Source: Chromatiaceae bacterium
Lineage (GTDB): Bacteria > Pseudomonadota > Gammaproteobacteria > SZUA-140
Length of the DNA stretch: 64,000 nucleotides
Direction of reading: 5' to 3'
Assembly: GCA_003232725.1 (NCBI GenBank)
Contig: QIJH01000218.1
Location: forward strand, 3,429-67,428
Shown here: piece after piece, positions 1-64,000 of the stretch
How the letters are laid out: every line of letters begins with the position of its first letter
Position numbering within the stretch: the stretch's first letter is position 1
The notes under the pieces: model-generated
Told to the model about the DNA's origin: nothing
What the model saw: the letters and a program-made list of their open reading frames with translations, nothing else
The model's database searches: none
Program-made: the position numbers and the translations under genes

Positions 1-1112
1 GACGTGTTTTAGGCGACGACACCCCCAAATACCTCAACTCCCCCGAGACCCCACTCTTTCACAAAGGGCGCGCACTTTACGGTCTGTTTGAGGCGCGCCA
101 GGCCAATCGAGACATCCAACGCCTACTGATCGTCGAAGGCTACATGGATGTGGTGATGTTGGCACAACATGGCATCCGTTATGCCGTCGCCACCCTCGGC
201 ACCGCCACCACCGTCGAACATTTAGAGTTAATGTTTCGCACCACCAGCGAAGTCGTTTTCTGTTTCGATGGCGATCGCGCCGGGCGCGAGGCCGCCAATC
301 GCGCGCTGGAAAACACCCTGCCCGCGATGCAGGCAGGCCGACAGGCACGCTTTCTGTTTCTGCCCGATGGTGAAGACCCAGACTCACTGGTACAAAAAGA
401 GGGCAAAGTAGCGCTCGAAGCACGCATTGATACGGCCGCACCACTCTCCACCTATCTCTACGAACACCTCGCTAAACAGGTCGACATGAGCAACATCGAT
501 GGGCAGGCGCGCCTGGTGGAACTGGCACGACCGCACCTCAAAAAGCTACCCACAGGCGTCTTCAAACATATGATGGTGACTCGCCTCGCAGAGATCACAC
601 GCATGGAAGAACGTACACTTAGCCATCTACTTGGCAGCAACGAGCCCATGACCACAAGCGCTCCTCGACCAAGCAAGCAGAGACCACGCGGCAATAAGCA
701 AGGCAAGCAGCCATCACTGGTACGCCAAGCGATCACCCTACTGCTCAACACCCCCGCATTGGCGCAACTTGAAGCAGAACCACAGCGCTTTGCCTCACTC
801 AATGCGCCCGGCATCACACTTTTAATCGAATTACTTGAAATGTTGAGAACCAGCCCACATCTCACTACCGGTGCAGTGCTAGAACGATGGCGTGAACGAG
901 AAGAGGGCCGCTATCTAGCTAAATTAGTACAGCAGGAAAACTTGGTCGACAATGAACATCAAGAGCAGGAATTTCGCGATCTGTTGCAGCAACTCTACCG
1001 TCAATACCGCACGCAACGGATTGAGTTCCTATGCAACAAACCAACATCTGAACATTCAAATGCCGAGAAACTGGAATTACAACGTCTACTTAAAGAGAAA
1101 TCAGGCATTTAA
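1..1112 (+). CDS. dnaG: DNA primase DnaG, C-terminal part (5' end lies outside window)
   Basis: Frame open from base 3. Translation ...LIVEGYMDVVMLAQHGIRYAVATLGTATT...FCFDGDRAGREAANRA matches the Toprim core and C-terminal DnaB-interaction region. Sits immediately upstream of rpoD as in the dnaG-rpoD operon. Confidence 0.9.
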   Translation, partial: RVLGDDTPKYLNSPETPLFHKGRALYGLFEARQANRDIQRLLIVEGYMDVVMLAQHGIRYAVATLGTATTVEHLELMFRTTSEVVFCFDGDRAGREAANRALENTLPAMQAGRQARFLFLPDGEDPDSLVQKEGKVALEARIDTAAPLSTYLYEHLAKQVDMSNIDGQARLVELARPHLKKLPTGVFKHMMVTRLAEITRMEERTLSHLLGSNEPMTTSAPRPSKQRPRGNKQGKQPSLVRQAITLLLNTPALAQLEAEPQRFASLNAPGITLLIELLEMLRTSPHLTTGAVLERWREREEGRYLAKLVQQENLVDNEHQEQEFRDLLQQLYRQYRTQRIEFLCNKPTSEHSNAEKLELQRLLKEKSGI

Positions 1113-1238
1113 TCACTATTAGCGTCGCCAAAGCGCCAAAGGCATGTTATTGGGCTTCTCAGACCCCACTGAAATGTTATAGAATAGCGGGCTATTTTTT
1201 GCTCACGCATCACTGTATGAAGGAAGGGCTCACGCCAC

Positions 1239-3044
<1,806 letters not shown>

Positions 3045-3069
3045 TCACTAGCCGCAACAGAAACAGCAA

Positions 3070-3098
3070 GGCGAAGCTAACCACTTCGCCTTTTTTGC
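3070..3098 (+). terminator. Rho-independent terminator downstream of rpoD
   Basis: ggcgaag-ctaacca-cttcgcc hairpin followed by TTTTTTGCTTTT. Confidence 0.6.
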
Positions 3099-3171
3099 TT
3101 TTATCACAACAGAATGACAAAAATCAGGTGACGTAGCTTTTAGCAAAACGTTATACTGCACACCCTAATAA

Positions 3172-3248
<77 letters not shown>

Positions 3249-3486
3249 TACGAATCAATAAGTTACACACCGTACCCGCTATCCAACAAAATTCATGGAA
3301 GCATTCCCATGAAATAAGCACGCTCCTTTCTTTTCTCGACATTAAAGATCAATCCTTGTGTTTAGCACACTAAACACTAAATATGTCATGTATGGTGGTT
3401 TAGCAATTTGCTATACACAACAAAATTTGAACATGATTCAACCCACACAACATCACTATGACCATTAAATACAAAGGGAGGCACGC

Positions 3487-3718
3487 TTGGAACCCTACCA
3501 ACCCCAAACACTCCCCCTTAAAAACCTGGATTACGCCAAACTAATCACCCTGGTTGGTGAGGCCAACGCTGCCTTAGCTGAATACAACGGGTTGTTACAA
3601 TCCATGGTAAATCCTGCTGTGATGCTATCTCCCCTTATCAACCAGGAAGCCGTGTTTTACTTGTATCGAGGGAACTCAGACCATCGTTGAAACAGTGCAG
3701 TGCACCGCCTGCCTATAG
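3487..3718 (+). pseudogene. Fic/DOC family protein remnant (Fic_N domain only, frameshifted and truncated)
   Basis: The 3487-3690 ORF (TTG start) encodes ...YQPQTLPLKNLDYAKLITLVGEANAALAEYNGLLQSMVNPAVMLSPLINQEAV, which has the Fic N-terminal-domain pattern. The expected continuation (IEGTQTIVETVQ) is in another frame (3665-3718) and then stops. No HPFx[DE]GNGR core follows. Confidence 0.5.
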
Positions 3719-3744
3719 CGTATAACAATATAAACAGTGATGAC

Positions 3745-3774
3745 GCTGGCAACAATCGCATCGCCGTTGCCAGC
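3745..3774 (-). terminator. Hairpin (9-bp stem gctggcaac/gttgccagc) downstream of the 3855-4130 minus-strand gene
   Basis: Perfect 9-bp inverted repeat with 12-nt loop. A U-rich tract follows on the minus strand. Confidence 0.35.
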
Positions 3775-3854
3775 GACTCCAACAAGAATCCCTGATTAAT
3801 GATTAGCAAACAAAAGATCAGCTAGTTACACCATCAACTCAAGTGATAGCGACC

Positions 3855-4130
3855 CTATCCCACCGCATCGCCTTCACCAGGTTTCTGAAGTTCCTGTGAC
3901 TCCTCTTCAATACGCCGCACCCCAAAGATCACCTTCGGCGGTATTCCCATTTCGAGATCGACACCATTAACACGATAGTTTGAACCGCGCTGTTTTAGGA
4001 TATCGTTCACCTTCTCCTGCTTTTTCATCGCCGCCATAATCGTATCCGCAATCAGCTCATCGCTGCTGAACTCGGTCGTTTTATCCATCACCTTGACGGA
4101 AAGTTCTTTTGCCTTGTCGAAGAATGCCAT
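3855..4130 (-). CDS. hypothetical protein (91 aa)
   Basis: ORF with an AGGGG RBS 6-7 nt upstream of ATG. Begins MAFFDKAKELSVKVMDKTTEF.... I recognise no family. Confidence 0.4.
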   Translation of the reverse strand: MAFFDKAKELSVKVMDKTTEFSSDELIADTIMAAMKKQEKVNDILKQRGSNYRVNGVDLEMGIPPKVIFGVRRIEEESQELQKPGEGDAVG

Positions 4131-4555
4131 CGCCTACCCCTATTAGTGATTACCGTTACCACAGCCGCCCGGTGAGCCCGCTGCTGAGGCGAGGGTCTTG
4201 TTGGCATCCTCAAAAAAGTCCTGCCAGCCACTGGCCATCGTATTTCCGATAAATAGCATCCACCGGTAACGCTGCGAGCTGTGGCAACACAACTTGCACA
4301 GACTGGTCCGCTTGCAACAGGCCGCATTCGTTACACTCCAGTTATAGAGATGGGTGTCACCTGAATTACTAACGATAACGCCTCCTCATCAAGACAAAAC
4401 GCACAGCCCATTCTCATGAGTTAAATAAAAACACAGCAAAAACAAACAATTTAATGTATAATTTGTCGCCTTGCTGGAATCATCCCGCAAGTTCGTGCGC
4501 CCTCTTAGACTCATATTGAGGTGCACGACCCTAGAACACTACAGGTATTTTACAG

Positions 4556-6409
4556 ATGTCATCACCCTCTGATAGCTTTTCGCAGCTAGCACTTTCCGCC
4601 CCTATCCTTCGCGCACTGGATGATGTTGGCTACGAGTCACCATCACCCATTCAAGCAGAAGCGATCCCGCATCTACTTGAAGGACACGACATTATAGGAC
4701 AGGCGCAGACCGGTACCGGTAAGACCGCTGCATTTGCACTACCGCTACTGAACAACATCGATCTAACACAAAAAACCCCGCAACTACTGGTACTGGCCCC
4801 AACACGCGAACTCGCGATCCAGGTGGCCGAGGCATTTCAGAGCTATGCACGTCACCTAAAGGGGTTTCATGTGCTGCCAATCTACGGCGGCCAAAGCATG
4901 GACACCCAGCTACGCCAGCTAAAACGCGGGGTACATGTCGTCGTGGGTACTCCTGGTCGCGTGATGGACCACTTGCGTCGTAAAACGATGTCACTCGCTG
5001 GCCTGAAATCACTCGTACTGGATGAAGCCGATGAAATGCTGAAGATGGGCTTTATCGATGACGTTGAATGGATCTTGGAACAGACACCAGAGACGCGTCA
5101 AATCGCGCTATTCTCAGCAACGATGCCAGATGTGATCCGTAAGGTTGCGAATCGTTACCTGAAAAACCCAAAGACGGTCAAGATCAAATCTGAATCGACC
5201 ACTGTTGATACCATCAATCAAAAATACTGGCAGGTCAGCGGCCTGCATAAGCTCGATGCGCTGACCCGCATCCTGGAAGTCGAAGAGCTCGATGCCGCAA
5301 TCATCTTTGTGCGCACCAAAAATGCCACCGCTGAACTGGCGCAGAAACTCGAAGCACGCGGCTATTCCTGCGCGGCACTGAGTGGTGATATCACTCAGGT
5401 GCTGCGCGAACGCACCGTTAATCAACTGAAAAAAGGGGTGATCGATATCATCGTTGCGACCGACGTTGCGGCGCGTGGCCTCGATGTGCCTCGCATCAGC
5501 CACGTGATCAACTACGACATCCCGTATGACACAGAAGCCTATGTTCACCGTATCGGTCGTACTGGTCGCGCCGGCCGCAAAGGCACCGCAATTTTATTTG
5601 TCGCGCCACGCGAGACCCGTATGCTGCGTGCGATTGAGCGCGCTACCAATAAAAAGATCGAGCGCATGCAACTGCCTTCGATTGAAGCAGTTAGCAACAA
5701 GCGTGTTACCGAATTTAAGCAGCAGATCCTCGATACCATCAAGTCTGAAGACCTAACATTTTTTAACGAAGTGTTGATGCAGATCGAAACAGAGCAGAAC
5801 ATCAGTCCAAATGATGTTGCCGCCGCACTCACCTATCTATTGCAGAAAGAACGGCCATTGATGCCTAAGGCGCAGGCGATGCCAAAAGACCGTAAAGCGC
5901 GTGACCGTACCGCGGACAACCGAGACCGCCCTCGCGAAAAACGTCCAGCACCTGGTTCACTCGGCAAGGCACGCCGTTTGAAAAAACATCCTGAAGTTGA
6001 AATGGCACGTTACCGTATTGAAGTTGGCAAGCATCATGAAGCTTCGCCAGGCGACATCGTTGGCGCCATTGCAAATGAAGCAGAGATCGACAGCCAGTAC
6101 ATTGGCGATATCAAACTCTATGATGACTTCAGCACTGTCGATCTACCCGCTGACATGCCAGCCGATGTCTTCCAGCTACTGAAAAAAGCCCGCGTACGCC
6201 AACAGGCACTAGCAATCTCAATCACTAAAGATGGCGCATTTGGCAATAAGGGCGGCGCAAGAAGTGGCACTGATAAAAAGCGTGAATTTTCCGACAAAAA
6301 AGGCGGTGATCGTCAAAAGAAATCGGGCAAAGAAAAATTCGTGAATAAAAAGGCCGCCAGTCAGGCTAAAAAACCAAAGAGCAAAGAACAAATCTCGCTC
6401 TCTAAATAA
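4556..6409 (+). CDS. deaD: ATP-dependent DEAD-box RNA helicase DeaD/CsdA
   Basis: Q-motif, motif I AQTGTGKT, DEAD (LVLDEADEM), SAT, HRIGRTGRAG. C-terminal DbpA-like RNA-binding domain and basic K/R/G-rich tail. 617 aa. Confidence 0.93.
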   Translation: MSSPSDSFSQLALSAPILRALDDVGYESPSPIQAEAIPHLLEGHDIIGQAQTGTGKTAAFALPLLNNIDLTQKTPQLLVLAPTRELAIQVAEAFQSYARHLKGFHVLPIYGGQSMDTQLRQLKRGVHVVVGTPGRVMDHLRRKTMSLAGLKSLVLDEADEMLKMGFIDDVEWILEQTPETRQIALFSATMPDVIRKVANRYLKNPKTVKIKSESTTVDTINQKYWQVSGLHKLDALTRILEVEELDAAIIFVRTKNATAELAQKLEARGYSCAALSGDITQVLRERTVNQLKKGVIDIIVATDVAARGLDVPRISHVINYDIPYDTEAYVHRIGRTGRAGRKGTAILFVAPRETRMLRAIERATNKKIERMQLPSIEAVSNKRVTEFKQQILDTIKSEDLTFFNEVLMQIETEQNISPNDVAAALTYLLQKERPLMPKAQAMPKDRKARDRTADNRDRPREKRPAPGSLGKARRLKKHPEVEMARYRIEVGKHHEASPGDIVGAIANEAEIDSQYIGDIKLYDDFSTVDLPADMPADVFQLLKKARVRQQALAISITKDGAFGNKGGARSGTDKKREFSDKKGGDRQKKSGKEKFVNKKAASQAKKPKSKEQISLSK

Positions 6410-6485
6410 AGTAGGCATTCACGCCTGGAATAAAGTCGTTGTTCCGGTATCCTAAAAAACCGGGACGGCGATCACTTTAACCAAC

Positions 6486-7730
6486 CTACCCTCGCAATAT
6501 CTTTTCTATCGCGTCAACATCTGCCTGTGCTGCCTCCAGCACACGCAATGTCATCTTTGGGCCAAGCCTGCCAAGCGAAAATTTAGTAAATGAAGGAACC
6601 GCATCGATTGCCGGATATTCCGCCATCTTCGGTGTATCGATAAAACTATAGAGCTGTGCCAATACAACCACATCGCAATAGTCAGGCTTAGGACCACCAT
6701 CGCGATACCAATCATGTGAACCACGCACCACATCGATCACATCCAGATCAAAATCCCAACGCCTCAACACTTGCACGCCCACCTCACAACTCAACTCTTC
6801 AATCACCTGACTCAACATTGCGGCATCTTCAACAAGCTCTGGGTATTTTGCCGCATAGTTAATCACAGGCAGCGCGCCAATGTTATATACTAACCCAGCT
6901 AACATCGCGCGATCTTCATCAAGCCCTCGCCCATGGCGTGAAATTACCGCACACAATGCAGCCAAGTGAGTACTACGCTGCCACGCTTTACGCATAAACG
7001 CTTGAAGCAATGGCGATTCGCTTTCGAATAACTGTTGTAATGAACAACCAATCACGAGATCCCGTGTCACCTGCAATCCCATTCGAGAGACTGCCATCTG
7101 GCAAGTGGTAATCGCCGATTTACCACGATACATAGGACTATTTGCCACCTTCAACAGACGTCCTGCCAACGGCGGGTCAGCCATCACGATCCGTGCCACT
7201 TCAGAAACATCAGACCCTTTATCCTTGACCGCAACCTGCACTTGCAGTGCGATATCAGGCAGACTGGGGATTTTAAGTTTACTGGCTTTTGAATCACGTT
7301 CAATATCGGCCATCAAATGCTCAATCAACGCCGCCTTATCGAGCGAAATATTGCCATCTATCTTATCTGGCGGTGGTGCATCACCCAGCGCCTTTCTCAC
7401 CTCATCATCACTCAAACGAAAAACAACCACTCGACTGCTAGCGCGAATCGTCCATTGGCAAGGCTTAGTGAAACTCAGCGGCAATTTAGCCTTATCAGTG
7501 TTTGCGCTCACCACCTCATCATCACGACCAGGCGCCACCATAGAGACATCGCCTGACACCAGAAAATAAGTCCAGGGCTCATTCGAACCGTGATGCGCGA
7601 TGGTCTCACCTGCTAGCAGCGTCTCAAAATAACTATCCCGAGAGAGCTGCAGTAACGCCACTGCATCAAGTTTATCCAGCGGGGAAAAGATGCCCATTAT
7701 GGCTGGATTGACCAGCTTATCCGTCTTCAT
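6486..7730 (-). CDS. cyclic-nucleotide-binding domain + HDOD domain signalling protein
   Basis: N-terminal cNMP-binding-like beta-barrel (ETIAHHGSNEPWTYFLVSGDVSMV). C-terminal HDOD-like helical domain (LPDIALQVQVAVKDKGSDVSEVARIVMADPPLAGRLLKVANSPMY...). Confidence 0.75.
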   Translation of the reverse strand: MKTDKLVNPAIMGIFSPLDKLDAVALLQLSRDSYFETLLAGETIAHHGSNEPWTYFLVSGDVSMVAPGRDDEVVSANTDKAKLPLSFTKPCQWTIRASSRVVVFRLSDDEVRKALGDAPPPDKIDGNISLDKAALIEHLMADIERDSKASKLKIPSLPDIALQVQVAVKDKGSDVSEVARIVMADPPLAGRLLKVANSPMYRGKSAITTCQMAVSRMGLQVTRDLVIGCSLQQLFESESPLLQAFMRKAWQRSTHLAALCAVISRHGRGLDEDRAMLAGLVYNIGALPVINYAAKYPELVEDAAMLSQVIEELSCEVGVQVLRRWDFDLDVIDVVRGSHDWYRDGGPKPDYCDVVVLAQLYSFIDTPKMAEYPAIDAVPSFTKFSLGRLGPKMTLRVLEAAQADVDAIEKILRG

Positions 7731-7845
7731 TTACTGCGCCTCACGTCAAAAATACCTCTACTAAGAAAGGTTATATCATCCATGTATTGATCATATAGCA
7801 AACACCAGAAAGAATATTAGCCAAATTCTAAGATGGCATCAGGGT

Positions 7846-8640
7846 TTATACTATAATTAGATAACACCCGATAACAAACAATAACAATGCAAAGCCCCTC
7901 TTCAACACCCTCGGTGACAATAATTGATGCGTCATTCGCGCCCCAAATGGCGCACATACAACACTACTTGTCACCACGCCAATCAATGCAGGCCAATACA
8001 GGTAACCACTGCTCCACTGGGGCAAGCCATCAGCACCTATACCGGCCAACCAATAACCCAGCGCACCCGCCATCGCAATCGGCAACCCACATGCAGCAGA
8101 GGTCGCAATCGCCTGACGCACAGCGACACCGCACCACAACAGAAACGGCGTAGTCATCGAGCCACCACCAATACCAATCAGCGCAGAGATCATCCCAATC
8201 ACACCACCGACACCGGCCAGCACAACACGACCAGGCAGGTGATGACCCACCTCAGGTCGCAACTCCAGTACCATCTGAAACGCCACCAACAACGCAAATG
8301 CCGCGAAGATTTTCTGCAGCCAGCCACTGGAAATTTGGCCTGCCAAAAATGCACCGCACAGTGCGCCCACCATAATCCCGGCGCTCAAGCGAACAACAAC
8401 CGCCCACTGCACCGCGCCATACTGGTGGTGGGTACGGATTGATGACAGTGAAGTTACCACGATCGTCGCCAGTGATGTCCCCAGTGCGAGGTGCATAATG
8501 ACACCCGGATCAAACCCTTGCGCTTTAAAAATAAACGCCAGCACTGGCACAATAATCAGACCACCACCAATACCAAACATTCCCGCCAATGTTCCCGCCA
8601 ACGCGCCCAGCAATAAATAATAGAGCAGCGCCTCGATCAT
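7846..8640 (-). CDS. TauE/SafE (TSUP, DUF81) family anion exporter
   Basis: 264 aa, multi-pass membrane protein with duplicated GxGGG-containing halves (MFGIGGGLIIVPVL...; LIGIGGGSMTTPFLLW). Confidence 0.8.
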   Translation of the reverse strand: MIEALLYYLLLGALAGTLAGMFGIGGGLIIVPVLAFIFKAQGFDPGVIMHLALGTSLATIVVTSLSSIRTHHQYGAVQWAVVVRLSAGIMVGALCGAFLAGQISSGWLQKIFAAFALLVAFQMVLELRPEVGHHLPGRVVLAGVGGVIGMISALIGIGGGSMTTPFLLWCGVAVRQAIATSAACGLPIAMAGALGYWLAGIGADGLPQWSSGYLYWPALIGVVTSSVVCAPFGARMTHQLLSPRVLKRGFALLLFVIGCYLIIV

Positions 8641-8766
8641 CGTTTACCCTAACCCCTCATTGAGTGCTAAAATCCCAAGGTTCAGTATAGCGCCTTTATA
8701 AAAAAGGTATGATCGACACGCTAACGTTATTTTTTGAGATCAATAGTGAAAATGGGGGAGAGGCAG

Positions 8767-9747
8767 ATGTATCCAAAGGTTTCAGCCACACATAATAAGA
8801 TTATTGCTGTTCTGGGCGGAAGCGGCTTTGTCGGACAACATTTAGTTCGCACACTGGTGGAAGCAGGCTATCAGGTACGCGTGCTGGCACGCCACCGCGA
8901 GCGTTGCCGTGAACTACTGGTGTTACCTCGCGTCAGCGTCATCGACACCAATATCATGACCCTCTCAAACCTGCACAAACACCTCGCTGGCTGCAGCGCG
9001 GTGATCAATCTAGTCGCCGTACTGAATGAAAATAAAAAAGGGGTCTTTCAGCGCCTGCATGTTGACCTGCCACAGATGATCATTGACGCCTGTGTCATCA
9101 ATAAAATTGACCGCGTGATTCACATGAGCGCACTCAATGCCTATTCAGGTAAAGCACCCAGCCGCTATCTCACCAGCAAAGGAAAAGGAGAAGACACCAT
9201 TCACACTGGCGCTGATGATGGGATCAATGTGACCACCCTGCGCCCATCTGTGATTTTTGGCCCTGGCGACAACCTCTTTAACCGCTTCTCATCACTGCTT
9301 AAATTTGTCACGCACCTGCCTTTGGCATGCCCCAACGCACGCTTTGCACCGGTCTATGTGAATGACGTGGTCGATGTCATTGTTAAATCGCTCAGCGAAA
9401 AGGCAACCTTCGGCCAACGCTATGACCTGTGCGGCCCTCGCGTCTATACCCTGCAACAGCTGGTCGAATTCACGATTAAGACACTCGGCATTAATCGCAA
9501 GGTGATCCCACTTGGCAACGGCACATCTAAATTAATGGCGCGTATCTTAAGCATCGCACCGGGCAAACCACTCACTTACGATAACTACCTCTCTATGCAG
9601 ATCGATAGCGTTAGCAACGAGAAATTTCCCACCATTTTTAACATCACACCGCAACCGATGGAAGCGATCGTACCACGCTACCTGATGAACCAGAATCAGC
9701 GCGGCCAATTTGATCGCTTCCGTCTTTATGCCGGGCGTGACGATTAA
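8767..9747 (+). CDS. NAD(P)-binding epimerase/dehydratase family protein (complex I NDUFA9-like SDR)
   Basis: Rossmann motif IAVLGGSGFVGQHLVRTL. Chosen start is the ATG preceded by GGGGGAGAGG; the ORF track started at an upstream TTG at 8734. Confidence 0.72.
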   Translation: MYPKVSATHNKIIAVLGGSGFVGQHLVRTLVEAGYQVRVLARHRERCRELLVLPRVSVIDTNIMTLSNLHKHLAGCSAVINLVAVLNENKKGVFQRLHVDLPQMIIDACVINKIDRVIHMSALNAYSGKAPSRYLTSKGKGEDTIHTGADDGINVTTLRPSVIFGPGDNLFNRFSSLLKFVTHLPLACPNARFAPVYVNDVVDVIVKSLSEKATFGQRYDLCGPRVYTLQQLVEFTIKTLGINRKVIPLGNGTSKLMARILSIAPGKPLTYDNYLSMQIDSVSNEKFPTIFNITPQPMEAIVPRYLMNQNQRGQFDRFRLYAGRDD

Positions 9748-9773
9748 CCTAAACGACTAAGGCACCACCGTAG

Positions 9774-10991
9774 ATGGAAATCTATATGGTCGGCGGTGCC
9801 GTTCGCGATAAACTGCTGGGGCTGCCCATCAAAGACCGCGACTGGGTGGTGGTGGGCGCAACCCCGGAAGAGATGCTCGCACAGGGATATACCCAGGTGG
9901 GGCAGGACTTCCCCGTTTTCCTGCACCCAGAAACAAAAGAAGAGTACGCCCTCGCACGCACTGAACGAAAAACGGCTACGGGCTACACCGGATTTGAAGT
10001 ACATGCCTCACCGGATGTGACTCTTGAAGAAGACCTTAAGCGCCGCGATCTCACCATCAACGCGATGGCACTCACCCTCAATGGCAATCTGGTCGACCCG
10101 CTCCACGGCGTGCGTGATCTGCAGCAGCAACTGCTCCGACATGTCTCGCCCGCCTTTATTGAAGACCCTGTGCGCGTACTACGTGTCGCGCGCTTTGCTA
10201 CACGCCTGGCACCATTAGGATTTACAATCGCGGAGGAGACACAAGCACTATTAAAAGAGATCGTCGAAGCCGACGAAGTGGACGCACTAGTGCCCGAACG
10301 CGTCTGGGCCGAGATCGAGCGTGCGCTCAATGAACCGCGCCCCTCAACCTTTTTCACCACACTACGCGAATGCGGTGCACTCGCACGCGTTTTGCCAGAA
10401 GTCGATGCACTCTTCGGCGTACCGCAACCAGAACACTATCACCCAGAAATCGATAGCGGTATTCACACCATGATGGTGCTTGATAGCGCAGCCACACTCA
10501 CCACCGATCCAGAAGTACGCTTTGCCGCACTCTGTCACGATCTGGGAAAAGGCAATACGCCACGAGACAAATGGCCTAGTCACCACGGCCATGAAGAACG
10601 CGGCGTGAAATTAACACAAACACTGTGCAAACGAATGCGTGTTCCAAAACGTTTCCAGGCGCTTGCAATACTGGTCGCACGTTACCACACTCATTGCCAT
10701 CGCGCCGCCGAACTCCGTTCAACCACGCTGTTAAAAACGCTAGAATCCCTCGATGCCTTTCGTCGTCCCGCACGCCTTGAACAGTTCCTTACTGCATGTA
10801 AAGCAGATTCACGCGGGCGCACGGGTTATGAAACCTGCGATTATCCACAGGCAGCACTCTTCTCACTTGCCTATCGCGCCGCAAATGCAGTTGATATTCG
10901 CACTATCGTTGCTCAAGGCCATCACGGTACAGCACTTGCCGACAAAATTCATGCTGCTCGCGCTCGCGCCATAAAGGTCGCCATTCAATAA
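9774..10991 (+). CDS. cca: multifunctional CCA-adding tRNA nucleotidyltransferase with HD domain
   Basis: [34 protein letters not shown]...[16 protein letters not shown] head domain plus C-terminal HD phosphohydrolase ([17 protein letters not shown]...CHDLGKG). Confidence 0.92.
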
Positions 10992-11113
10992 CCACCGCAT
11001 GCGCATCATTAAACTTTATCAATTCGCGTGCGATATAGGTATAATCGCTCGCAAGCGGCTCACGGCCACACAGGTCAACGAATATAATATTTGCCGCACC
11101 GCAAGAGAAAGAG

Positions 11114-11461
11114 ATGTCGCATAATTCCGGAAACAATCAGATTATCATTGAGGGCGTCTGCAACGACGGCAAAAAGTTCCGCCCGTCAGACTGGGTTGAG
11201 CGAATCTCATCCGCGCTAGCCAGCTTCGGCCCTGACCATAAATTACGCTACTCAGAACATGTCCAGCCCTGCATCATCAACGGCGCACGCTGTCTGATTG
11301 TTGCCAGAGGCCTCAGCCTTAACGACCCGGAAGCATTCAGCTTCATTCTACAGTTCGCACGCAAAAACCAGCTGCGCATCCAGGAAAAACACCTGATCAA
11401 AGAGTGGGGATATAACTTTCCTGATGATGACGATAACAACGAATTAATCGCAAACGGCTGA
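11114..11461 (+). CDS. DUF3579-like conserved hypothetical protein
   Basis: 115 aa. IIIEGVCNDGKKFRPSDWVERISSALASFGPDHKLRYSEHVQPCIINGARCLIV matches my recollection of the DUF3579 signature (GKKFRPSDWAERL...DH.L.YS..V.P). Confidence 0.5.
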   Translation: MSHNSGNNQIIIEGVCNDGKKFRPSDWVERISSALASFGPDHKLRYSEHVQPCIINGARCLIVARGLSLNDPEAFSFILQFARKNQLRIQEKHLIKEWGYNFPDDDDNNELIANG

Positions 11462-11682
11462 GAAATACCGCTATTCCCCTGCAAACCTAGCTGTTACAGC
11501 AAATAATAGACCACTATCTGCAACCAATTGAATTCCATCAGCATCCCCTGAAAACAGCTATTCCTTCTCTAATTTCGCCACTGCAAAACCTTGACTACAG
11601 CCACAGTCTCGTGACAAGCTGATCTTCCGCCGCGCTAACTTGCGCGAGGAAAGAGTCGGAAAAGACGTTTTGAACCAAACAT

Positions 11683-11943
11683 ATGGAGACCCATAATATG
11701 TACGGAAAACGACATCAATTAACGCATGAATTCCCGGACTTGCAACACGCCATCTATCAACTCAAAAACCAGGACAACGATTTTGCGTCTCTTTTAAAAG
11801 AATACGAGCACACAGACAAAACCATTCACGTGCTTGAAAAGCAACAACAACCTACCACCGATGCTCGTATGCTTGATCTTAAGGTGAAACGCCTAAACCT
11901 TAAAGACCAACTGTATAGTGAATTAAAACAGTATCACTCATAA
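11683..11943 (+). CDS. YdcH/DUF465 family protein
   Basis: 86 aa. HEFPDLQHAIYQLKNQDNDFASLLKEYEHTDKTIHVLEKQ...LKVKRLNLKDQLYSELKQ fits the DUF465 two-helix pattern. Confidence 0.6.
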   Translation: METHNMYGKRHQLTHEFPDLQHAIYQLKNQDNDFASLLKEYEHTDKTIHVLEKQQQPTTDARMLDLKVKRLNLKDQLYSELKQYHS

Positions 11944-12054
11944 TCGCTCAAACAATTCGACAATGGCAAACGGTAGACTCAATGTTAACTAACACCTCAT
12001 CACTAACGCGATATTGAAGTATTAGTGATGAGGTTCACGCCATACTGAAGCCTC

Positions 12055-12744
<690 letters not shown>

Positions 12745-12815
12745 TTAAAAGGACGCGTGGCAACAAACAAGGGCAGGCATTATACAAATTTCAACAGGAA
12801 ACTCGAAACAGAGTG

Positions 12816-13691
12816 TCACTGCCGAATTTGATTTCCCTCATTCTGATCATCGCGCCGAAAGAGATTATGATCCGCTAAGTACTCAAGAAAGCCACCACCA
12901 TCCCAATAAGTATACACCCCACCACTGCCACCCTGGTCTGGGCCAGTAGTATACGTATATTGCCCACCACTGACCGTTTGCTTAACCAGAGACTTATCGC
13001 TAAAGAAAGTCGGAATGGCATTGTTATCATAATCACCCTGGTCGCCAAAATTATCTGTCAGCAACTCAAATTGGTTTGAAACAATCCCAGGGGTATCTAT
13101 CGTGCCATAATCGATCATGCTCATGTCGATCTGGAAATCCATTCTCACATCAGCATTGGTGATCAGCTGGCTAATTAATGGCTTAAACTGAAGGCTATCC
13201 TTCAAAAACCACTGAGTAATTTCCTCATCCTTGATCATAGTTCTCATCACCACTCGCCTCGGGTTACCTGAACCACTTCCGTTAGCTAATCCACCAAGAC
13301 TATTACTGGCCGACCTGGGGAATGGGTCATAGAATCGACTCGCCTGATAACAGCAACCACTGGCATCGATGTAAACCTCTTGAGCAAAATCGCTATCTAA
13401 ATCACCAATAATTGAATGGTAATAGCGAATACCATCAATATAAACCACTTCCTGCAGGAACGGGGTTGGATCCGTGTATCGAGCATTACTACCACCCAAG
13501 GCACAACGCAATTCAGTCCCCCCGCGATTACAATCGATCGTTAAAACAGGATCCTCAGCCTCATTGACAAAACCAAGCTGAAAACCAGATTGTTCCGCCC
13601 AAGAGATGCTCACACACCAGATTCCAGCTAAAGCTGAAAACATGCCTATAAAGGCTTTATTTAACATTACACCCACCCTTAAACACTTCAA
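12816..13691 (-). CDS. secreted hypothetical protein (signal peptide; Gly/Tyr/Asp-rich C-terminus)
   Basis: Hydrophobic N-terminus ...FIGMFSALAGIWCVSISWA-EQ. No recognised domain. Flanked upstream by about 250 bp of AT-rich DNA. Confidence 0.55.
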   Translation of the reverse strand: MKCLRVGVMLNKAFIGMFSALAGIWCVSISWAEQSGFQLGFVNEAEDPVLTIDCNRGGTELRCALGGSNARYTDPTPFLQEVVYIDGIRYYHSIIGDLDSDFAQEVYIDASGCCYQASRFYDPFPRSASNSLGGLANGSGSGNPRRVVMRTMIKDEEITQWFLKDSLQFKPLISQLITNADVRMDFQIDMSMIDYGTIDTPGIVSNQFELLTDNFGDQGDYDNNAIPTFFSDKSLVKQTVSGGQYTYTTGPDQGGSGGVYTYWDGGGFLEYLADHNLFRRDDQNEGNQIRQ

Positions 13692-13942
13692 ACTACCATT
13701 AGTTTTTCATTCTAATGGCGATTCTAAACACAGAGCACATGTGTTTGTCAATCTAAAACAATGCTGTAAATCAGATAAAACTTAATGTTATCAATGAATT
13801 ATCAAAGCCAATGGGGCTCACGCCAGAAAAAGGGCATTTATTCTCAAGAAAATCACATACGTAATACCATGTTATTAATACAATTTTAAGAAAGAAAATG
13901 CAATCGAAAAGCCAATTGATCAACCTCGCTGATCAATTAACG

Positions 13943-14965
13943 CTATTCTAATTTTTGAGCGCGCTCAAATAATGCACTTACCGCATTCCGAGGAGGGCAC
14001 CCTTCGTACAAAACACGATACACTTGCTCTGCAATCGGCATCTCGACACCACACTGACGTGCCAGCAACAGCACCTCTCTGGCCGCCTGCACACCCTCAA
14101 CCGCCTGACCGATCGATTGCAGTGCCTGCTCCAACGTCTTGCCCTGTGCAAGCGCCAATCCCATCCGTCGATTACGTGACTGATTATCAGTACAGGTCAA
14201 TACCAGGTCACCCAGACCAGCCAAACCAGTAAAGGTATCCGCCTGCCCACCCAGCTCGACTCCCAGGCGCGTAATTTCAGCTAAGCCTCGCGTGATTAAT
14301 GCCGCACGTGCGTTCGCACCAAAGCCAAGCCCATCAGAAATACCCGCTGCGATTGCCAGCACGTTCTTAACAGCCCCGCCCACCTCAACACCCACCACAT
14401 CACTTGAACGATAGGCACGAAAGCAATCATTACTCAGCGCATCAGAAATATCTTGAGAAAATTGAGAATCGCCCGAAGCGACCGTTAGCGCCGTCGGCAA
14501 ACCAAGCGCAACTTCATGCGCAAAACTAGGCCCCGACACAACCGCAAACGACACCTCATCACCACAAACTTCTGCGGCAACCTGATGCAGCAATTTACCA
14601 CTACCAGGATCGAATCCTTTTGTGGCCCATGAGAGCCTTGCAGCCGTCCCCATTACAGGCCGGCACAGTGTCAGTACGGAACGAAATGCCTCGCTTGGCA
14701 CGACAACCATAATATCACCACAGATCTCCAGCACCTGCCTTAGATCAGCATTGATACTCAGACGATCAGGAAATGCTATATCAGGAAGAAAAGCAACATT
14801 ACGGCGCTGCTCTTGCATCCACGCAACTTGAGCAACATCATGACTCCACAAAACCACATCACGCCCATTGCGTGCGATCAATATAGCGAGTGCACTCCCC
14901 CACGAACCAGCACCTAACAGTGCAATTGGTAACTGAGAATGAGGCACCACTTCTCTGTCCAACAT
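13943..14965 (-). CDS. gpsA: NAD(P)H-dependent glycerol-3-phosphate dehydrogenase
   Basis: IALLGAGSWGSALAILIARNG Rossmann motif. Full-length 340 aa. secB-gpsA synteny. Confidence 0.93.
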   Translation of the reverse strand: MLDREVVPHSQLPIALLGAGSWGSALAILIARNGRDVVLWSHDVAQVAWMQEQRRNVAFLPDIAFPDRLSINADLRQVLEICGDIMVVVPSEAFRSVLTLCRPVMGTAARLSWATKGFDPGSGKLLHQVAAEVCGDEVSFAVVSGPSFAHEVALGLPTALTVASGDSQFSQDISDALSNDCFRAYRSSDVVGVEVGGAVKNVLAIAAGISDGLGFGANARAALITRGLAEITRLGVELGGQADTFTGLAGLGDLVLTCTDNQSRNRRMGLALAQGKTLEQALQSIGQAVEGVQAAREVLLLARQCGVEMPIAEQVYRVLYEGCPPRNAVSALFERAQKLE

Positions 14966-14987
14966 CGACCCCCCTCAGACGACTAAA

Positions 14988-15491
14988 TCAATGCTGAACT
15001 GACTCCTCGCCAGCGCCTTCCTGTTGCTTACGCTGTTGCTGCGCATACTCCGCATACAACGCATCGAAGTTAACTGGCGATAACAGCAACTGTGGAAAAC
15101 CACCTCGCGCCACCAAGTCTGAAATCGCCTCGCGAGCGAATGGAAATAGAATATTTGGGCAGACACTACCAACAATAGCGGGCAGCTCTTTTGGATCATA
15201 ACCAGAGATATTAAATATCCCACACTGCTGAATCTCGACAAGATAAGCTGTCTTAGCACCAATTTTTGCAGTCACCGTCACCGAAAGCATCACCTCATGA
15301 ACATCTTCACTCAACACAACAGCCTTATTTCCAAGCTGCATATTGGTTTCAGGCTGCCACTTTTCCTGAAAAATCAGTGGGGTATTGGGTGTTTCAAATG
15401 AGATATCTCGCATATATACTTTCTGTATCGAAAACTGCTTTCCACCTGCTGCCACCGCTGCCTGCTCTTTTTTTTCATCCACTTCTGACAT
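14988..15491 (-). CDS. secB: protein-export chaperone SecB
   Basis: FSIQKVYMRDISFETPNTPLIFQEKWQPETNMQL... acidic C-terminal tail. 167 aa. Confidence 0.93.
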   Translation of the reverse strand: MSEVDEKKEQAAVAAGGKQFSIQKVYMRDISFETPNTPLIFQEKWQPETNMQLGNKAVVLSEDVHEVMLSVTVTAKIGAKTAYLVEIQQCGIFNISGYDPKELPAIVGSVCPNILFPFAREAISDLVARGGFPQLLLSPVNFDALYAEYAQQQRKQQEGAGEESVQH

Positions 15492-15572
15492 TATCTACCA
15501 CCGATTAACAATAACTAGCATCCACTCAACAGAAAGTAAGCGTGACAAACGCTCACATCAAGATACATACAC

Positions 15573-16001
15573 CTACGACTCGATACTCAATGGAAAATTG
15601 GCGCTTTTCCACGTCAATAAACCACCCGATAGCTTATAAACCGATGCAAAACCCTGCTTCTGTAAAATAGCACCGGCACGCGCAGACTGCTGACCCGCTT
15701 CACAATAAACCACTAACGGACTCTCTTTCAAACTGTCCAATTCATGCAAGCGCTCTTCCAGCAAGCCAAAAGGGATATGCTTCGCATTAAGAATATGCCC
15801 TTTCTCAAAATCGCTATTATCACGCACATCCAGCACAACTGCATCATCACGGTTAATCAGCTGCACAACCTCGTTAGGCTTAATTTCTTTAAAGCCCAAT
15901 AGCTTAGGGCGAATCATATTCACCCCCAACAAGGTGAGCACAATGACCAGCGCCAAAAATAAAAGCCAATTATTTACAATAAATTCAAAAAACTGCTGCA
16001 T
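15573..16001 (-). CDS. rhodanese-domain protein with N-terminal membrane anchor (YibN-like)
   Basis: MQQFFEFIVNNWLLFLALVIVLTL... TM helix, then rhodanese fold with active-site Cys (VVYCEAGQQS). Start set at MQQFF, not the upstream ATG used by the ORF track. Confidence 0.72.
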   Translation of the reverse strand: MQQFFEFIVNNWLLFLALVIVLTLLGVNMIRPKLLGFKEIKPNEVVQLINRDDAVVLDVRDNSDFEKGHILNAKHIPFGLLEERLHELDSLKESPLVVYCEAGQQSARAGAILQKQGFASVYKLSGGLLTWKSANFPLSIES

Positions 16002-16215
16002 ATTATCACCACTCAACAATGTGCCGCAGCACAAATATCGCCAGCACACAAATAGACATCAAGAATGTCAGGACACACTAAAAGCACGCAGTCTAGCTCA
16101 TCTGCTATAGAATTACAGCGGGAAAATGCAATTAGACTATATTAAATACCAACAAGACCTACGTCACCAAGCACTGCTTAACAACCCATCAAACAAGCCG
16201 TACAAACAGCACTCG

Positions 16216-16533
16216 CTAGTCATGACAGATCACCTCTCTCATCATACCAAACAGCTCGACCATGCGGCTATCACTAAGTCGATACAGGACCCGGTTTCCA
16301 TCTTTTCGCGCCTTAATAAGCCCCTTACCTTTCATTATAGAAAGATGCTGTGAGATATTGCTTTGTGAAGCCTCCGTTGCCGCGACAATCTCTTGCACTG
16401 CTACCTCACCACTACCATCCCCCAGCATGCAGAGAATTTTTAACCTAAGTGGATGCGATAACGCCTTGAGCACCATTGATGTCTGCTCAAGGTCCTGATA
16501 ATCGACCTTCCCCACTTCTTTTACCCCCCCCAT
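16216..16533 (-). CDS. ArsR/SmtB family transcriptional regulator
   Basis: LKALSHPLRLKILCML...VQEIVAATEASQSNISQHLSIMKGKGLIKARKDGNRVLYRL winged-HTH signature. Confidence 0.8.
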   Translation of the reverse strand: MGGVKEVGKVDYQDLEQTSMVLKALSHPLRLKILCMLGDGSGEVAVQEIVAATEASQSNISQHLSIMKGKGLIKARKDGNRVLYRLSDSRMVELFGMMREVICHD

Positions 16534-16837
16534 GGTGATCCGACCCTTAACCAGTTATAATTTATTGTTATTTAAAGTGAATAAATCATTAGAAACTGCC
16601 GTCACCTTTAATTAACCTACATGACTTAGCCTTGAGAGTGTTAACCCAATAAAACCCTAGCTTCAATGATTAAACTTGTAGTACTCAAAGAAATTTTCAG
16701 TGGGCGACATAATAGAAGTACCAAAAACTAAATCAAGCACTGCAAACCCACCATCAATTCATATTATAACGAATAACTAAATTTCATAATGTAGGACTTT
16801 TCCTACGCAATAAACTGACAAGGACTTCGCTTTAAAA

Positions 16838-18400
16838 ATGAACTCCCCGGATAAATCAACAAGTTACAAACCAACCACGCTAATCATCCTTGATGGTTGG
16901 GGCATAAGCGAAAAAACAGATAATAATGCTATCTACCATGCAAAAAAACCTAACTGGGATAGGCTATGGGGAAAAAACCCACATACATTGATTCACGGAT
17001 CGGGCAACGAAGTTGGCCTTCCAGCCAATCAAATGGGCAATTCAGAGGTTGGCCACCTTAATCTCGGTGCTGGACGCGTGGTCAAACAGGAACTGACTCG
17101 CATCGATCAAGCGATCGAAGATGGCAGCTTCTGCAAAAACCAAGTGCTCGTTAGCGCCATCAAGCAAGCAATTGTAAAAGATAAAGCAGTGCATATAATG
17201 GGGCTACTTTCGAGCGGCGGCGTCCACAGCCACCAGTCACAAATTAAGGCAGCCCTCACACTCGCCATACAGCAAGGCGCAAAGAAGGTCTACCTGCATG
17301 CCTTTCTTGATGGGCGCGACACGCCGCCCAAGAGCGCCTCACCCTGGCTTGCAGAAATAGATGCGCTTTTTGCCGAACACAAACACCCGGGGCGAATTGC
17401 CAGTATCATTGGACGATTTTATGCGTTAGATCGTGACAATCGCTGGGAGCGCATTCAAACAGCCTATGAATTGATAGCCCTGGGCAGATCCGCCTTTCAG
17501 GCCAGCAACGCACTAGCAGGTCTAGAAGCAGCCTATCAACGTGATGAAACCGATGAATTTGTACAGGCAACCAGCATCATCCCCGCAGGCAAAGAAGCTG
17601 CCTGCGTGGAGTCTGGTGATACCATGATCTTCATGAATTTTCGCGCAGACCGGGCACGCCAAATTTCCCAGGCCTTTGCTGAACCCGAATTTACAGGTTT
17701 TGCCATCAAAGAGCGTCCAAAACTCGGGGCTTACATTAGCCTTACCGAGTACAAAAAAAGCCTGGAAACCGAGATCGCATTCCCCGCCACTCGCATGAAA
17801 AATGTTTTTGGCGAGTACATTTCGAACCTGGGATTGCAACAATTACGCATTTCAGAGACCGAAAAATATGCCCATGTCACCTTCTTCTTTAATGGCGGTG
17901 AAGAGCGTGCATTCGAGGGAGAAGAGCGCATTCTCATCGCATCGCCAAAAGTAAAAACATATGACCTGCAACCAGAAATGAGCGCCGCAGAATTAACCGA
18001 TAAACTGGTTGAGGCCATCACCAGCAAAAAGTTCGACACCATTATCTGTAACTACGCCAATCCAGACATGGTCGGCCACACCGGCAACCTTAATGCCTGC
18101 ATTAAGGCAATCGAAACCATCGACGCTTGTCTGGCACGCGTTCACGAAGCAATCACCGCCGCTGGTGGTGAACTGTTAATCACTGCTGATCACGGCAACG
18201 CAGAAAAAATGCGCGATGATAAAACTGGTCAGGCTCATACCGCACATACCGCCAATCCAGTACCACTCCTCTATATCGGTCGTGATGCGGAAATTTCAGA
18301 AGGTGGTAGCCTCTCTGACATCGCCCCTACCATGCTCTATTTAATGGGACTAGAGCAACCTGCTGAAATGACTGGCCGTTCACTACTGAAGTTAAAGTAG
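16838..18400 (+). CDS. gpmI: 2,3-bisphosphoglycerate-independent phosphoglycerate mutase
   Basis: [14 protein letters not shown]...[16 protein letters not shown]..., 520 aa; classic iPGM. Confidence 0.95.
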
Positions 18401-18413
18401 CAAGTGTAGTACC

Positions 18414-19643
18414 TTGATACTTCGTCTCTTTCAGGGCATGAGATCACAGCCAGCAAGCACTCCCCTAGGCGTTGCGAGCATCATACTCGTAACGCTTTTG
18501 CTGCTAACTGCTAGCCCCTCTCTGTTTGCCAATGCCAATGAACAGTCGAAAGAAGCAAAACTGCTACATTTAAAAAAACAGATCAGTGACGTTCGTACAA
18601 CACTGACAAAATCCACCAGCGAAAAGAACCGGCTACAGCACAAATTGCAAAAAAGTGAAACGGCCATTGGCAACATCAGCCGATCCCTGGCAAACCTCGC
18701 CAAACAACTGAAACAACAAAAACGTGACCTACGCAATCGCCAACAAGAGAAAAAACAAAAATCACGTGAATTAGCACAGCAACAACAACTGCTGGCACAG
18801 CAGATCCGCGCCAGCTACGCGATGGGCAATCAGGGCTACGCCAAACTATTCCTCAATCAGGAAGACCCCGCCGCGATTGGCCGTACCCTCATTTATTACG
18901 ACTACCTGAACCAGTCTCGCACACACAATATCAAGACGATCGATCAACGCATCACAGCGCTCTCACGCATCGAAACCGATATTCAACACAAGCAGCAGAA
19001 AATTACAGCGGCTCAACAACAGCGCAAAAAAGAGAAAGGTGCGCTAGAGAAACAACAGCGCTCACGAAAAACGATCCTTTCCAGCATACAGAAAGATATC
19101 AAGAATCAATCACAGCGGCTGGTTCAGCTCGAACAGGCGCGCAAAGACCTCCAGCGGTTATTAAAATCACTGAGTGAAGCCCTTGCAGACATTCCACCCG
19201 ATGTCGGCAATATCAAACAGTTCAGCCAGCTCAAAGGAAAACTCCTGCGCCCAACCAAAGGCAAGGTCAACAATCGCTTTGGCAAACGACGCACAGGTGG
19301 TGGTGGCATCAAATGGCAAGGAATCACTATCAAGGCTAAAACAGGCACCCAGGTCAATGCCGTTCATCACGGCAGAGTTGCCTTTTCCGACTGGCTACGT
19401 GGTTTTGGCTTACTGGTGATTTTAGACCATGGCGACGGCTACATGAGCCTTTATGGACACAATGAAAGCCTATATAAAACTGTCGGCGAATGGGTAGATC
19501 GTGGCGAGATCATTGCTACCGTTGGCGAGAGTGGCGGCCAAAGTAACAAATCCGCAAGAATGGCAAGCCGCAAAACCCTAGACCATGGCTGGCACGTCAA
19601 TAGCCACATATTAGCAACGACGGAAATATGGCGAAAACAGTAG
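18414..19643 (+). CDS. envC: murein hydrolase activator EnvC-like (coiled coil + degenerate LytM/M23 domain); 3' end appears frameshifted
   Basis: Signal peptide, long Q/K/E-rich coiled coil, M23-like C-terminal domain (GITIKAKTGTQVNAVHHGRVAFSDWLRGFGLLVILDHGDGYMSLYGHNESL). The conserved final motif (QIRKNGKPQNPRPWLARQ*) is read in another frame at 19547-19603. Confidence 0.75.
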   Translation: MILRLFQGMRSQPASTPLGVASIILVTLLLLTASPSLFANANEQSKEAKLLHLKKQISDVRTTLTKSTSEKNRLQHKLQKSETAIGNISRSLANLAKQLKQQKRDLRNRQQEKKQKSRELAQQQQLLAQQIRASYAMGNQGYAKLFLNQEDPAAIGRTLIYYDYLNQSRTHNIKTIDQRITALSRIETDIQHKQQKITAAQQQRKKEKGALEKQQRSRKTILSSIQKDIKNQSQRLVQLEQARKDLQRLLKSLSEALADIPPDVGNIKQFSQLKGKLLRPTKGKVNNRFGKRRTGGGGIKWQGITIKAKTGTQVNAVHHGRVAFSDWLRGFGLLVILDHGDGYMSLYGHNESLYKTVGEWVDRGEIIATVGESGGQSNKSARMASRKTLDHGWHVNSHILATTEIWRKQ

Positions 19644-19685
19644 TTTCTGATAAAGTTACCTCTGCGGACGCCGAAACCAAATCTA

Positions 19686-21005
19686 ATGGAGTGGAAAACA
19701 TCAATGCTACCTCAATCACGTAATATCCTGTTAGTGCTAATGGGGCTGGTAATAGGCTTCTCTTTGACCATCGGCCAACATGTATTTGCAGAGCGCGACG
19801 ATAACAACGCCCTTCCACTCGAAGAGCTGCGCGCCTTTACCGAAGTCTTCGCCAATATCAAAAATAACTATGTTGAAGATATCACTGACAAAGAGCTGCT
19901 GGAAAATGCCATTCGCGGTATGCTTTCGGGCTTGGATCCCCACTCATCCTATCTGGATGCTGATGCCTACAAAGAACTACGGGTCGGCACCTCTGGTGAA
20001 TTTGGCGGCCTTGGTATCGAGGTCAGCATGGAAGATGGCTTTGTAAAAGTCGTATCCCCCATTGATGATACTCCCGCTGATGCCGCAGGCATCAAAGCAG
20101 GCGACCTCATTATCCGTCTCGATGACACCCCCATAAAAGGACTCACACTCCGTGAAGCCGTCAACCTCATGCGCGGCAAACCGGGTAGCGACATCTTACT
20201 CACGATCGTTCGTGATGGCACCAATAGACCACTGAAAGTCACCATCACCCGCGACATCATTCAAGTTAAAAGCATTAAGTACGAAAGCCTCGAGCCTGGT
20301 TTTGGTTACGTACGCATTACCCAGTTTCAGTCTCACACCGGTAGCGACCTTAAAAAAGCAATCAACGAATTAAAGAAAGAGAATGATGGCGCGCTTAATG
20401 GGTTGATTCTTGACCTGCGTAACAACCCCGGCGGCGTATTAAACGCAGCATTCGAGGTATCAGATACCTTTCTAGAGCAGGGCATGATCGTCTACACCGA
20501 AGGACGCATTGATGACTCTGCCCTTGAATTCAAGGCCACACCTAATGACAGCCTCGAAGGGGCACCACTTATCGTACTGATTAACAGTGGCTCAGCTTCT
20601 GCGTCAGAAATTGTCGCAGGTGCACTGCAAGACCACAAACGCGCCGTCATCATGGGAAGCAAATCATTTGGCAAAGGCTCGGTGCAAACAATTCTGCCGA
20701 TGAACAACGGCGCAGCACTCAAACTCACAACTGCTCGCTACTTCACCCCTGCAGGTCGCTCGATTCAGGCCGAAGGTATCGTGCCGGACATTCCGCTTGA
20801 TCGGATCAATCTAACGGCCGCAAACGAACCTGAATTTGCGCCCGTCACTGAAGCGGATCTTGCTGGCCACCTGGACAGCGGCCAAGAGAGCAGAGGAAAT
20901 GATGCGGTTAATATTCAACAAGAGGAAAAACATCGCGTCGACCAAGACTACCAACTCTACGAAGCACTCAATCTGCTAAAAGGGCTGCACATCCTCATTA
21001 AATAA
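19686..21005 (+). CDS. ctpA: carboxy-terminal processing protease (S41 family, CtpA/Prc-like)
   Basis: N-terminal TM/signal, PDZ domain (GGLGIEV...GDLIIRLDDTPIKGLT), S41 catalytic region (LILDLRNNPGGVLNAA; GSASASEIVAGALQDHKRAVIMGSKSFGKGSVQ). Confidence 0.9.
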   Translation: MEWKTSMLPQSRNILLVLMGLVIGFSLTIGQHVFAERDDNNALPLEELRAFTEVFANIKNNYVEDITDKELLENAIRGMLSGLDPHSSYLDADAYKELRVGTSGEFGGLGIEVSMEDGFVKVVSPIDDTPADAAGIKAGDLIIRLDDTPIKGLTLREAVNLMRGKPGSDILLTIVRDGTNRPLKVTITRDIIQVKSIKYESLEPGFGYVRITQFQSHTGSDLKKAINELKKENDGALNGLILDLRNNPGGVLNAAFEVSDTFLEQGMIVYTEGRIDDSALEFKATPNDSLEGAPLIVLINSGSASASEIVAGALQDHKRAVIMGSKSFGKGSVQTILPMNNGAALKLTTARYFTPAGRSIQAEGIVPDIPLDRINLTAANEPEFAPVTEADLAGHLDSGQESRGNDAVNIQQEEKHRVDQDYQLYEALNLLKGLHILIK

Positions 21006-21016
21006 TAGTAAACAGC

Positions 21017-21186
21017 TAGTAACTATTCAGTTCACTCCTGAAATTTGTCATTTCTGCATTGAAAAATGATCATTTACACCTGTAAACTCATATTTTTCGC
21101 CTTGCATCCGAGGGCATAAAGAAACTGCCAAATTTCAGCAGCAATCTGAATGACATGGCTCTCTTTCACTATGCTGAATAGTTACA
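21017..21186. repeat. MITE-like inverted-repeat element, long copy (about 170 bp)
   Basis: 5' end tagtaactattcagttcactcctgaaat and 3' end tatgctgaatagttaca are shared with the element at 46408-46479. The termini are inverted repeats of each other (gtaactattcag / ctgaatagttac). Intergenic, between ctpA and yibQ. Confidence 0.6.
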
Positions 21187-21212
21187 ACAGCTAAAATAAA
21201 TTAACATCAACC

Positions 21213-22106
21213 ATGACTCTACGCCTAATACTCACGCTGCTGCTTGTTATCAGCACCACCAAACCGGGGCTGGCGGGCGATGCAAAGCTCGGCTTTGAGC
21301 GCCCGCCCGCCACTAACACCCAACAACCACTGCCTGCTATCAGTATTATCATTGATGACCTTGGCGAACAGCGCGTACTCGGTGAACGCGCCATTGCACT
21401 GCCCGGTGAAATCACCTATGCATTCCTGCCACATACCAGCCATGCCGTTCATCTGGCTGAGTTGGCACACCAGCTAAACAGAGAGGTGATGATACACATA
21501 CCGATGCAACCGGTCGGCGATAGCAGCCTCGGTAAAGGCGGGCTCACGCTCGACATGTCACAACAAAATTTTATTGCAACATTGAAAGACAATCTCAATG
21601 CCATTCCCCATATCAGCGGCATTAACAATCATATGGGCAGCCTGCTAACCCAACATCCAGAAAAGATGGTCTGGCTAATGCAAACACTCAGTGAAGAGCA
21701 TGATGATCTGTTTTTTGTCGATAGCCGCACCACTGAACACACCGTCGCCTATACCATCGCAGCCGAATTTGAGATCCCAAGAATAAACCGCAATGTATTC
21801 CTTGATAACATTCGCACTAAAAAGGAGATCGGCATACAGTTTAAACGACTACTCATCCTTGCAAAGCGTCACGGCACCGCCGTTGCCATTGGCCACCCTT
21901 ATCCAGAGACTCTCAAGTTTCTCGAGCAGATGCTACCCGCACTCCAACAGCAGGGTATCGAGCTAATCAAAACCTCCAGCCTCATCAAGCGTAAGCACCT
22001 ACTCGAGACCACTACCCCAGACACCATGCTCGCCGCAAAAGAGCGTCATAACAAAATAGGACTACCTCATACCGCTGAATCGCGAGCAACTTCGCTCATC
22101 CAGTAA
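21213..22106 (+). CDS. yibQ: divergent polysaccharide deacetylase family protein (YibQ-like)
   Basis: Signal peptide, ISIIIDDLGEQ...YAFLPHT...IHIPMQP...INNHMGS motifs of the YibQ family. Synteny with envC/ctpA. Confidence 0.85.
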   Translation: MTLRLILTLLLVISTTKPGLAGDAKLGFERPPATNTQQPLPAISIIIDDLGEQRVLGERAIALPGEITYAFLPHTSHAVHLAELAHQLNREVMIHIPMQPVGDSSLGKGGLTLDMSQQNFIATLKDNLNAIPHISGINNHMGSLLTQHPEKMVWLMQTLSEEHDDLFFVDSRTTEHTVAYTIAAEFEIPRINRNVFLDNIRTKKEIGIQFKRLLILAKRHGTAVAIGHPYPETLKFLEQMLPALQQQGIELIKTSSLIKRKHLLETTTPDTMLAAKERHNKIGLPHTAESRATSLIQ

Positions 22107-22191
22107 ACAGGAGTAACAATGGCAACAGTACTCGACCCATCGGCGCAAGATTGAAACAGAACGTGTGCGTTAGTGAACAGGCCCGCTTGTT

Positions 22192-23838
22192 TTAGTCGCG
22201 ACGTTCGTCACGCGGCCATGAAAACAGCAGCACAATAATCCCCATGCCTCCCAGACTCCAAGAGACCATCGAAGCACTACCTAATCCTAATAGTATAGCC
22301 GCACTGACAATCAATGCACTGCCCACAATTGCGGCATACAGACGTCGGTTTGAATCCCGCAACGTGTGCTCAATTTTACGTAGCTCTTGCGACTGCCACT
22401 CAATCTTCAATTCACCATCGCGCGCCTGCTGTAAAACATCATGCAGCAACACCGGCATTTCAGGTAGCCGTTCCAACCACAATGGCGCATTGCGTTTCAT
22501 CGAACTGACAAAGGCACGACCACCAATATTTTCATCCATCCAACGTTCCAGAAATGGTTTTGCCGTCTGCCACAAGTCTAACTCAGGGTAAAGCTGCCGC
22601 CCCAACCCTTCAATGTTCAACAGCGTCTTTTGCAACAATACCAACTGCGGCTGCACTTCCATATTAAAACGGCGCGCGGTTTGAAACAGGCGTAACAACA
22701 GTCGTCCAAATGAGATATCTTTCAGTGGCCGCTCAAAAATCGGTTCACACACACTGCGAATCGCTGATTCAAACTCATCAACTCGCGTCCCTTTCGGCAC
22801 CCATTCAGATTGTACATGAAGCTCTGCAACACGACGATAATCACGATTAAAAAAGGCCAGAAAGTTCTCTGCAAGGTAATGCTGATCATCCGGGCTCAAC
22901 GTCCCCATGATGCCAAAGTCGATCGCAATGTACTGCCCTTCCGCAGAAACAAAAATATTCCCAGGATGCATATCCGCATGAAAAAAGTTATGTTTAAAGA
23001 CTTGAGTAAAAAAGATCTCCACGCCCGTTTCAGACAATTTTTTAAGATCAACACCTTGTCGACGCAGCTCATCGATATCGCTAATCGGCGTACCAAAGAT
23101 ACGCTCCATCACCATCACATTACGGCGCGTTTGCGGCCAATGTATTTCAGGCACATAAAGCAGATCACTGCCTTCAAAATTACGCCGAAGCTGTGAAGCG
23201 CTCGCCGCCTCTTTCATCAGATCTAGTTCGTCATAGATGGTTTTTTCATATTCTGCCACCACTTCAAGCGGACGCAGGCGTCGTCCCTCTGACCAGTAAC
23301 GTTCAACCATCTCGGCCATAATATAAAGCAGACCAAGGTCACGCCTGATGGTTTTTTTAATTCCGGGACGCACTACTTTAACAATCACTTCAGTGCCATC
23401 AAGCAGTGTTGCCACATGTACCTGTGCGATCGATGCAGAGGCTAGCGGGGTTTCATCAAACGATAAAAAAACTTTATTCAGTGGCAGACCATAAGCCGCT
23501 TCGATAATACCGCGTGCTTCACTACCGGGAAATGGCGGCACGTTATCCTGCAGTTTTGCCAGTTCATCCGCAATATCATCCGGCAACAGATCTTTACGTG
23601 TTGAGAGGATCTGACCAAGCTTTACAAAAATCGGGCCCAGATCTTCCAACGTGCGACGCATACGCACGGGATGTGGTTCACGTACACGACTGCGGCCAAA
23701 CCAGTTCCATGGCAACAGATACAACAAAAAGCGGAACGGGCGAAACAGATGCATCTCCAGCACCACCTCGTCCAGCCCATGTTTAACTAAAATACGATTG
23801 ATATGCAGCAGTCGGAACAGCTGGCTGGGTTTAATCAT
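22192..23838 (-). CDS. ubiB: ubiquinone biosynthesis regulatory protein kinase UbiB
   Basis: ABC1/UbiB kinase-like domain ([32 protein letters not shown]...ASASIAQVH...[10 protein letters not shown]) and two C-terminal TM helices. Start taken at the second Met, adjacent to the ubiJ stop. Confidence 0.93.
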
Positions 23839-24470
23839 CACTCAACAGCGCCTCGCTGTGTTAACAGGCGTTGCACGCGCGCTTCCATCCGGTCCACATC
23901 ACTTCGCAGCGTATCAACCGCTTCCAGAAATGGCCCGACCTCTTCATAATGTGGTAACAAGCGACTCTCCTCTTGCAGGTATTCACTCACATCCTGTTCT
24001 ACCGTACTGCGTGTCTGTGTCGTCCAGTCGGCCGCGCCGCTCACCACGTTACCAATTTTATGCCCAACCACATCACCCACCAACTTTGCTATCTGCTCTT
24101 CCCAATCAAGGTCAAGGTTATTCATGATATCGCGGATATGCTGTCCGGTTTCTGTATCACCCTCAATCTCAACATCCCCCGAAAACAGCGCCTGCTGTTG
24201 ATCGCCACCCAATCCCATGCGCATCATCGACAGTGGTGCACCACGTAACCACACATCCACCTCACCATCAAATTCCGCGCGCAACTGCAGGTCAACGCTA
24301 TCCGGCAGCAGATAAAACTTAAGGTTCAAACCTAATAACTCAATGCCAACCACCTTGCCAGTGAGTGCGCGCACCCGCTGCAGTGCATCAGGATCAAACT
24401 GAAGGCAATGATTGATAGCCGCTTCAAATGCCGACAGCGATACTGTTTTAATCGATGATGTGATATCCAT
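23838..24470 (-). CDS. ubiJ: ubiquinone biosynthesis accessory factor UbiJ (SCP2 domain)
   Basis: 210 aa. N-terminal SCP2-like region ([37 protein letters not shown]). Position between ubiE and ubiB. Confidence 0.8.
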
Positions 24471-24506
24471 ATGACTAAACTCCAGATCAATAGTGGATCA
24501 ACAACA

Positions 24507-25249
24507 TCAGAATTTATAACCTTTATGCAACGCATAAACTCACAACGCTCAAAGCCTGCCGCTTGCATCATCCCCTTCAACGTCTCTTGATCAGGGTGCA
24601 TGCGAATTGATTCAGCAAGATAACGATAGCTATCTTCATCGTTGGCAATCAACTTTCCCATCAACGGTAATAATTTAAACGAGTAGGTATCATAAACCGG
24701 CTTAAGCGCGTCCATCGGCTTTGAGAATTCCAGCACCATCAAACGCCCACCGGGTTTCAACACACGGTAGATCGATGCCAGTGCTGCATCTTTATCAGTC
24801 ACGTTACGCAAGCCAAATGAGATACTGGCAAAATTAAAATAATTATCGGGAAAGGGCAGCGCCTCGGCATTCGCCTGCACATATTCGATGTTTCCAACAA
24901 TGCCACGATCGGTCAAACGCTCACGCCCCACCTTTAACATATTGGGATTGATGTCTGATGCCACCACCTTACCTTCTGACCCCACCATCTTTGAAAAACG
25001 TGCCGCAAGATCACCGGTACCCGATGCGAGATCCAACACCTTATGGCCCAGGCGAACACCACTGGTATCGAGCGCGACCTTTTTCCAGATGCGATGCACA
25101 CCCATCGACATCACATCGTTCATGATGTCGTAGTTTTTGGCAACCGAATCAAATACACCCGCAACACGTTTCACTTTCTCTTTTACATCGACCTGCTCAT
25201 ACCCAAAATGAGTCGTCTCATCTGAGGTGGTGGATTGTTTATTGGTCAT
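24507..25249 (-). CDS. ubiE: ubiquinone/menaquinone C-methyltransferase UbiE (3' end frameshifted in this sequence)
   Basis: SAM-MTase motifs ([15 protein letters not shown]; [20 protein letters not shown]; [13 protein letters not shown]). After ...MQAAGFE the continuous frame reads unrelated sequence to 24332, overlapping ubiJ by 138 nt. The conserved terminus [10 protein letters not shown] is in another frame, ending at 24507-24509. The coordinates given assume the conserved stop. Confidence 0.8.
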
Positions 25250-25609
25250 CCGTCACCTTCTGGCACAATACGTTCATGCCCGGCATCAATAAGACGCTGT
25301 AGATATGCCTGCCACATCGCTTCTTGATTCTGCCCCACACGGTAAAGGAACTCCCACGAAAAAAGCCCCGTGTTATGGCCATCATCAAAGTGAAGTTTCA
25401 CCGCATAAGCGCCAATCGGCTCAATCTCTGTAATATTGACCGCCTCTTTACCCACCTGCAGTGTCTCTTGCCCCACACCATGCCCCTGTACCTCAGAATT
25501 CACACGGCAAACGAAACTCTGCGCCGTTATTAAAGATCACTTCCAGCACCCGTGATTTTTGGTGCAGGCGAATATCGGTCGGGCGATGTTTTTTTGTTTG
25601 TACAGTCAT
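25246..25609 (-). pseudogene. DUF971 family protein, split between two frames
   Basis: N-terminal 38 codons (MTVQTKKHRPTDIRLHQKSRVLEVIFNNGAEFRLPCEF*, 25493-25609, AAGAG RBS) and C-terminal 85 codons (GTG at 25503: NSEVQGHGVGQETLQVGKEAVNITEIEPIGAYAVKLHFDDGHNTGLFSWEFLYRVG...). Together they make a normal-length DUF971, but in different frames. About six codons (LRVYSP-like) seem to be missing at the junction. Confidence 0.55.
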
Positions 25610-25630
25610 CTATTTCAATACTCTTAACAA

Positions 25631-26974
25631 TTAAAGGATATAACGGCTTAAATCTTCATCCTCAACCAGCTTACCAAGATGCAATTCAACATAATCGACA
25701 TCGATCGTGACGCTAGTACCAGAAAGATCGGATGCCTCATAAGACAGCTTTTCAAGCAGACGTTCCAGTACCGTATGCAAACGACGCGCACCGATATTTT
25801 CAGTTCGCTCATTCACCTGCCATGCCACTTCCGCCACGCGCGCAATCCCATCGGTCGTAAATTCAACAGTCAACCCTTCCGCTTCAAGCAGCGCGTTATA
25901 TTGCTCCGTAAGCGATGCATTAGGCTCAGTCAGAATACGCACAAAATCACCGACCGATAGCGCACTCAATTCAACACGAATCGGTAAACGTCCCTGCAGT
26001 TCAGGCACAAGATCAGAAGGTTTAGCAAGATGAAAGGCTCCGGAGGCAATAAACAGAATATGATCTGTTTTGATCATGCCAAACTTGGTCGAAACGGTAC
26101 AACCCTCAACCAACGGCAAGAGATCACGCTGCACCCCTTCGCGCGAGATATCTGCTCCACCGCCACCACCGCTATCACTGCGCTTGGTGATCTTATCGAT
26201 CTCATCAATAAAGACGATGCCATGCTGCTCGGCACGCTCTAGCGCTGCAGCCTTAATGCCCTCTTCATCCAGCAACTTAGCAGCCTCTTCTTCGCGCAAC
26301 ACGTTAAACGCTTCACGAATCGGCAGGCGTTGTTTCTTAGTGCGCTGGTTACCCATATTTTGAAACAATCCCTGCAGCTGACTGCTCATATCTTCCATAC
26401 CGGGCGGGGCCATAATTTCAACCCCTGCAGCACCCATGCTTACTTCGATTTCAATCTCTTTATCATCAAGGTCGCCTTCACGCAGTTTTTTACGGAATTT
26501 TTGACGTGTCGAGGAGCTATCACCAGTGCGCTGCACCGCACCATCAGCACCACGCGCAGGCGGTAACAAAATATCAAGAATACGCTCCTCCGCCGCATCT
26601 TCTGCACGATGCTTCATTTTCTTCATTTCAGTTTCACGCGTCAGCTTAATTGACACTTCCACCAGATCCCGGATGATCGATTCAACATCACGCCCAACAT
26701 AACCGACCTCAGTAAACTTGGTCGCTTCGACTTTGATAAATGGTGCATTCGCCAGCCTTGCAAGACGACGGGCAATCTCGGTTTTACCCACACCGGTCGG
26801 ACCGATCATTAAAATATTTTTCGGCGTCACTTCGTTACGCAGTTCTTCATTACTGATCTGTGCACGACGCCAGCGATTTCTCAGCGCAATCGCCACTGCA
26901 CGCTTCGCATCGTTTTGACCGATAATATGTTTGTCCAGTTCCTGGACGATCTCTCTAGGTGTCATTTCAGACAT
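25631..26974 (-). CDS. hslU: ATP-dependent protease ATPase subunit HslU
   Basis: [37 protein letters not shown]...[19 protein letters not shown]...[11 protein letters not shown]. 447 aa. Confidence 0.95.
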
Positions 26975-27024
26975 CGATTTCTATTCCCGCTAGTAATTTA
27001 ATAGTGATGTGAGTTGTCAAATGA

Positions 27025-27567
27025 CTAGTCAGCATCCAGTTCTTCAATGGTGAGATTGCTATTGGTAAAAACACAAATATCTGCCGCAATCCCCAACCCT
27101 TTTTCAACGATGGTGCGCGCATCATGCTCACTGTTTTCCAGCAGGGCACGTGCCGCCGCCTGTGCAAATGGCCCACCAGAACCAATCGCCATCAGGCTGT
27201 TTTCAGGCTCGATCACATCACCATTCCCGGTAATGATCAATGAGGTCTCTTTGTCCGCCACCACCAGCAGCGCCTCAAGACGGCGCAGCATACGATCGGT
27301 ACGCCAGTCCTTCGCCAGTTCTACCGCAGAGCGCGTCAAATTACCGGAATGTTTTTCCAGCTTCGCTTCAAAGCGTTCAAACAGGGTGAAGGCATCGGCT
27401 GTACCACCGGCAAAACCAGCGATCACACGACCATCATAGAGACGACGCACCTTACGCGCATTGCCCTTCATCACCGTATTGCCCATCGACACCTGGCCAT
27501 CACCACCGACAACAACCTTGCCGTTGCGACGCACCGATAAAATAGTGGTTCCGCGAAATTGCTCCAA
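27025..27567 (-). CDS. hslV: ATP-dependent protease subunit HslV
   Basis: [37 protein letters not shown]...[20 protein letters not shown] start gives a short MEQFRG leader before the catalytic Thr-Thr. Confidence 0.9.
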
Positions 27568-27752
27568 AACTAAAAACTCCCGAAAATTACGCTACCCGTG
27601 ACCAACCACGAAGAATTTGAACCTGAGATTGTACACCATCCCTGATCCCGCGAGAAAACTGGAAAAATGGCGCAATACGCGAATGGCACTTATCTTAAGC
27701 GCTCCCCGTCATTGCGGCCTGCTGTTAGCTGAAATCTATTCTTACCTCGCAT

Positions 27753-28721
27753 TTATTCCTTATCAGAGGTCGAGGGAGAGCGCTTTTTCGCCCGCGGATG
27801 CGCCTTGTCGTAGACCCTGGCAAGATGCTGAAAATCAAGATGGGTATAGATCTGCGTGGTGCTGATATCTGCATGGCCGAGCAGTTCCTGCACCGCACGC
27901 AGGTCTCCACTCGATTCCAGCATATGGCTGGCAAAGCTATGGCGTAACATATGAGGGTGCAGTGCCTCGGGCAAACCACGCTGTATCGCCCACTCACGCA
28001 AGCGCAGCTGAATCGCGCGATGCCCCAGCCGACGGCCCGCTTTACCCACAAAAAGCGCTGGATTATCAACATCAACCCATCCAGCGCGACATTGCAGCCA
28101 CTTATTCAGTGCTGCCAGCGCATATCGGCCAACCGGCACAATGCGGGTTTTACTGCCCTTACCAGTGATACGCACTACCGCATCGCGCCGGTCGATATCG
28201 TTAATATTTAATCCTGCCAGCTCCGCCAATCGCAGGCCTGACGAATAGATCAACTCCATCATGGTACGATCACGCAGCGCCAGCGGATCATTGTTATCGA
28301 CATTCAGTAACTGGCTCACCTGATCAACATCCAGCGTCTTCGGCAGCTTGCGCGCTGTTTTTGGCGCACTCACCCCCAACACCGGGTTGTTTTTCACCAC
28401 CCCTTCCCGCAGTAGATAATTGAAGAGTGTACGCAGTGCACAGAGCAGGCGCTGCAAACTGCGCCCACCAAGCCCACGACGGTGCAACTGCGCCACCACC
28501 CCACGCACATGATGTACATCTAGCCGCTGCCAACTATCGATTTCGTGCTCGTGGCAATAACAGACGACCTTTTGCAGATCACGGCGGTAGTTTTCCAACG
28601 TCAGCGGCGAAAGGCGGCGTTCGTTTTGTAGATAATCAAAAAAGGCCTCACCCCCATCAAACAGGGGATAGGCCTTTTGATCTGCAACCTTATCGGCCAT
28701 TAGGAGAGCATTAAATTTCAT
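27753..28721 (-). CDS. xerC: tyrosine recombinase XerC
   Basis: RLSPLTLENYRRDLQ... core-binding domain. Catalytic R..HxxR..Y region (LRHSFASHMLESSGDLRAVQELLGHADISTTQIYTHL). dapF-yigA-xerC synteny. The true start may be the Met at 28700. Confidence 0.88.
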   Translation of the reverse strand: MKFNALLMADKVADQKAYPLFDGGEAFFDYLQNERRLSPLTLENYRRDLQKVVCYCHEHEIDSWQRLDVHHVRGVVAQLHRRGLGGRSLQRLLCALRTLFNYLLREGVVKNNPVLGVSAPKTARKLPKTLDVDQVSQLLNVDNNDPLALRDRTMMELIYSSGLRLAELAGLNINDIDRRDAVVRITGKGSKTRIVPVGRYALAALNKWLQCRAGWVDVDNPALFVGKAGRRLGHRAIQLRLREWAIQRGLPEALHPHMLRHSFASHMLESSGDLRAVQELLGHADISTTQIYTHLDFQHLARVYDKAHPRAKKRSPSTSDKE

Positions 28722-29469
28722 CCCCGGCAGAGAGATGCGGGCGCAATTTACGAGTGATCAACGCACCCAGGTATTTAAGGAACACCGTGCCCACACCGGC
28801 ACAAAAACGCCCGGCATCTTTACTGCCAATCGCCAGCACACCCAGCGACACAGCCGCACTATCGCCTTTATCCCCCATCATCAAGGGCAGCTGTGCAACT
28901 GAACGAATGCCACTCTCTTGTGCGCTATCAAACAAGCAGGCCAATTCCGCATCGGTTAACACCCCGCAGGCAGGCTCGTCACCTTGGGTCAGATCTGCCA
29001 GTTTTTTAAACTGTTCGTCCTCCCGAGAGACAAACCTCACCTGCAGATCACCAATCAGGTCACTCTCCAGCGAAAGCGATGCCGGGTCAGCAAACAGGCA
29101 TAAGGAGACGCCATCGGCATTAAAGTCATCTTTAAGGCTCTGTTGGATCAGCGTTAACAGCGCCCCCAGCTCGTTGGTCTCCAGCAGCGCCAGCACCAGC
29201 TTTTGCAGCTTCACCATCAACACATCATTCACTCGTGCCACATCTATCAGTTCAGCCAACTGTTGTTGGTAACCTCCATTCTGCTCACGCAAAATGGCCA
29301 CCTGTCGCTCGATCAGCGAGACCGAAGCACCAGTGGTATGCGTCACCACCATTGTCGCCAACAGATCATCGCGGTCATTAAAAAACCCAGGGTTAGCGGC
29401 CAGATAATCCGCCACCGCTTTATCATCAATGGTTGGAATTTCGGCATTCTGATTTTGCTGCACACTCAT
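28711..29469 (-). CDS. DUF484 family protein (YigA-like, GAF-like fold)
   Basis: 252 aa. AVADYLAANPGFFNDRDDLLATMVVTHTTGASVSLIERQVAILREQN... conserved between dapF and xerC. Confidence 0.8.
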   Translation of the reverse strand: MSVQQNQNAEIPTIDDKAVADYLAANPGFFNDRDDLLATMVVTHTTGASVSLIERQVAILREQNGGYQQQLAELIDVARVNDVLMVKLQKLVLALLETNELGALLTLIQQSLKDDFNADGVSLCLFADPASLSLESDLIGDLQVRFVSREDEQFKKLADLTQGDEPACGVLTDAELACLFDSAQESGIRSVAQLPLMMGDKGDSAAVSLGVLAIGSKDAGRFCAGVGTVFLKYLGALITRKLRPHLSAGDEI

Positions 29470-30294
29470 AATTCGATTGTACCTTCATATACATGGGTAG
29501 CGGGACCTGTCATCCGCACCGAACTTTCATCACCAGCCCATCTTACCCAAAGCGAACCACCCGGTAAATCGACCAGCACCTCATCTTCCAATACCCCCCA
29601 ACGACGACCAACCGCTACCGCCGCACAGGCACCCGTTCCGCAAGCAAGCGTCTCACCCGCGCCGCGCTCAAACACCCGCAGGCGAATATGACGAGGGTCA
29701 ACCACCTCCATAAAACCCACATTAACACGCTCAGGGAATTTTACATGCGCCTCAATCTGCGGTCCAAGGCGCGCTACGGGCGCATCATCAATTGATGCCA
29801 CCTGCAATACCGCATGTGGATTACCCATCGACACCACACCGATCTCGTAAACGGCATCGTCAATATCAATCATATAGCGCGGCGCTTCCACCTCCGCAAC
29901 AAATGGGATTTCAATAGGCACAAACTGCGGCGCGCCCATATCAACTGTCACCTGACCATTGTTTTCCATCATTAGCTGAATAATACCGCCAGAGACCTCC
30001 ACCAATATCTGCGATTTTTTACTCAAATCATGCTCTCGCACATAACGGGCAAAACAGCGTGCACCGTTGCCACACTGCCCCACTTCACCGCCATCCGCAT
30101 TAAAGATGCGATAGCGAAAGTCCGCTTCTGCAGATTGAGCCGCTTCCAGCAGTAATAGCTGGTCACAACCCACCCCAATATGACGATCAGCAATAAAGCG
30201 GATCTGTGCCGCAGACAACGTAATTTCCTGATTGATCGCATCAATCACCACGAAATCGTTACCCAACCCATGCATTTTGCTAAATTTGATCACG
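29466..30294 (-). CDS. dapF: diaminopimelate epimerase DapF
   Basis: IKFSKMHGLGNDFVVIDAINQ...GNGARCFARYV (Cys73-like)...ACGTGACAAVAV (Cys217-like). Start set to GTG at 30294 (or ATG at 30276); the ORF track extends further upstream. Confidence 0.9.
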
Positions 30295-30424
30295 TTTTTC
30301 CGAGCACCTTTAATACTTTTGCCGAGTATACCCTGTAAGAGCAGCCTGTTTAAATCATTTGCTATAACACATTCCAATGTCAATAACGCTCACTCAATTC
30401 CAGCCAAACATCTATAATCCAGTC

Positions 30425-31162
30425 ATGACTCACACCATTGAACCTATCGGCATCGTCCACTCCTGCTTCAAGGAGCTCTTCGGCATCCCACGACAGCCAG
30501 GTCTGGTAAAAGCCGCACGCGGCACGATTAAATTTCATCCACCATTCAATCGTGCCGAGGCATTTAGCGGACTGGAAGGTATCTCTCATCTTTGGGTCAC
30601 CTTTGTGTTTCACAAAAGCCTTAACAACGAGACAAGCCTGACGGTGCGCCCACCACGCAAAGAAGGAAAACGGATGGGGGTGTTCGCGACACGCGCACCG
30701 AACCGGCCAAACCAGCTTGGCCAATCGGTCGTTGAACTCGAACGGATTGAGACGCGCAATGGAAAAACCATCTTACATATAAAAGGGCTTGACCTGATCC
30801 AAGGGACACCGGTGATCGATATCAAACCTTACATCCCTTATGTCGATTCAATCCCCAGCGCTCACGGGGGATTTGCGCATCTTGCGCCAGAACAACGATT
30901 GCAGGTTAGCTTTAGTGACAAGGCCAACCGACAGGTTGACTTATTTGAAAAGCAGCACCCGCAACTGCGCCAGTTAATTTCAGATATGCTGCAATACGAC
31001 CCTCGTCCTGTTTATGTGCGTAAACTTGCCAATAAAAAACAGTTTGGATTTTTTCTTTATGATTTAGATGTGAAGGTTGAGATTCTGGATAAAGGAATGG
31101 TGCAAGTCTGCAGTATTATACTTTCTGCACAGGCGGCAGAGCACGCTTGCTCCGCCCCCTAG
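30425..31162 (+). CDS. trmO: tRNA (N6-threonylcarbamoyladenosine37-N6)-methyltransferase TrmO (YaeB/TsaA family)
   Basis: IEPIGIVHSCFKELFGIPRQPGLVKAARGTIKF...GISHLWVTFVFHK...MGVFATRAPNRPNQLGQSVVEL...GLDLIQGTPVIDIKPYIPY matches YaeB. Start set at MTHTIEP. Confidence 0.85.
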   Translation: MTHTIEPIGIVHSCFKELFGIPRQPGLVKAARGTIKFHPPFNRAEAFSGLEGISHLWVTFVFHKSLNNETSLTVRPPRKEGKRMGVFATRAPNRPNQLGQSVVELERIETRNGKTILHIKGLDLIQGTPVIDIKPYIPYVDSIPSAHGGFAHLAPEQRLQVSFSDKANRQVDLFEKQHPQLRQLISDMLQYDPRPVYVRKLANKKQFGFFLYDLDVKVEILDKGMVQVCSIILSAQAAEHACSAP

Positions 31163-31260
31163 TACACCCAGCAGCCAAAAACCACGACATTGAAAGTTAA
31201 CGATAAATGTCGTTATTCGGCCCCATGTTCCTGTGTGGAGACGAATAACTCATCGATACC

Positions 31261-32094
31261 TCAAGTTTTCCAGTCAGGTACAACACCCTCGTCCATCATT
31301 TTGCTATTTTCGTTATAAATAAGCACTGTATCCGCGCTGATCATCTCAGGGTCAGCCACTGTCAACGCATATTCACCCACCAACGTACCATCGCCATGAA
31401 TCGTATTGGCTGGTGTATAGAGGGCATAGTTAAATGGAATTTGAAATGCGGTAAAGTTAAATTCATCTGCTGAGATTCGCTTTCCAATCACAATATAGCC
31501 ACCGCACTTTTCGGAGGTTGGAATATGCAGATGCGGAAAATCATGCGTCTCGATAAAAATTCCACCACCGCCATGAAGCTTCATCAGAAACTCTTTTTTA
31601 TAATTCTCTTTGTAGTCATACTTCATCAATACGATATCACATTTAGCGGTGGTGATAGTCAATCCATGGTTGTTTTCAATTAACTCAAGGCCGTAGTACT
31701 TCACATTTTCCGGTGTGGCCAACACTGTCGGAATATTAAATCCATCCGGAACCAGCAACGCGCCCAGGCCACTAAACACATTAGCACTAGAGCCGGCAAT
31801 TACCTTAATCCCTTTTTCTTTCACCTCTTTTTCGGTGTACCAGGTTGCCGCAACATTCACCATTTTCGGTATCGTATCATCCCGCTCAATACCTCTTTTG
31901 GAAGCCACATCAATCTTCCAACAAGGAACACCCTTCTCAATCAATGTCATACCGGCATCAGTCGTCATTGCAGTGACGCTTTTATCGGGCTTGCCATCTT
32001 TCACCGCATAACACGCAATATCAACACTTTTTAGTATCTCGTCAGCTTTCTCTGTTCTTGTAAAATAGACGGGGAAATCAAACGCTTCACTCAT
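31261..32094 (-). CDS. hypothetical protein (278 aa), AT-rich gene
   Basis: Starts MSEAFDFPVYFTRTEKADEILK.... Contains LHGGGGIFIETHDFPHLHIP. No family recognised. Composition visibly more AT-rich than neighbours. Confidence 0.5.
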   Translation of the reverse strand: MSEAFDFPVYFTRTEKADEILKSVDIACYAVKDGKPDKSVTAMTTDAGMTLIEKGVPCWKIDVASKRGIERDDTIPKMVNVAATWYTEKEVKEKGIKVIAGSSANVFSGLGALLVPDGFNIPTVLATPENVKYYGLELIENNHGLTITTAKCDIVLMKYDYKENYKKEFLMKLHGGGGIFIETHDFPHLHIPTSEKCGGYIVIGKRISADEFNFTAFQIPFNYALYTPANTIHGDGTLVGEYALTVADPEMISADTVLIYNENSKMMDEGVVPDWKT

Positions 32095-32216
32095 ACAGCC
32101 TTTCCTCCTTAATACAGGTTTTCGGAATATTATACAAATCATATATATCTCACTGTGCTATGATCTCTGCCACGGGTAAATCAGTCATATTCTAATATTT
32201 TTGCAAATGGTTCTAA

Positions 32217-33173
32217 TTGCAGTCAAGACGAAAAATGCGTGACCAAAATGAAATGGAAATTGATGATTCCGTCTATAAAACACTCCTGGAATCGACAAAT
32301 GCAATTCCATGGAAGATCGACTGGCAGAGCAAAAAGTTTACTTATATCGGCCCACAAATTGAATCCTTACTCGGGTGGTCAACATCAAGCTGGCACAGCG
32401 TTAACGACTGGGTTGAACGCATGCATCCTGACAACAGAGAATCTGTGGTTAATTTTTGCATTGCTCAATCACAGGCAGGCAACGACCATGAAGTGGATTA
32501 CCGCGCCCGAACAAAGGATGGCGGCTACATCTGGATTCGAGATGTCGTTCATGTCATTCGTAAAAATAACGAAGTTGAATCAATCATCGGCTTCATGTTT
32601 GATATTAGCGAACGAAAGAAAATTGAAGAGAAACTCATTCACCTACAAAAAGAACTCGAAGAACTCTCTTATAAAGACGCCCTCACCAACATCGCAAACC
32701 GCCGCATGTTCGATTCCATTCTCAAACGAGAATGGGCCAGCGCACAACGAAACCAGCAACCGATCGCACTCATCCTGCTAGATATCGACTTCTTTAAAGA
32801 GTACAACGATCACTACGGGCACATCATGGGTGACGACTGCCTGAAACAGGTCGCCAGGATATTAAGTAACGTCGCAACCAGGCCGCGAGACTTTGTGGCG
32901 CGCTTTGGCGGCGGGGAATTTGTGCTCGTTCTCTCTGATACGGATGAGGCATCAGCAATCAAAATCGCTGAAGAATGCCGCCGCGAAATCACTCAACATG
33001 CCATTCCTCACGCACAGTCAACTATCGGCCAAATACTCACCATTAGTGCAGGTGCGGGTGCCATCACACCATTAAAAAACGCTTGTCAAAAATATTTCAT
33101 CAGGCAAATCGACACCCTGCTCTATAAAGCGAAACTTCGCGGCAGGAATTGCGTTATCCACAAAGCATCATGA
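32217..33173 (+). CDS. PAS-domain protein with degenerate GGDEF domain (RFGGGEF)
   Basis: PAS fold (LLESTNAIPWKIDWQSKKFTYIGPQIESLLGW...DGGYIWIRDVV) then GGDEF domain (LTNIANRRMFDSIL...LILLDIDFFKEYNDHYGHIMGDDCLKQVA...ARFGGGEFVLVL). The signature is GGGEF rather than GG[DE]EF. Confidence 0.8.
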   Translation: MQSRRKMRDQNEMEIDDSVYKTLLESTNAIPWKIDWQSKKFTYIGPQIESLLGWSTSSWHSVNDWVERMHPDNRESVVNFCIAQSQAGNDHEVDYRARTKDGGYIWIRDVVHVIRKNNEVESIIGFMFDISERKKIEEKLIHLQKELEELSYKDALTNIANRRMFDSILKREWASAQRNQQPIALILLDIDFFKEYNDHYGHIMGDDCLKQVARILSNVATRPRDFVARFGGGEFVLVLSDTDEASAIKIAEECRREITQHAIPHAQSTIGQILTISAGAGAITPLKNACQKYFIRQIDTLLYKAKLRGRNCVIHKAS

Positions 33174-33496
33174 CAACAGAAAACCCTGACGCCACATATA
33201 TTTAGAAAACGGCTAACGACCTTACATATTAATACAGCCAAAACCAAACTAAAAATACGAATCCCATCAGCACGCCAGGCTGAAAGTGGCTTAAATGCCA
33301 TCATCAATAGCAGGCTTGATTCCAACCAAAGCAACCCACTGTTAAACCCAGCCTCACGCGACAAATGTAGCGCTTCAACTCCGACCTAATAAATTGGAAA
33401 TATCAATTAGTTTTAATAAATTAATTCATTAGAGCAATTAATTAAGACGATCTATTATATGAACCAGCATCACACCAACAAACCAAGGAGATCACA

Positions 33497-34510
33497 ATGA
33501 AATACCCAATTGCTGGCATCGTTTTACTGGCATCTACGCCAGCACTCGCGTTAGACGCCATCCCCGACAGCTTTCCAACACCAATGGACAACCCAATCAG
33601 CAACGCCAAAGTAGAACTCGGCAAGCAGCTCTTTTTTGATCCGCGCCTTTCGATTGATGGCACCGTATCCTGCAACTCATGCCACAACGTGATGGCGAGC
33701 GGCACCGATAGCCGCCCTACTTCTGTTGGTGTTAACGGCCAACGCGGCGGACGTAATGCACCGACCGTGTGGAATGCTGCATTCCTTAGCACCCAGTTCT
33801 GGGATGGCCGCGCCGCGACACTGGAAGAGCAGGCAAAAGGACCACCTTTAAACCCAATCGAGATGGGCATGCCAAATGCACAGGCGGTGGTTGATCGGCT
33901 CGAAAGCATTCCCGGTTACAAGGCACAATTTAATGCCATCTTCGGCGCGGTCTCTTACGACAACATGGCAAAAGCAATTGCCAGCTATGAGCGCACACTG
34001 ATTACCATTAACAGCCCGTTTGATCGTCACATGAAAGGTGATAAAACAGCAATGTCTGACAAAGCGATCAAAGGCATGAAGCGTTTCAATACCATTGGCT
34101 GCTCTGGCTGTCACAACGGCGTTAACTTTGCGGGGCCTGCACTTGCCACCGGTACTGGTTTCTTCCAGAAATTTCCACTGTTTAACAACCCGCTTATCGC
34201 TAAATACAACTTGGCAAAAGACAAAGGGCGCTATGAAGTAACCCAGGACAACGCCGACATCAACACCTGGCGTGTGCCATCACTACGTAACATCGCCACC
34301 ACCGCACCTTACTTTCACAACGGCGCAGTTAAAACCCTTGAGGAAGCGGTACATGTAATGGCAACTAGCCAGCTTGATAAAAAATTAAGTGATGCTGAAA
34401 TCAGCGAAATCGTTGCTTTCCTGGAATCCCTCACGGGTGAGTTTCCAGCCCAGACTATGCCTAGACTTCCTGGCATTACGGGTAGCAGCCTCGTAGGTTC
34501 AATCAAGTAA
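33497..34510 (+). CDS. ccp: di-haem cytochrome c peroxidase (CcpA/MauG family)
   Basis: Signal peptide; two CxxCH motifs (CNSCH, CSGCH); ...FFDPRLS...GRNAPTVWNAAF...FWDGRA...TAPYFHNGAV conserved CCP residues. Confidence 0.9.
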   Translation: MKYPIAGIVLLASTPALALDAIPDSFPTPMDNPISNAKVELGKQLFFDPRLSIDGTVSCNSCHNVMASGTDSRPTSVGVNGQRGGRNAPTVWNAAFLSTQFWDGRAATLEEQAKGPPLNPIEMGMPNAQAVVDRLESIPGYKAQFNAIFGAVSYDNMAKAIASYERTLITINSPFDRHMKGDKTAMSDKAIKGMKRFNTIGCSGCHNGVNFAGPALATGTGFFQKFPLFNNPLIAKYNLAKDKGRYEVTQDNADINTWRVPSLRNIATTAPYFHNGAVKTLEEAVHVMATSQLDKKLSDAEISEIVAFLESLTGEFPAQTMPRLPGITGSSLVGSIK

Positions 34511-34536
34511 CCAGGTTCAACCAGGTAATACGGATC

Positions 34537-34562
34537 AGCCGACCTTCATGGTCGGCTTTTTC
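34537..34562 (+). terminator. Rho-independent terminator after ccp
   Basis: agccgacc-ttcat-ggtcggct hairpin followed by TTTTTC. Confidence 0.7.
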
Positions 34563-35056
34563 ATTCACGAAATTTCATTTAAATATGACATACTGGCAGT
34601 ACTTTATCACGAACCGCCGCCGCCCATCATAGCCTGCACTACCTGTTTCTTAAGCGGTATTTGCATCGCAGAATTGGCTCGTATCTTGAACGCCTTAATC
34701 AGATATATACGCAGACACACAATACTAGCCACAACCAAGTATCGCACATTTCTAGCGCCCCCAGCATGATTCACCATCATTGATTCTCTCACAAATAGAG
34801 TCAAAAAAATCCGACACGGCCTTACTCAAATAGCAGCGATTCTGCAACAAACCACCGCCCAGCTTCATATAAATAACGATATAAAAATTAATGGTTCTAT
34901 TCACATGGCCGCCGTAATACCACACCAAAACACCCGAAAAAACAACAATATATATAAATCTAATAGACCTTAAAGATAAAGAAGACAATTAACGATAACG
35001 AAAGCAATAGATCACAACAGCACTGACCACAATATAAATTTAAACAGCCAAACAGC

Positions 35057-35797
35057 GTGAATAAAAACCAGACAACACAGCAATCAGCCACGGATGAAAT
35101 CAATGATTTTATCGAACCTTGCTTTCTCAATAGCAATCGTTGGATAAACACACCAGTCAATAACAACATCGCAAAAATAGCACATTACCTGTCACATAAA
35201 ATTTCCAAAATACCACTGGATTTGACAAGCCATGCGCAACGGATTTCTCTTTACCGCCACCAAGATGATGCTGAAAGTACATATGCAGCACTATTAGATC
35301 TTTTCCTTGTACTTGGCAACAAAGGCCTGCCATTACGCAAGCGCCTACTACGGCAAGCAGCATCTGTCATCAGTGCAGAAAACTATGGTTTTTTATCAAG
35401 CACGCTGCCAACGGCATTGGTCATCACATGCAATACACCACTACCACACCTTTCCGCACTAAGTCTTGGTAGAACCAGAGAAAAAGAGATCATACGGAAA
35501 ACCGATGACGAGCAGTCAAAAAAAAAGGAAGCACCACTATTGATCGTGCGCGACCTACTTAATTCAGGACAAATATCACAGGCACAGTCAATTCTGGAAC
35601 TCGCACTGCTAGCCGCACCGGATAACAATGATCTTAGCAACGAACTACTGCAGATCTATCATCATACTCACGATAGAAGCGGCTGCATTCAAATGCTTAA
35701 AAAATTGTCATCAGCTGCATTAGCAGGCCGAGAGAAATGGGCAGAACTGATTATCACACTCGACCAGGACAGCACGGAGCGCTCACTCAGTGCATAA
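35057..35797 (+). CDS. hypothetical protein, helical/TPR-like C-terminus (first gene of candidate GTPase operon)
   Basis: 246 aa ORF with GTG start and no clear SD. C-terminal ...AQSILELALLAAPDNNDLSNELLQIYHHT... resembles a TPR/FimV-C-like helical hairpin. No family assigned. Confidence 0.4.
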   Translation: MNKNQTTQQSATDEINDFIEPCFLNSNRWINTPVNNNIAKIAHYLSHKISKIPLDLTSHAQRISLYRHQDDAESTYAALLDLFLVLGNKGLPLRKRLLRQAASVISAENYGFLSSTLPTALVITCNTPLPHLSALSLGRTREKEIIRKTDDEQSKKKEAPLLIVRDLLNSGQISQAQSILELALLAAPDNNDLSNELLQIYHHTHDRSGCIQMLKKLSSAALAGREKWAELIITLDQDSTERSLSA

Positions 35798-36680
35798 ACA
35801 GAAAACAACCAACCCTATTAGAGTGACCACACTCGGTCTCGATGAGCGCTCACAAGAGGTGCTGAGAATGGCTTTTTCAAGCGTCGCAAAGGGCGAGTGC
35901 GTTTTATCCGATACTGCCTCAGCAGATGTTGGTCTCTGTAATATGGATAGCCACAACGCAAATACATTATGGAGTAAAAATAAAACACACTATCCCGAGC
36001 GCCCTATGGTTGTGATTTCAGTCAAAAATCCACAACTTGAAAATTGCATGTATGTAGCAAAACCGATTAACATCACCATGCTTGTCGATGCAATCAAGGA
36101 TGCCTTTAGTAGCAGCGCCATGCAGCATTCAGTAGCTCATGCAGTCAATGGAATGCATGCCAGTACACAGGAGCTTCATCCGCTACCCCAGCAACCAGAG
36201 AAACACATTCAAGAGACATCCATGGGTTCTCCTCTAACACCTGAGGAACAATGGAATGATGAAGGCCACTCGAGTATCAACTACTACTCTCCAGCAGATT
36301 ACCTGCAAGAAGAGCTACAAAACTCTGCCACACAGGCAAGTGAGAGAAATCTATCCGCACAATACTCAGTCAAATTGAACGACACCTGGCTACACATCAC
36401 TATAGATCCAATTCATAATAAAGTGGTCTCTGAAATCAGCGATCAAATACTTGAGTCTCTGTGTACAACACCACGCTACTGTATTGAAACCAAATCAAAA
36501 TTTCTTAGCAAAAACAGATCCCACTTTGATGTCTACCGAGGAGACAAACCCTATCATGAATGCACCATCGCTCAATTCATTTGGAAGGTAGCGCTCTGGA
36601 CATCTGCTGGAAGACTATCAAAAGAGATGAGCCCATCAACACTGGCCGAATTTAACACGCCTGACACGCTCAAAAAATGA
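35790..36680 (+). CDS. receiver (REC)-like domain protein with unknown C-terminal domain
   Basis: N-terminal ~110 aa have CheY-like topology: IRVTTLGLDERSQEVLRMAF...ADVGLCNMDSHNA (Asp at the phospho-acceptor position)...PMVVISVKNP...YVAKPINITMLVDAIKDAF (KP motif). The acidic pocket is partly degenerate. Overlaps the previous gene by 8 nt. Confidence 0.45.
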   Translation: MHKQKTTNPIRVTTLGLDERSQEVLRMAFSSVAKGECVLSDTASADVGLCNMDSHNANTLWSKNKTHYPERPMVVISVKNPQLENCMYVAKPINITMLVDAIKDAFSSSAMQHSVAHAVNGMHASTQELHPLPQQPEKHIQETSMGSPLTPEEQWNDEGHSSINYYSPADYLQEELQNSATQASERNLSAQYSVKLNDTWLHITIDPIHNKVVSEISDQILESLCTTPRYCIETKSKFLSKNRSHFDVYRGDKPYHECTIAQFIWKVALWTSAGRLSKEMSPSTLAEFNTPDTLKK

Positions 36681-36942
36681 TATCAGGATAGCAGCGCTGC
36701 TCTCCGAACAGCCAGCTGCACCAGCCCTTATTTCCAAGGTACTTGGGATACCAATATCTCAAGTCTTTTCTTTTTACGCGGCAGCACATGCACTCAATTT
36801 AGCCATGCCAGTCGTGAATGTGACAAAAAAACCAGCGTTTAATATTCAACAAAAAAGCAAACATCATTCATTATTTAGCAAAATACTCGAAAAATTTGCT
36901 GGTTAACACTAAACCACCTACCCATAAAGACACCCTTCGATC

Positions 36943-37491
36943 ATGCCTGGAAACAATCATAAAATAATATTCACTGGCCCTGTGGGCGCAGGAAAGACAG
37001 CAGCAATTAGCGCCATTAGTGATATTGCCGTTTTAAAAACGGATGAAAATGCACAGGACATGACCAAGAAACGCAAGCAGACAACAACCGTAGCGCTAGA
37101 TTATGGGCTATTAAAACTAGGGGAAGGGGAAGGGGAACGCATTCACCTCTATGGCACACCCGGCCAGGAACGTTTCGACTTCATGTGGGACATATTAACC
37201 AATGGTGGCCTTGGCCTAATCCTACTACTTGACAACTCGCGCTCAACCCCTTTTAAAGACATGAGTTTTTTTCTTAACGCATTTCGTGATTTTATTTGCG
37301 ATAACAAAATGGTCATTGGGGTTACGCACATGGAATACAACGAAACATCAAAAATAGAGTCGTATCATCAACAGTTACATAAACATGGCATCAAAGCACC
37401 CATACTAGAAATTGATGCGCGAGAAAAAAACGATGTCGAAACGCTAGTCAAAACACTTCTTTACTCACTTGACCCATGGCTGGGGCAGTAA
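36943..37491 (+). CDS. small Ras-like GTPase, MglA-like
   Basis: 182 aa. P-loop KIIFTGPVGAGKTAAIS; switch I Thr (TTTVALDYG); switch II HLYGTPGQERF, like MglA's TVPGQ variant of DxxGQ. Size and organisation like MglA/CvnD-type GTPases. No clear canonical NKxD. Confidence 0.7.
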   Translation: MPGNNHKIIFTGPVGAGKTAAISAISDIAVLKTDENAQDMTKKRKQTTTVALDYGLLKLGEGEGERIHLYGTPGQERFDFMWDILTNGGLGLILLLDNSRSTPFKDMSFFLNAFRDFICDNKMVIGVTHMEYNETSKIESYHQQLHKHGIKAPILEIDAREKNDVETLVKTLLYSLDPWLGQ

Positions 37492-38177
37492 TGAGTCAAT
37501 ACGAACTGATCGATACAAGGTTTGTCTTACCATCACCCGCAGGCACATATTACGCCATATCAAACCATCAAGAAGAGCGCTCCAGAGGGCTGCTACTTGC
37601 TTTAATGACACAAGCAAACAGTCAAAGAATATCCACAGAGACGCTTTCGATTTGGCTAGACGATGACAACATTGAAACGTCATTGGCACTGCTTCACAAG
37701 ATTCAACAATTAGGCTGGCTTAGACCAGATGATGAACAATCATCGGCCCCGACCGGGGCACTTGAAGAAATAATACCACCGCTACTGGCAACATTATGCA
37801 ACACAGAAAAAACACTACTTGCCGATCACCAGGGCTTTACACTCGCCGCTCACGGATTTACTCACGAAGCAGCCGAAGAGCTATCGGCTCTCAGTGCAGA
37901 CCTCATCGCTCTGAGATTACGGCACGGAAGTTTGCTCACTAAAAACCTTAAACTTAATACGCAAGCCATCGGCCTTATTGATGCCGCAGGCAATAGCCAG
38001 CTAGGGTTCTGGCCACTGCATATTGGCAAGCACTGCTTTACATTGGTAATGAGTGGCATACCGCAATTTAATCAAACCAGTTTTACCAATTTAATTTGGC
38101 TACTAACGACTCGTTATGGATCAAATGACAATGCTGCCAATTTGTCAATTCACGAAATATTTTACACAGATAAATAG
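37491..38177 (+). CDS. hypothetical protein, possible tandem roadblock/longin-like partner (translationally coupled to GTPase)
   Basis: ATG overlaps the GTPase stop (TAATG). 228 aa. Second half (LLATLCNTEKTLLADHQGFTLAAHGF...AIGLIDAAGNSQLGFWPLHIGKHCFTLVMSG) has a roadblock-like alternation. Confidence 0.45.
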   Translation: MSQYELIDTRFVLPSPAGTYYAISNHQEERSRGLLLALMTQANSQRISTETLSIWLDDDNIETSLALLHKIQQLGWLRPDDEQSSAPTGALEEIIPPLLATLCNTEKTLLADHQGFTLAAHGFTHEAAEELSALSADLIALRLRHGSLLTKNLKLNTQAIGLIDAAGNSQLGFWPLHIGKHCFTLVMSGIPQFNQTSFTNLIWLLTTRYGSNDNAANLSIHEIFYTDK

Positions 38178-38239
38178 ACTGAGCGACAACTTATTCAATA
38201 TCATCTACCACAAAAATTTTGAAACAAGGAGTCAATATA

Positions 38240-38602
38240 ATGCGAGCTGACATTTTAAATTCTATTCTATCTGAGTTGAACGGCACTTCAGCTGAAATAG
38301 AAGCATCAGCCATCTTATCGACAGATGGCCTCATGATGGCATCAATGCTGCCTGCTGGAATGGATGAAGATCGAGTGGGTGCAATGGCTGCGGCCATGCT
38401 CTCGCTCGGCGATAGAACATCTGAAGAACTCGCACGCGGTGGACTTGAACAAGTACTGATAAAAGGAGAAAAAGGCTACGTTTTGATGACGCATGCGGGT
38501 GATGAATCAGTACTATCAGTACTTGCCAAACCAAGCGCGCGCCTTGGGCTAATATTTTTAGATGTAAAACGTGCTGCAGAATCAATTGAGAAGCTGGTTT
38601 AA
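38240..38602 (+). CDS. Roadblock/LC7 domain protein (MglB-like)
   Basis: MRADILNSILSELNGTSAEIEASAILSTDGLMMASMLPAGMDEDRVGAMAAAMLSLGDRTSEELARGGLEQVLIKGEKGYVLMTHAGDESVLSVLAKPSARLGLIFLDVKRAAE is a textbook Roadblock/LC7 signature. AAGGAG RBS 8 nt upstream. Confidence 0.78.
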   Translation: MRADILNSILSELNGTSAEIEASAILSTDGLMMASMLPAGMDEDRVGAMAAAMLSLGDRTSEELARGGLEQVLIKGEKGYVLMTHAGDESVLSVLAKPSARLGLIFLDVKRAAESIEKLV

Positions 38603-38626
38603 ACCAATCACGACAGGAAAACTCAC

Positions 38627-39097
38627 ATGAAAGACATGATGCCTGACAATATTTCCGGCGAGTACCAAGAACATCTATTCAGCTACCATGATGGTACTCA
38701 GCGAAAAGCCCTTTTCACCAACATCGAAACACAACTACCAGAAGGCCGCCTGATTGTTTCTCGCACAAATACCGATGGCATCATTATTGATGTAAACCAG
38801 CCATTTATTGAAATGTCCGCTTATCATAAAGATGAGTTAATCGGCCAACCTCATTATATTCTTCGCCATCCAGATATGCCTGCCGCCGCATTTAGCGATC
38901 TCTGGAAAATGGTTCAACAGCGAAATAAATGGCATGGATACGTCAAAAATCTTCGCAAAGACGGTGGCTTTTATTGGGTATATGCGACCGTTATCGCAAA
39001 CATTCGGAAGGGTGACATCACTGGCTTTACATCTGTTCGCCGCCGTGCCTCGCGCGCTAAAATTAATGAAGCCGAAATTCTTTATCAAACTTTATAA
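38627..39097 (+). CDS. stand-alone Aer-type (FAD-binding) PAS domain protein
   Basis: RLIVSRTNTDGIIIDVNQPFIEMSAYHKDELIGQPHYILRHPDMPAAAFSDLWKMVQQRNKWHGYVKNLRKDGGFYWVYATVIANIRKGDITGFTSVRRRAS closely parallels the Aer N-terminal PAS (GQPHN.VRHPDMP.AAF.D.W...G.PW.G.VKNR.K.G..YWV.A.V.P). No transmembrane or output domain. Confidence 0.8.
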   Translation: MKDMMPDNISGEYQEHLFSYHDGTQRKALFTNIETQLPEGRLIVSRTNTDGIIIDVNQPFIEMSAYHKDELIGQPHYILRHPDMPAAAFSDLWKMVQQRNKWHGYVKNLRKDGGFYWVYATVIANIRKGDITGFTSVRRRASRAKINEAEILYQTL

Positions 39098-39111
39098 CAG
39101 GATCATCAACC

Positions 39112-39858
39112 ATGACCCACAACTTCACCGTCAGTCCAGACTTTAATCCAGGCCATATATCTGGTTGGTACATCTTCAATACATGGCTTCAACGCACCAT
39201 CAATGAAGAGCTCCACCTGGAACTCTACAATAGCGCTAGCGAACAACGAAAAGCGATCGCTGATGACCGGGTAGATTTAATTTATGCCAACCCTTATGAC
39301 GCGACAGCACTGGTAAGAGACAAGGGGTTTTTCCCTGTTGCACGTGCTGACAACAAAACAGACGAGGCCATCATCGCTGTCAATCATGAAAGCCCAATCC
39401 TCAATGTTGAACAACTCACAGATGGCACCAGAATTTCCAGCACCGATGACCCGGACGTACGCATGATGTGCATGATCATGCTTGAGCCTGCAGGGTTAAA
39501 TAAAAGTAACACCTCTACCACACAACGTGATGCTTACATTTTGATTGCCAAAGATCTTTTAAAAAACGACGCCGACGTTGGTTTCTTTCTCGAAGAGACA
39601 TACAACGAACTCTCAGACATGACAAAAAAACAATTAAGACCTATTGTGCACAGCCAAATTCATGTCATCCACCATCTACTGCTTGTCGGTCCTAAATTAG
39701 CACACAAAAAAGATGACATACAATCATCACTCCTTTCAATGGCTGATGACTCAAAAGGAGTCGGCGTATTAAAAAACCTGAACTTCGAACGCTGGGTAGC
39801 GGTTGAGCAGGAAGAAGCCGAATTCATGATTGACTTAATGGACACATTAGCCGAATAA
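39112..39858 (+). CDS. PhnD/SsuA-like (phosphonate-binding family) periplasmic-binding-fold protein lacking a signal peptide
   Basis: 248 aa. DLIYANPYDATALVRDKGFFPVARAD...AIIAV pattern of Phosphonate-bd/PBP type 2. N-terminus MTHNFTVSPDFNPGH... is not a signal peptide. Confidence 0.6.
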   Translation: MTHNFTVSPDFNPGHISGWYIFNTWLQRTINEELHLELYNSASEQRKAIADDRVDLIYANPYDATALVRDKGFFPVARADNKTDEAIIAVNHESPILNVEQLTDGTRISSTDDPDVRMMCMIMLEPAGLNKSNTSTTQRDAYILIAKDLLKNDADVGFFLEETYNELSDMTKKQLRPIVHSQIHVIHHLLLVGPKLAHKKDDIQSSLLSMADDSKGVGVLKNLNFERWVAVEQEEAEFMIDLMDTLAE

Positions 39859-39880
39859 CATTTCAGCAGACTGATGACAG

Positions 39881-41008
39881 CTATTGCTTAGATGCCTCTT
39901 TTTTAGAGTCGCGCAACCGCTGAAGTTTTTCAAGTATACGTTCCGCCCGACCAATATGCTCTAGCGCCTGCTCGTTGTCGGGTGCCAGTGCTAGCGCATT
40001 TTCCCAGGTACCTATTGCCTTCATATACTGTCCCTCTCCGTAATACTCGACACCCAGGGCAATACTCTCTTTCACCTGTTTATCCAGAAGAAAACTCAAC
40101 TGCTGTGCAAGCTCAATCTCACTCTCATTCAAATTACCTAACAACTTCAACCTGACAACATAATCTAATGCCCTAGTCAGCTCATTATTATTGACAGCCT
40201 TAAGCAAAGACACATTGAGAATTTTTTGCATCTTCCGTCTACTTTCAATCACAATTTGTTGCTGTCTGCGCTCATTTTCCACCTGGGACTGTAACTTTTC
40301 ATTCTCGATTTCTTGCTGTTGTTTCGCCAATAGCAGCTGACTCTCCACGACTGTTTGCTTAAGCTCGCCTATCATCGGCACTGGATTAAGCTGCCAGGCA
40401 AGGCTAAGCAACTCTTCCGCATGGAGGAAATCATCCTGTTCCAAGGCTGCTCGTCCATGTTCAGCAAGCAATTTAGCAACTTTCTTTGATTTATCTTTAT
40501 CTCTTTTCCAGCGGCCCTCTTTTAGCCAACTACCTGGGGTAATCAACGCCAACTCTTCCTGAACACTAATCGTATTACTCAACCACTCCGCTTGCATCAC
40601 TAACAAGTCCAATTCCAGTGCCGCAACCCGAATATTCTGTTTAAAATGCAGCGCCTGAAATGCTGAGTTAATCTTTTCACTATCTGGAATATTATTTAAT
40701 GCGGTTTGGTAGTATCGCTTGGCACGATACCACTCTCCTGCCTTCTCAAGCGCCCTGCCCTCCTCCAGTGTCTGCTGCTCATATATAACTGCCTGCTTAT
40801 CAATACCAGCGATTAACGCATTCACACTTGAATAGTCAGCGTGCGACTCAGGCACATGAGAAAGCACCACTTGCGCTTGTGCATACCGATCCCCCTCGAC
40901 AAGAGAGTCCACCTTTTCTAATACATTAGACGAACGCGCATCCATATACGCACAACCCTGTACAAATATCACCAACAAAATGAGAAAGGCTAATTTCACA
41001 TTTTTCAT
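39881..41008 (-). CDS. TPR-repeat lipoprotein
   Basis: Signal peptide with lipobox (LILLVIFVQGC). Multiple TPR-like repeats (AQ..LS...Y..AL, GEWYRAKRYYQTALNN, GQYMKAIGTWENALALAPDN). 4-nt overlap with the upstream cyclase gene. Confidence 0.65.
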   Translation of the reverse strand: MKNVKLAFLILLVIFVQGCAYMDARSSNVLEKVDSLVEGDRYAQAQVVLSHVPESHADYSSVNALIAGIDKQAVIYEQQTLEEGRALEKAGEWYRAKRYYQTALNNIPDSEKINSAFQALHFKQNIRVAALELDLLVMQAEWLSNTISVQEELALITPGSWLKEGRWKRDKDKSKKVAKLLAEHGRAALEQDDFLHAEELLSLAWQLNPVPMIGELKQTVVESQLLLAKQQQEIENEKLQSQVENERRQQQIVIESRRKMQKILNVSLLKAVNNNELTRALDYVVRLKLLGNLNESEIELAQQLSFLLDKQVKESIALGVEYYGEGQYMKAIGTWENALALAPDNEQALEHIGRAERILEKLQRLRDSKKEASKQ

Positions 41009-42477
41009 GTCGATACGGATACGTCGCCAGTATTCACAACCGTCGATATTGCATCATCGATCATCGCCTGCTGTTTTTCATCAACACCGCTCACATGGTA
41101 AGTCACCAGCGCTTCTTTTTTTCCTTTTAGTGAAATTTTCTTAAAGCGAGTACTAACGATACCCTGAGATTGCAGTGTAACATTCAGTTCATCACTAATT
41201 AGAATTTCGCCAGCATCCGCCGCAGAGGCAAGGCGTGATGCAGTATTAACCGCATCACCAACGACCGTATAGTCCATTCGCTCGGCAGCGCCCATATTAC
41301 CAGCCAGCATCATGCCACTATTAATACCAATTCTAAAACGAACTTGCGTCAAATTATCATTCGCCCTCTGGCGGTTAACTATTTTAACTAGCTTTTGAAT
41401 CGTAATCGCACATGCAGCCGCATGAAAGCTATGCTTGGCATCATCCTCCGGCACACCAAAGACAAGCATCGCACAATCGCCTATGTATTTATCAATATGC
41501 CCACCATAGCAATGTGCTGCCTGCGCAATAATACTAAAGTACTCATTCAGAAGACTATTCACCTGCTCCGGATGTAGCTCTTCCGAAAGCCGCGTAAAAC
41601 CAACGATATCTGCAAACAAAACACTCGCCTCAACATGATGCCCTCCCAACTTCACCTGGTTCAGGTTAGACAATACCGCCTTAGCTACTTTCGGTGAAAC
41701 GTAACGTGAAAATGTCTGCTCCACTTGCTCTTTACGTAACAGCCCTTCCGTCATTTCATTCATCGACTGCATCAGTGAACCCAACTCATCTTTGCGCTGA
41801 TCATTAAGGCGAACATGATAATCACCAGCCGAAATTGCACGGCCAGCATTAATCAATTGATGTATAGGGCGAGTTAAACGCTTACCCAATATAAAAGATG
41901 CTATAAAACCCAGAATCACTAACAACAATGTCGCGCCACCTACCGTGCGAATGGTCTCTTGCTGTGCCAACGTTCTTAAGCGTTGATCAAAAGTAATGAG
42001 CACATAACCTGTCGTCACATCCTTAAAAAACACCGGCTTGAAAAATGAAACCATATCAAGCGGCTCAGGAGCAACGCTATTTTCCTGCCATTCCAGTTTA
42101 ATTACACGCCCTAAGGCAGTGGCAATACGGTGGTCGTCCGGCACTGCACCCTTTTTCACCACCAGCTCTTTGTTCTCATTGTAAAGAGCTGCGCCAAGAA
42201 TCCCAGCTTCACCTGCAAGACTGTTCACCACAATCTCAAGATTAAGGTGATCATTGGCTAATAAGGGTTCACGGGAAAAGCCGGCCATCAACCTTAAAAC
42301 CGTATTTCCCGACTCACTCACCTGCTGCTCAAGAATATTACTTTGGTTGTGGACAATGAACAGCCCCAACAAACTCATCCCGCAACTAATCAATAAAGTA
42401 AAGACTAATGAGAGTTTATAGGCAATAGGGAAGTATGCCGGCAAAAATGCTGTCAGATTTTGGCGTAACTTTTTCAT
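41005..42477 (-). CDS. membrane sensor adenylate/guanylate cyclase (2TM periplasmic sensor - HAMP - class III cyclase)
   Basis: Two TM segments flanking a ~150 aa periplasmic region, HAMP (ILGKRLTRPIHQLINAGRAISAGDYHVRL), CHD cyclase domain (VLFADIVGFTRLSEELHPEQVNSLLNEYF...IGDCAMLVFGVP...RIGINSGMMLAGNMGAAERMDYTVVGDAVNTASRL). Confidence 0.85.
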   Translation of the reverse strand: MKKLRQNLTAFLPAYFPIAYKLSLVFTLLISCGMSLLGLFIVHNQSNILEQQVSESGNTVLRLMAGFSREPLLANDHLNLEIVVNSLAGEAGILGAALYNENKELVVKKGAVPDDHRIATALGRVIKLEWQENSVAPEPLDMVSFFKPVFFKDVTTGYVLITFDQRLRTLAQQETIRTVGGATLLLVILGFIASFILGKRLTRPIHQLINAGRAISAGDYHVRLNDQRKDELGSLMQSMNEMTEGLLRKEQVEQTFSRYVSPKVAKAVLSNLNQVKLGGHHVEASVLFADIVGFTRLSEELHPEQVNSLLNEYFSIIAQAAHCYGGHIDKYIGDCAMLVFGVPEDDAKHSFHAAACAITIQKLVKIVNRQRANDNLTQVRFRIGINSGMMLAGNMGAAERMDYTVVGDAVNTASRLASAADAGEILISDELNVTLQSQGIVSTRFKKISLKGKKEALVTYHVSGVDEKQQAMIDDAISTVVNTGDVSVST

Positions 42478-42903
42478 TAAGTTTCAGAGACTACCATCAC
42501 TACTCAGTTTTAAACACGTACGGCTGGGGCAACCTGACACCTTGCGTTACCAATAAGCCCGCCATCTCTCCATTTCAACAAACCAGCTTAACACTAGATA
42601 TATCGATAAAATTATATTAATCGATACTCCCCTATAAACCCTCTTTAAAGTCACAGTAGGTACAAAACACCAGCCACCCTACCAAACAACCGATCCAGCC
42701 CGTAAAACATACATCTAATTTATCTGGACTCAGCCAGATCGATACCAGACATCATGCACCATATAACGCAATTTATACAGCGACACCTGTAAACCAGCAC
42801 CTCTCATAAACCCCAAAACCATCTCACTGAGTGACTGGCAATCGTCGACGAATTATGTTGAGATTATTAAAGCCATTTCGCAGCCATAATATTTGGAGGA
42901 GTC

Positions 42904-43176
42904 ATGACAATGATATATACCAATGACCTGCTCGACGAACTTAATATCCTGCTGCAATTCAATCTAGCAACGACTCAGGAAGGGATTAAAATCCACCGTT
43001 CAGCGGGTACCACTACCATCGATGCCACCACACGCTTATTTAATAAAGGGCTCATCACTCAAACCGATGGGGGCTATCTCACTGATTTAGGACATATTGC
43101 TGCCGAACATGCTCAGAGCAGTTACACCATCCTGACACCCGCCCATGAATCATCACTAAAGCCAGCCTCAATGTAA
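42904..43176 (+). CDS. hypothetical protein (90 aa)
   Basis: Strong RBS GGAGGAG 4 nt upstream of ATG. MTMIYTNDLLDELNILLQFNLATTQEGIKIHRSAG.... No Cys, no C-terminal GG. Family unknown. Confidence 0.5.
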   Translation: MTMIYTNDLLDELNILLQFNLATTQEGIKIHRSAGTTTIDATTRLFNKGLITQTDGGYLTDLGHIAAEHAQSSYTILTPAHESSLKPASM

Positions 43177-43286
43177 ACGATACATCAACTATATAAAATA
43201 GCGAAAATGGTGCGATAAGGCCATTCAAGATGTGGCTGCTTTCATCTTAATAAACCATCCTATGAGCGCAATAAGGGACTAAAACG

Positions 43287-43892
43287 ATGAAAATCCAGGT
43301 GTTAACCAAAAAATTGCATGAACTCAAAGAAAAACAGCAGCAGATCGAAACGGCCTGGCGTAAAACAGGCAATCGTGAATTTCTTGAATTCATGGTGGAA
43401 TTACTCCCAAAAGCACTCAACGCAGAACGCTGCAGTATTTTCATCAACAATCCTGACAATAATAACGTCTGGATTCAATGTGGCACAGGGCTTCAGGAAA
43501 AACAGATCTCTGTACCCAAAGATAGCTCCATAGTCGGCAAAGTGATCGCCAGCGGTGAGATTATCATGGAAAACAACCTCGCCAATCAAATAGGTGCGCA
43601 CGACACAATCGCCTTTAAAACCGGTTTTACCTCTAAAAGCACCATCTGCGTGCCCGTATTAGGGGCAAAAACACAGCAGGTAGCGGGCGCCATTCAGGTG
43701 CTGAATAAACTCAATGCCGAATCTGCATTTACCCAGAACGACATTGAAATTGTCAAAAAACTAGCCCACCACCTCCAGGTCAATATCGAGAATATCTACC
43801 AACGCCAGGAGATGGCCAATATTGCTGCAGAGATCGGCAAGAAAGTGAGTCTCATCGAAGCCAAGCTAAAATCACTTGGGCATACAGAATAA
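43287..43892 (+). CDS. stand-alone GAF domain protein
   Basis: 201 aa. ...AERCSIFINNPDNNNVWIQCGTGL...SIVGKVIASGEIIMENNLANQ...TKSTICVPVLGAKTQQVAGAIQVLNK fits the GAF fold. Short coiled coil at both ends. Confidence 0.7.
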   Translation: MKIQVLTKKLHELKEKQQQIETAWRKTGNREFLEFMVELLPKALNAERCSIFINNPDNNNVWIQCGTGLQEKQISVPKDSSIVGKVIASGEIIMENNLANQIGAHDTIAFKTGFTSKSTICVPVLGAKTQQVAGAIQVLNKLNAESAFTQNDIEIVKKLAHHLQVNIENIYQRQEMANIAAEIGKKVSLIEAKLKSLGHTE

Positions 43893-44128
43893 CCCAATAC
43901 AGTGCCAGATGCATATATACAAATGGATTTAACAACCCTCGTCGTCAGGATCAGCAATGCTTTCTCCCCTAAAGATTTGTATACTAAGCAAACTTTATCA
44001 GCATACCGGTTAAGTATTCACGGGTTAACACCCACTGACAATGCGTGACATAACAAGACAGCGAACAATCAACAGAGGCTATGTGTTCGTTAGCAGACAA
44101 TCGCTAACTCGCTAGCCAGAGGAAGAAG

Positions 44129-45319
44129 ATGAAGGCCAAAGACCGCCGAATACAGGAACTGCGTGACACCATTACCGAGCTTTCACCGACCGAAGCGTAC
44201 GAGCTACAACAAAATGGTGCCACCTTGATCGACGTACGTGATAACGAAGAAGTTGCACAGGGCAGCCCAATTGGCGCACTACGTCTGGGGCGCAGCTTCC
44301 TTGAGCTCAAAATCGAAGAGCAGATCCCAGACACCGACCAAACCTTAATCATTATGTGTGCGGGCGGGATGCGTTCACTGTTCGCTGCCGATGGCCTGCA
44401 ACGCATGGGCTACAGCGATGTACGCTCGGTTGCCGGAGGCTTTAGCCACTGGAAAACAGAGGCACAGCCGTTTGAAATGCCGCGCATGCTTGACGCCACC
44501 GCGCGTGAGCGTTATGCCCGCCACCTCTCAATCCCCGATATTGGCGACAAAGGCCAGCTCAAACTACTCGACAGCAAGGTACTGCTGATCGGTGCCGGTG
44601 GCCTCGGCTCACCCAGCGCCTATTATCTAGCTGCAGCAGGTGTCGGTACCCTCGGCATCATCGATGATGATGTGGTGGACCGCAGCAACCTGCAGCGCCA
44701 GATTCTGCACACCGAAGATCGCATCGGCATGCCCAAGGTTGAATCGGCACGCATTGCGCTGGAAGCACTCAACCCGGACGTCAAGGTTGTCGCGCATCAA
44801 ACCCGTATCGATAGCAGCAATGTAGAAGCGCTCTTTGCCGATTATGACGTCATCGTCGACGGCTCAGACAACCTGCCCACCCGTTACCTGATCAACGACG
44901 CCTGCGTAAAGCTTAAAAAGCCCAATGTACACGCCGCCGTCTACCGCTTTGAAGGGCAGATCACTGTCTTCTGGCCAGATTACCAGGGCGACGTGCGCGG
45001 CTCCTGTTACCGTTGCATGTTCCCTGAGCCACCACCGCCAGAACTCGCGCCATCATGTGCGGAGGCTGGCGTACTGGGTGTGATGCCGGGTCTCTTTGGC
45101 CTGCTACAGGCGGTTGAGACAATCAAGATTCTACTCGAAATCGGTACACCACTAGTTAACCGCATGTTGCATTACGATGCACTTAGTGGCGAGTTTATGG
45201 AGATGAACGCCAAGGCCAACCCATCCTGTCGCCATTGCAGCGACGGTGCGGTGTTTCCTGGCTATGAAGACTATGCACAGATCTGCTCATCAACACCGCC
45301 GCCATCTGACGACAAATAA
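44129..45319 (+). CDS. E1-like adenylyltransferase of ThiF/MoeB family with N-terminal rhodanese domain and C-terminal CxxC...CxxC
   Basis: N-terminal rhodanese (active Cys in IIMCAGGMRS), then ThiF/MoeB Rossmann (VLLIGAGGLGSPSAYYLAAAGVGTLGIIDDDVVDRSNLQRQILH, active-site Cys in PSCAEAGVLG). Zn motifs CYRC and CRHC. Domain order is reversed relative to MoeZ/MOCS3. Confidence 0.85.
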   Translation: MKAKDRRIQELRDTITELSPTEAYELQQNGATLIDVRDNEEVAQGSPIGALRLGRSFLELKIEEQIPDTDQTLIIMCAGGMRSLFAADGLQRMGYSDVRSVAGGFSHWKTEAQPFEMPRMLDATARERYARHLSIPDIGDKGQLKLLDSKVLLIGAGGLGSPSAYYLAAAGVGTLGIIDDDVVDRSNLQRQILHTEDRIGMPKVESARIALEALNPDVKVVAHQTRIDSSNVEALFADYDVIVDGSDNLPTRYLINDACVKLKKPNVHAAVYRFEGQITVFWPDYQGDVRGSCYRCMFPEPPPPELAPSCAEAGVLGVMPGLFGLLQAVETIKILLEIGTPLVNRMLHYDALSGEFMEMNAKANPSCRHCSDGAVFPGYEDYAQICSSTPPPSDDK

Positions 45320-45325
45320 GCAAAC

Positions 45326-45355
45326 CCATCGCCACGTTAAATAGCGCGGCGATGG
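45326..45355. terminator. hairpin between convergent genes (8-bp stem ccatcgcc/ggcgatgg)
   Basis: Inverted repeat with 14-nt loop. No strong U-tract. Confidence 0.35.
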
Positions 45356-45364
45356 TCTTCTCAA

Positions 45365-45862
45365 TCAATCCTTGTTTCTAACCGTCTCTACGCCAAAAAA
45401 TAGCACCATCTGATCGCCAATCGCTGGCAATGCAAAGTTCATATCAAAATCTGAACGCTTGAATTTAGCAGTGACATCAAAGCCACACACGTACTTCTCT
45501 TTTTTTAGGGTCCAGCGGGTGGACACCACAATGAATACTTTCCACTTCCAGCACAGCATGCTTTGTCACACCCAGGATGGTTAAATCACCCTAGGAGCCA
45601 TCTTGCCTCCTTTATGAAACTCAACGGTCTTCGCTTGATAGGTGATCGCCGGAAACTCCATCGCATTCAGAAAGTCGATTGAACGCAGGTGGTCGTCACG
45701 TTTCCCCATGCAGGTATAAACGGACGCCGCATCGATCACAATATCAATCGAGCCTATGCTCGCCTTTCGATCCATCGTGCCGCACAATGCGCTCGCGCCT
45801 ATTGACGCCCTATTCCCCTTATGAAGGCGGAACAGGTTAAAAATAGACCGCTTACTCTGCAT
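45365..45862 (-). pseudogene. yceI: YceI-family (polyisoprenoid-binding) protein pseudogene: N-terminally truncated, at least two frameshifts
   Basis: Three frame pieces: ...IDAASVYTCMGKRDDHLRSIDFLNAMEFPAITYQAKTVEF; GDLTILGVTKHAVLEVESIHCGVHPLDPKK; KEKYVCGFDVTAKFKRSDFDMNFALPAIGDQMVLFFGVETV. Joined, they reproduce the YceI fold order. One shift falls in an A7/T7 run (45497-45505). The N-terminal signal-peptide region is absent. Confidence 0.65.
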
Positions 45863-46327
45863 CTAACGATAATATTTTTGCCACTCGTCTTTCGTGATTT
45901 TATACAGGACATGCTCTCTAAGGGGGTTACCCTCTGGAATAATAGGATGTTCAAAATTATCACCGGTGTCTGTCATTCCCAGGCGCGTCATCACTTGCCA
46001 TGATTTTTTATTGGTGACAGATGCAAACGAATAGAGCTTATCGAGCCCTAGCTCAGTGAAGGCAAACCTCATCGCCTCTTTAGCTGCCTCTGAGGCATAG
46101 CCACGCCCCCAGAATTCACTTCTCAAACGTCAACCAATTTCGACACAGCGCGATACTGGCAAGTCGTAGGTAGGCTTGTGCAGCCCGACAAAGCCGATGA
46201 ACTCTCCATCCACAATGGTTTCAGCAGCCCAGAGCCCCCACGATCTCTCTGTTATAAGCCGCTTTATTTTTTCAGCCATGGCATCACTCTCTTCACGGCT
46301 CAAAGTATTGGGGTAATACTTCATCAC
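45863..46327 (-). pseudogene. GNAT N-acetyltransferase (RimJ/RimL-like) interrupted by a single in-frame TGA at a conserved Trp position
   Basis: The 65-codon piece (..SWGLWAAETIVDGEFIGFVGLHKPT...CVEIG) and 87-codon piece (RLRSEFWGRGYASEAAKEAMRFAFTELGLDKLY...) are contiguous in the same frame, separated only by TGA where the EIGW.L motif expects Trp (TGG). Confidence 0.7.
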
Positions 46328-46407
46328 CTGTAACTACTCAGCGAGTAGTCAAAATTAACAGTGACTGCTCAGCTAACCCATCAACTCCCAGCATCTCATA
46401 AAAAATT

Positions 46408-46479
46408 TAGTAACTATTCAGTTCACTCCTGAAATCTGAATAGTTATATACCCATCTTCCATTATGCTGAATAGTTACA
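46408..46479. repeat. MITE-like inverted-repeat element, short copy (72 bp)
   Basis: Same 28-bp 5' end and 17-bp 3' end as 21017-21186. The interior is reduced to a second partial TIR copy (ctgaatagttata). Confidence 0.6.
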
Positions 46480-46911
46480 AAATTTATTATGCGCTACCCC
46501 GACAACATACTCTGTTTTATCTTCCAAGCACCCCTGTCAACTCGTAAATAATTTAAAGAGGAATGGACAGCGACGCTCCCGGGTTTCGCTTGCGCTCAAC
46601 CCAGGCTACACATATCAAATACCGTCATTCCGGCCAATAAGAATGGTGGGGGGGTGCCGGGATCAGGGTAAGCTGATCTCTGGTCCCAATCAATTCCAGC
46701 ACAAAACTTGATGAGCACTCGCAATAACACACCAATAAAAACTTAAACCTACTTGTTTTGAATGTAGCTGAGTGCTAGTTTAACGAAAAGGCCATCTATT
46801 TTTGAGCGGCGTAAAAATGCCCTAAATATACAATGTATGGCTGTCATATATCACAACCACACACGGCTGCATATCAACCGCTAATTCACTTAGCGATAGA
46901 GGAGTATCAAA

Positions 46912-46983
46912 TTGGATCTATTAATAGCAATCATCATCGTTTGGATTGGCTGGCTAATATTCCGACGCAAAGAAAAAAAGTAG
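46912..46983 (+). other. candidate small hydrophobic peptide (23 aa, TTG start)
   Basis: GAGGAG SD 7 nt upstream of TTG. Encodes (M)DLLIAIIIVWIGWLIFRRKEKK*, one TM helix plus basic tail, reminiscent of type I toxin / small membrane peptides. Unverified. Confidence 0.25.
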
Positions 46984-47045
46984 GGTATAGCAGGTTAAAT
47001 TTCACCATCAATACAAGTCGTATACCCAAGTAAATCTCTACCTGC

Positions 47046-47267
47046 CTGGATCAACTCATCAAGCAACATTTTAGCCGAACTAAACATGAGACTGGCATTG
47101 CGGAACTAATGCTACAAGGGTAGCCAGCCAAACGCATCGCAATAAAAACCAATGTCAGCCACGAGACGGTTAGATGGTATATAAAAAAGATCTGTGCAAA
47201 AAACCACTCGAATTCTCAAGCTGAATTTATCGTAAAACACTCCGCGGACTCGCTTCAAGCGCCTTAA
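47046..47267 (+). pseudogene. LuxR/GerE-type HTH remnant with in-frame TAG
   Basis: Reads LDQLIKQHFSRTKHETGIAELMLQG*PAKRIAIKTNVSHETVRWYIKKICAKNHSNSQAEFIVKH. This is the canonical LuxR C-terminal HTH (LT.RE.EI...G.S.KEIA..L.IS..TV..H...I..KL.V.....A), with a stop at 47121 and no upstream regulatory/receiver domain. Confidence 0.55.
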
Positions 47268-47361
47268 CTACAACCACATAGAGATTCACTACAAAGATAA
47301 ATCCAGGAAATACTTAACCCTTAGGAGGTACGAAGTATATAAAGCCAGTCATCACAGGGAA

Positions 47362-47814
47362 TCATTCAAAAACCACATCTTTATCTTTGATTGAAAATAC
47401 CAATTCGGAGACAATCTCAACACCCCTCTTCAGCTTGGGCAAGCCGACGCAACCACTCCAACGTGCTTTAGGCGCAAGTACTTTATGCTGTGAATAAATC
47501 TGATAGCCAGGAACTGCAAGATCATCGCTAAAACCCACTTGACGGGCAACAATATTCCACTCGACCAATGTGATCGTTTTATCACTAAAATTATCAACTG
47601 TTATTTTAAGTGGTGACGATCCGTCACAACTCCCCAACGAATACTCAACCGATACAGCCACCGCCTCAATTACTTTTTTTTCTGTCCAGTCCTGATAATA
47701 TAAAAACCCACCAATAGCACTTCCCGCCAACACCAACATACCAAGACCACCAAACATTTTCTTTGGAAAAATGATAAATAACGATAAGACTATCGCGATA
47801 ACCAGCCACTTCAT
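47362..47814 (-). CDS. hypothetical membrane-anchored protein (150 aa)
   Basis: Two N-terminal hydrophobic helices (MKWLVIAIVLSLFIIF..., GLGMLVLAGSAIGGFLYY), then soluble domain. No family recognised. Confidence 0.5.
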   Translation of the reverse strand: MKWLVIAIVLSLFIIFPKKMFGGLGMLVLAGSAIGGFLYYQDWTEKKVIEAVAVSVEYSLGSCDGSSPLKITVDNFSDKTITLVEWNIVARQVGFSDDLAVPGYQIYSQHKVLAPKARWSGCVGLPKLKRGVEIVSELVFSIKDKDVVFE

Positions 47815-47919
47815 GAATAACTCTCGATTTCACACATCATTTAAAAAGGAAGCAATACTCGAACAATAAACCATGCAGAAATTCAGCGTGAAGCATTACC
47901 TGGTCAAATAAAAACTACT

Positions 47920-48747
47920 TCACCATCGGTATCCACGGGCCAAAGCACGTGTAGAAAACTCTCGATCCTTCAAACCAACATTGACTTCAATATCTCGAGC
48001 ATCATAAACAATCGTTGAATTTGCCCTGAAGTTTTTCACAATCCCGGTCTCCCATACCCATGCCCCTTTGATTCGGCGCCAGGTGATAAACTGCTTTTTG
48101 ACCATCTTCATCTCTTTATCAAAATAGTCAACGCGACTTTCAAGGCAGTGTTCCCAATTTTCACCCTTACTAAACCATGAGATACGTTTTCCATAGACAG
48201 GATCATGTTTAGGAACACTTTCAACAATATAGAACACCTTTCCTTCCACGGTTCGTTCTTCAACGAAACGGTGTTCATCTTCATTGATATCACGCACCCG
48301 CAGGTCATCATCACTAAAGCCCCAATCCATCTCCTCAGGCGAACGTTTCGAGATTCGCTTTACAATACGCATCTCTGGCAAATAGACCCACTGATCTGCA
48401 AGCCTGTCGCTGCCATTAACATACCCCCAGCGCATAAAAGCCAATCCCTTGTTATGCGCTGATGCCGTGTAAAGCACGACTTTGTCGACGATGCCATCTT
48501 TACCGCCATAGTTTTTCCACAAACGCACATATTCACTGGAGACTTTTCGACCATTGGTAAGTGTACTGGTAACCAGCAAACGGGAACGCTGATCTTCCCC
48601 GCCATTTTTGTAATAACAATGCTCAACTATTTCAATACCACTTAATGGCCTGGTTATTTCAGTGCGCACTTCTGCCGCAAACGCAAATGGATAAAACAGC
48701 GCCAGAATTACCACTGAGATCACCTGATTAATGACTTGATGATTCAT
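47920..48747 (-). CDS. LolA-like outer-membrane lipoprotein-sorting family protein (secreted)
   Basis: Signal peptide (VISVVILALFYPFAFA). QWVYLPEMRIVKRIS...FSDDDL...FYIVESVPK...NVGLKDREFSTRALARG matches the LolA_like/outer membrane lipoprotein-sorting family pattern. Confidence 0.6.
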   Translation of the reverse strand: MNHQVINQVISVVILALFYPFAFAAEVRTEITRPLSGIEIVEHCYYKNGGEDQRSRLLVTSTLTNGRKVSSEYVRLWKNYGGKDGIVDKVVLYTASAHNKGLAFMRWGYVNGSDRLADQWVYLPEMRIVKRISKRSPEEMDWGFSDDDLRVRDINEDEHRFVEERTVEGKVFYIVESVPKHDPVYGKRISWFSKGENWEHCLESRVDYFDKEMKMVKKQFITWRRIKGAWVWETGIVKNFRANSTIVYDARDIEVNVGLKDREFSTRALARGYRW

Positions 48748-48789
48748 ATCTTACATAACTCCATTCTGCCGCCATTCGTTGAACCGGTC

Positions 48790-50280
48790 TTACTGCCGCC
48801 TAACTAAAGGCACTGCCATCAGTCCCAGAATCAAAATCAAAACAGCAGCATTACCGACCATTACATAAGGCGTAGTTCCTTGCATTGGCACTACAACATC
48901 ACTCAATGTTACCTCTTCAAATTGCGGCGCAATCGATTGGAAGCGCCCCTGATGGTCAATGATTGCAGAGACCCCGGTATTGGTTGCACGCAACAGTGGT
49001 CGGCCACTCTCTTTAGCGCGCATCCGTGCAATCTGCAGGTGTTGGTGCGGTGCACTTGAATCCGCAAACCAGGCATCGTTACTCACATTAACCAGTAACG
49101 TTGCCTCCGGTAGTTGCATAATCACCTCTTCACCAAAAGCATCTTCAAAACAAATAGAAATGCCAACCTTTTGCCCTGCTATTGGTAGCGGGCGCTGATC
49201 ATCCGACCCCGCACTGAAATCTGACATCGGCACCTGAATAATATCAACCAATACAGATAACCACGCTTTTAGCGGTAGATATTCGGTAAACGGCACCAGA
49301 TGGCGCTTGTGATAAAAGCCTGTGGCGCTACCGAGACTCATCATCGTGTTGTAGTACTGGCGCGTCTCCCCGTCGAGATAGACCAGTCCCAATAAGATAT
49401 CCGTATTATTAAAACGCGCCTCTTCAGCAAGCCCGGCAAGAAAATTGCTTGATTCATGAAAAAAACCGGGCAATGCCGTCTCTGGCCAGATGACCAGGTC
49501 GCTTTCCCAGCTTTCACGTGTCAGCTGTGCATACAGATCAATGGTGGGCACCTTCATTGATGGCAGCCACTTTAATTCCTGCGGGATATTACCCTGTATC
49601 AATGTCACCTTCATCGGTTCACCCGCAGGCGATACCCAGCTCAACTGGTTTGCCAACAAACCACCACACCACAACAGTGCCAACGCAACAATGTGAAATG
49701 ATTTTTGACCAATGTAGATATTGCGAATCACAATCGCGATAAATGCAGCGCTGAGTGCCACCGCAAGTGAAACGCCATAAACACCCAGTAATGAAGCAAA
49801 GCCGCCGAGCGGCGTTTCGATTTGGCTATAACCAACATTAAGCCACGGTAAGCCAGTGAACATCCAGCCACGGATCCATTCAAACAACACCCATACTGCC
49901 GGAAAACACCACAACAACGTCGCCGTGGCTGACAAATTAAAGCGCTGTCGAAACTTCACTGCCACGCCACCGGTCAGCGCAAGAAATGTCGCAAACAGCA
50001 ACACAAACATCGACGTGATAAAGAGTGACAACACAAAGCCAACATTGCCATAATGGTGCATGCTAATGAAAACCCACCACACACCGACACCAAACATACC
50101 GATGCCAAACAACAAGCCGCGCCACATCGCGCGGCGCGTAGTACTATGAAGCCAGATGAGAAAAATAGTGACTAACGAAACAATCGCCAGTGGATAAAAA
50201 TCATATGGCGAAAATGCAAACGGTAACAAGCCACCTGCGATCAATGCCAGTAAATCGCCGCGCCATGTTGCGATTATCAA
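48790..50280 (-). CDS. lnt: apolipoprotein N-acyltransferase Lnt
   Basis: Multi-TM N-terminal half, C-terminal CN-hydrolase domain (LVIWPETALP...ICFEDAF...). 496 aa. corC-lnt synteny. Confidence 0.92.
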   Translation of the reverse strand: MIIATWRGDLLALIAGGLLPFAFSPYDFYPLAIVSLVTIFLIWLHSTTRRAMWRGLLFGIGMFGVGVWWVFISMHHYGNVGFVLSLFITSMFVLLFATFLALTGGVAVKFRQRFNLSATATLLWCFPAVWVLFEWIRGWMFTGLPWLNVGYSQIETPLGGFASLLGVYGVSLAVALSAAFIAIVIRNIYIGQKSFHIVALALLWCGGLLANQLSWVSPAGEPMKVTLIQGNIPQELKWLPSMKVPTIDLYAQLTRESWESDLVIWPETALPGFFHESSNFLAGLAEEARFNNTDILLGLVYLDGETRQYYNTMMSLGSATGFYHKRHLVPFTEYLPLKAWLSVLVDIIQVPMSDFSAGSDDQRPLPIAGQKVGISICFEDAFGEEVIMQLPEATLLVNVSNDAWFADSSAPHQHLQIARMRAKESGRPLLRATNTGVSAIIDHQGRFQSIAPQFEEVTLSDVVVPMQGTTPYVMVGNAAVLILILGLMAVPLVRRQ

Positions 50281-50291
50281 GCGCAGCCCTC

Positions 50292-51239
50292 TTACTGATT
50301 AGTCGTTGAAGCAGTCGTGCCTTCTATCTGCAAGCTCATCTGCAGCAGATGAATACGTCGACTATCGGCATGCAGCACCTTGAAGTGGAAGCGGCCAAGC
50401 TCATATTTTTCACCGCGTTTAGGCAGGTGACCAAATGAGCGCATCATCAATCCACCAATCGTATCGCAATCTTCATCGCTGAGTTCAGATTCAAAATATT
50501 CGTTGAACTCTTCGATTGGGGTGAGCGCCTTAATGGTAAAGCTGACATCACTATGTTTCATGATATAGCTATCTTCCGCTACATCATGCTCATCGATAAT
50601 TTCACCGACAATCTGCTCCAGCACATCTTCAATCGTCACCAGACCGTCAATACCACCGTACTCATCAACGACAATCGCCATGTGATTTCGACTGGCGCGG
50701 AAATCTTTTAATAAAACATTGAGACGCTTGCTATCCGGGATAAATGCCGCCGGGCGCAGCACATCACGTACGTTAAAGGGCTTGCTGCCATCAAGCGCAT
50801 AGGACAACAGATCCTTTGCCAGTAGAATGCCCTCTACTTCATCCTTACCATCACCGATAACCGGAAAGCGCGAATGGGCTGATTTAACAATCACTGGCAA
50901 AATCTCCTTCAATGGCACATCACGTTCCACTACCACCATCTGCGAACGTGGAATCATAATATCCCGCACCTGCATCTCGGAAACCTCCAGTACCCCTTCA
51001 ATCATGGTAAGGGCATCAGCATCCAGCAGATGGCGCTGCTGAGACTCACGCAGGGTCTCGATAAGTTCTACACGATCCGCCGGCTCCTGTGCAAACGCCT
51101 TCTTCAGTTTTCCTAAGAAGCCATCTTTTGCAAGCGCCGGCTCAGGCGATCGGTCGCTGTTCATGGTTGTCCTATTCCTGGTTTCATTGGTTCTCCAATC
51201 ATCAAATCTAAAATCGTCTTCATCACTACACGAGGCCAT
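50292..51239 (-). CDS. corC: CorC/YbeX family Mg2+/Co2+ efflux-associated protein (CBS pair + CorC_HlyC)
   Basis: Tandem CBS domains ([17 protein letters not shown]...; [27 protein letters not shown]) and transporter-associated C-terminal domain. Confidence 0.9.
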
Positions 51240-51747
51240 CGTCCATATATGGGTCGTCGAATCCCAAGTATGCCATGATTTTTCCCTCTAAATCTTCCAT
51301 TTCACAGGCATCACTATCATCAATATGGTCATAACCACGCAGATGTAACACCCCATGCACTACCAGATGGGCCCAATGGGCACGCACAGTTTTACCTTGC
51401 GCCCGCGCTTCTTGCGCCACTAACGGAACGCAGATGATAAGGTCGCCCAGCAGTGGCAGTGGCATATCGGGCGGTGCCTCAAACGGAAATGAGAGAATAT
51501 TAGTCGGCCCCGGCTTATTGCGATACTGTTGATTAAGCGCAGCACTTTCATCGTTTTCGACCAGTCGAATGGTGAGTTCAACCTCATCCATTGTGCCTTC
51601 AAGTGCCGCCGAAACCCACTGTTCCAGGTCTGTCTGCACCGCTAGATCGGCATCTTGCGATTGCGACAATGCAAGCTGCAAATCTAGCACTAAGTCCAAA
51701 TCAGCACGCTCAGATTGACCTGGTTCAACGTCCACGCAACCCGCCAT
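51226..51747 (-). CDS. ybeY: endoribonuclease YbeY (16S rRNA maturation)
   Basis: HxxxHxxxxxH zinc motif ([15 protein letters not shown]). ~173 aa from the Met at 51747; the ORF track extends upstream into ybeZ. Confidence 0.9.
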
Positions 51748-52792
51748 CTTTCTCTTCCTGCGCCTCTTTGGCGGCATAGGCCTGCACAATGCATTGCACC
51801 AGCGGATGACGCACCACATCCTGCGACTCAAAGAAGGTAAAGCTAATGCCCTTGATCTCTTTCAGAACATCGATCACATGCCGTAGTCCCGAGACGCTAC
51901 CACGCGGTAGATCAACCTGTGTCACGTCGCCAGTGACTACCACGGTCGAACCAAAACCGACACGGGTCAGAAACATCTTCATCTGCTCAACGGTAGTATT
52001 TTGCGCCTCATCGAGGATGATAAAAGATTCATTCAAGGTACGACCACGCATATAGGCAAGCGGTGCCACTTCAATCACATTCTGTTCAATTAGTTTGGCA
52101 ACACGCTCAAAACCAAGCATTTCATACAGTGCATCATAGAGCGGACGCAGATAGGGATCGATCTTCTGTGACAGATCTCCCGGTAAAAAGCCGAGGCGCT
52201 CACCCGCCTCCACAGCCGGACGCACCAACAATATGCGACGCACCTCTTCCTTCTCTAATGCTTCAACCGCGCAGGCAACTGCCAGATAGGTTTTACCGGT
52301 ACCGGCAGGGCCAATGCCAAAGTTGATCTCATGACTCAAAATGCGCTGCAGATACAGCGCCTGATTAATCCCGCGCCCTTTGATACCACCCTTTTTGGTC
52401 TGAATCTGCACGCTCTCAACGACCTGCTGTTGCAACGCTTTCAACGCGGGCGCAGAGTGTAATGCCAGCTGAACCTGCGAAGGGGCGAGTGTTGCGCCAT
52501 CTGTTTCCGCATACAGCGTCGTTAATAGCTTACTGGCCTCGATCACGGCATCGGGTTTTCCCGCGAGGCGAAAATCATTACCGCGATTACTGATCTCAAC
52601 ACCAAAGTGTGCCTCGATCTGGCGCAGATGGCCATCAAACTGGCCACAAAGTTCAGCCAGACGCTGGTTGTCGACAGGCTCTAAAAGCAGCTCGCTAATC
52701 TGTTGATTATCACTCAAGACGGGATTCACATATATAGTTGAGAGGAAAAGAAAACGGTGCGTCTCGATGGCGCATGGGCTACATCTACGCAC
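51725..52792 (-). CDS. ybeZ: PhoH-like ATPase YbeZ
   Basis: Walker [14 protein letters not shown], PhoH signature ...[20 protein letters not shown]...[11 protein letters not shown]. The true start is probably internal to the 355-codon ORF. Confidence 0.9.
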
Positions 52793-52822
52793 GGTATGTC
52801 ATGTGCTGATACTGAAAGACCG

Positions 52823-54181
52823 TTATGCGACATGTCGTCCATTATTTGGCTCAATCACTGAAATCAGCTCACCACGCAGAGAATTAGGCAGCGCCTCGGT
52901 AATGCGCACATTGGCAAACTGGCCAATCAACGATTGATCCGCAGTGAAGTTCACCCAGCGATTATTGTCAGTACGCCCCGCCACTTGTGCCGAATCTTTT
53001 TTCGACACTCGCTCCACCAATACACGCTGCTCAGTGCCAACCATCGAGGCACTGATTTCAGCCGTCATCCCAACAATTCGCTGCTGCAGTTCCGCCAGAC
53101 GCTGCTGCTTAACCGCATGAGACACATCGTCAGGGAATACGGCAGCAGGTGTCCCAGGGCGCGCGCTATAGATAAAACTAAACGAGTGATCAAAGCCGAT
53201 ATCTTCAATCAGCGCCATGGTGGCACGATGATCGGCATCCGACTCTCCTGGAAAGCCGATAATAAAATCAGACGACATGCTGATATCGGGGCGAATGTCA
53301 CGTAGGCGACGGATCTTTGATTTATATTCCAGCGCGCTATGACCACGCTTCATCGCGCCCAAAATACGATCGGAACCACTCTGTACCGGCAGGTGAAGAT
53401 GACTCACCAGCTCCGGCACATCACGGTACGCTTCAATCAAGCTGTCACTAAACTCAACCGGGTGCGAGGTGGTGAAACGAACGCGATCGATGCCGTCAAT
53501 ACTTGCGACATACGTGATCAACAGCGCGAGATCTGCCTCAGTACCATCTTCCATTTCATGGCGATAGGCATTGACGTTCTGGCCCAATAGATTCACTTCA
53601 CGTACACCCTGGCTGGCTAGCGATGAGATTTCACTTAGCACATCATCAAACGGACGGCTAAACTCTTCACCACGGGTATATGGCACCACGCAAAATGTAC
53701 AATATTTACTACACCCCTCCATGATCGAGACAAACGCCGTCGGACCATTAGCCTTCGGCTCTGGCAGGCAGTCAAACTTTTCAATCTCTGGAAAGCTGAT
53801 ATCGATCACTGGCTGGCGCCGCTGCTTCACCGCGTTCAACATCTCTGGCAAGCGGTGAAATGTCTGCGGGCCAAACACCAGGTCAACAAACGGAGCGCGT
53901 TGACGAATCGCCTCACCTTCCTGACTTGCGACACAGCCTCCCACGCCAATTACGATGTTCGGCTGTTTCACTTTCATTTCGCGCCAGCGCCCCAGCTGGT
54001 GAAATACTTTTTCCTGTGCCTTTTCGCGAATCGAGCAGGTATTGAGCAGCAGAATATCCGCCTCTTCAGCAGAATTCACCTGCTGTGCGCCGTGCGATGC
54101 TGCAAGCACTTCCGCCATTTTGTCAGAGTCATATTCGTTCATCTGACAACCAAAGGTCTTAATAAATAATTTGTACGCCAT
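52823..54181 (-). CDS. miaB: tRNA-i6A37 methylthiotransferase MiaB
   Basis: MTTase N-domain ([14 protein letters not shown]), radical-SAM CxxxCxxC ([11 protein letters not shown]), TRAM domain. 452 aa. Confidence 0.95.
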
Positions 54182-54837
54182 CGTCGTGCTATTTCAAATC
54201 CAAAACTTACAATAAAGAACAGCTCAATTTACTACTTTTTCGGTGAAATTTCCAGTCAACCGCTCATATCCCGGCAGCCCGCCACTTAAATCAAACCTAA
54301 CCATTACGACTGTGAATTTGGCGGTTCAGAGCAATCTTACCTGCACTAAAACAGTAAAAACTTATACTGCTGAACAAGCAAGCATCAAACCAGCTAAATA
54401 AATCTGTTTAAAATCAACAAAAACAAATAATACGAGGCCTTTGCACCAGCAGTGATTTTGTTCTCGGGCACCAACAGTAGGCGCTTTAGGCGAGGCAAAA
54501 GCGCACGGAATGAGGGAGTTTATCGCTATAAATGACCGATTGAGACCGCTTTTAACACCGCCAAAGGGCAAAAGAACAATCGTGCAAAGATCTCAATACG
54601 AAGAATTCAAATCGCACTAGAATAGCGCGAAAAAAGTGACGGCGACTCTTTACTTGGTGTAATAGAGAATTACAAATAGCAAAAATCGTCCTACTATAGC
54701 CCACCTAAATGCGTTGATAGCGACTATCCACTCACAACCAAATTAGCCACATCTCTAAAATTCAGTTACCAGTAACACCTATCAACCCCATTGGGCTGTA
54801 GAACGACAACTGTCACTACCGGCAAACAACACCCATA

Positions 54838-55023
54838 TTAACGGCGTTTTCGACGATCCTGCTCTTCTTTCACATATACCAGCGACTCATCTTCTGGTGC
54901 CACATCTTCCGACCACTGTTTACTAGTGTCCGTTGACGATTTCAAATGAACAGCAACCGCTGCTCCAATAACACCGCCCAATGTGAAAGCCACCAATATC
55001 GCTTCTATCATCATGCCCATCAT
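54838..55023 (-). CDS. small membrane protein (61 aa)
   Basis: GGAGGA RBS, then MMGMMIEAILVAFTLGGVIGAAVAVHL (one TM helix, glycine-zipper-like) and acidic/basic tail. Family unknown. Confidence 0.4.
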   Translation of the reverse strand: MMGMMIEAILVAFTLGGVIGAAVAVHLKSSTDTSKQWSEDVAPEDESLVYVKEEQDRRKRR

Positions 55024-55326
55024 ATGCGTATCCTCCAATATTCAGGTTTACATCCTTGCCAAGCCATCCAACATCCTTTTGGAAATGGCCATTTCGAGAT
55101 CCTTCACTATTATTTAGCGGCTCGGATATGCCATTCCCTTAATTCAGTTAAAGGCATCGATCATGCCAATATCGAAAAAACACTAGAAACAATCAGGTAA
55201 AAGAAGGTAATAGACTGTATTGATAGAAAAAATTAACGGCGATCATGAAACATATTTTGCCCACATAAAATCGCGTCAGTACAAAAAAATGACGTTAGCT
55301 GTCTGTATCCAGCAGATCCAGCGCTA

Positions 55327-56115
55327 TTATTCTGCCAATTTGGCCTTCTGCCACATCGCCTCAAGCGCCGCCAAAGCGGCATCCTGAGGCAAAACCCCCA
55401 ATTCAACACACTGCGCCTCAACCAGACCAAAACGCCGCTCAAAACGCCGGTTCGCTTCACGCAGCGCGCACTCCGGGTCAATCGATGCGTGACGTGCAAG
55501 ATTACTCACCGCCTGCAACAGATCACCCACCTCATGTCGCATACGCAGGTCACCCTGATTTTGCTCAAGCACTTCCCGCACCTCGTCCAGCTCTTCCTGC
55601 ACCTTATCCAGTACCTGGTCAATTTCAGGCCAGTCAAAACCGACATGGGCCGCACGCTTTTGCAGCTTCACTGCGCGTGTTAACGCGGGCAGCGTCACCG
55701 CAACGCCACTCAAAGCACCCTGATGGCTGGCAGCGACACCTTTTTTTCGCCGCTCATCCGCCTTAATCTTCTCCCACGTAGCACCATGATCACTCGTAGC
55801 AGCGCGCGCATCATCAAACACATGCGGATGACGGCGAATTAATTTCTCCGCAATGGTTTCAACCACCCGCGAAAAATCAAAGAGCCCTTCCTCTTTAGCA
55901 ATCTGGGCATAAAACACTACCTGAAACAGCAGATCACCCAGCTCATCACACAGATCATCCATGTCACCACGCTCGACCGCATCCACTACTTCATAAGCCT
56001 CTTCAATCGTACAGGGCGCGATTGAACGATAGTCCTGCGCCAGATCCCACGGGCAGCCACTCTCAGGGGCACGCAATTGAGCCATCACTTCAAGCAGTTT
56101 TTTCATTTCATTCAT
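55327..56115 (-). CDS. mazG: nucleoside triphosphate pyrophosphohydrolase MazG
   Basis: Two MazG-like EExxE modules (...CPWDLAQDYRSIAPCTIEEAYEVVDAVE...DELGDLLFQVVFYAQ; ...VQEELDEVREVLEQ...HEVGDLLQAV). Confidence 0.9.
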   Translation of the reverse strand: MNEMKKLLEVMAQLRAPESGCPWDLAQDYRSIAPCTIEEAYEVVDAVERGDMDDLCDELGDLLFQVVFYAQIAKEEGLFDFSRVVETIAEKLIRRHPHVFDDARAATSDHGATWEKIKADERRKKGVAASHQGALSGVAVTLPALTRAVKLQKRAAHVGFDWPEIDQVLDKVQEELDEVREVLEQNQGDLRMRHEVGDLLQAVSNLARHASIDPECALREANRRFERRFGLVEAQCVELGVLPQDAALAALEAMWQKAKLAE

Positions 56116-56118
56116 AAG

Positions 56119-56379
56119 CTACGGTAACTCACCAATTTTCTCTAAACCGATAAGCTTATTATCTGCATCAAAACACAAGCTAAAAACACCATTGATCCCA
56201 TCATGCAATACAAAAGGCTGTAGACAACTCGCTGGGAATTGCACTCGACGACCATCGTGCGCATTCACAATTACCTGCTTCGCCTGCCCCTTATAGTAAT
56301 AAATATAATCTTCGGCAGAAATCCGAATCGCAAATCTAACCTGCTGAGCACTACCCACCATGGCAAACCACAACCTCAA
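56119..56379 (-). CDS. conserved hypothetical protein (possibly DUF2835-like), adjacent to mazG
   Basis: 86 aa: ...VRFAIRISAEDYIYYYKGQAKQVIVNAHDGRRVQFPASCLQPFVLHDGINGVFSLCFDADNKLIGLEKIG. Family assignment from memory only. Confidence 0.4.
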   Translation of the reverse strand: MRLWFAMVGSAQQVRFAIRISAEDYIYYYKGQAKQVIVNAHDGRRVQFPASCLQPFVLHDGINGVFSLCFDADNKLIGLEKIGELP

Positions 56380-57035
56380 TTACACAAAACAACACTCATC
56401 ACTCCTCGCTATTTTCCTGCCACTTAAGCAGAGCCGCTATCTTTTTTTCGACACAACCTTGCCTTATCCAATCCCCTCACAACGTTGAGACGCTCCCTTC
56501 CAGTCGCTCTTAGCAAAAGCTATCTCAGGCTAACAGGGATAGGACAAACACTGCACAGGACAAATCTCATAAATGCCACAGCGCATATATTCCTCTTACT
56601 TCCGCTAGAAAAACACATGTTTCATCATCACTTACAGCTACCACTCAATCTTCACCAAGTCGATCGAAAAAGATAACATCGCTTAAACCAGGCACAAGAC
56701 AGACCAAGAAAATGACCGGTTTTTCTCTCTCTTCGCTCGATACGTAACATAATAACCACCTATAAGGTAGCGCAATATCCCCCACATTCAGTACACTCAA
56801 AACGTGACGGCGCCTTTAAATATAGAGGGAGTTTGGTTTCATCGTTGAGTCGTTTCACCATGAATGATAATTTATTCGAAATTAATAGCCTTAATCTTAC
56901 TTTAAACGACACCGTAACAAACCGTTGCGCTTTATTAGACACGTTGCTATTCTGCCTTCATTGATATAACACGATACACGATTTTGTTTAACTGCATAGT
57001 TTAACGGCACACTTATAAAAACTGAGGAGACAAGC

Positions 57036-57425
57036 ATGGCTACTAAGAAAAAAGCGGCAACAAAGAAAAAGGCATCTAGCAAAAAAGCAGTTGCTGCTAC
57101 ACCTCGCGTAAAAGCGATCAAAGAGCCATTCACTCGTACCGCTCTTTTTGGTCACCTGTCTGAAAAAACAGGCCTGACCAAAAAAGAAGTCGCCTCAGTA
57201 TTTGATGAGTTAAAAGTCGTCATTGAGGGTCACATCAAAAAAGGTTCTGCTCAGGTATTTACCCTGCCCGGTATCCTAAAAGTAAAAGTGAATCGCAAGC
57301 CTGCTACTCGCGCCCGCAAAGGCACCAACCCTTTCACTGGCGAAGAGATGACTTTCAAAGCAAAACCAGCACGCAATGTTGTTAAGGTTCAGCCGTTGAA
57401 AGCACTGAAAGATATGGCATCGTAA
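57036..57425 (+). CDS. HU/IHF-family DNA-binding protein with N-terminal Lys/Ala-rich (histone H1-like) tail
   Basis: MATKKKAATKKKASSKKAVAATPRVKA tail, then HU fold (LTKKEVASVFDELKVVIEGHIKKG...FTLPGILKVKVNRKPATRARKGTNPFTGEEMTFKAKPARNVVKVQPLKALKD). Confidence 0.75.
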   Translation: MATKKKAATKKKASSKKAVAATPRVKAIKEPFTRTALFGHLSEKTGLTKKEVASVFDELKVVIEGHIKKGSAQVFTLPGILKVKVNRKPATRARKGTNPFTGEEMTFKAKPARNVVKVQPLKALKDMAS

Positions 57426-57535
57426 GACACCATCTCACTGGGCGGTACCACCATGTGCCGCCCAACTCGCTCCTGTCTTACTCAATCCGCGCTACCATTT
57501 CACATAGCTGGCATGAAAATTTCATAACCAGCCTT

Positions 57536-59734
57536 ATGTCCCGAATTATTCGAAAAACTTATTTACCCAGTATCACCGCATGCTTAGTATTATCTATTGC
57601 ATCAAACACTTGGGCTAGCCCCCCGCATAACCCTGACAACCCAAGCACGTCAATAATTGATCAGCAACGCGCCGATTTCGTGACAGCAGAGCAAATACTA
57701 CAGCGCGGCGCAATCACAAAATTTAAAAAATTAACGCATCAACTGCAAGACTACCCACTCTATCCGTATCTACGCTATGAGTATCTACGCACACGGCTGC
57801 ATCAACGGCCAGCGCAAGAGATCAATACATTTATCGATACCTTTCATGATAGCCCACTCAGTTCACGACTCCATTTTCGCTGGATCAAGAAGCTCGCACA
57901 AAATGGGCGCTGGAAAGAGGTTGAGCAACATTACCGGCCAGACAATAATGTCACACTAGCCTGCTACTACCGCCGCGCCCTCCTCAAGAGAGGTGATCAG
58001 GAAGCGGCCTTCGATGGCCTTCAACTGTTATGGCTGGTAGGCCATTCACAACCGCGCGCCTGCGACCCACTATTTACGGCATGGTACAACGCAGGCTTTA
58101 TCGATGATGCTCTCGCATGGCAACGCATTCAACTGGCGATGGATAAACGCAAACTCACGCTGACACGCTACTTAACCCGCTTTCTATCCAAAAAAGAACG
58201 CGTCTGGGCCAACAAATGGATTGAAGTCCACCACAAACCGTCACGCATTCTCTCGACAAAGCGTTTTGCCAGCGAACATCCCATGCGTAACACCATCATC
58301 GTACACGGTCTAAAGCGCATGGCACGCACCAATCCTATCAAAGCCGCTAACAGATGGCAGGCAGAAATAAGCGCCCGCTACCCGTTCAGCGATGATGAAA
58401 TCAGCAGTGTTGAGCGCGCCATAGGAATGACCATGGCGCTACGTCACAAACCCGAGGCGCTCAGCTGGCTTGCTGTGCTTGCAGAAAAACCAGCCGATCA
58501 GTCACTACGCGAATGGCGTGTGCGTACCGCACTCAATCAGCAAAACTGGGATGCAGCACTGGCCTGGCTCGATCAATTAAACGACGACGAACAGCAAATG
58601 ACACGCTGGCAATATTGGCGCGCGCGCGCACTAGCGGCACTCGGCCAGCAAATAGAGGCCGAAGCAATCTACAATACCCTGGCGATGAGTCGCGGTTACT
58701 ACGGCTTCCTTGCCGCCGACAAACTCGCCCGCCCTTACCGCTTTGAACATGCTGCCTTACTACAAAATGAAGAACTCGCCAGCAACATTGAACAACGCCC
58801 CGGTATTTTAAGAGCACGCGAACTATTTATTCTTAAACGTGCGGTAGAGGCTCGACGAGAGTGGTTTCACGCCACTCAGCACATGAGTGAAGCACAACTT
58901 CACCAGGCCGGACAATTAGCCCATCACTGGGGCTGGCATGATCGCGCCATCCTGACCATTGCCCGTACTAAACATCGCGATGACCTCAATGTGCGTTTTC
59001 CACTTGTCCACCAAAACAAGATCATACTCAAGGCCAATGAAAACAATGTCGATGCGGCCCTCGCCTTTGCATTGATTCGCCAGGAGAGTGCCTTCACCCC
59101 CGACGCCCGCTCCAGCGCCGGTGCCATGGGGTTAATGCAGCTAATGCCACGCACCGCCACACAGTTAACATCTGGCACGGGTATTCGCATCAAAAATCGC
59201 ATGCAACTGATCGATATCGATACCAATCTAAAACTCGGCATGAAGCATCTAGGCAAAATGATGAAACGCTTCAATAACAATCCGGTTCTCGCTCTCGCCG
59301 CCTATAATGCCGGTGAGTCCAGAGTCAAACGCTGGATTCCAGACAATAAACGGGTCGCGGCAGACCTATGGGCCGAAACCATTCCGTTTAAAGAGACGCG
59401 CAACTATATTCAAAACATCATGCTCTTTACCCCCATCTACGAACAGCATCTGGGCCGACCACTGACCCCACTGGCACAACGCATGGTACCGATCGGCACC
59501 TCACCGTCCGTTATCACACAGAAAACCGATGAAAATTTGCCCGCTCAATCTGCCCCCAACACTGCTGATACCATTAAAATTTATAGCCCCACGCCCATCA
59601 AAAATAGCACCACAACCCCGCTAAGCAACGACCAGCAGGTGGAATCGCCTAAAAAAGATGATGCAAATGGCGTTAAAACAATGCAACATCACGACACCAT
59701 AACCCTTAGTCATTCTAAACGGGAGGGGATCTAG
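57536..59734 (+). CDS. slt: soluble lytic murein transglycosylase (Slt70-like) with low-complexity C-terminal extension
   Basis: Signal peptide (MSRIIRKTYLPSITACLVLSIASNTWA), superhelical U-domain, SLT catalytic domain (ALAFALIRQESAFTPDARSSAGAMGLMQLMP...AAYNAGESRVKRW). ~80 aa S/T/P/N-rich tail. Confidence 0.85.
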   Translation: MSRIIRKTYLPSITACLVLSIASNTWASPPHNPDNPSTSIIDQQRADFVTAEQILQRGAITKFKKLTHQLQDYPLYPYLRYEYLRTRLHQRPAQEINTFIDTFHDSPLSSRLHFRWIKKLAQNGRWKEVEQHYRPDNNVTLACYYRRALLKRGDQEAAFDGLQLLWLVGHSQPRACDPLFTAWYNAGFIDDALAWQRIQLAMDKRKLTLTRYLTRFLSKKERVWANKWIEVHHKPSRILSTKRFASEHPMRNTIIVHGLKRMARTNPIKAANRWQAEISARYPFSDDEISSVERAIGMTMALRHKPEALSWLAVLAEKPADQSLREWRVRTALNQQNWDAALAWLDQLNDDEQQMTRWQYWRARALAALGQQIEAEAIYNTLAMSRGYYGFLAADKLARPYRFEHAALLQNEELASNIEQRPGILRARELFILKRAVEARREWFHATQHMSEAQLHQAGQLAHHWGWHDRAILTIARTKHRDDLNVRFPLVHQNKIILKANENNVDAALAFALIRQESAFTPDARSSAGAMGLMQLMPRTATQLTSGTGIRIKNRMQLIDIDTNLKLGMKHLGKMMKRFNNNPVLALAAYNAGESRVKRWIPDNKRVAADLWAETIPFKETRNYIQNIMLFTPIYEQHLGRPLTPLAQRMVPIGTSPSVITQKTDENLPAQSAPNTADTIKIYSPTPIKNSTTTPLSNDQQVESPKKDDANGVKTMQHHDTITLSHSKREGI

Positions 59735-59771
59735 CAACGCAGCCTCTCACGGCAGCGCTGTACCACCCATT

Positions 59772-61259
59772 ATGCACATACCAGCGCCCAATCTTTCTGC
59801 ACCTGAAATACCCGCCGTGCCAACAGTGGTACCACTCACTCGTCCCACGCGTGTTATTGCCATCAGCAGCGGCAAAGGGGGTGTCGGTAAAACCAGCGTC
59901 AGTACCAATCTTGGCATCGCACTCGCTACATTAGGCGCAAAGGTCTGTATCCTGGATGCGGATACCGGCCTCGCCAATATCAATATCCTGCTAAACCTGA
60001 GGCCAGAGTTCACCATCGAACACTTGCTAAACGGTGAAAAAAATATCGATGAAATCATCCTCGACGGCCCTAATGGCATCAAGGTCGTACCCGCTGCATC
60101 TGGTATCTCAGAATGCGCAGCACTCAACCAGGAACAGCATCAAATATTATCAAAAGCGCTATCACAGCTAGAATCGCGTTTCGACTATCTGCTAATCGAT
60201 ACTGCGGCAGGTATCGGAGAAACCGTATTAGCGTTTCTCGCCTCGGCACAATACTGCGTTCTGGTGATCACACCTGAACCGACCTCACTCACTGATGCCT
60301 TTGCGCTCATACGAGTGATGAAACGTAAACAACTCAAACAGCCGATCTACACCATTGTGAATCGCGCCGCTAGCCCACAAAAGGCAAATGAAGTGTTCCG
60401 TCGTTTTTCTGCTGCCGCAAAAAAATACCTGCAGATTCGTATTGGTTACATGGGCAGTATTGCGGAAGACCCAATGATTAGCAGTGCTGTTTGCCTGCAA
60501 ACCCCGCTCATCATTGCACAACCTCAAAGTCCTGCAAGTCAATGCATTCAAGCACTGGCCACGCGCATCGACAACAAACTTGTCGCCAGTAAAAAACCAC
60601 ACCATTTCAGCAAATACTGGCACGATAAGGGCCAGTCCGATAGTGATGCGAGTAATATTTCTATCCCTGGAACCACCGCTGATGCCACTTCCAGTACGGG
60701 ACTCTCTGGCGACTATCTATCCGTCGCCATCCTCTCCTATTTACAGTATCCCGAAACCAGAGAAGCAGAGGCTAAACAGCTATTGCAGCCACTTATCGAT
60801 GCGGGGTTTGAGCGCTTTGGTGCGGCTGCATTTAACCTGCCTGCAACAGCAGAGCCGGCGAAGAGAACGGCCTCGGCACCAATACAGACAACAGAAACCA
60901 CATCAGATATCTCACACCTGCTCTCTGATATTGAAGAACCCGAAGCAAAAAAAATCATTCAACAACTGGTTTCTCGACACCAGCGACTATTTAAAAAATC
61001 GCCGCTAAACCTTGAAGGCACACTCCTCGAAACCCTGTGCCAAACAGAAATAAGTGAAACGCAATGTTCTGTCATGCTTGAAACCTTACAGCAATACTAT
61101 CGTAAGCACTTTGGTGATCATGAGCAGGATGAAAAAGTAAAACTGATCGAAACCTTGACTGAATTCTCACAGCAGATCCAACAACGAGAAAAGCAACTCG
61201 ATAACGACCTGCAACGGCTCTCAGACATGGTGCAAAAATTCAGCGATACCCATCCATAA
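59772..61259 (+). CDS. MinD/FlhG/ParA-like P-loop ATPase with ~220 aa C-terminal extension
   Basis: Deviant Walker A SSGKGGVGKTSVSTNLG, ILDADTG, LLIDTAAG of the MinD/FleN family. After ~residue 275, a serine/acidic linker and a helical domain of unknown family. Confidence 0.75.
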   Translation: MHIPAPNLSAPEIPAVPTVVPLTRPTRVIAISSGKGGVGKTSVSTNLGIALATLGAKVCILDADTGLANINILLNLRPEFTIEHLLNGEKNIDEIILDGPNGIKVVPAASGISECAALNQEQHQILSKALSQLESRFDYLLIDTAAGIGETVLAFLASAQYCVLVITPEPTSLTDAFALIRVMKRKQLKQPIYTIVNRAASPQKANEVFRRFSAAAKKYLQIRIGYMGSIAEDPMISSAVCLQTPLIIAQPQSPASQCIQALATRIDNKLVASKKPHHFSKYWHDKGQSDSDASNISIPGTTADATSSTGLSGDYLSVAILSYLQYPETREAEAKQLLQPLIDAGFERFGAAAFNLPATAEPAKRTASAPIQTTETTSDISHLLSDIEEPEAKKIIQQLVSRHQRLFKKSPLNLEGTLLETLCQTEISETQCSVMLETLQQYYRKHFGDHEQDEKVKLIETLTEFSQQIQQREKQLDNDLQRLSDMVQKFSDTHP

Positions 61260-61278
61260 TCGAATCACACTATTACAA

Positions 61279-63060
61279 TCACTCTTCCGTTGGCGGCGGT
61301 GCAACGCTAAAGACTTCATCCAATGAGGTGATCCCCTTGGCCACCTTCTGCAGGCCACTAATCCGCAACGGCCGCATGCCCTCTTTTTGCGCCTGCTGCC
61401 GAACCTGTGCAATATCAACCTTTTGATGACGCAACTGCTCCCGCAGGCCACTCGACAACGTCATCATCTCATAGATACCCACACGCCCCGCATACCCTGT
61501 TTGGCGGCATTCCAGACAACCATTTGCCACCATGATCTTCTCTGGCATCACACTCTTCCATGGCTGGCTCAACGCCTGCCATAGCTCTTTATCAGGTGCG
61601 ACTGGCTGTTTACAATGCGGGCATAGCGTCCGTACCAGGCGTTGCGCCACCACCCCGATCACAGAGGCACTGATCATGTACTGCGGCACACCGATCTCGA
61701 GCAGACGCGTAATCGCCAGCACAGCATCATTAGTATGCAATGTCGATAACACCAGGTGGCCGGTTAACGCCGCCTGTATCGCTACTTCGGCCGTTTCACG
61801 GTCGCGTATCTCACCCACCATAATAATGTCCGGATCCTGCCGTAACAGTGCACGCACACCATCTGCAAAGGCAAGATCAATATTATGCTGCACCTGCATC
61901 TGATTAAAGTCAGGCACCACCATCTCAATCGGATCTTCAATGGTGCAGATATTCAACTCAGGCCTGGCGAGGTGCTTCAACGTTGAATAAAGCGTGGTTG
62001 TCTTACCGGAGCCGGTCGGCCCTGTCACCAGGATAATACCGTGCGGCTTATCGATCATCCCTTTCCACTGTGCAGATTCTGCCTGACCAAAACCGAGATC
62101 AGAAAAATTCTTCACCAAAATATCAGGGTCAAAAATACGCATCACCATCTTCTCACCAAAGGCCGTCGGCATCGTTGAGAGGCGCAGCTCGACCTCTTTA
62201 CCATTCGGTGCTTTGGTCTTGAGGCGGCCATCTAGCGGACGCCGCTTCTCAGCCAGATCCATACGCCCCAAAATTTTAATGCGACTAACCACTGCCGCCA
62301 TCACCGTCGCCGGCAGCTGATACACCTGATGTAACATGCCATCGATGCGGAAGCGGATATTACCTTGCTCACGCCGTGGTTCTAAATGGATATCACTCGC
62401 GCGCTGGTCAAAGGCGTATTGCAACAGCCAGTCCACAATATTAACCACATGCTGATCATTCGCATCCAGGCTACCCGTCTTGCCCATCTCCAACATCTGT
62501 TCAAGATTATTGATCTCACCAGGCACCGTGCCATGCTGATCATCGTTGGCCCCCACCACTGATTTAGAGATAGCGTAAAATTCAACACGAAAACGTTCAA
62601 TGTCGGCGGGACTGGTAATCTCAAGCCGAATCTCTTTATTCAGGATATGCTCAAGCTCTTTCATCCACGCGACCTGATAGGGTTCCGCCGTTGCGATCAC
62701 CACATGAGAAACGCCCATTTCAATCGGCAGGAGTTTATTTCGCTCAGCATAACTATAGGAAACAACCGCCGCAATACGCGCGACATCCACCTTTAATGGA
62801 TCAATACGGCGGTAAGGGATTGAAAGCTTGTCGGCCAGCCACTGGCTCAGAAAGTCCTGGGTTAACACTTGTGGTGGCTGGGTGACGGTGCTCAGCTCAT
62901 GACTCGCCACAATCGCAAATGGGTGCTGATCGCCCGTATCGCGAAAACGCGCCTTAAGCATCAGCATCTCATGCTGTTCTTTATCAATCAGGCCATCGGC
63001 GTGCAGTTGATCACTGATTTCGTCAAGCCTGATACGGCGTGATTCGCCCGTCACACCCAC
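61279..63060 (-). CDS. GspE/PilB/MshE-family secretion ATPase with N-terminal T2SSE_N-type domain and C-terminal zinc-finger
   Basis: N-domain (RIRLDEISDQLHADGLIDKEQHEMLM...), Walker A LVTGPTGSGKTTTLYS, Asp box, Walker B IIMVGEIRD, His box. Tetracysteine CPHC...CLEC. 593 aa. Confidence 0.85.
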   Translation of the reverse strand: MGVTGESRRIRLDEISDQLHADGLIDKEQHEMLMLKARFRDTGDQHPFAIVASHELSTVTQPPQVLTQDFLSQWLADKLSIPYRRIDPLKVDVARIAAVVSYSYAERNKLLPIEMGVSHVVIATAEPYQVAWMKELEHILNKEIRLEITSPADIERFRVEFYAISKSVVGANDDQHGTVPGEINNLEQMLEMGKTGSLDANDQHVVNIVDWLLQYAFDQRASDIHLEPRREQGNIRFRIDGMLHQVYQLPATVMAAVVSRIKILGRMDLAEKRRPLDGRLKTKAPNGKEVELRLSTMPTAFGEKMVMRIFDPDILVKNFSDLGFGQAESAQWKGMIDKPHGIILVTGPTGSGKTTTLYSTLKHLARPELNICTIEDPIEMVVPDFNQMQVQHNIDLAFADGVRALLRQDPDIIMVGEIRDRETAEVAIQAALTGHLVLSTLHTNDAVLAITRLLEIGVPQYMISASVIGVVAQRLVRTLCPHCKQPVAPDKELWQALSQPWKSVMPEKIMVANGCLECRQTGYAGRVGIYEMMTLSSGLREQLRHQKVDIAQVRQQAQKEGMRPLRISGLQKVAKGITSLDEVFSVAPPPTEE

Positions 63061-63639
63061 TGTGATATCTCCATTTACATACCCCCAGCCTAAAGATTCG
63101 GTTTTGTCGCTTATTCACCATTAAAACCACAATAAAAACAACAAGCCACACCATAGTAACGGCAGCGTTCACCCCAATGCCAGTCCATATAGCAGATATC
63201 CCACGATATTCCAGACACCCATTGCACCGCGAGGCATTCGCAGCAACAGAATCACCATCTAGCCCACCGTTAGCCGAGCAACGATAAAGCCAACTCAGCA
63301 CCGCTTAATGAATGTAAAGAAAAATGAGAACCCTCCGATAAAACGATTATGTGAACTGCAGATTATCGATGATTTCAATCCCATCGTAACGAAAACCGAG
63401 CGAAAACCAGCCATACTCGCGCTAGCGCTTTAGCCACAGATACAAGGTGACGAATGGAATTCGCACCTGCAACACCAAAAGGAATTGGCGATGAAAAACC
63501 ATCAAAAATGTCGCGCCCTGATCAGTACTCAGATCACATCACCATGCCTCATAGGCATCACAGATAGCAACAACGTTATTTCTCAAAAAGCAATACTGGC
63601 CATCACGCCATATTACCGCCAGCAGGGAAATGAAAAACC

Positions 63640-64000
63640 GTGAATGCATCTTCAGAAAATGCTATTCCAACTCGCAGTAAATCACGCGTCTCGCTCGCTC
63701 GTAGTTTATTTTTATGGTTTTTACTGCTGTCACTACTGCCAATGACACTAACCGCATGGATGGGGTATCGTCAAGCAAGTAATGGACTTCACGAAACCGT
63801 CTCAAAAAAACTTGAGCAAGACGCCCGAGACAGTGCAAGATTTGTCCGTAACTGGTTTAACTACCGCTTTATGGATATCAACAGCCAGGCGGAAAATCAA
63901 CGTAATGCCGACTTCCTAACATCCTTAAAAAAAGAATATAAAGCCAGCCGTAGCAGCCTCGCTGAGTTTACCAAAAGCGAACGTTGGCGAACACTAGTAA
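63640..64000 (+). CDS. membrane sensor protein, N-terminal part (3' end outside window)
   Basis: GTG start. ...SRVSLARSLFLWFLLLSLLPMTLTAWMGY TM helix, then periplasmic-type region. Truncated by the window end. Confidence 0.35.
   Translation, partial: MNASSENAIPTRSKSRVSLARSLFLWFLLLSLLPMTLTAWMGYRQASNGLHETVSKKLEQDARDSARFVRNWFNYRFMDINSQAENQRNADFLTSLKKEYKASRSSLAEFTKSERWRTLV

Follow-up and report, generated by a model that had tools for sequence, protein, structure and literature searches.

The IS66 family is abundant and its mechanism is poorly understood. In the ISfinder family tables, ends that open with GTAA point to this family when the target duplication measures 8 bp. Its ISBst12 group is represented by ISDge4 of Deinococcus geothermalis, a single-ORF element with terminal inverted repeats (TIRs) GTGACTACTCAGCA/GTAACTGCTCAGCA and an 8-bp direct repeat, for which transposition has been observed (PMC12898284), and one IS66/ISBst12 element is listed for plasmid pHTA426 of Geobacillus kaustophilus (PMC8024623). 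Among the classical bacterial MITEs, MITEAba12 of Acinetobacter has been described (PMC6382973), and a 2024 review of prokaryotic MITEs makes no mention of IS66 or ISBst12 (PMC10969869). The Rfam family RF01699, or ‘Clostridiales-1 RNA’, is a motif of unknown function (Weinberg et al. 2010; PMC2864571). In the literature searched, with ISfinder outside its scope, no description of IS66- or ISBst12-derived MITEs was found, and the literal 12-mer that ends the repeats analysed here was detected in papers as unrelated primer sequences only. A survey of the Paracoccus mobilome reportedly combines IS66/ISBst12 and MITE terms.

We analysed a stretch of 64,000 nucleotides from a Chromatiaceae bacterium (hereafter the window, 64 kb) that contains two intergenic copies of a short repeat. 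Both copies are very likely MITEs that depend for their mobility on a DDE transposase supplied in trans, from the ISBst12 group of the IS66 family. The original prediction placed them at 21017–21186 and 46408–46479, with lengths of 170 and 72 bp; the locations and the two size variants stand, while the exact ends and lengths, defined by the target-site duplications (TSDs), are 21019–21185 (167 bp) and 46410–46478 (69 bp). Two bases at the left end (‘ta’) and one at the right (‘a’) had been counted in; they belong to the TSDs, which happen to share them. The features are as follows.

21011–21018: left TSD of copy 1, AACAGCTA, identical to 21186–21193; orthologous empty sites have a single AACAACTA-like copy
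21019–21185, forward strand: putative MITE copy 1, full-length family member, 167 bp
21019–21030, forward strand: left TIR of copy 1, GTAACTATTCAG, 12 of 12 bases identical to the IRL of ISBst12-group ISs
Near 21097–21120: extra lineage-specific hairpin of copy 1, roughly 23 bp
21146–21155, forward strand: degenerate inner right end of copy 1, CTGAATG-ACA, aligning with the inner CTGAACAGTTAC of the family
21174–21185, forward strand: outer right TIR of copy 1, CTGAATAGTTAC
21186–21193: right TSD of copy 1, AACAGCTA
46402–46409: left TSD of copy 2, AAAATTTA, identical to 46479–46486
46410–46478, forward strand: putative MITE copy 2, 69 bp, internal-deletion derivative as judged by alignment and fold
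46410–46421, forward strand: left TIR of copy 2
46436–46447, forward strand: inner right end of copy 2, CTGAATAGTTAT
46467–46478, forward strand: outer right TIR of copy 2
46479–46486: right TSD of copy 2, AAAATTTA

The ends of each copy are, as predicted, inverted repeats of one another, forming the perfect 12-bp TIR GTAACTATTCAG/CTGAATAGTTAC. Exact matches to the 12-mer GTAACTATTCAG were detected at four positions (21019 and 46410 on the forward strand, 21174 and 46467 on the reverse strand) and nowhere else in the window, compared with a chance expectation for one 12-mer of approximately 0.008 in 128 kb (both strands). Repeat comparison of the window recovered the 28-nt 5′ block and the 17-nt 3′ block common to both copies (repeat families D8 and D17), and two copies are countable in the 64 kb. 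Outside the TIRs, the flanks of the copies are unrelated, save for one or two coincidental bases of two different duplications. The subterminal 30–60 bp of the MITE begin with GTAACTATTCAGTTCACTCCTGAAAT. The intergenic position of both copies agreed with the ORF map, and neither copy wholly contains an ORF of 50 aa or more. The check for target-site duplications gave a result overlooked in the original prediction: copy 1 is bracketed by a perfect 8-bp direct repeat, AACAGCTA, and copy 2 by another, AAAATTTA. REPs are headed by GTAG and require a Y1 HUH enzyme, and the alternative of a REP-like repeat, offered together with the MITE reading, is unsupported because REPs make no target duplications. 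REP/RAYT repeats were rejected on two grounds, namely, the 8-bp duplications and the ends reading GTAAC.

Copy 1 is located inside the envC-ctpA-yibQ cluster, between a C-terminal processing peptidase gene (ctpA, 19686–21005, forward strand) and a YibQ-type divergent polysaccharide deacetylase gene (21213–22106, forward strand), and lies 27 nt ahead of the start codon of yibQ. Integron attC core sites have the form RYYYAAC ... GTTRRRY and lie between gene cassettes; this candidate was rejected, as the ends TAGTAAC ... GTTACAA misfit the core and the context consists of the housekeeping genes ctpA and yibQ, with no cassettes. Using YibQ homologues of 83–93% identity, we identified seven orthologous loci (L136–L142), and in all seven the ctpA-yibQ spacer measures 29–32 bp, versus 207 bp in the window. 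Subtraction of copy 1 and one repeat from the window spacer leaves TAGTAAACAGCTAAAATAAATTAACATCAACC, which is collinear with TAGTCAACAACTAAAACAAATTAACATCAACA of L140; the spacers of L136 and L137 are likewise similar to this remainder. The ctpA-yibQ locus is a classical pair of a filled and an empty site. One orthologous locus carries another family copy between two genes (L137, 14590–14731), which is missing at the same site in L138 (approximately 14419–14441) and in the window (25414–25890). The right terminus of this copy is the inner right TIR and its flanks contain no clean 8-bp duplication, and it was counted solely as a presence/absence polymorphism.

Copy 2 sits in the leader of a GNAT gene, upstream of its GNAT-like ORF, which is on the minus strand and starts at 46327. 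On the minus strand at 46330–46372, abutting this start, we observed GTAACTACTCAG followed, after 19 nt, by GTGACTGCTCAG, which is the layout of a double right end in reverse; aligned locally with the family right ends in reverse complement, it scores 43–47. With moderate confidence only, this segment is probably the remnant of an older family copy, beside which copy 2 was inserted. The adjacent GNAT-like ORFs at 45863–46126 and 46130–46327 (minus strand) resemble a single acetyltransferase gene broken by a stop codon or a frameshift, and the YceI-like ORFs at 45365–45862 look fragmentary too; the region of 45.3–47.4 kb appears to be decaying or variable. In the ORF-poor stretch to the right of copy 2, a single REP-like, GTAG-headed hairpin, GTAGCCTGGGTTGAGCGCAAGCGAAACCCGGG, was noted at 46578–46609 on the minus strand, and a second copy of it was found neither in the window nor among the fetched loci.

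When representative genomes were scanned for exact matches to the left 20-mer, only two MAG contigs were detected. In the contig of Gammaproteobacteria bacterium SZUA-128 (L001), a single copy is present, flanked by the duplication CTTTTTTC, and that of Sedimenticola sp. (L002) carries three TIR-bounded elements within 8 kb, two of which belong to the family of the window copies and show the duplications CCACTCA (7/8) and CAAAAAAG. The third element (L002, 1387–1548) shares these ends and is flanked by a perfect duplication, AGTTTTTC, with a wholly different interior, in which an inverted pair of REP-like GTAGGATGTGGTGAGCTTGCGAACCGCATC units was observed; this element is a chimera of two repeat kinds. 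The family was recovered from L001, L002, L046, L060, L068 and L137, and the copies in L001, L002 and L137 lie at unrelated loci, so that the search for more copies in related genomes came out in favour of the original prediction. By alignment, full-length members measure approximately 150 bp. The right end of the family is double, with an inner end, CTGAACAGTTAC, located 19 nt inside the outer CTGAATAGTTAC and conserved in this form in L002, L046 and L068. The internal partial TIR duplication that had been noticed in copy 2 is present (CTGAATAGTTAT, 46436–46447) and, on the alignment, is a family feature, namely, the second inner right end. Copy 2 is made up of the left 26 nt, a junction with AAT microhomology, the inner right end, a 19-nt spacer and the outer right end; judged from this structure, it is an internal-deletion derivative of a full-length family member.

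The same termini are widespread in metagenomes. The pattern GTAACTATTCAG-N(120–150)-CTGAATAGTTAC was detected at 120 or more metagenome loci, with 33–69% G+C and with human-gut, soil and aquatic samples represented among the matches listed. Among these matches, perfect 8-bp duplications flank 59 of the 124 unique elements, versus approximately 0.5 with permuted partners; duplications with one mismatch flank 13 of the 124, versus 0.4, and a 9-bp register fits none of them. The duplicated targets of these listed elements contain 76% A+T, versus 56% in the flanks, with A predominating over the first half and T over the second, roughly NAAWWTTN. The interiors fall into 47 unrelated clusters among the matches listed, with the window's family forming cluster 3 (seven members). 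At one locus (L062, 1695–5191), two direct 163-bp MITE copies surround genes for a LytTR response regulator, a histidine kinase and an outer-membrane protein, and the 8-bp duplication GATTGTTC is present outside only. The segment is a MITE-based composite transposon that moved as a unit with a two-component system as cargo. A candidate 2.6-kb element between two ends (L039, 6851–9458) was rejected, with housekeeping genes inside and no duplication.

Transposase genes were sought in the same DNA. No IS66-like ORF was detected in the 64-kb window by tblastn and motif scan. The loci with MITEs, approximately 0.9 Mb from metagenomes and genomes, likewise gave none by tblastn, motif scan and inspection of solo ends; the 12 loci inspected contained no transposase inside solo ends. 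With none in the window, mobilisation would therefore have to occur in trans. When the MITEs were compared with plasmids and phages by BLAST, no annotated IS ends were found, and the partial matches in four unannotated ‘Bacteriophage sp.’ gut contigs are degenerate copies without transposase. Two unannotated ‘Bacteriophage sp.’ contigs from human faeces, MT838621.1 and MT839705.1, contain near full-length cluster-1 elements; these MITEs are carried by phages, or else the contigs are of bacterial origin.

The lack of a transposase in the window and beside any MITE gives some room to the possibility that the copies are fossil MITEs, whose ISBst12-type transposase has since been lost from the genome and which are now immobile hairpins, perhaps co-opted as mRNA structure. 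The internal deletion of copy 2 and the degenerate remnant at 46330–46372 fit such a history. However, both window copies retain perfect TIRs and perfect 8-bp duplications, and copies are polymorphic between genomes with 91–93% YibQ identity, which points to recent activity in the lineage. Moreover, the absence of a transposase near MITEs is weak evidence, because multi-copy ISs usually drop from metagenome assemblies; the metagenome contigs that do carry a transposase are mostly IS-only fragments of 1.5 kb. We therefore regard the fossil history as possible but distinctly less probable than mobilisation in trans by an ISBst12-group enzyme.

The pHTA426 element measures 1635 bp, with the IRL GTAACTATTCAGCCCG, identical at 12 of 12 positions to the window ends, the IRR GTATCTATTCAGCCCA and a perfect 8-bp duplication, AACTCGTC. 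Its 485-aa ORF contains PF03050 DDE_Tnp_IS66 (1.9e-64), zf-IS66 and DUF6444, with a match to NF033517 at 1.5e-99, and precomputed Pfam domains give the same set in 120 relatives. A tblastn search with this protein gave 192 plasmid records, of which eight were fetched, and the ends were definable in six.

G. thermoleovorans: 1613 bp, ends GTAACTATTCAGCC / GTAACTATTCACCC, duplication ATTTTCAT
Paraburkholderia: 1477 bp, ends GTAACTATTCAGCG on both sides (the exact 12-mer), duplication GCCGCCGC
B. thuringiensis: 1630 bp, ends GTAACTACTCAGCTT, duplication 7/8
Planococcus: 1549 bp, ends GTAACTACTTAGGT, duplication perfect
Bradyrhizobium: 1547 bp, ends GTAACTGCCCAGGT, duplication perfect
Acaryochloris: 1551 bp, ends GTTACTGCCCAGGCT, duplication perfect

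Homologues of the Paraburkholderia enzyme led to further elements with the exact 12-mer at both ends (L143–L153): nine copies measure 1471 bp and one is 1516 bp long. The autonomous elements with the window's ends are those of pHTA426, pLDW-1, Paraburkholderia and L143–L153. They occur in Geobacillus, in Paraburkholderia and on environmental contigs, and hence in several phyla, and all are 1.47–1.64 kb in length with a single ORF and 8-bp duplications. The full 12-mer is identical in five independent single-ORF ISBst12-type elements and matches the rest at 9–11 of 12 positions; the variants, such as GTAACTACTCAG (Bacillus), GTAACTGCCCAG (Bradyrhizobium) and GTAACTACTTAG (Planococcus), differ from it at positions 7–10 only. 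The end consensus of the group is GTAACTRYYYAG (as a pair, GTAACTRYYYAG...CTRRRYAGTTAC), with an 8-bp duplication, and on this comparison the window ends are one of the commonest variants of the consensus. The search for an IS with matching TIRs, suggested in the original prediction, thus led to ISBst12-group IS66-family elements with identical 12-bp ends. An IS66 TnpC motif, used as a query, detected classical three-ORF IS66 elements only, among the 5000 or more matches listed. A side observation concerns the Burkholderiales IS of 1471–1477 bp (L132, L143–L152): GCCGCCGC or its complement flanks it at all of approximately 10 different sites, and the IS of L132 sits within a larger palindromic repeat. 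This arrangement suggests that the IS is highly specific for a REP-like target, whereas the MITEs are found in A/T-rich targets.

In the ISfinder family tables, more than one family makes 8-bp duplications, and the families ISL3, IS256, IS6 and IS1595, as well as classical three-ORF IS66, would each have to be considered as the source of the enzyme. The ends of the other 8-bp-duplicating families start with GG.., GA.. or CAGGG, which argues against them. Classical IS66 ends do begin with GTAA, for example, GTAAGCGTCCGG and GTAACCGTCCGG, but match the 12-mer only in the first four or five bases (PMC12888890). Given that five independent ISBst12-type elements end in exactly this 12-mer and that the rest agree with it at 9–11 of 12 positions, mobilisation by any of these other families is very improbable, and the ISBst12 group is the preferred source.

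We also considered the secondary structure of the elements. As proposed in the original prediction, RNA folding of copy 1 gave a long foldback (−49.4 kcal/mol, z = −5.7), and the z range across the folds is −5.7 to −7.3; in the alignment, compensatory changes are present in 15 of the 48 predicted pairs of the family foldback. A promoter scan of copy 1 gave three weak sigma-70-like matches inside the element, and the terminator scan of its sense strand detected none, with no U-tract after the hairpin. The largest sister cluster, cluster 1, with 52 elements among the matches listed, mostly on gut Clostridia-like contigs, corresponds to RF01699. At L050, the match to RF01699 (13271–13403; 55.2 bits, gathering threshold 48) lies exactly inside the TIRs of an element at 13266–13408 with a perfect duplication, AATAAATT, while L036 (41.7) and L117 (25.6) score under the threshold. 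From this correspondence, the RF01699 motif is probably an ISBst12-type MITE subfamily. Perfect duplications flank 10 of the 46 unique members of cluster 1; because most copies of this gut cluster lack duplications, not every TIR-bounded element records a clean insertion. The window copies gave no match to RF01699 even at E ≤ 10, and thus none above its threshold, and in other Rfam families at permissive thresholds only meaningless microRNA-hairpin look-alikes.

The strong foldback, the compensatory changes and the catalogued sister cluster, a candidate sRNA in Rfam, would all be expected of a sequence kept in place by selection, be it a conserved gene for a structured RNA, a palindromic operator or a REP-like element, with no mobile DNA involved. 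Such an origin is nevertheless highly improbable: the 8-bp duplications and the empty orthologous site record insertion, the elements occur in both orientations at unrelated loci with no fixed gene neighbourhood, a composite transposon with cargo exists, and the window copies match no Rfam family. An operator palindrome was ruled out by the duplications and the empty site, which also speak against the attC, REP and segmental-duplication readings. That a segmental duplication made both copies is barely conceivable, as they share their ends only, the similarity stops exactly at the TIRs bar one or two coincidental bases, and the duplicated flanking DNA named in the original prediction as evidence against a mobile repeat was not what we found, the flanks being unrelated and the orthologous loci showing an empty site.

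Taken together, the copies show TIRs, a TSD of fixed length, a small non-coding body, insertion at non-homologous sites with empty counterparts, and ends identical to those of autonomous elements, and the candidate partner group has GTAA ends that fit the consensus, an 8-bp TSD and a single-ORF DDE_Tnp_IS66 transposase. The MITE reading of the original prediction is hence supported by TSDs, by family copies elsewhere, by the empty site and by ISs with identical ends. In the proposed mechanism, an ISBst12-group DDE transposase encoded elsewhere would bind the 12-bp termini, with the inner right end as a possible second binding site or alternative terminus. The two strands of an A/T-rich target (approximately NAAWWTTN) would be cut 8 bp apart, allowing insertion of the element, and repair after insertion would create the 8-bp duplication. 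Copy 2 may have arisen from a full-length copy of approximately 150 bp by deletion between short direct repeats, leaving 69 bp with both ends kept. Judged by their intact ends and duplications, the window copies may currently be mobile. The foldback interior is predicted to form a strong hairpin in any transcript that crosses the element, and it could be a by-product of MITE evolution or itself be selected. On the same predicted structure, the copies may affect the expression of their neighbours (yibQ and the GNAT gene).

These assignments label two intergenic repeats of the window, and probably many more outside it, as mobile DNA, copies of which could alter expression or serve as recombination substrates. 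As natural minimal substrates that share 12 terminal bp, and sometimes a second inner end, the elements define what the transposase needs in cis, and the same collection defines its target preference, that is, 8 bp, A/T-rich, roughly NAAWWTTN. The probable placement of RF01699 as a MITE subfamily matters to curators of RNA families and to gut-metagenome annotation. As a tentative and rather unlikely extension, the 12-bp ISBst12-type end may define a cross-phylum MITE superfamily that includes Clostridiales-1, whose members have in common only the termini, a length of approximately 150 bp and an interior foldback that compensatory changes maintain, and in which the hairpin is possibly required. 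If so, the hairpin would be needed either for transposition, where an IS66-type enzyme might, for example, recognize a single-stranded or cruciform intermediate, or for an RNA function of the host or the element. A need for the hairpin in transposition would be a structural requirement undescribed for the IS66 family, and a catalogued ‘RNA gene’ would be reassigned to mobile DNA.

Compared with known systems, the window elements belong to an ordinary class of selfish DNA and to a MITE group undescribed in the literature searched. They resemble the ISBst12 group (ISBst12, ISDge4 and the pHTA426 element) in their identical or near-identical termini (GTAACTATTCAG; GTAACTGCTCAGCA in ISDge4), in the 8-bp target duplication and in the 5′-GTAA ends. 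In contrast, the ISs of this group are autonomous, 1.47–1.64 kb in length, with one transposase ORF of approximately 450–485 aa, whereas the window elements, at 167 and 69 bp, are non-coding and share no sequence with them beyond the termini; past the terminal 12–16 bases, the MITE interior is unlike that of any IS examined. Classical bacterial MITEs, such as Correia of Neisseria and MITEAba12 of Acinetobacter, are likewise short, non-coding, intergenic, foldback-forming, multi-copy and trans-mobilised, with TIRs and TSDs, but differ in parent family and duplication length, the Correia element duplicating TA. The Clostridiales-1 RNA of RF01699 corresponds to elements of approximately 150 bp with the same GTAACTATTCAG ends, although the interiors of this sister cluster are unrelated to those of the window copies. 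Finally, REP/BIME repeats (RAYT, TnpA-REP) are also short intergenic palindromic repeats of gammaproteobacteria, whereas the window elements carry 8-bp duplications and DDE-type ends reading GTAAC.

Follow-up and report, generated by a model that had tools for sequence, protein, structure and literature searches.

A clean 22-nt frameshifting deletion near the 3' end of ubiE, with similar deletions in DUF971 and envC: a candidate sequence error or a recent lesion

In the 64-kb stretch of DNA analysed here (hereafter, the window), the reading frame of ubiE does not close where the genes of its homologues close but runs on into the following gene, ubiJ. This raises the question of whether the gene has been truly broken or whether the deposited sequence is in error. 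The initial annotation had pointed out that the conserved UbiE terminus lies in a frame other than that of the open reading frame (ORF) and that the contiguous frame extends 138 nt into ubiJ. Both statements were borne out, the first by translation of the two minus-strand frames and the second by the coordinates, as the ORF occupies 24332..25249 and the ATG of ubiJ lies at 24470. The features of the ubiE region are as follows.

24332..25249, minus strand: ubiE ORF as written, 305 aa; the read-through end is absent from homologues.
24533..25249, minus strand: the part of ubiE in the native frame, codons 1-239, ending in ...GFERCEFM; 91% identity to P0001, residues 1-240.
24532..24534, minus strand: ubiE deletion junction, 22 nt missing, from the gap listing and the multiple alignment against L001, L002, L081, L083, and L084.
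24507..24533, minus strand: retained native C-terminal codons ALHKGYKF and the stop TGA, by translation; protein-identical to the ends of P0001-P0009.
24332..24532, minus strand: out-of-frame read-through tail, 66 codons and a stop, by translation; it overlaps the first ~138 nt of ubiJ.
23838..24470, minus strand: ubiJ (SCP2 domain), intact, with the 210 aa that the relatives also have; 86% identity to L081, a weak match to the UbiJ model, and an SCP2 Pfam domain in relatives.
22192..23841, minus strand: ubiB, intact, 549 aa; 772.7 bits with NF003404 against a cut-off of 667, and 89% identity to L081.

By sequence, motif, and context the gene is ubiE, yet it lacks the C-terminal feature of the family. 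The product scored 395 bits with the UbiE equivalog model NF001240, above the cut-off of 378 (the intact homologue P0001 gave 422.5), and the match spanned profile positions 4-236 of 251, stopping short of the C-terminal end. The gene resembles the UbiE/MenG family (E. coli UbiE; yeast Coq5, PDB 4OBW/4OBX; NF001240, PF01209) in residues 1-239, in the SAM motif, and in its operon downstream of hslVU; it differs in that the last 15 profile positions are missing in frame and a 66-residue out-of-frame tail stands in their place. The glycine-rich SAM-binding motif of the D-x-G-x-G-x-G type is kept, and its residues L72, D73, A75, G77, T78, G79, and D80 are invariant in alignment A2. The ubiE-ubiJ-ubiB context is present in the window, and the whole hslV-hslU-DUF971-ubiE-ubiJ-ubiB operon is syntenic with that of the relatives, as is the divergent yibQ-ctpA-envC-gpmI block. 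The ATG of ubiE overlaps the stop codon of DUF971 (ATGA), and the same overlap is found in the relatives.

When one genome per species was scanned, two MAGs of marine and vent origin (L001 and L002) proved to carry the closest UbiE genes, with a protein identity of 87-89%. The nine nearest proteins in a search of 5.8 billion proteins had 86-91% identity and a length of 254-257 aa, and all of them carried the canonical end starting with GFE(R/C)C(E/D). In the same search the ubiE tail was covered by no database hit, and query coverage ended at 78%. The shift is thus not a matter of chance, because the nine nearest proteins share the canonical end and none has the tail of the window. The relatives came from vent, crustal-fluid, and marsh metagenomes, and even the nearest known ones diverge from the window by ~17% or more at the nucleotide level. 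Look-ups of exact products (the 305-aa ubiE ORF, UbiJ, and HslU) gave no match in the protein, contig, and metagenome collections, and a degenerate pattern specific to the ubiE junction had 0 matches in metagenome contigs. A lineage-specific C-terminus, with close relatives sharing the same sequence and frame, had been allowed for in the initial annotation. It was rejected: the tail lies outside every hit, the nine nearest proteins end canonically, and the canonical end was found in every relative checked. The annotation's own reading, a real lesion or a sequencing or assembly error, gained support, as no relative or database protein has this frame or tail.

At the nucleotide level, the window was aligned with L081, L083, and L084, which are the best relatives, and with L001 and L002. 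The alignment placed the junction at 24533/24534, ambiguous by one G, and showed a single clean 22-nt gap in the window gene against all five relatives (78-83% nucleotide identity); the gene contains no other indel or stop. The frame-shifting deficit, first put at roughly 22 nt, is therefore exactly 22 nt against every relative aligned. The relatives read GAGTTTAT[GAATATGAGTGGYGGYATYGTN]GCGYTRCAYAARGG at the junction, where the bracketed middle block is the segment absent from the window, and in the window GAGTTTAT is joined directly to GCGTTGCATAAAGG. The absent bases correspond to the codons NMSGGIV plus one base. The codons for ALHKGYKF stand one base out of frame with the ubiE ORF and end in a TGA at 24509-24507, and the frame that carries this conserved terminus is closed by a TGA immediately upstream. 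In a tblastn comparison, residues 246-255 of P0001 matched the window in a frame different from that of the ubiE core. A deletion near the end of ubiE had thus been recognised correctly, but its placement right after GFE was six codons too early, because close relatives also read ERCEFM and the sequence is native through residue 239. Of the terminus proposed at first, ALHKGYKF and its stop hold, whereas the preceding “VY” is an out-of-frame coincidence of GAG TTT ATG. The conserved stop at 24507 leaves a spacer of 36 nt before ubiJ, a length that had been called sensible and that agrees with the 25-40 nt of the relatives. The tail of the ORF is made up of this spacer and ubiJ, read in another frame.

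The product has lost conserved residues. N241, G245, V247, A248, H250, and G252 are invariant among 34 intact homologues, and G244, I246, L249, and K254 are nearly so; N241, G245, and V247 were lost with the deleted segment, and A248, H250, and G252 through the frameshift; the four nearly invariant residues are likewise gone. In alignment with yeast Coq5 (PDB 4OBW), the lost segment falls at the extreme C-terminal end. AlphaFold2 placed terminal strands at 236-242 and 247-253 of the intact relative P0001 (pLDDT 84-96); for the 305-aa product of the window, it gave a confident core up to 231, coil at 232-241, and a tail with pLDDT 33-60. These models place the loss in the terminal beta-hairpin (beta6-beta7) of a class I SAM methyltransferase, a UbiE hairpin conserved from bacteria to yeast: its turn is gone, and so is the beginning of its last strand. 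Because this hairpin and its six invariant residues are gone, the UbiE product as written is very probably defective, judging from sequence and predicted structure, and it is very unlikely that anything functional is left in ubiE as written. A tblastn search within the 64-kb window found no second ubiE-like sequence, and a pattern search of the window for a displaced copy of the missing 22 nt, with up to 3 mismatches allowed, found none; the suggestion that the segment had moved elsewhere or that a second ubiE lay in the window was rejected on these grounds.

The same kind of defect had been reported for two other genes of the window, and the alignments confirmed it in both.

18414..19643, plus strand: envC-like gene for an M23 peptidase that lacks 16 nt at 19547/19548, from alignment against all relatives.
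25246..25609, minus strand: DUF971 (GBBH-like_N), split by a 23-nt deletion at 25496/25497, from alignment against all relatives.

In envC, the deletion lies near the 3' end and leaves the native C-terminus IRKNGKPQNPRPWLARQ with its stop (19550-19603) out of frame; the Pfam M23 model matches only at positions 3-80 of 96. DUF971, which lies directly upstream of ubiE and is translationally coupled to it through the ATGA overlap, is a single 128-aa gene in the relatives. In the window, its N-terminal 38 codons (25609-25496) run into a TGA at 25495-25493, and the C-terminal remainder of 85 codons lies in the ORF 25246-25503, which matches Pfam PF06155 only at positions 35-85 of 85. The three deletions (16, 22, and 23 nt in envC, ubiE, and DUF971) all fall within 6 kb, at about 19.5-25.5 kb, and among them there are no 1-2-nt indels and no stop-creating substitutions. 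For three deletions to fall in 6 kb of the ~45 kb of comparable sequence, P is about 0.05. The three junctions contain no Ns and no k-mer-length repeats, their microhomology does not exceed 3 nt, no tandem duplications or duplicated contig ends were present near them, and no motif shared by the three was found. A common hairpin or quasi-palindrome mechanism was unsupported, since two of the three sites lack significant folding: single-stranded DNA folding gave a z value of -3.0 for the ubiE site of an intact relative and of -0.2 and -1.0 for the other two sites, and the ubiE deletion does not excise the hairpin cleanly. The literature yielded nothing useful on a link between DUF971 and ubiquinone.

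Comparison of about 40 kb elsewhere in the window revealed no clean deletions of this kind in conserved genes. The segment 1-9.8 kb has 81-89% nucleotide identity to L169 and no indel inside a gene; the coding indels at 39.2-45.3 kb, compared with L165 and L168, are only compensating or in-frame; and a protein-level comparison of 47.9-54.2 kb with 80 miaB loci showed no frame switches. Most of the other window genes checked matched their Pfam models essentially over the full length. The remaining damaged genes (yceI, a GNAT fragment, and a Fic_N fragment) bear damage of another sort; yceI, with indels of +1 and -4, is the only clear natural pseudogene of the window.

The dN/dS values against L081 were 0.047 for ubiE, 0.088 for DUF971, and 0.065 for envC, and those of six intact neighbours were 0.03-0.19. 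On the window's own branch, the broken genes gave about 0.095 and the intact ones about 0.065, both being rough values with saturated dS. At columns that are otherwise invariant, the UbiE of the window has 4 private substitutions and the intact relatives have 0-5, and the eight stranded C-terminal codons of ubiE still encode the consensus. The frame of ubiE is disrupted relative to all orthologues, and the gene does not show the marks of relaxed selection (raised dN/dS, private substitutions, secondary lesions). Strong purifying selection thus acted on the three genes throughout practically the entire divergence; therefore, the lesions are either not real or confined to the final few percent of the branch. 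In all nine genes dN is higher on the window branch than on that of L081, and as dS scales along, this simply reflects a longer branch. Genome-wide relaxed selection was rejected on the same scaling, with a branch dN/dS of about 0.065 as against about 0.08 for L081.

We slightly favour an error of assembly or sequence processing over a deletion that is genuine and recent, and give such an error in the deposited ubiE a probability of about 0.5. Assembly or later processing would have dropped short segments in a local stretch at about 19.5-25.5 kb, possibly where small coverage gaps were closed or abutted without filler, or possibly, if coverage was low there, through chimeric products of amplification. 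This would account for the clean losses of 16 nt in envC, 22 nt in ubiE, and 23 nt in DUF971, and the organism would then have a normal 254-aa UbiE. An error is favoured because the three deletions, of nearly one size, cluster within 6 kb, because a characteristic length suits a technical process better than the natural indel spectrum, and because the broken genes show no decay in dN/dS, private substitutions, or the stranded codons, which still follow the consensus. Ubiquinone and menaquinone synthesis are known to depend on UbiE as their single C-methyltransferase, and a hit in this sole shared enzyme while ubiJ and ubiB are intact argues in the same direction. It is also unlikely that the sequence represents a viable wild-type allele, because the lost segment is structurally indispensable.

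Local assembly errors of draft genomes and MAGs (“long indels,” abutted contig ends) resemble the present case in that short losses are clustered, have similar lengths, and leave no evolutionary footprint. Against an error in the deposited sequence, the recognisable signatures of such joins, that is, an N run, a flanking or k-mer-length repeat, or a duplicated contig end, are absent from the window junctions. Clean 20-nt deletions are rarely made by standard short-read assemblers, and 1-nt frameshifts of the sort that noisy long-read or 454 assemblies typically contain are not seen in the rest of the window. In addition, two of the three lesions lie in one operon (DUF971-ubiE), which fits relaxed selection after a first hit. 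Genuine gene remnants (yceI, GNAT, and Fic) and a missing DJ-1/PfpI gene also speak against an error, as they indicate that real gene loss occurs in this lineage.

The latter points bear on a genuine and very recent deletion, a serious contender to which we give somewhat less than an even chance. The ubiE gene would then be a fresh pseudogene or a severe hypomorph, with envC and DUF971 likewise hit. Replication slippage or end-joining repair with 1-3 nt microhomology is a possible route, and a possible setting is a bottlenecked, host-associated, or enrichment population, a minority strain in the assembly, or a polyploid cell with complementing copies. The clean junctions, whose microhomology is 1-3 nt and which bear no mark of assembly, are what such events would leave, and the window does hold other true remnants. 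The yceI gene (45365-45862) is a natural pseudogene with +1 and -4 indels and without its 5' end, while L166 and L167 have an intact gene of 193 aa; a C-terminal fragment of a GNAT acetyltransferase follows it at 45866-46129. A Fic_N fragment at 3469-3687 matches its profile at positions 2-37 of 82. Only 85 nt separate the stops of ubiB and yibQ (22107-22191), without the DJ-1/PfpI gene of 182 aa that L081, L083, and L084 carry at this place; either the window has lost this gene or the relatives have acquired it. Moreover, DUF971 and ubiE are adjacent and coupled, so that one hit could relax selection on the other.

A genuine deletion nevertheless requires three independent hits in genes with dN/dS of 0.05-0.09, all in the last few percent of the branch, all of 16-23 nt without small indels, and all within 6 kb of a window in which most of the other genes checked match Pfam essentially end to end. 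Loss of UbiE should abolish the respiratory quinones, and the organism looks like a free-living marine gammaproteobacterium of the sulfur-oxidiser type; ubiJ and ubiB stay perfect. The frameshifted pseudogenes of bacteria under relaxed selection, such as Mycobacterium leprae and Sodalis glossinidius, offer a likeness in the recognisable gene, in the deletion that is not a multiple of three, and in the disrupted neighbours and remnants in the window. Such pseudogenes carry 1-nt indels in excess. The ubiE of the window differs from them in the narrow sizes of the lesions and in having neither raised dN/dS nor secondary lesions. It is improbable that the three deletions of ~20 nt are real and stem from one unusual recent process, either end-joining-type repair that resected a characteristic length at each of a local cluster of breaks or persistence through polyploid complementation, which would leave a dead ubiE in a natural consensus genome.

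A functional lineage-specific variant was also considered, in which the 305-aa protein works, a new tail segment (e.g., CIKVIN) replaces the lost strand, and the overlap with ubiJ is tolerated or regulatory. The frame does stay open for 66 more codons, the core 1-231 is confidently predicted, and the score of 395 bits still passes the UbiE equivalog cut-off of 378. Against it, no hit reaches the tail, with coverage ending at 78% of the query; the tail is merely ubiJ and spacer in another frame; six invariant C-terminal residues are gone; and AlphaFold2 predicts coil at 232-241 and a tail with pLDDT 33-60. The stranded ALHKGYKF and its stop are perfectly preserved, and the change is therefore too recent for an evolved feature, so that this variant is most unlikely. 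Restoration of the terminus by a programmed -1 ribosomal frameshift at GAG UUU AUG/CG is effectively refuted: a -1 shift after AUG does reach the conserved terminus, a small hairpin (TTTATG/CATAAA) is present at the site, and two overlapping frames together encode the conserved ends as in dnaX and IS element transposases, but the junction reads G AGU UUA UGC G without an X XXY YYZ slippery heptamer, the hairpin sits on the site rather than downstream as a stimulator and is weak (-5.2 kcal/mol, z -1.5), the arrangement is not conserved, since relatives encode the end in a single frame, and the product would still lack the seven conserved residues NMSGGIV, including the invariant N241, G245, and V247.

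The change in ubiE is of a familiar type, a deletion that shifts the frame and makes the gene a candidate pseudogene or an assembly error, and it is no new kind of element; the trio of deletions of near-equal size is its sole mildly curious aspect. In the record, ubiE, DUF971, and envC should be flagged as frameshifted and the contig given an annotation or quality flag, and these genes are no basis for inferring the absence of ubiquinone or menaquinone until the lesions are confirmed. If the deletions are an artefact of the deposited sequence, the stretch at 19.5-25.5 kb is locally unreliable, and the rest of the genome may contain comparable errors. Real deletions would mean that the organism has just lost the methylation step common to both respiratory quinones, which would be drastic for a respiring gammaproteobacterium resembling the sulfur oxidisers. 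The loss of ubiE would then need explaining, although pseudogenisation is still an ordinary class of event.

Several other features of the window were recorded. The yceI and GNAT remnants belong to a stretch of about 2 kb without a long ORF (45365-47360), and its last ~1.2 kb has no Pfam or Rfam match. Two further stretches, 54193-55327 (~1.1 kb) and 56380-57000 (~0.6 kb), contain short ORFs only and have no Pfam and no Rfam match. On the minus strand at 12816-13691, a 291-aa ORF beside a MurU-like nucleotidyltransferase had no match in Pfam at E<=1e-4; this is a position at which a kinase-like partner of the AmgK type might be expected. In the stretch 3172-4535, a tRNA-Met gene (3172-3248) is followed by the Fic_N fragment and small unassigned ORFs, and the equivalent region of L169 holds a related 90-aa ORF and then genes for LPP20-type lipoproteins. 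The stretch may be the remnant of an element inserted beside the tRNA. An apparent truncation of dnaG in L169 and L170 relative to L171 and L172 was discarded, as it is only a gene-calling difference in DNA that is 100% identical. Among the UbiE homologues, P0010, encoded on a 14.3-kb JGI metagenome contig, has 351 aa and a partly duplicated C-terminal half whose origin is another ubiE-like sequence (...AGFDRVSVAFGQLNMTHKDQ...). Its appearance is that of an assembly chimera in public metagenome data.

Follow-up and report, generated by a model that had tools for sequence, protein, structure and literature searches.

A lineage-wide small-GTPase signalling cluster within a probably mosaic chromosomal segment of a Chromatiaceae bacterium

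The Group 3 MglA systems of beta- and gamma-Proteobacteria are published and uncharacterised, and consist of a GTPase with a G4 motif devoid of lysine and a DAR G5 motif, two MglB/Roadblock proteins, and a conserved protein that combines a variable linker with a receiver-like N-terminus (Wuichet and Sogaard-Andersen, 2014; PMC4316618). The seven-gene operon described here appears to fit this group by gene content and motifs. It shares with Group 3 an MglA-family GTPase beside two MglB/Roadblock proteins, a conserved protein of that same receiver-and-linker layout, the lysine-less G4 and the DAR G5, and a gammaproteobacterial host. It differs in being fixed at seven genes, which add TPR-like, stand-alone PAS and PhnD-like proteins, in being linked within its clade to a HAMP-cyclase and a GAF protein, and in the frameshift that affects its presumed output protein in the present genome. 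The actinobacterial conservons (CvnA-D / Mfp) likewise are conserved signalling operons with a Roadblock-coupled GTPase whose best Pfam match is PF03029 (ATP_bind_1). However, the operon lacks both a CvnA-type histidine-kinase-like sensor and DUF742 (CvnC), and gene order, partners and phylum are different.

The operon lies in the window (the whole 64,000-nucleotide stretch analysed) within a segment, positions 34563-48789, that separates ccp from lnt. Composition, synteny, domain content, pseudogene lesions and MITE anatomy were established for this segment, which is quite probably a mosaic and not one inherited unit: stable, clade-wide genes bracketed by two small hot spots of turnover, lying where two housekeeping blocks meet. 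The left conserved block reads ubiB...hslUV-xerC-dapF-trmO-ccp and the right one sec150-LolA-like-lnt-corC-ybeY-phoH-miaB. The stable core would extend from 35.06 to 45.3 kb and hold the GTPase operon, an operon of TPR and HAMP-cyclase genes, and the DUF5669, GAF and MoeB genes.

The GTPase operon is encoded on the forward strand. Gene 1 (35057-35797) codes for a 246-aa protein with orthologues in relatives and a weak TPR-like C-terminus (Pfam TPR_19, below cut-off), and evolves fast (82% identity to L081, 51-59% to L084, L089, L092 and L097). Gene 2 (35790-36903) codes for a conserved protein of ~377 aa for which AF2 and Foldseek indicate a receiver-like domain at the N-terminus and a helical region at the C-terminus, with a disordered linker between them; the AF2 model of its orthologue P0242 is matched by Foldseek to receiver domains. 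In the window, gene 2 is frameshifted by a 17-bp deletion at ~36638, seen as tblastn matches in two frames and as a gap in the DNA alignment; the ORF stops early at 36680 (296 aa), with the final 89 codons out of frame. An identical 296-aa product is on record (P0241), and the deletion may reflect variation within the population or a fault in the assembly. Gene 3 (36943-37491) encodes a small Ras-superfamily GTPase of the MglA/CvnD type (Pfam ATP_bind_1, Ras and Roc), with PDB matches to Rab and MglA (E ~1e-4) and, as read from its translation, the P-loop GPVGAGKT, G3 GTPGQ, G4 THME without lysine, and G5 DAR. Gene 4 (37491-38177, 228 aa) gave no match in the Pfam search. Its AF2 model (pLDDT 86) combines an N-terminal helical domain with a C-terminal Roadblock/MglB-like fold, which Foldseek matches to Roadblock, MglB and Ragulator at probability 1.0, and one UniRef homologue is named "Roadblock/LC7 domain-containing"; gene 4 is the second MglB-type partner of the operon. 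Identity among its homologues falls smoothly (100, 82, 71...45%) across sulfur-oxidising and methanotrophic Gammaproteobacteria. Gene 5 (38219-38602), a Roadblock/LC7 (MglB-like) gene (Pfam Robl_LC7, 2e-17), is the best conserved of the operon (95-99% within the clade, 76% to Methylobacter), and its product matches in the PDB a Thorarchaeota Roadblock protein and the conservon protein CvnB5 (PDB 3leq, E = 1e-10). Gene 6 (38627-39097) encodes a stand-alone PAS sensor protein (Pfam PAS_3, PAS_9 and PAS) and gene 7 (39112-39858) a solute-binding-fold protein of the PhnD-like, phosphonate-binding family (Pfam PF12974, 2e-33).

A second operon, on the reverse strand and convergent to the first, holds genes for a TPR lipoprotein-like protein (39881-41008; Pfam TPR_1 and TPR_2) and a membrane HAMP / class III adenylate or guanylate cyclase (41005-42477; Pfam Guanylate_cyc, 7e-33, and HAMP, 2e-13), which overlap by 4 bp and are probably co-transcribed. 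The remainder of the core, on the forward strand, consists of genes for a DUF5669 / TIGR02647 family protein (42904-43176, profile matches), a single-domain GAF protein recognised by Pfam (43287-43892), the gene for which is present in duplicate in L089-L091, and a Rhodanese-ThiF protein (44129-45319). Pfam bears out the gene identities of the earlier note, with matches for the small GTPase, Roadblock, PAS, HAMP/class III cyclase, GAF and Rhodanese-ThiF genes. The accessory status that the note had assigned to the last of these must be abandoned: the protein is a MoeB equivalog (molybdopterin-synthase adenylyltransferase; NCBIfam NF006444, 600.8 bits vs. a cut-off of 449), and this match, together with its high GC and 92-96% conservation among relatives, identifies it as a housekeeping gene.

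Relatives were compared through 10-kb flanks of draft MAGs. The order ccp-GTPase operon-cyclase-DUF5669-GAF-MoeB is the same in all relatives with a ccp at least 84% identical (L081-L086, L089-L092 and L097, with L008 and L009 covering the lnt side). In L084-L086, L089-L091 and L092, ccp is followed by the seven operon genes, the TPR gene, the cyclase gene and DUF5669, and where the locus extends further (L089-L092), GAF, MoeB and YceI come next. L081-L083 and L097 have the same operon start, preceded by inserts (7 kb and 5.4 kb), and L008 and L009 are collinear with the window over 37.5-51 kb at ~83-89% nucleotide identity, except at 45.3-47.4 kb. Beyond the clade, the seven genes are kept as a unit in Methylobacter (L093, L094) and Sedimenticola (L095), in other housekeeping contexts.

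As had been noticed earlier, composition drops right after the ccp intrinsic terminator (34537-34563, forward strand; hairpin 34537-34557 with an 8-bp GC-rich stem, followed by a T tail). In 1-kb windows, GC steps from 0.513 (33.5-34.5 kb) to 0.410 (34.5-35.5 kb); it is 0.448 within the segment vs. 0.489 elsewhere in the window, and mean GC3 is 0.44 for genes of the segment vs. ~0.51 for those outside (Mann-Whitney p = 3e-4). The sliding GC/GC3 profile, proposed as a check, thus confirms the step, but the segment is heterogeneous: MoeB has a GC of 0.559 and a GC3 of 0.61, GC is just as low at 31-33 kb, 13-17 kb and 54-57 kb, and the lowest-GC 14.2-kb stretches of the window start at ~29.9-30.2 kb, not at 34.56 kb. 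The other proposed check, tetranucleotide deviation, turned out negative, with a base-composition-corrected value of 0.156 inside the segment vs. 0.151 outside and a window maximum at 23-27 kb. The dip is due mainly to the seven-gene GTPase/Roadblock operon. In L084 the operon is likewise GC3-poorer than its flanks, and at the Methylobacter and Sedimenticola loci its GC3 compares with that of the flanks as 0.46/0.61, 0.57/0.64 and 0.39/0.52. Low GC is a property of the operon itself, seen also in other orders and other genomic contexts, and it may be an intrinsic trait of low-abundance regulatory genes with weak GC3 codon bias, not a mark of foreign origin.

The right end of the segment had been placed at lnt (48.79 kb), a boundary that synteny moves to ~47.35 kb. 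The gene of a LolA-like periplasmic protein (47920-48747, reverse strand; Pfam LolA_like, 1e-27) adjoins lnt in all nine relatives with an Lnt at least 77% identical, and therefore belongs to the lnt block. Its neighbour sec150 (47362-47814, reverse strand) adjoins it in L001, L002, L003, L005 and L008, and both genes accompany lnt in more distant relatives (L002-L007). Of the two proteins formerly described as secreted, the LolA-like one does have a signal peptide, whereas the 150-aa sec150 product, with N-terminal hydrophobic helices in its translation, reads as a membrane protein. L002 and L003 break from the window at ~47344, and L004, L006 and L007 at ~47.9 kb. MoeB/YceI is seen joined to the lnt block only in the window, L008 and L009, and in L002 and L003 that block abuts other genes; a genuine rearrangement breakpoint therefore marks the end of the segment.

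Gene flux is confined to three small patches, at 31.2-33.4, 34.56-35.06 and 45.3-47.36 kb, which is all that stands of the suggestion of a variable chromosomal region, the core order being conserved. These patches resemble, with no essential difference, the plasticity hot spots found at synteny-block junctions, where alternative gene sets occupy one intergenic slot between conserved neighbours and IS/MITE elements and decaying genes accumulate. In the trmO-ccp slot, a low-GC pair (31261-33173), made up of a 293-aa protein of no assigned family on the reverse strand and a PAS-GGDEF protein, is common only to the window and L092, and other genes occur in L084, L087 and L097. The non-coding junction between ccp and the operon (34564-35056) exists in five states among relatives, of which the window has the "empty" one. 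As the earlier note had said of 34.56-35.06 kb, coding capacity is lacking (no ORF longer than 78 aa in 34511-35056), and the tblastx alignment with L081 splits at the equivalent of ~34672-34766, where that relative carries its 7-kb insert. The third patch, between MoeB and sec150, is different in each of the relatives examined. In some relatives, both variable ends of the segment carry debris of IS, MITE and toxin genes.

The third patch holds the three decayed genes already recognised, all confirmed by Pfam; the disrupted gene 2 is a fourth that had been missed. The yceI pseudogene (45362-45779, reverse strand) has lost approximately its first 57 codons and is frameshifted internally at no fewer than two points; L009, L089 and L092 retain a complete gene (195 aa), and L008 lacks it. 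A GNAT acetyltransferase gene (45863-46327, reverse strand) is interrupted by one in-frame TGA (46130-46132), with the two same-frame ORFs both matching Acetyltransf_3, and was found in no relative at the same site. Of a LuxR/GerE-type gene (47070-47267, forward strand; Pfam GerE, 1e-6, with the stop masked), the C-terminal HTH alone is left, with an in-frame TAG at 47121-47123. The MITE reported in this patch is genuine: copy B (46402-46486 with its target duplication; element 46410-46478, 69 bp, internally deleted) has perfect 12-bp TIRs, GTAACTATTCAG, and is bordered by a perfect 8-bp target duplication, AAAATTTA, and the 12-bp ends of the family recur in at least 120 metagenome contigs. 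The patch also contains a conserved element (46717-46983, forward strand), present in L008, L009 and L092 by alignment, blastn and tblastx, with a conserved leader of ~200 nt and a small ORF (46912-46983) of 23 codons with a TTG start, the Shine-Dalgarno sequence GAGAGGAG and a predicted hydrophobic product, the alignment of which displays synonymous CGA/AGG and GGA/GGC changes.

That a single old island was acquired horizontally, inserted between ccp and lnt and now ameliorating toward host composition, as originally proposed, appears unlikely. Integrative genomic islands do share with the segment a lower GC (here GC3 as well), genes of signalling type or accessory appearance, and an edge that carries pseudogenes and a MITE. 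Both ends are variable, unrelated genes adjoin the ccp of L096 (75% identity) and the lnt of L002-L007 (Lnt 77-84% identical), and in three orders, with differing contexts, the operon is richer in AT than the DNA beside it. However, as the earlier note had recognised, no integrase or tRNA flanks the segment: the nearest tRNA is at least 3.2 kb away in window coordinates, the sole tyrosine recombinase of the window is the housekeeping xerC (27753-28721), and no direct-repeat (att) boundary was found. The proposed search for ccp-lnt adjacency in related genomes gave none among the relatives, nor was an empty site found. Moreover, the gene order from ccp to MoeB is clade-wide, the segment includes a GC-rich housekeeping gene, a right end drawn from composition takes in two genes of the lnt block, and the corrected tetranucleotide signature is not deviant. 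Finally, relatives at ~88% nucleotide identity have just as sharp a GC step, and therefore no amelioration trend is visible.

The changing neighbourhood and constant AT-richness of the operon would also fit a repeatedly transferred module, and the operon alone might be mobile, or often exchanged among Gammaproteobacteria by transfer or homologous recombination, in an otherwise native segment. Indeed, compared with the window, L092 shows 88-95% identity in the flanks, ccp, cyclase, GAF and MoeB, but only 47-67% in operon genes 1, 2 and 4. L081, although its ccp is more distant, reaches 77-82% in genes 1 and 2, and this mosaic suggests that alleles have been exchanged by recombination within the "stable" core. 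We nevertheless regard a mobile operon as decidedly improbable: it occupies the same position in all clade members and has no attached mobility genes, genes 1, 2 and 4 may simply evolve fast, and its identities to Methylobacter and Sedimenticola (57-77%) are not above those of a few flanking housekeeping genes to more distant Gammaproteobacteria, the benchmarks being only two (MiaB, 74-75% to L010 and L011; Lnt, 42-46% to Methylococcales MAGs). A chimeric contig joining two populations of different GC is hardly credible. The window does come from a metagenome contig (a 72,789-bp JGI contig carries P0121 and P0241), and the contig of the closest relative, L001, ends within the variable patch, but the joins ccp-operon, operon-cyclase-MoeB and MoeB-sORF-sec150-lnt recur in the independent assemblies L008, L009, L084, L089 and L092.

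Within the mosaic that we favour, the operon would probably form a G-protein switch of the Group 3 MglA architecture. Its PAS protein and PhnD-like binding protein would act as the signal sensors, the nucleotide state of the GTPase would be controlled by the pair of Roadblock proteins, and the receiver-like gene 2 protein, with a predicted DNA-binding tail, would provide the output; the adjoining cyclase and GAF protein suggest a possible cyclic-nucleotide branch. In the present genome this proposed output gene is the frameshifted one. The segment is thus best read as a signalling gene cluster found throughout its lineage, largely ordinary, and not as a horizontally acquired island.

The segment between ccp and lnt (34563-48789), read in the earlier note as an old island or a variable region, is a conserved signalling block of a known, uncharacterised kind, placed at a synteny-block junction between ordinary turnover hot spots. 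The description as a variable region holds for small patches at the junctions. The island reading, on the other hand, fails for the 10-kb core at 35.06-45.3 kb, because the same gene order is kept in relatives. In the close relatives, no empty site was found: every relative whose ccp is at least 84% identical has the core with an unchanged gene order, and ccp stands next to lnt in no locus examined. The gene calls on which the island reading was based are correct (Pfam), as is the lack of an integrase or tRNA flank. A Pfam search of all ORFs returned no integrase or other mobility gene at a segment border, the only recombinase being xerC, inside the conserved hslUV-xerC-dapF block. No direct repeats bounding the segment and no tRNA or tmRNA target at the segment were found; the window's lone tRNA, a tRNA-Met, lies at 3172-3248 and is also the only Rfam match at gathering thresholds, so that the segment contains neither a riboswitch nor an sRNA by this search. 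A chimeric assembly was considered and rejected.

The window stems from an uncultured gammaproteobacterium of marine or hydrothermal origin, and two of its proteins are recorded on a 72,789-bp JGI metagenome contig. The left side of the segment was compared with loci (L081-L097) obtained through look-ups with homologues of ccp and of the 233-aa operon protein. L081-L087, L092 and L097 share the left block, ubiB-SCP2-ubiE-...-hslU-hslV-xerC-DUF484-dapF-trmO-(variable slot)-ccp, and in all of these the seven-gene operon follows ccp wherever the contig continues. In L089-L092 the entire series is found, i.e., ccp, the seven operon genes, the genes for the TPR protein, cyclase, DUF5669 protein, GAF protein (duplicated in L089) and MoeB, and an intact yceI. 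The context is unrelated in L096, whose ccp is 75% identical. Five states of the ccp/operon junction occur among the window and its relatives: empty (window, L089), with a PEP-CTERM protein (L084-L086), with a GGDEF gene (L092), with 7 kb encoding a DDE transposase, Tlde1, a SymE toxin, a second ccp and a GGDEF protein (L081-L083), or with 5.4 kb carrying a cytochrome-bd-like gene, a sigma-54 activator and a second ccp (L097, and L087 up to its contig end). By tblastx, the L081 insert maps to the equivalent of window 34672-34766. The second ccp copy found in the junction (L081 11223-18565, L097 11342-16400) has diverged to 59-60% identity. Upstream, the slot between trmO and ccp (31261-33173) holds a low-GC pair of genes, for a 293-aa protein without Pfam match and a PAS-GGDEF diguanylate cyclase, which is common only to the window and L092; the slot is occupied in other relatives by a 114-aa ORF, a dienelactone hydrolase or a 600-aa protein.

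On the right side, scanning genomes with Lnt returned nine close loci (L001-L009), with Lnt identities of 95% in L001 (SZUA-128), 93% in L008 (D96SM.bin.20), 91% in L009 (Thiotrichaceae NORP103) and 77-84% in L002-L007. A LolA-like gene adjoins lnt in all nine, and the gene for the 150-aa membrane protein sec150 (47362-47814) comes next in L001, L002, L003, L005 and L008. Similarity to the window ends at ~47344 in L002 and L003 and at ~47.9 kb in L004, L006 and L007, and past these points gene content differs by lineage: L002 continues with a response regulator, a TRAP transporter, cysDN and DegP, L007 with HNH, a sensor kinase and a hydantoinase, and L004 with an M23 peptidase and an ABC-3C domain protein. 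The last (L004 10667-11428), with an HNH_2 and a CTD11 (ABC-three-component system) domain, is a defence-type gene occupying the same slot, downstream of lnt and the LolA-like gene. Since sec150 and the LolA-like gene are kept with lnt where the other genes differ, both are part of the lnt block, and the end of the segment, previously placed at 48.79 kb, moves to a synteny boundary at ~47.35 kb. Apart from 45.3-47.4 kb, the stretch at 37.5-51 kb of the window is collinear with both L008 and L009, at ~83-89% nucleotide identity.

Beyond the operon, the core consists of a convergent operon for a TPR protein and a HAMP/class III cyclase, followed by the genes for a DUF5669/TIGR02647 protein and a GAF protein and by the ThiF gene. 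The latter had been counted as accessory. It scores 600.8 bits over residues 4-388 against the MoeB equivalog model NCBIfam NF006444 (cut-off 449), which identifies its predicted product as the housekeeping molybdopterin-synthase adenylyltransferase MoeB, and it is GC-rich (GC 0.559, GC3 0.61), making the composition of the segment heterogeneous.

The drop in GC after ccp that had suggested an island is real: GC is 0.448 in the segment vs. 0.489 in the rest of the window, mean GC3 is 0.44 in its genes vs. 0.51 outside (Mann-Whitney p = 3e-4), and 1-kb GC falls from 0.51 to 0.41 past a terminator-like hairpin at 34537-34557. The earlier observation is partly confirmed: GC and GC3 are lower in the segment, but the profile is neither uniform nor unique within the window. 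Equally low GC is also found at 31-33 kb, 13-17 kb and 54-57 kb, and the lowest 14.2-kb windows begin at ~30 kb because the low-GC tract spans 31-43.5 kb, broken by ccp. Tetranucleotide composition, proposed as a further check, gives no sign of a foreign signature. Once base composition is corrected for, the distance is unremarkable (0.156 inside vs. 0.151 outside the segment), and its peak in the window, at 23-27 kb, lies outside the segment.

The low GC itself is probably intrinsic to the genes, reflecting a weak GC3 bias of low-abundance regulatory genes. Operon GC3 is below that of the neighbours in every genome examined: ~0.41 vs. ~0.51 for the flanks in the window, 0.39 vs. 0.52 in L092, ~0.48 vs. 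~0.58 in L084, 0.46 vs. 0.61 in Methylobacter and 0.57 vs. 0.64 in Sedimenticola. Repeated transfer of the operon is a possible alternative origin of its low GC. As the GC step is just as sharp in relatives at ~88% nucleotide identity, there is no trend of amelioration. The GC dip is a property of a regulatory operon that is conserved and, in three orders, richer in AT than the DNA around it, and a clear GC step with nearby pseudogenes and a MITE is no proof of an island, which calls for caution with composition-based island callers.

The operon (35057-39858) encodes a 246-aa TPR-like protein, a ~377-aa protein, a 182-aa small GTPase, a 228-aa protein, a Roadblock/LC7 protein, a PAS protein and a PhnD-like binding protein. 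The same seven genes occur in identical order in Methylobacter (L093, L094), beside biotin and pentose-phosphate genes, and in Sedimenticola (L095), beside tol-pal and queCE genes. Both Methylobacter loci carry a protoglobin gene (11223-11780) between the Roadblock and PAS genes, an insertion that hints at gas or redox sensing as an input of the operon. The GTPase matches Pfam ATP_bind_1, Ras and Roc and, in the PDB, Rab and MglA; read off the translation, its G4 motif is without the conserved lysine (...GVTHMEY...) and its G5 motif is DAR (...LEIDAREKN...). A Robl_LC7 domain (Pfam) is located at 38219-38602. The 228-aa protein (37491-38177) has no Pfam match, and its AlphaFold model (pLDDT 86) resembles Roadblock, MglB and Ragulator structures; identity among its homologues falls smoothly from 100% to ~45% across Thiodiazotropha, Sedimenticola and Methylococcales. 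For the ~377-aa product of the second gene, the model of an orthologue (P0242; mean pLDDT only 68) begins with a receiver-like domain, which a disordered linker (residues 112-167) connects to a helical C-terminus. Foldseek matched this model to receiver domains and returned no winged-helix match for the C-terminus.

Group 3 MglA systems of beta- and gamma-Proteobacteria combine a conserved receiver-like/wHTH protein (receiver-like at its N-terminus, winged-helix at its C-terminus, with a variable linker between), an MglA homologue and one or two MglB homologues, and their GTPases have a lysine-less G4 and a DAR G5 motif (PMC4316618). The operon likewise has a GTPase of the MglA family shorter than 240 aa, with two MglB/Roadblock-type genes within four genes of it and with both the G4 (THME) and G5 (IDAR) motifs in the window copy, so that it fits the published description of Group 3 by gene content and motifs. 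The actinobacterial conservon was considered as the family of the GTPase operon and rejected, because CvnA and CvnC (DUF742) are absent: unlike a conservon, the operon has no HATPase/HisKA or DUF742 match in any of its seven genes.

The first operon genes show mosaic identities (compared over window 35057-38177, L092 7544-10699 and L081 18566-21058). Identity between L092 and the window is 88-95% for the flanks, ccp, cyclase, GAF and MoeB, but only 56%, 47% and 67% for operon genes 1, 2 and 4, respectively; L081 reaches 82% and 77% in genes 1 and 2, though its ccp is more distant (90%). These values suggest either that alleles have been exchanged or that the genes evolve very fast.

Four genes are disrupted in the window: operon gene 2, yceI, GNAT and GerE/LuxR. 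Where a comparison with relatives could be made, no disruption was seen in the ORFs queried at 27.7-34.5 kb and at 47.3-54.2 kb. Gene 2 (35790-36903) has a 17-bp deletion at ~36638 relative to L081, L084 and L092, and the resulting frameshift leaves the N-terminal 284 codons in one frame and the well-conserved C-terminal 89 codons in another, so that the predicted DNA-binding tail is lost. These out-of-frame codons have kept 88% identity to L081, and the lesion must therefore be very recent or polymorphic, unless it is an assembly error. In yceI the first ~57 codons are missing and at least two frameshifts are present; L009, L089 and L092 have an intact copy, and L008 has none. A truncation point shared by the window and L009 was rejected, as yceI of L009 is intact. 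The GNAT gene contains one in-frame TGA, and of GerE/LuxR there is only an HTH remnant with an in-frame TAG.

Near these remnants lies a conserved element of ~270 bp (window 46717-46983, + strand), with copies in L008 (13270-13536), L009 (12482-12751) and L092 (19975-20244) and no match to an Rfam family. It contains a 23-codon small ORF (46912-46983) with a TTG start, a strong Shine-Dalgarno sequence (GAGAGGAG) and a hydrophobic peptide product (MDLLIAIIIVWIGWLIFRRKEKK). Synonymous substitutions occur among the four copies, which suggests that the ORF is translated.

The MITE is present in two window copies, small and without ORF: a 69-bp copy at 46410-46478 (46402-46486 with target duplications) with perfect 12-bp inverted ends (GTAACTATTCAG) and an 8-bp duplication (AAAATTTA), and a 167-bp copy at 21019-21185 (21011-21193 with target duplications) with its own 8-bp duplication (AACAGCTA). 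The GTAA ends with 8-bp duplications may resemble IS66-family ends. None of the first 97 fetched loci, all close-relative loci included, has the end sequence. The end pair (GTAACTATTCAG / CTGAATAGTTAC), 125-155 nt apart, occurs in at least 120 metagenome contigs (L098-L217) from gut, soil, freshwater and marine sources, with contig GC of 0.33-0.69, and 53 of the 122 elements have a perfect 8-bp target duplication. Conservation is limited to the 12-bp ends, the interiors being mostly unrelated, and a metagenome scan with 26 nt of end plus internal sequence gave no match. A search of the fetched loci for end pairs spaced 0.6-4 kb revealed no parent transposase, as such pairs enclose ordinary genes, and a literature search with the end string returned unrelated primer matches only. 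In the metagenome contig L159 (1695-5191), two copies flank a two-component pair (LytTR response regulator and histidine kinase) and a DUF6268 protein; this 3.5-kb unit, bounded by a single 8-bp duplication (GATTGTTC), looks like a MITE-bounded composite transposon without transposase.

The practical value of these results is modest and consists of improved annotation, together with the caution about composition-based island callers. They also map precisely three small hot spots of gene turnover in a marine lineage of uncultured sulfur-oxidisers, and they allow the seven-gene MglA/Roadblock operon, which is of an experimentally untouched class of bacterial G-protein signalling and has a natural frameshift allele here, to be viewed comparatively. 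A bolder reading, which we hold only tentatively and consider rather unlikely, is that the operon, which is kept as a fixed unit across sulfur-oxidising and methanotrophic Gammaproteobacteria, is a distinct, still uncharacterised bacterial G-protein sensory system, wired in this clade to a cyclic-nucleotide branch of HAMP-cyclase and GAF proteins, and with its fast-diverging first genes exchanged between lineages by recombination. If it were true, the window would be a natural knock-out of the operon's output protein.

Follow-up and report, generated by a model that had tools for sequence, protein, structure and literature searches.

A probable Group 3 MglA-family GTPase switch module in an extended seven-gene form with its own stand-alone sensors

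The locus consists of seven genes (Table 1). All seven open reading frames of the ORF list are present in the window, that is, the whole 64,000-nucleotide stretch of DNA that was analysed, and all are co-oriented on the plus strand. The originally predicted set around a Ras-like GTPase was borne out by the ORFs, the GTPase motifs and the conserved neighbourhood: the operon is real and widely conserved, and its seven genes are built around a small Ras-like GTPase with two roadblock partners. The TAATG overlap described for genes 3 and 4 is present. Genes 1 and 2 also overlap, not through ATGA as had been stated but through the letters GTGCATAA, in which the GTG start lies at 35790 and the TAA stop at 35795-35797. 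The gap between genes 4 and 5 is 62 nt when counted from the ATG start used by homologues and 41 nt from an upstream TTG.

Table 1. Features of the cassette and its surroundings (positions in the window)
Feature	Position	Strand	Description
Terminator-like hairpin	34537-34557	+	Eight-pair stem, 6 G-C pairs, then T-run
Gene 1 (g1)	35057-35797	+	246 aa, weakly TPR-like C-terminus; conserved first cassette gene
Gene 2 (g2), 5' part	35790-36680	+	296-aa ORF: REC-fold N-terminal domain, variable linker, conserved middle domain
Gene 2, 3' part, out of frame	36631-36906	+	Most conserved C-terminal domain (WPNLTRL...RIAALL...); stop TAA 36904-36906
Gene 3 (g3)	36943-37491	+	182-aa Ras-superfamily small GTPase, MglA family, probably Group 3 type
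Gene 4 (g4)	37491-38177	+	228 aa: winged-helix-like ~1-85, Roadblock/LC7 ~90-210; first of two MglB-like partners
Gene 5 (g5)	38240-38602	+	120-aa Roadblock/LC7 (MglB-like) protein
Gene 6 (g6)	38627-39097	+	156-aa stand-alone Aer-type PAS domain
Gene 7 (g7)	39112-39858	+	248-aa cytoplasmic PhnD-fold (periplasmic-binding-protein type) ligand-binding protein
Convergent two-gene unit	39881-42477	-	Context only; outside the conserved cassette
TPR lipoprotein-like protein	39881-41008	-	Pfam TPR_1/TPR_2
HAMP class III adenylate cyclase	41005-42477	-	HAMP 2.1e-13, Guanylate_cyc 7e-33

The 262-bp gap noted earlier upstream of the GTPase gene is not intergenic. It holds the 3' end of gene 2, out of frame and running to 36906, and the true spacer between genes 2 and 3 is therefore 36 nt. 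Gene 2 homologues are 377-389 aa long, against 296 aa for the ORF in the window. In DNA alignments the relatives L004, L007 and L008 have 17 nt, absent from the window, between 36637 and 36638. Read in the other frame, the 3' part encodes 91 aa, with 92% identity to the C-terminus (residues 289-377) of the 377-aa homologue P0242. Because these 17 nt are missing and the out-of-frame C-terminus is still recognisable, gene 2 is frameshifted, and a window-specific deletion takes away its most conserved C-terminal domain.

The GC content is 0.42-0.48 at 31 to 44 kb versus about 0.49-0.55 in the flanks, and the segment is thus AT-richer, as had been described. That it is accessory, as had also been supposed, is not supported; the flanks hold housekeeping genes, no mobility gene or other accessory or mobile marker was found on the segment, and xerC belongs to the usual dapF-DUF484-xerC cluster. 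Upstream, a cytochrome c peroxidase gene is followed by the terminator-like hairpin. As the upstream boundary of the cassette this hairpin is suggestive only, and the overall count of terminator-like elements is no higher than in shuffles. The spacer of roughly 500 nt before gene 1 should contain the promoter.

The assignment of gene 3 as a Ras-like GTPase is supported by Pfam matches to ATP_bind_1 (8.7e-12) and Ras (9.5e-7). Its motifs are G1 GPVGAGKT, G2 TTT, G3 GTPGQ, G4 T-H-M-E and G5 DAR, in agreement with the Group 2-5 and Group 3 signatures in the available text of PMC4316618. G4 is atypical: it is without the NKxD lysine and follows the family pattern T-x-M-[DE]. Since the guanine-specifying lysine is missing, the nucleotide specificity of gene 3 is assumed; CvnD9, of an equally atypical G4/G5 type, possesses GTPase activity according to the same text (PMC4316618). 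Homologues fall into more than 4000 clusters, and the match to solved MglA chains is weak (E about 4e-4). In Methylomonas the seven genes stand in the identical order, and the orthologues there share 65% identity with the window GTPase.

In its core, DUF(REC-like)>MglA>MglB>MglB, the locus is the system that the available text of Wuichet & Søgaard-Andersen 2014 (PMC4316618) describes for beta/gamma-Proteobacteria as Group 3 MglA. Among the loci entered as "DUF>MglA>MglB>MglB>" in Table S2 of that paper are those of Methylomonas methanica, Methylomicrobium alcaliphilum and Neisseria. Gene 2 is the "DUF" of these systems. Motifs, neighbourhood, taxonomy and orthology to the listed taxa together point to gene 3 as a Group 3 MglA. 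The claim of an undescribed gammaproteobacterial system therefore falls for the core, which was catalogued in 2014 with loci in these and other taxa.

Roadblock folds are found in both partner proteins. Gene 5 is the textbook Roadblock protein that had been expected (Pfam Robl_LC7 2.3e-17, 62.9 bits against a 23-bit cut-off), with a conserved Asp-Gly pair (STDG). No other cassette protein is as conserved: identities across orders are typically 73-83%, versus 57-66% for the GTPase. Gene 4 had been taken for a tandem roadblock. This was ruled out: its N-terminal half is a small helical, winged-helix-like domain, and only the C-terminal part is Roadblock. In the published accounts, as far as available, the cognate GAP of MglA is MglB (PMC9481161), and the related GTPase MfpB has MfpD as GAP and MfpC as GEF (PMC9769811, PMC11343762).

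The last two genes encode sensor-type proteins, and both earlier calls hold. Gene 6 matches Pfam PAS_3 (1.4e-12) and the Aer PAS structure 8dik in the PDB (E 3.6e-30), and it is 41% identical to residues 8-133 of E. coli Aer with the RHPDMP motif kept; it is presumed to be a FAD-binding redox sensor. Gene 7 matches Pfam Phosphonate-bd (1.8e-33) over the whole protein from residue 5. No signal peptide was found, and the same N-terminal start is seen in 40/54 family members, in keeping with a cytoplasmic PhnD-like protein. The search of solved structures gave no sequence-level match for gene 7, and no ABC transporter genes adjoin it. The two sensor genes occur together in 51/52 genome loci, and in a reverse search that started from the PhnD-like protein the PAS gene was directly upstream of the PhnD-like gene in all 69 metagenome loci scored for PAS. 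Ten loci have a protoglobin gene in the sensor region, sometimes without PAS and PhnD. Both are missing from the Neisseriales, Thermithiobacillus and Leucothrix loci and are therefore accessory, not core.

Conservation was surveyed in 83 genome loci, 62 of them fully covered and 74 with enough upstream sequence. Dozens of genomes from different orders share the gene set and its order, and all seven genes are found jointly in 45 of the 62 fully covered loci, which span several orders. A gene 1 homologue occupies the same position in 67 of the 74 loci, with motifs conserved across the family. The gene described as TPR-like is thus present, but its TPR assignment is weak: the Pfam TPR_19 match (E 8.5e-4, 20 bits) is under the 25-bit cut-off, and the NCBIfam and PADLOC searches found no family. 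The reverse search recovered the cassette almost every time, with the GTPase upstream of the PhnD-like gene in 40/43 loci; two of the three exceptions, and likewise locus L077, have the order permuted and the gene set kept. The neighbourhood conservation that the original prediction called for is therefore seen in both search directions, and the arrangement is far beyond chance.

The neighbours of the cassette vary. Fifteen loci from two classes have FimV/HubP-family (polar landmark-like) genes directly 3' of it, Thiothrix-type loci have bactofilin upstream, and in the close relatives synteny covers the cassette plus the cyclase, DUF5669 and GAF genes that follow it. Each of the neighbours FimV, bactofilin and cyclase is found in particular lineages only. 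In the Snodgrassella Group 3 locus mglB mutations change the colony edge and gut colonisation (PMC11112851). The context favours a cell-pole, surface-behaviour or transcriptional output.

The locus is thus probably a small-GTPase switch module of the MglA family, Group 3, extended to seven genes and equipped with stand-alone sensors of its own. Gene 3 would switch between GTP- and GDP-bound forms. The Roadblock proteins of genes 5 and 4 would form a dimeric platform on it that sets its cycle, acting as GAP like MglB and MfpD, and gene 4 may add an exchange or anchoring role. The inputs would be the Aer-type PAS, reporting redox or energy state through FAD, and its obligate PhnD-fold partner, with protoglobin as a further or alternative input in some lineages. 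The sensor proteins are without output domains and must therefore work through protein-protein contact. Gene 2, with its REC fold, variable linker and well-conserved helical C-terminal domain, would link the switch to the output, and gene 1 may be a TPR-like adaptor.

The receiver fold predicted for the N-terminus of gene 2 was confirmed, with the conserved Asp and Lys-Pro; the Asp and Lys are of the phospho-acceptor type. There is no histidine kinase within the cassette, and the REC-like domain may therefore be a pseudo-receiver. Gene 2 might instead act as a response regulator of an atypical kind that binds DNA through a winged helix at its C-terminus, so that the GTPase and roadblock pair gate a purely transcriptional switch with no polarity or motility role. 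This idea comes from Wuichet & Søgaard-Andersen, the available text of whose paper reports a Phyre2 prediction of the Group 3 "DUF" as REC-like plus winged-HTH-like (PMC4316618); it agrees with the REC fold and with the helix-turn-helix-like pattern in the C-terminal segment, the most conserved part of the protein. The published winged helix is however unconfirmed for this segment because its model is of low confidence (pLDDT 30-50) and its profile had zero matches in the PDB; nor was a Pfam HTH match found among 15 family members. No conserved target genes adjoin the cassette, and the recurring FimV-like and bactofilin neighbours point to another role. A purely transcriptional switch is accordingly a tentative alternative.

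The frameshift bears on the state of this particular copy: the module may be crippled, or the contig may contain an assembly error. That it is a decaying, non-functional remnant, stopped by the loss of the most conserved domain of gene 2, is suggested by the contig-specific 17-nt deletion and by the identical 296-aa truncated product in the deposited contig. Against this, the out-of-frame part keeps its 92% identity to an intact homologue with no further lesions, and the other six genes are intact, with 82-100% identity to close relatives. This makes the lesion either very recent, or a variant carried by a minority, or else the product of faulty assembly, and decay is possible but doubtful.

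The original prediction also coupled the module to cNMP signalling, and a redox-informed GTPase switch could govern a neighbouring adenylate cyclase. In Aer the PAS domain signals via a HAMP domain. The window and its close relatives have a HAMP class III cyclase convergent with the cassette; in Methylomonas a co-oriented class I CyaA follows the cassette. Among the 83 genome loci, however, cyclase neighbours are restricted to these two lineages, the class III unit to the close relatives L004-L008, and the window cyclase is paired with a TPR lipoprotein partner of its own in a unit that is separate from the cassette and convergent with it. A general cNMP coupling is not upheld, and regulation of cAMP synthesis is unlikely. 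That unrelated signalling genes came together here by chance, or that the region is an anti-phage defence island, for which the AT-richness might speak, is highly improbable, given a gene set kept across orders in both search directions, even in permuted loci, with no PADLOC matches and housekeeping flanks without mobility genes; the co-occurrence counts effectively refute chance.

The switch module shares parts with several known systems. Gene 6 resembles E. coli Aer over the whole PAS domain but stands alone; it is without membrane anchor, HAMP or MCP signalling domain, and therefore cannot signal to CheA as Aer does. Gene 7 matches the PhnD domain (PF12974) full length and differs in its lack of signal peptide and transporter genes and in its obligate pairing with the PAS gene. 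The Myxococcus xanthus module (Group 1 MglA, MglB, MglC, RomR/RomX, RomY), to which the locus had been likened, likewise has a small Ras-like GTPase with Roadblock partners, a REC-domain protein with a variable linker (compare RomR), TPR proteins as MglA partners (SgmX) and a link to the cell pole and type IV pili. The parallel fails at the level of class: the window GTPase is not Group 1, being without the intrinsic G2 arginine finger and having GTPGQ in place of TVPGQ. Its partners share one operon. No counterpart of RomX or RomY was identified, and the place of the Frz chemosensory input is taken by stand-alone sensors.

Actinobacterial conservons (CvnA-D; the Mfp operon; Group 2 MglA) share with the cassette GTPGQ, the lysine-less G4, the DAR G5 and the ATP_bind_1 match, as well as a Roadblock partner (the GAP MfpD in conservons), a small helical partner (CvnC/MfpC, a GEF) and the single operon of a "bacterial G-protein system". 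The cassette has neither a CvnA-type histidine kinase nor a DUF742 match, and its G4 is not NxFD; conservons for their part do not have the REC-like protein, PAS, PhnD-like protein or gene 1. The closest likeness is to Group 3 loci such as N. meningitidis NMB0476, Methylomonas methanica Metme_1347 (both in the available text of PMC4316618) and Snodgrassella mgl (PMC11112851), in G2 (Thr), G3, G4 and G5, in the REC-like "DUF" before the GTPase and two MglB/Roadblock genes after it, and in taxonomic range. The "DUF" gene of the window differs in being frameshifted. The published description, as far as its available text goes, covers DUF, MglA and MglB only, with no mention of gene 1, an Aer-type PAS, a cytoplasmic PhnD-fold, protoglobin or the winged-helix extension of the first MglB (PMC4316618). 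What looks new is the extended seven-gene form with dedicated oxygen/redox-type sensor proteins.

All seven plus-strand open reading frames named in the original prediction are present in the window. They encode a weakly TPR-like protein (g1), a receiver-fold protein (g2), a GTPase (g3), a winged-helix-like plus Roadblock protein (g4), a Roadblock protein (g5), an Aer-type PAS protein (g6) and a PhnD-like protein (g7). The cassette is a genuine conserved operon whose core is of a catalogued kind. The sensor-bearing seven-gene form is an under-described variant with a testable input hypothesis, and one core gene, g2, is frameshifted in this contig. The TAATG junction of g3 and g4 was confirmed in the sequence; the ATGA proposed for g1 and g2 is actually an overlap of 8 nt, GTGCATAA, with a GTG start. 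Pfam gave g1 a sub-threshold TPR_19 match only, confined to the last 55 residues. A spacer of about 500 nt separates g1 from an upstream hairpin with a T-run, and promoter and terminator scans gave counts not above those of shuffled sequence. Convergent with the cassette, and ending 22 nt past g7, is a minus-strand pair of genes, one TPR lipoprotein-like and the other for a HAMP class III adenylate cyclase.

Positions of the cassette genes and associated features (window coordinates unless a locus is named), and loci carrying each cassette gene among those with enough flank
Feature	Position	Strand	Loci
g1, weakly TPR-like	35057-35797	+	67/74
g2, receiver fold	35790-36680	+	73/74
g3, GTPase	36943-37491	+	
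g4, winged-helix-like plus Roadblock	37491-38177	+	67/71
g5, Roadblock	38240-38602	+	67/71
g6, Aer-type PAS	38627-39097	+	51/71
g7, PhnD-like	39112-39858	+	52/71
tRNA-Met (CAT)	3172-3248	+	
Tyrosine recombinase	27753-30383	-	
293-aa ORF	31261-32142	-	
PAS-GGDEF diguanylate cyclase	32217-33173	+	
Cytochrome c peroxidase gene	33497-34510		
Hairpin and T-run, 3' of cytochrome c peroxidase gene	34537-34557	+	
DUF5669 gene and GAF-domain gene	42904-43892		
FimV/HubP-family genes	L063:7192-8613; L066:7981-9168; 13 further loci		
Bactofilin gene	L013:4874-5236; 8 other loci	-	
Protoglobin gene	L027:7192-7755; L010, L034, L037, L042, L059, L071, L076, L081, L086		
PF06189 5'-nucleotidase gene	L033:7946-8842; 8 other loci		
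His_Phos_1 phosphatase and class I adenylate cyclase, Methylomonas	L003:10877-14317		

The GC content is 0.42-0.48 over 31-44 kb versus about 0.49-0.55 in the flanks. Despite this lower GC, the idea of an accessory segment was not borne out. Ordinary chromosomal genes lie on both sides, ubiB, ubiE, hslU, xerC-DUF484-dapF and trmO upstream and moeB-like, lnt, corC, phoH, miaB, mazG and slt downstream, and there is therefore no basis for calling the segment accessory. The tyrosine recombinase was rejected as a mobile-element marker because its dapF-DUF484-xerC arrangement is that of the housekeeping XerC, and an anti-phage defence system was rejected on zero PADLOC matches. Upstream of the cassette the 293-aa ORF, without a Pfam or PADLOC match, adjoins the PAS-GGDEF diguanylate cyclase and, with the cytochrome c peroxidase gene, they make up a lower-GC signalling neighbourhood. 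Beyond the convergent cyclase unit lie a DUF5669 gene and a stand-alone GAF-domain gene, and in L004, L007 and L008, which are close relatives, both keep their synteny with the cassette. Rfam and ARAGORN found a single RNA gene in the window, the tRNA-Met gene, which is distant from the cassette. The closest named relatives of the window are uncultured Thiotrichaceae.

The neighbourhood is strongly conserved in both forward and reverse searches. Homologues of g3 make up more than 4000 clusters, and a pattern scan with one genome per species gave at least 597 genomes with a relative, the best 80 of which were kept. For the forward counts, 83 non-redundant loci were searched by tblastn with the cassette proteins, considering those with at least 4 kb downstream (71 loci), at least 2.6 kb upstream (74 loci) or both flanks (62 loci). 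The PAS and PhnD-like genes were found together in 51 of the 71 loci and all seven genes in 45 of the 62. The hosts include Methylococcales, Thiotrichales, Chromatiales, Halothiobacillaceae, Competibacteraceae and Candidatus Thiodiazotropha symbionts, as well as Sphaerotilus and other Burkholderiales, and Rhodocyclaceae. Neisseriales, Thermithiobacillus and Leucothrix have the g2-g3-g4-g5 core only, with or without g1. All-against-all clustering of every ORF in the surveyed loci gave no other broadly conserved gene. The full cassette is present in the genetically tractable Methylotuvimicrobium buryatense 5G, Methylomonas, Thiothrix and Sphaerotilus natans.

For the reverse search, a metagenome scan was seeded with an alignment of the PhnD-like protein and the 80 best loci were examined. 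The PAS gene was directly upstream of the PhnD-like gene in 69 of 69 cases; Roadblock lay upstream in 56 of 59 loci and the GTPase gene in 40 of 43. Of the three loci without an upstream GTPase gene, two retain the gene set in permuted order. Thus the PAS and PhnD-like pair is a dedicated component of the GTPase module. A permuted order g1-g4-g5-g6-g7-g2-g3 with the full gene set is seen in L077 (Methylophaga), L102 and L109.

The Ras-like nature of g3 was confirmed by Pfam matches to ATP_bind_1 (8.7e-12) and Ras (9.5e-7) and by the presence of G1 and G3 residues; matches to solved Rab, Ras and MglA chains are weak. The G1 motif is GPVGAGKT (residues 12-19), which fits GxxxxGK[ST] and is invariant in alignment A2. 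G2 is TTTV (residues 47-50) and G3 is YGTPGQ (residues 70-75), both conserved, the G2 threonine standing where Group 1 MglA proteins have an arginine finger. G4 is GVTHMEY (family consensus GVTQMD), which has no lysine and deviates from [NT]KxD, and G5 is EIDAREK, i.e. DAR. Prokaryotic MglA homologues split into five groups (Wuichet and Søgaard-Andersen 2014, PMC4316618). Groups 2-5 have Thr for the G2 arginine finger and GTPGQ in G3, and Groups 2 and 3 have no G4 lysine and a DAR G5 (PMC4316618). Group 3 is almost exclusive to the beta/gamma-Proteobacteria, and its neighbourhood consists of a conserved "DUF" gene, then MglA, then one or two MglB genes (PMC4316618). For the "DUF" the prediction is a receiver-like N-terminus followed by a variable linker and a conserved C-terminus that is winged-HTH-like, and Table S2 lists "DUF>MglA>MglB>MglB>" in Methylomonas methanica MC09, Methylomicrobium alcaliphilum, Acidithiobacillus, Neisseria meningitidis and others (PMC4316618).

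This Group 3 pattern is the g2-g3-g4-g5 order of the window and of nearly all of the 83 loci. The window g3 is 57-66% identical to orthologues in Methylomonas, Methylobacter, Aquitalea and Stenoxybacter, genera or families of which appear as Group 3 in Table S2 of PMC4316618, and the Methylomonas orthologues (65% identical) stand in the same seven-gene order as in the window. The window core fits every listed Group 3 feature, and from the identity to these orthologues its membership of the clade may be inferred. In L043 and L084 the main GTPase gene has, about 2.1-2.5 kb upstream, a second GTPase paralogue that is 39-55% identical and divergently oriented.

The supposed 262-bp gap ahead of g3 is not intergenic. 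DNA alignment with relatives identified it as the out-of-frame 3' part of g2, which in close relatives encodes 377 aa and ends 36-37 nt before the GTPase gene. Seventeen nucleotides present in L004, L007 and L008 (CACTTCGATACAACTAA-like) are absent from the window between 36637 and 36638, past which it reads on in another frame to a TAA at 36904-36906. The 91 aa encoded by this out-of-frame stretch share 92% identity with the C-terminus of P0242, a full-length homologue, and the region thus lost is the most conserved part of the whole g2 family. The remnant has no further lesions, and so the event either happened very recently, is a variant present in a minority, or reflects an error of assembly. 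For users of this window the practical point is that the apparent gap is a broken gene.

The receiver domain proposed for g2 stands as a fold but not as a PF00072 sequence match, there being no Pfam or NCBIfam match for g2 or 14 homologues. The N-terminus has a receiver fold with the phospho-acceptor Asp at the end of β3, a Ser/Thr at the end of β4 and a Lys after β5. These are the residues needed by a phosphorylatable receiver, and no kinase is linked in the cassette; g2 may be the target of an unlinked kinase or a pseudo-receiver. A profile of the g2 C-terminal domain matched no PDB sequence even at E 10, and its 15 family members gave no Pfam match pointing to DUF742/CvnC.

The g5 protein matches the Roadblock family PF03259 at 62.9 bits against a cut-off of 23 bits (E 2.3e-17), as the original prediction had it. 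g4 carries a Roadblock domain plus an extra winged-helix-like head, and a DUF742/CvnC relationship of its N-terminus found no Pfam match among 40 family members. Comparison by hhalign of the g2 middle and C-terminal, g4 N- and C-terminal, Roadblock and g1 half domains gave no probability above 9%, even for the g4 C-terminus versus Roadblock, and so did not discriminate between them. g5 is the most conserved cassette protein (loci L003-L087). Between orders of Beta- and Gammaproteobacteria its identity is typically 73-83%, where the GTPase reaches 57-66% and g1 and g2 reach 22-49%. Conservation this high is unusual for a presumed GAP.

The domain assignments of both presumed sensors held. g6, 156 aa and a PAS domain only, is 41% identical to the E. 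coli Aer PAS domain including RHPDMP (pairwise E 2e-34) and matches the solved Aer PAS (PDB 8dik) at E 3.6e-30. g7 matches PF12974 at E 1.8e-33 over profile positions 1-241 of 242. It has no signal peptide; the PF12974 domain begins at residue 5, and 40 of 54 family members have the same N-terminus. A search of g7 against PDB sequences gave no match. A PAS of the Aer type suggests that the signal is redox or energy state. This is supported by 10 loci in which that part of the operon holds a gene for a stand-alone protoglobin, a globin sensor (PF11563, 3.3e-23). Its place is either between g4 and Roadblock or behind Roadblock, and some of the loci do not have the PAS and PhnD-like genes. L017, L023, L025, L044 and L050 carry between g4 and Roadblock a further PhnD-like paralogue, divergent and with 23-29% identity to g7; they are Halothiobacillus-type loci except L023, from an unclassified Pseudomonadota MAG.

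Several recurrent neighbours bear on the output. FimV/HubP-family polar landmark genes (TIGR03505 and TIGR03504 matches) lie directly downstream of the cassette in 15 loci of two classes, in Thiothrix, Thiolinea and Leucothrix and independently in Burkholderiales and Rhodocyclaceae. In nine Thiothrix-type loci a bactofilin gene (PF04519, 1.4e-23) lies divergently upstream of g1, accompanied by a gene for a small coiled-coil membrane protein. In the Group 3 locus of Snodgrassella, mglB alleles alter colony-edge behaviour and gut colonisation (PMC11112851). As hints these tilt toward an output at the pole or in surface behaviour; the winged-helix prediction published for the g2-type "DUF" tilts toward transcription.

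Adenylate cyclases, which bear on the predicted coupling, flank the cassette in the window clade and in Methylomonas, the former class III and convergent, the latter a class I CyaA, co-oriented and after a His_Phos_1 gene. Among the 83 loci these are the only two such lineages, and therefore a cAMP link may exist locally but is not a general feature. Nine Methylococcales loci have a PF06189 5'-nucleotidase gene downstream of the cassette, a position taken in Methylomonas by the His_Phos_1 phosphatase and cyclase genes.

With the parts list and its tight genetic linkage established, a way of working can be proposed from related systems. g3 would act as a GTP/GDP switch; GTP hydrolysis is on record for CvnD9, whose G4 and G5 are of this atypical type (cited in PMC4316618). 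The Roadblock proteins g4 and g5 would bind g3 as a dimeric platform and act as a GAP, the role described for MglB toward MglA (PMC9481161) and for MfpD (PMC9769811). The winged-helix-like head of g4 could play the part of CvnC/MfpC, the small helical protein described as the GEF of conservons (PMC11343762), although homology to it was not found. g6 and g7 would be single-domain sensors that act by protein contact. A wider reading, tentative and on balance doubtful, is that the extended cassette is a self-contained "bacterial G-protein" pathway for oxygen or redox, operating without a histidine kinase or chemoreceptor. FAD-PAS and PBP-fold sensors (or protoglobin) would signal through roadblock regulators to the MglA-like GTPase, and from there through the REC/helical g2 and FimV-type pole markers to polarity, reversal or surface behaviour. 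The hosts of the cassette are gradient-dwelling sulfur oxidisers, methanotrophs and sheathed Betaproteobacteria.

The pattern scan puts the number of species genomes with Group 3 MglA systems at about 600 or more, as a lower bound. Pathogens (Neisseria, Stenotrophomonas, Xanthomonas) are among the carriers, as are methanotrophs and sulfur oxidisers of environmental importance. A large subgroup carries the obligately paired Aer-type PAS and cytoplasmic PhnD-fold proteins, with protoglobin as well or instead in some lineages. This provides a testable input hypothesis, redox state or oxygen plus a small ligand. The phospho-acceptor-type residues conserved in g2 and the recurrent FimV-like neighbour are leads to the output.

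Four known systems were compared with the cassette and rejected as its identity or that of its parts. PhnD is exported and encoded with phnC and phnE, whereas g7 has no export signal and no surveyed locus has transporter genes, phnC and phnE included, in the cassette; g7 is not a phosphonate transporter component. Aer joins its PAS to a membrane anchor, HAMP and an MCP signalling domain, whereas g6 is the PAS alone, without HAMP or MCP domain, and is not an Aer receptor. The actinobacterial conservon (Group 2) has the histidine kinase CvnA, CvnC (DUF742) and an NxFD G4, in contrast to the cassette, which has no kinase, no DUF742 match and a T-x-M-D/E G4. The parallel drawn to the Myxococcus polarity module fails as well, because Group 1 MglA has an intrinsic arginine finger and TVPGQ and g3 has neither, with Thr in G2 and GTPGQ.

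The text of the 2014 paper (PMC4316618) makes no mention of PAS domains. Literature searches with Group 3 locus tags and with roadblock/PAS/phosphonate turned up neither experiments on the extended cassette nor a description of it, and for experiments on any Group 3 locus yielded Snodgrassella only (PMC11112851). The core fits Group 3 of PMC4316618, and therefore the term "undescribed system" was wrong for the core; as far as could be searched, it stands for g1, g6, g7 and the extra domain of g4.

Follow-up and report, generated by a model that had tools for sequence, protein, structure and literature searches.

The open reading frame at positions 35790..36680 (+ strand) of the window, the 64,000-nucleotide stretch of DNA analysed here, was found to encode the frameshifted 5' part of a 377-aa protein which, as judged from sequence, is a member of the conserved protein family associated with Group 3 MglA GTPases, a family already noted computationally in 2015. 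We estimate a probability of about 0.55 that this family protein acts directly, and independently of phosphorylation, as a partner of the GTPase whose gene follows next downstream. In 2015 Wuichet and Sogaard-Andersen (Genome Biol Evol; PMC4316618) described the Group 3 MglA "conserved protein of unknown function" as a REC-like domain joined by a variable linker to a winged helix and as lacking any Pfam match. The protein studied here has the same receiver-like N-terminus, variable linker and conserved C-terminus with a winged helix, likewise lacks a Pfam match, adjoins a Group 3 MglA gene together with one or two MglB (Roadblock) genes as the published proteins do and falls within the same beta- and gamma-proteobacterial range. 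Nothing essential differs between the two and we treat them as the same family. The initial annotation had called the C-terminal domain novel, but it had already been described in PMC4316618.

To the published description our alignments add an Asn at the phospho-acceptor position in the clade of the window protein, acidic residues displaced to the DD+1 and D+2 positions and the loss of helix alpha4. A conserved amphipathic tail and a conserved TPR-like first gene of the cassette are also new, as are the Aer-type PAS and PhnD-like genes that accompany the cassette in the window lineage. The window copy itself is frameshifted, and as a frameshifted member of the family noted in 2015 the locus is an ordinary one.

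Neisseria, Xanthomonas, Stenotrophomonas and the bee symbiont Snodgrassella all have Group 3 MglA systems. To our knowledge the third conserved component of these systems has never been studied experimentally, and we know of no Pfam or NCBIfam model for it. The mgl locus of Snodgrassella affects gut colonisation (PMC11112851). The combination of a pseudo-receiver with a C-terminal module that may be an exchange factor or an anchor leads to concrete experiments on GTPase switching in proteobacteria that do not have RomR/RomX, and the added Aer-type PAS gene suggests a sensory input to the cassette.

A conserved cassette with a Group 3 MglA GTPase

The gene lies second in a cassette of seven genes, all on the + strand. 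The first gene (35057..35797) encodes a 246-aa TPR-like protein with a weak match to TPR_19 (E=8.5e-4), and its stop codon overlaps the GTG start of the family gene. A gene for a protein of 225-247 aa occupies this position in six related cassettes (L001-L004, L026 and L027), and a homologue is present in the Neisseria gonorrhoeae locus (L013). Downstream of the family gene a small GTPase is encoded at 36943..37491, with matches to ATP_bind_1 and Ras. Its translation contains the P-loop GPVGAGKT, a GTPGQ motif, a deviant G4 'GVTHME' and a G5 'DAR' (in 'IDAREKND'), and the protein shares 54% identity with its N. gonorrhoeae homologue. These features agree with the description of Group 3 MglA in PMC4316618 and we assign the GTPase to that group. 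The GTPase gene is followed by a gene for a 233-aa protein (37476..38177) with a weak Roadblock/LC7 signature (Robl_LC7 E=0.013; HHalign against Roadblock E=0.0018 with a probability of 15%) whose position was kept in all of the cassettes compared, and this protein is probably a second MglB-like partner. A clear Roadblock/LC7 (MglB-like) protein is encoded at 38219..38602 (Robl_LC7 E=2.3e-17) and is 53% identical to its Neisseria homologue.

The last two genes are accessory to this core or specific to the lineage. A stand-alone Aer-type PAS protein (38627..39097, PAS_3 and PAS matches) aligned with the PAS domain of an aerotaxis receptor (8dik_A) at E=3.6e-30 and is likely to be an FAD-binding redox sensor. 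This gene is present in L001-L004 and L026 and was not found in L013 or L027. The final gene (39112..39858) encodes a 248-aa PhnD-like protein (Phosphonate-bd E=1.8e-33) without an N-terminal extension, position 1 of the profile aligning at residue 5, and it is kept 3' of the PAS gene in L001-L004.

The order of the core genes was the same in L001-L004, L026 and L027, namely a 225-247 aa protein, the family protein (377-450 aa), the ATP_bind_1/Ras GTPase, a 169-233 aa protein and the Robl_LC7 protein. The genes that flank the cassette vary among these loci while the cassette itself is kept. In all six the family gene lies immediately 5' of the GTPase gene with a short gap, and in the window this gap is 36 nt once the reading frame is repaired. 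Cassette genes 1-5 are all present in N. gonorrhoeae, though pseudogenised. The loci compared here came from Gammaproteobacteria MAGs and Neisseria only, and a close-alignment search for related loci returned seven, all of them from MAGs. A locus on a Ralstonia megaplasmid (L012), considered as a further relative, carries a related GTPase and a Roadblock protein and was set aside, as it has no homologue of the family protein. Scans for Rfam families, promoters and terminators around the operon returned nothing relevant. No HisKA or HATPase_c domain was detected in the cassette genes or in 20 further large open reading frames of the window, a set that covers the frames below about 300 aa in part, and to this extent the initial annotation is borne out in its statement that the window holds no cognate histidine kinase. 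A kinase was likewise absent from the cassettes of L001-L004, L026 and L027 and from the pseudogenised Neisseria copy.

The window copy is interrupted by a 17-nt deletion

The initial annotation read the gene as a 296-aa protein with a GTG start, carrying the motifs TTLGLDERS, LCNMDSH and VAKP, and this open reading frame was recovered exactly. The orthologues P0002-P0004, which are 75-81% identical to it, are 377 aa long. DNA alignment against the syntenic locus L001, together with the translations, located the difference in a 17-nt deletion between 36637 and 36638. The deletion is outside any homopolymer run, removes 'SIQLK' and the strand with the invariant Leu288, and shifts the frame. The rest of the gene continues in frame +1 at 36640..36906 and carries what is most conserved in the family protein. 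Its translation runs through the HWPNLTRL motif and a winged helix-turn-helix to a C-terminal helix (SLFSKILEKF) that is basic and amphipathic. What had been described as a 180-aa C-terminal domain is thus an artefact of truncation by the deletion. A programmed +1 frameshift was ruled out, as the change is a plain deletion relative to the orthologue and the shifted product would still not contain the Leu288 strand.

The deletion would split the winged-helix part from the rest of the protein and leave the window copy inactive if the sequence is correct. We give an even chance to the reading that the gene is a pseudogene in this genome or that the contig is misassembled here, so that the open reading frame would be a defective copy without a function of its own. 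The nature of the lesion argues for this reading, as do the close relatives L005-L007, which match without interruption over residues 1-377, and the decay of the cassette copy in N. gonorrhoeae. Against it, the other six cassette genes in the window are all intact, and the out-of-frame part is still 92% identical to P0002 at the protein level. Because this identity has been retained, the lesion is either very recent or an artefact of assembly. The 296-aa product is represented in the databases by two entries only, which probably derive from one assembly and therefore give no independent confirmation of the deletion, and exact look-ups found no second contig that carries it.

The N-terminal domain is a probable pseudo-receiver

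Profile alignments and the structure model placed a receiver-like domain at residues 10-118 (35817..36143). The CheY-like layout proposed in the initial annotation proved to be real. The family profile matched solved receiver domains (best match 8svz_A, E=2.1e-5), and comparison of the family N-terminus with canonical receivers by HHalign gave a probability of 97.6% and E=2.7e-12. The homology was recovered by the family profile only, as Pfam returned no match to the window protein even at E<=1 and the Pfam receiver model (PF00072) matched 1 of 25 relatives (E=0.15). By the sequence criterion set in the initial annotation, the missing Pfam match would formally count against a receiver domain. 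The predicted fold is the flavodoxin-like (beta-alpha)5 fold, in which helix alpha2 has shrunk to a turn and alpha4 is absent, with just 8 residues between beta4 and beta5.

The residues of the phosphorylation pocket were mapped onto CheY (G16=D12, L17=D13, D18=F14, N51=D57, D53=N59, S77=T87, Y88=Y106 and K91-P92=K109-P110). The acidic pair that binds Mg2+ in CheY (D12 and D13) is replaced by G16 and L17, as had been noted from the sequence, and an Asp (D18) is found next to them at the position of F14. The Ser/Thr at the end of beta4 (S77) and the Lys-Pro at the end of beta5 (K91-P92, the VAKP motif) are both kept, the latter as first annotated. The Asp of LCNMDSH, by contrast, had been taken for the phospho-acceptor and is not at that position. 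This residue, D53, corresponds to CheY N59 (D+2), and in every profile alignment the acceptor position of the window protein and its clade was occupied by Asn51. When 32 sequences were aligned with hmmalign, CheY D57 fell on family position 51 in 27 of them and on position 53 in none.

A census of 133 family representatives demonstrated how far this pocket is shared. The position of CheY D12 is Gly in 112/133 and that of D13 is hydrophobic. The acceptor position is Asp in 112/133 and Asn in 20/133, the latter including the window clade, and the D+2 position is Asp in 132/133. The Ser/Thr was present in 115/133, the Lys in 129/133 and the Pro in 133/133. The acidic residues D18 and D53 line the pocket and might rebuild a metal site. 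As 84% of the representatives keep the Asp acceptor together with the Ser/Thr and Lys-Pro, and a metal site might be rebuilt in this way, members with D51 may be phosphorylated by an unlinked kinase or by acetyl phosphate. In the window protein the receiver-like front end has lost the residues for phosphorylation, and we infer that it works as a pseudo-receiver without it. The pattern of substitutions differs from those of the pseudo-receivers FrzS, CikA PsR and the KaiA N-terminal domain. The family has a near-invariant Ser/Thr, Lys-Pro and D+2 Asp and, unlike these three, a deleted alpha4 and an unrelated fused C-terminal module.

The family is most strongly conserved in its C-terminal module

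The intact 377-aa protein consists of the pseudo-receiver, a disordered linker, a C-terminal module of ~215 aa and a short basic amphipathic end helix. The linker (residues 119-160, 36144..36269) is predicted to be disordered, with pLDDT of 31-36 in the P0002 model, and its length and composition differ across the family. It is followed by an alpha/beta subdomain (residues about 161-283, 36270..36637) containing the LWKxALWTSxGR motif, in which W265, G274 and R275 are invariant or near-invariant in the family. Both this subdomain and the winged helix were modelled with pLDDT of about 90 in P0002.

The C-terminal module is more strongly conserved than the receiver and is the most conserved part of the family. 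With a profile of the module, 1967 cluster representatives were retrieved at E<=1e-3, of which 766 passed E<=1e-30. Most are 380-440 aa long, and the family comprises about 2000 clusters at 50% identity. Searching the module by sequence against solved structures returned no significant relative, and neither the window protein nor a full-length orthologue gave a usable match in Pfam or NCBIfam. The middle alpha/beta subdomain was considered as a possible Roadblock/LC7 domain and this was rejected at the sequence level, as HHalign against nine Roadblock proteins and the product of cassette gene 4 gave noise (E=0.45-0.59). Among the ten unusually long relatives Pfam detected no extra domains except the P-loop of a GTPase fused in P0163. 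This protein is an in-frame fusion of the family protein with the GTPase, which could be an artefact of gene calling or sequencing.

The tail follows the pattern phi-phi-x-x-phi-phi-x-x-phi (phi, hydrophobic) in 121/133 representatives. Its mean net charge is +2.7 and its hydrophobic moment is 0.67, compared with 0.53 in shuffled tails.

The C-terminal module was also compared with CvnC/MfpC, the DUF742 (PF05331) proteins of Group 2 MglA systems, the conservons of actinobacteria. Like the family protein, these are encoded beside a Roadblock protein and an MglA-family GTPase whose G4 is deviant and whose G5 reads 'DAR', and they have a winged helix with a conserved G-R motif before it and a terminal helix after it. 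HHalign of the module against 10 DUF742 proteins gave probabilities of 31-42% and E=2.7e-4 to 5.2e-4, values below the level that would prove homology. The alignment ran collinearly from the GR motif through the winged helix to the last helix, and the reversed-sequence control gave E=0.36. The Pfam DUF742 model matched 1 of 25 family members (E=0.074). The terminal helix of the family protein aligned with the last helix of DUF742, for which we know of no membrane binding. DUF742 proteins differ from the family protein in that they are about 120 aa long and lack both the receiver domain and the alpha/beta subdomain, and the conservons have a histidine-kinase-like CvnA that the cassette does not. 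Exchange activity has been demonstrated for one such pair, in which MfpC acts as the GEF of MfpB, an MglA protein of Group 2 (PMC11343762), and on these similarities the family protein may be the counterpart of CvnC/MfpC.

A wider and speculative scheme, which we regard as unlikely, can be built on this resemblance. In beta- and gamma-proteobacteria the C-terminal module would take the place of the actinobacterial GEF, its alpha/beta subdomain plus winged helix recalling eukaryotic NPRL2 of GATOR1, and Group 2 and Group 3 MglA would form one ancient 'bacterial G-protein' module. The Group 3 pseudo-receiver would then have replaced the histidine-kinase input, and in the window lineage the Aer-type FAD-PAS protein would feed redox state into a membrane GTPase switch.

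A putative phosphorylation-independent partner of the GTPase

The initial annotation had suggested that the protein acts as a phosphorylation-independent adaptor, as RomR does for MglA. A phosphorylation-independent receiver-like domain acting beside MglA is supported, and more strongly than first argued, by the Asn at the acceptor position, the replacement of both Mg-binding acids, the missing alpha4, the lack of a kinase among the genes scanned and the constant GTPase and Roadblock neighbours. A link to the GTPase itself is suggested by the position of the family gene directly 5' of the GTPase gene in all six related cassettes and by the fusion P0163. From the gene context we infer an adaptor, GEF or effector role for the family. 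As a direct partner of the downstream GTPase, the protein would bind it through the C-terminal module, which could serve as an exchange factor or scaffold, like DUF742 CvnC/MfpC, or else could be an effector that recognises the GTP form. Anchoring of the complex, whether to the membrane or to some other partner, would fall to the terminal helix. The pseudo-receiver would serve in docking or regulation, as a surface for either the Roadblock pair or the operon's sensory proteins (Aer-type PAS and PhnD-like). Several observations speak against the partner proposal. P0030, a natural homologue consisting of the C-terminal part only, is encoded in a locus without a GTPase, and a winged helix also fits DNA binding, as Wuichet and Sogaard-Andersen proposed. 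The Asp acceptor kept in most representatives, the low scores against DUF742, the doubt over the fusion P0163 and the alignment of the tail with the last helix of DUF742 weigh on the same side.

The comparison with RomR holds for the role and not for descent. RomR, which works with RomX in Myxococcus xanthus and Bdellovibrio, is likewise a receiver-domain protein that acts with an MglA-family GTPase and Roadblock proteins (MglB/MglC). It belongs to Group 1 systems and, unlike the family protein, is not encoded beside mglA. Its C-terminus is made up of Pro-rich and Glu-rich regions, whereas that of the family protein contains an alpha/beta subdomain and a winged helix. Because the C-terminal modules differ, we conclude that the family protein is not a RomR homologue and that the two share the receiver fold only. 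The likeness of role leads to an alternative in which the protein would be an effector or polar landmark that only binds the GTP form of the GTPase and is not an exchange factor, with the pseudo-receiver as the surface for the GTPase or adaptors and the C-terminal module as a localisation device. This alternative draws on the same gene context as the partner proposal and on the precedent of RomR, and in a 2026 study (PMC13408092) RomRX was reported to be an effector of MglA-GTP and not a GEF. We nevertheless consider it unlikely. Apart from the receiver fold, no sequence relationship links the protein to RomR, the seven cassette genes include no small RomX-sized protein, and conservation in the family is strongest in the C-terminal module and not in the receiver. 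A further point to the contrary is that the module aligns, weakly but collinearly, with the DUF742 GEF.

The partner proposal was further weighed against the DNA-binding role that Wuichet and Sogaard-Andersen (2015) put forward, in which Group 3 MglA systems would control transcription through the winged helix (PMC4316618). The protein would then be an atypical response-regulator transcription factor, phosphorylated at D51 in most members, or at D53, by an unlinked kinase or a small phosphodonor. A REC-like domain joined to a winged helix is the architecture of a response regulator, and the retention across the family of the acceptor Asp, the Ser/Thr, the Lys-Pro and D53 suggests that the pocket still does something. 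We find this role improbable, however, as practically every member has both Mg-coordinating acids replaced, the window clade and 15% of the representatives have Asn as the acceptor, the output-face helix alpha4 is gone and no kinase was found in the six related cassettes or the pseudogenised Neisseria copy. The helix at the recognition position, read from the alignments as VFSFYSAAxALGL, is hydrophobic and has none of the usual basic or polar residues for DNA contact, which would argue against DNA binding, and the conserved basic amphipathic tail suggests an anchor to a membrane or protein and not to the nucleoid.

A recent or artefactual frameshift in the receiver-like gene

The receiver-like ORF at 35790..36680 (+) starts with GTG, overlaps the stop codon of the upstream gene (35057..35797) and encodes 296 aa that include TTLGLDERS, LCNMDSH and VAKP. 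A search of a large protein collection returned orthologues of 377 aa that were 75-81% identical to it, with the alignment breaking down past '...EMSPST'. The remaining 80 residues were found in frame +1, starting near 36640 and running as far as the stop at 36906. When the region was aligned at the DNA level to its syntenic counterpart L001, a clean 17-nt deletion was evident at 36637/36638, which leaves the gene in two frames, and putting back five codons yielded a 377-aa protein. The 180-aa C-terminal domain described in the initial annotation was therefore the frameshifted remnant of a longer one. The homologues in close relatives (L005-L007) ran uninterrupted. As the out-of-frame 3' part (to 36906) still matched the orthologue at 92% protein identity, the deletion is either a very recent lesion or an assembly error. 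The truncated product was present in databases only as entries from a 72,789-nt contig, and these probably derive from one and the same assembly.

Receiver fold, degenerate active site

A CheY-like layout had been proposed for the N-terminus from the sequence by eye. Domain scans did not recover it, as Pfam gave no match to the window protein even at E<=1 and NCBIfam gave none to the full-length orthologue, and a family profile was required. For a single-sequence HMM scan, this is the outcome that the initial annotation had named as refuting a receiver domain. A profile of 25 family members matched solved receiver domains (best 8svz_A, E=2.1e-5, followed by dozens more), and when the family N-terminus was compared by HHalign with six canonical receivers (CheY, Spo0F, PhoB, NtrC, NarL and OmpR), the probability was 97.6% with E=2.7e-12 over 100 columns. 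The AlphaFold2 model of the intact orthologue P0002 had pLDDT >90 over residues 10-118, and its top Foldseek matches in the PDB were all receiver domains (E=5e-5, target TM-score about 0.6). The beta4-beta5 connection is only eight residues long in this family, so helix alpha4 is absent, and helix alpha2 is a single turn.

Active-site positions were assigned in a CheY register that was agreed by three hmmsearch alignments, the HHalign alignment and an hmmalign census, in which 27 of the 32 aligned sequences had family position 51, and none position 53, opposite CheY D57. The family motif 'ADxxIIDMD' aligned with the receiver motif 'PDLVLLDxxMP'. In this register the Asp of LCNMDSH, initially taken as the phospho-acceptor, is the D+2 residue (D53, CheY N59) and the acceptor position is Asn in the window clade (N51, CheY D57). 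The predicted replacement of the DD pair was borne out, with G16 and L17 at CheY D12 and D13, as was the KP motif in VAKP (K91-P92, CheY K109-P110). D18, S77 and Y88 correspond to CheY F14, T87 and Y106. Among 133 cluster representatives of the family the D12 position was G in 112, the D13 position held hydrophobic residues only and the F14 position was D/E in 96. The acceptor position was D in 112/133 and N in 20/133, D+2 was D in 132/133, and the S/T, K and P positions were kept in 115, 129 and all 133. Judged from these residues the pocket is strongly conserved, yet is chemically unlike a phospho-accepting one. We conclude that the N-terminus has the fold of a receiver and that its active site has been dismantled.

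PDB titles among the Foldseek matches name CheY F14, N59 and E89 mutants. The Bourret laboratory reportedly varied the two CheY pocket positions where this family carries its acidic residues, positions that we take to line the receiver active site.

The main alternative is that the protein is a real response-regulator transcription factor. Family-wide loss of the DD pair, Asn at the acceptor position in the window clade and the missing alpha4 weaken this explanation and favor the phosphorylation-independent role suggested in the initial annotation. However, Asp51 is kept in 84% of the representatives, and for these the response-regulator explanation may still apply.

The C-terminal module and terminal helix

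The receiver-like domain is followed by a disordered linker (pLDDT 31-36) of variable length and a confidently modelled C-terminal module (residues 165-350), which is more conserved than any other part of these proteins. The module opens with an alpha/beta subdomain whose last helix is LWKxALWTSxGR and continues through a strand and an invariant WPNLTRL to a three-helix winged helix. The helix in the recognition position of the winged helix was hydrophobic, which also argues against a response-regulator transcription factor. The module had no significant relative among solved-structure sequences, and Pfam returned only stray HTH_20, TrmB and DUF742 matches. Searching 1.84 billion cluster representatives with a module profile recovered 1967 proteins at E<=1e-3 (766 at E<=1e-30), mostly of 380-440 aa, with some of about 230-260 aa that lack the receiver. 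The alpha/beta subdomain was considered as a Roadblock/LC7 relative, and sequence profiles gave no relation.

About 20 residues of low model confidence separate the winged helix from a terminal helix. The pattern phi-phi-x-x-phi-phi-x-x-phi was present in 121/133 representatives, with a mean net charge of +2.7 and a hydrophobic moment greater than that of shuffled tails. This helix may be an amphipathic anchor to the membrane or a partner.

The homologue P0030 (228 aa, locus L025 5001..5687) is the C-terminal module alone. It is flanked by a gene with a weak SIR2_2 (PF13289) match on one side and glycogen-metabolism genes on the other; NifH-like and nitrogenase-component-like genes lie upstream, and neither a GTPase nor a Roadblock gene is nearby.

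Relationship to Group 3 MglA systems

The window GTPase was 54% identical to the Neisseria protein and carries a deviant G4 (GVTHME) and a 'DAR' G5, both Group 3 MglA features (Wuichet and Sogaard-Andersen 2015, PMC4316618). That paper describes a Group 3 unknown protein with no Pfam match anywhere, whose N-terminus is structurally similar to a receiver domain and is followed by a variable linker and a C-terminal winged helix. The receiver-like protein is a frameshifted, newly found member of this family, so the C-terminal domain is not novel, its winged-helix region having been described there. The family has been described computationally and is experimentally untouched; our literature search for an experimental study of a family protein found none, and the Snodgrassella work (PMC11112851) deals with mglB.

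Actinobacterial conservons are sister Group 2 systems in which the DUF742 protein CvnC/MfpC is encoded beside the GTPase, and for MfpC exchange-factor activity on MfpB has been demonstrated (PMC11343762). HHalign of the C-terminal module against a DUF742 alignment built from ten actinobacterial loci gave 31-42% probability and E=3-5e-4, as compared to E=0.36 for a reversed-sequence control. With the threshold relaxed, the two aligned collinearly from the G-R motif through the winged helix to the last helix, elements that CvnC/MfpC shares with our module along with a GTPase neighbour. These similarities are suggestive of a relationship to DUF742 but are not proof.

The small-GTPase cassette

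The gene is second of seven tightly packed + strand genes, whose products were assigned by domain matches. It is preceded by a 246-aa TPR-like protein (35057..35797) and followed by the small GTPase (36943..37491), a 233-aa weakly Roadblock-like protein (37476..38177), a Roadblock/LC7 protein (38219..38602), a stand-alone 156-aa PAS protein (38627..39097) and a 248-aa PhnD-like (Phosphonate-bd) protein (39112..39858). Two syntenic loci, L001 and L002, share this order, and it was kept in L003, L004 and L026, where the relatives were only 27-29% identical and the flanks unrelated. L027 has the five-gene core only, and Neisseria gonorrhoeae (L013) has the same core in decayed form.

No histidine kinase was found in the cassettes of these six loci or of Neisseria, which further weakens the response-regulator explanation. 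The initial statement that the window holds no cognate kinase held for the ORFs scanned, which were the cassette genes and 20 other large ORFs. P0163, a 563-aa cluster representative, is an in-frame fusion of the family protein with the downstream GTPase, although it may be a sequencing or gene-calling artefact.

Taken together, the initial observation is confirmed in part and its interpretation supported in part. We propose that the protein partners the neighbouring GTPase independently of phosphorylation. Contact with the GTPase would be made by the C-terminal module, working as an exchange factor, as a scaffold or as an effector of the GTP form; the complex would be tethered through the terminal helix, and the pseudo-receiver could provide a surface on which the Roadblock pair or sensory proteins dock.

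The PAS protein matched the FAD-binding PAS of the aerotaxis receptor Aer (8dik_A, E=3.6e-30) and is therefore probably a flavin redox sensor. This Aer-like PAS is encoded inside a small-GTPase operon and is not fused to a chemoreceptor. The PhnD-like protein begins right in its domain (profile position 1 at residue 5) with no N-terminal extension, and several distant lineages keep its gene at the end of the cassette. It appears to be a cytoplasmic substrate-binding-protein fold within a GTPase operon. The TPR-like gene is conserved in first position, Neisseria included, and is not among the Group 3 components listed in the consulted passage of PMC4316618.

In Neisseria (NZ_CP119140.1, 4400..7600) the receiver-winged-helix gene is broken into two ORFs, the GTPase carries a frameshift and the homologue of the fourth gene was matched by tblastn in two pieces that lie in different frames. 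PLSDB files this record, a 2.17-Mb chromosome, as a plasmid.

Synteny with L001 and L002 extends to the whole neighbourhood of the cassette, where genes for second-messenger signalling are plentiful. Upstream lie genes for a PAS-GGDEF protein (32217..33173) and, nearer the cassette, a cytochrome c peroxidase (33497..34510). On the - strand (39881..42477), genes for a TPR protein of 375 aa and a HAMP-adenylate/guanylate cyclase converge on the cassette end. A 414-aa HDOD-domain protein is encoded at 6486..7730 (-), and an HDOD/EAL protein is also found near the L027 cassette.
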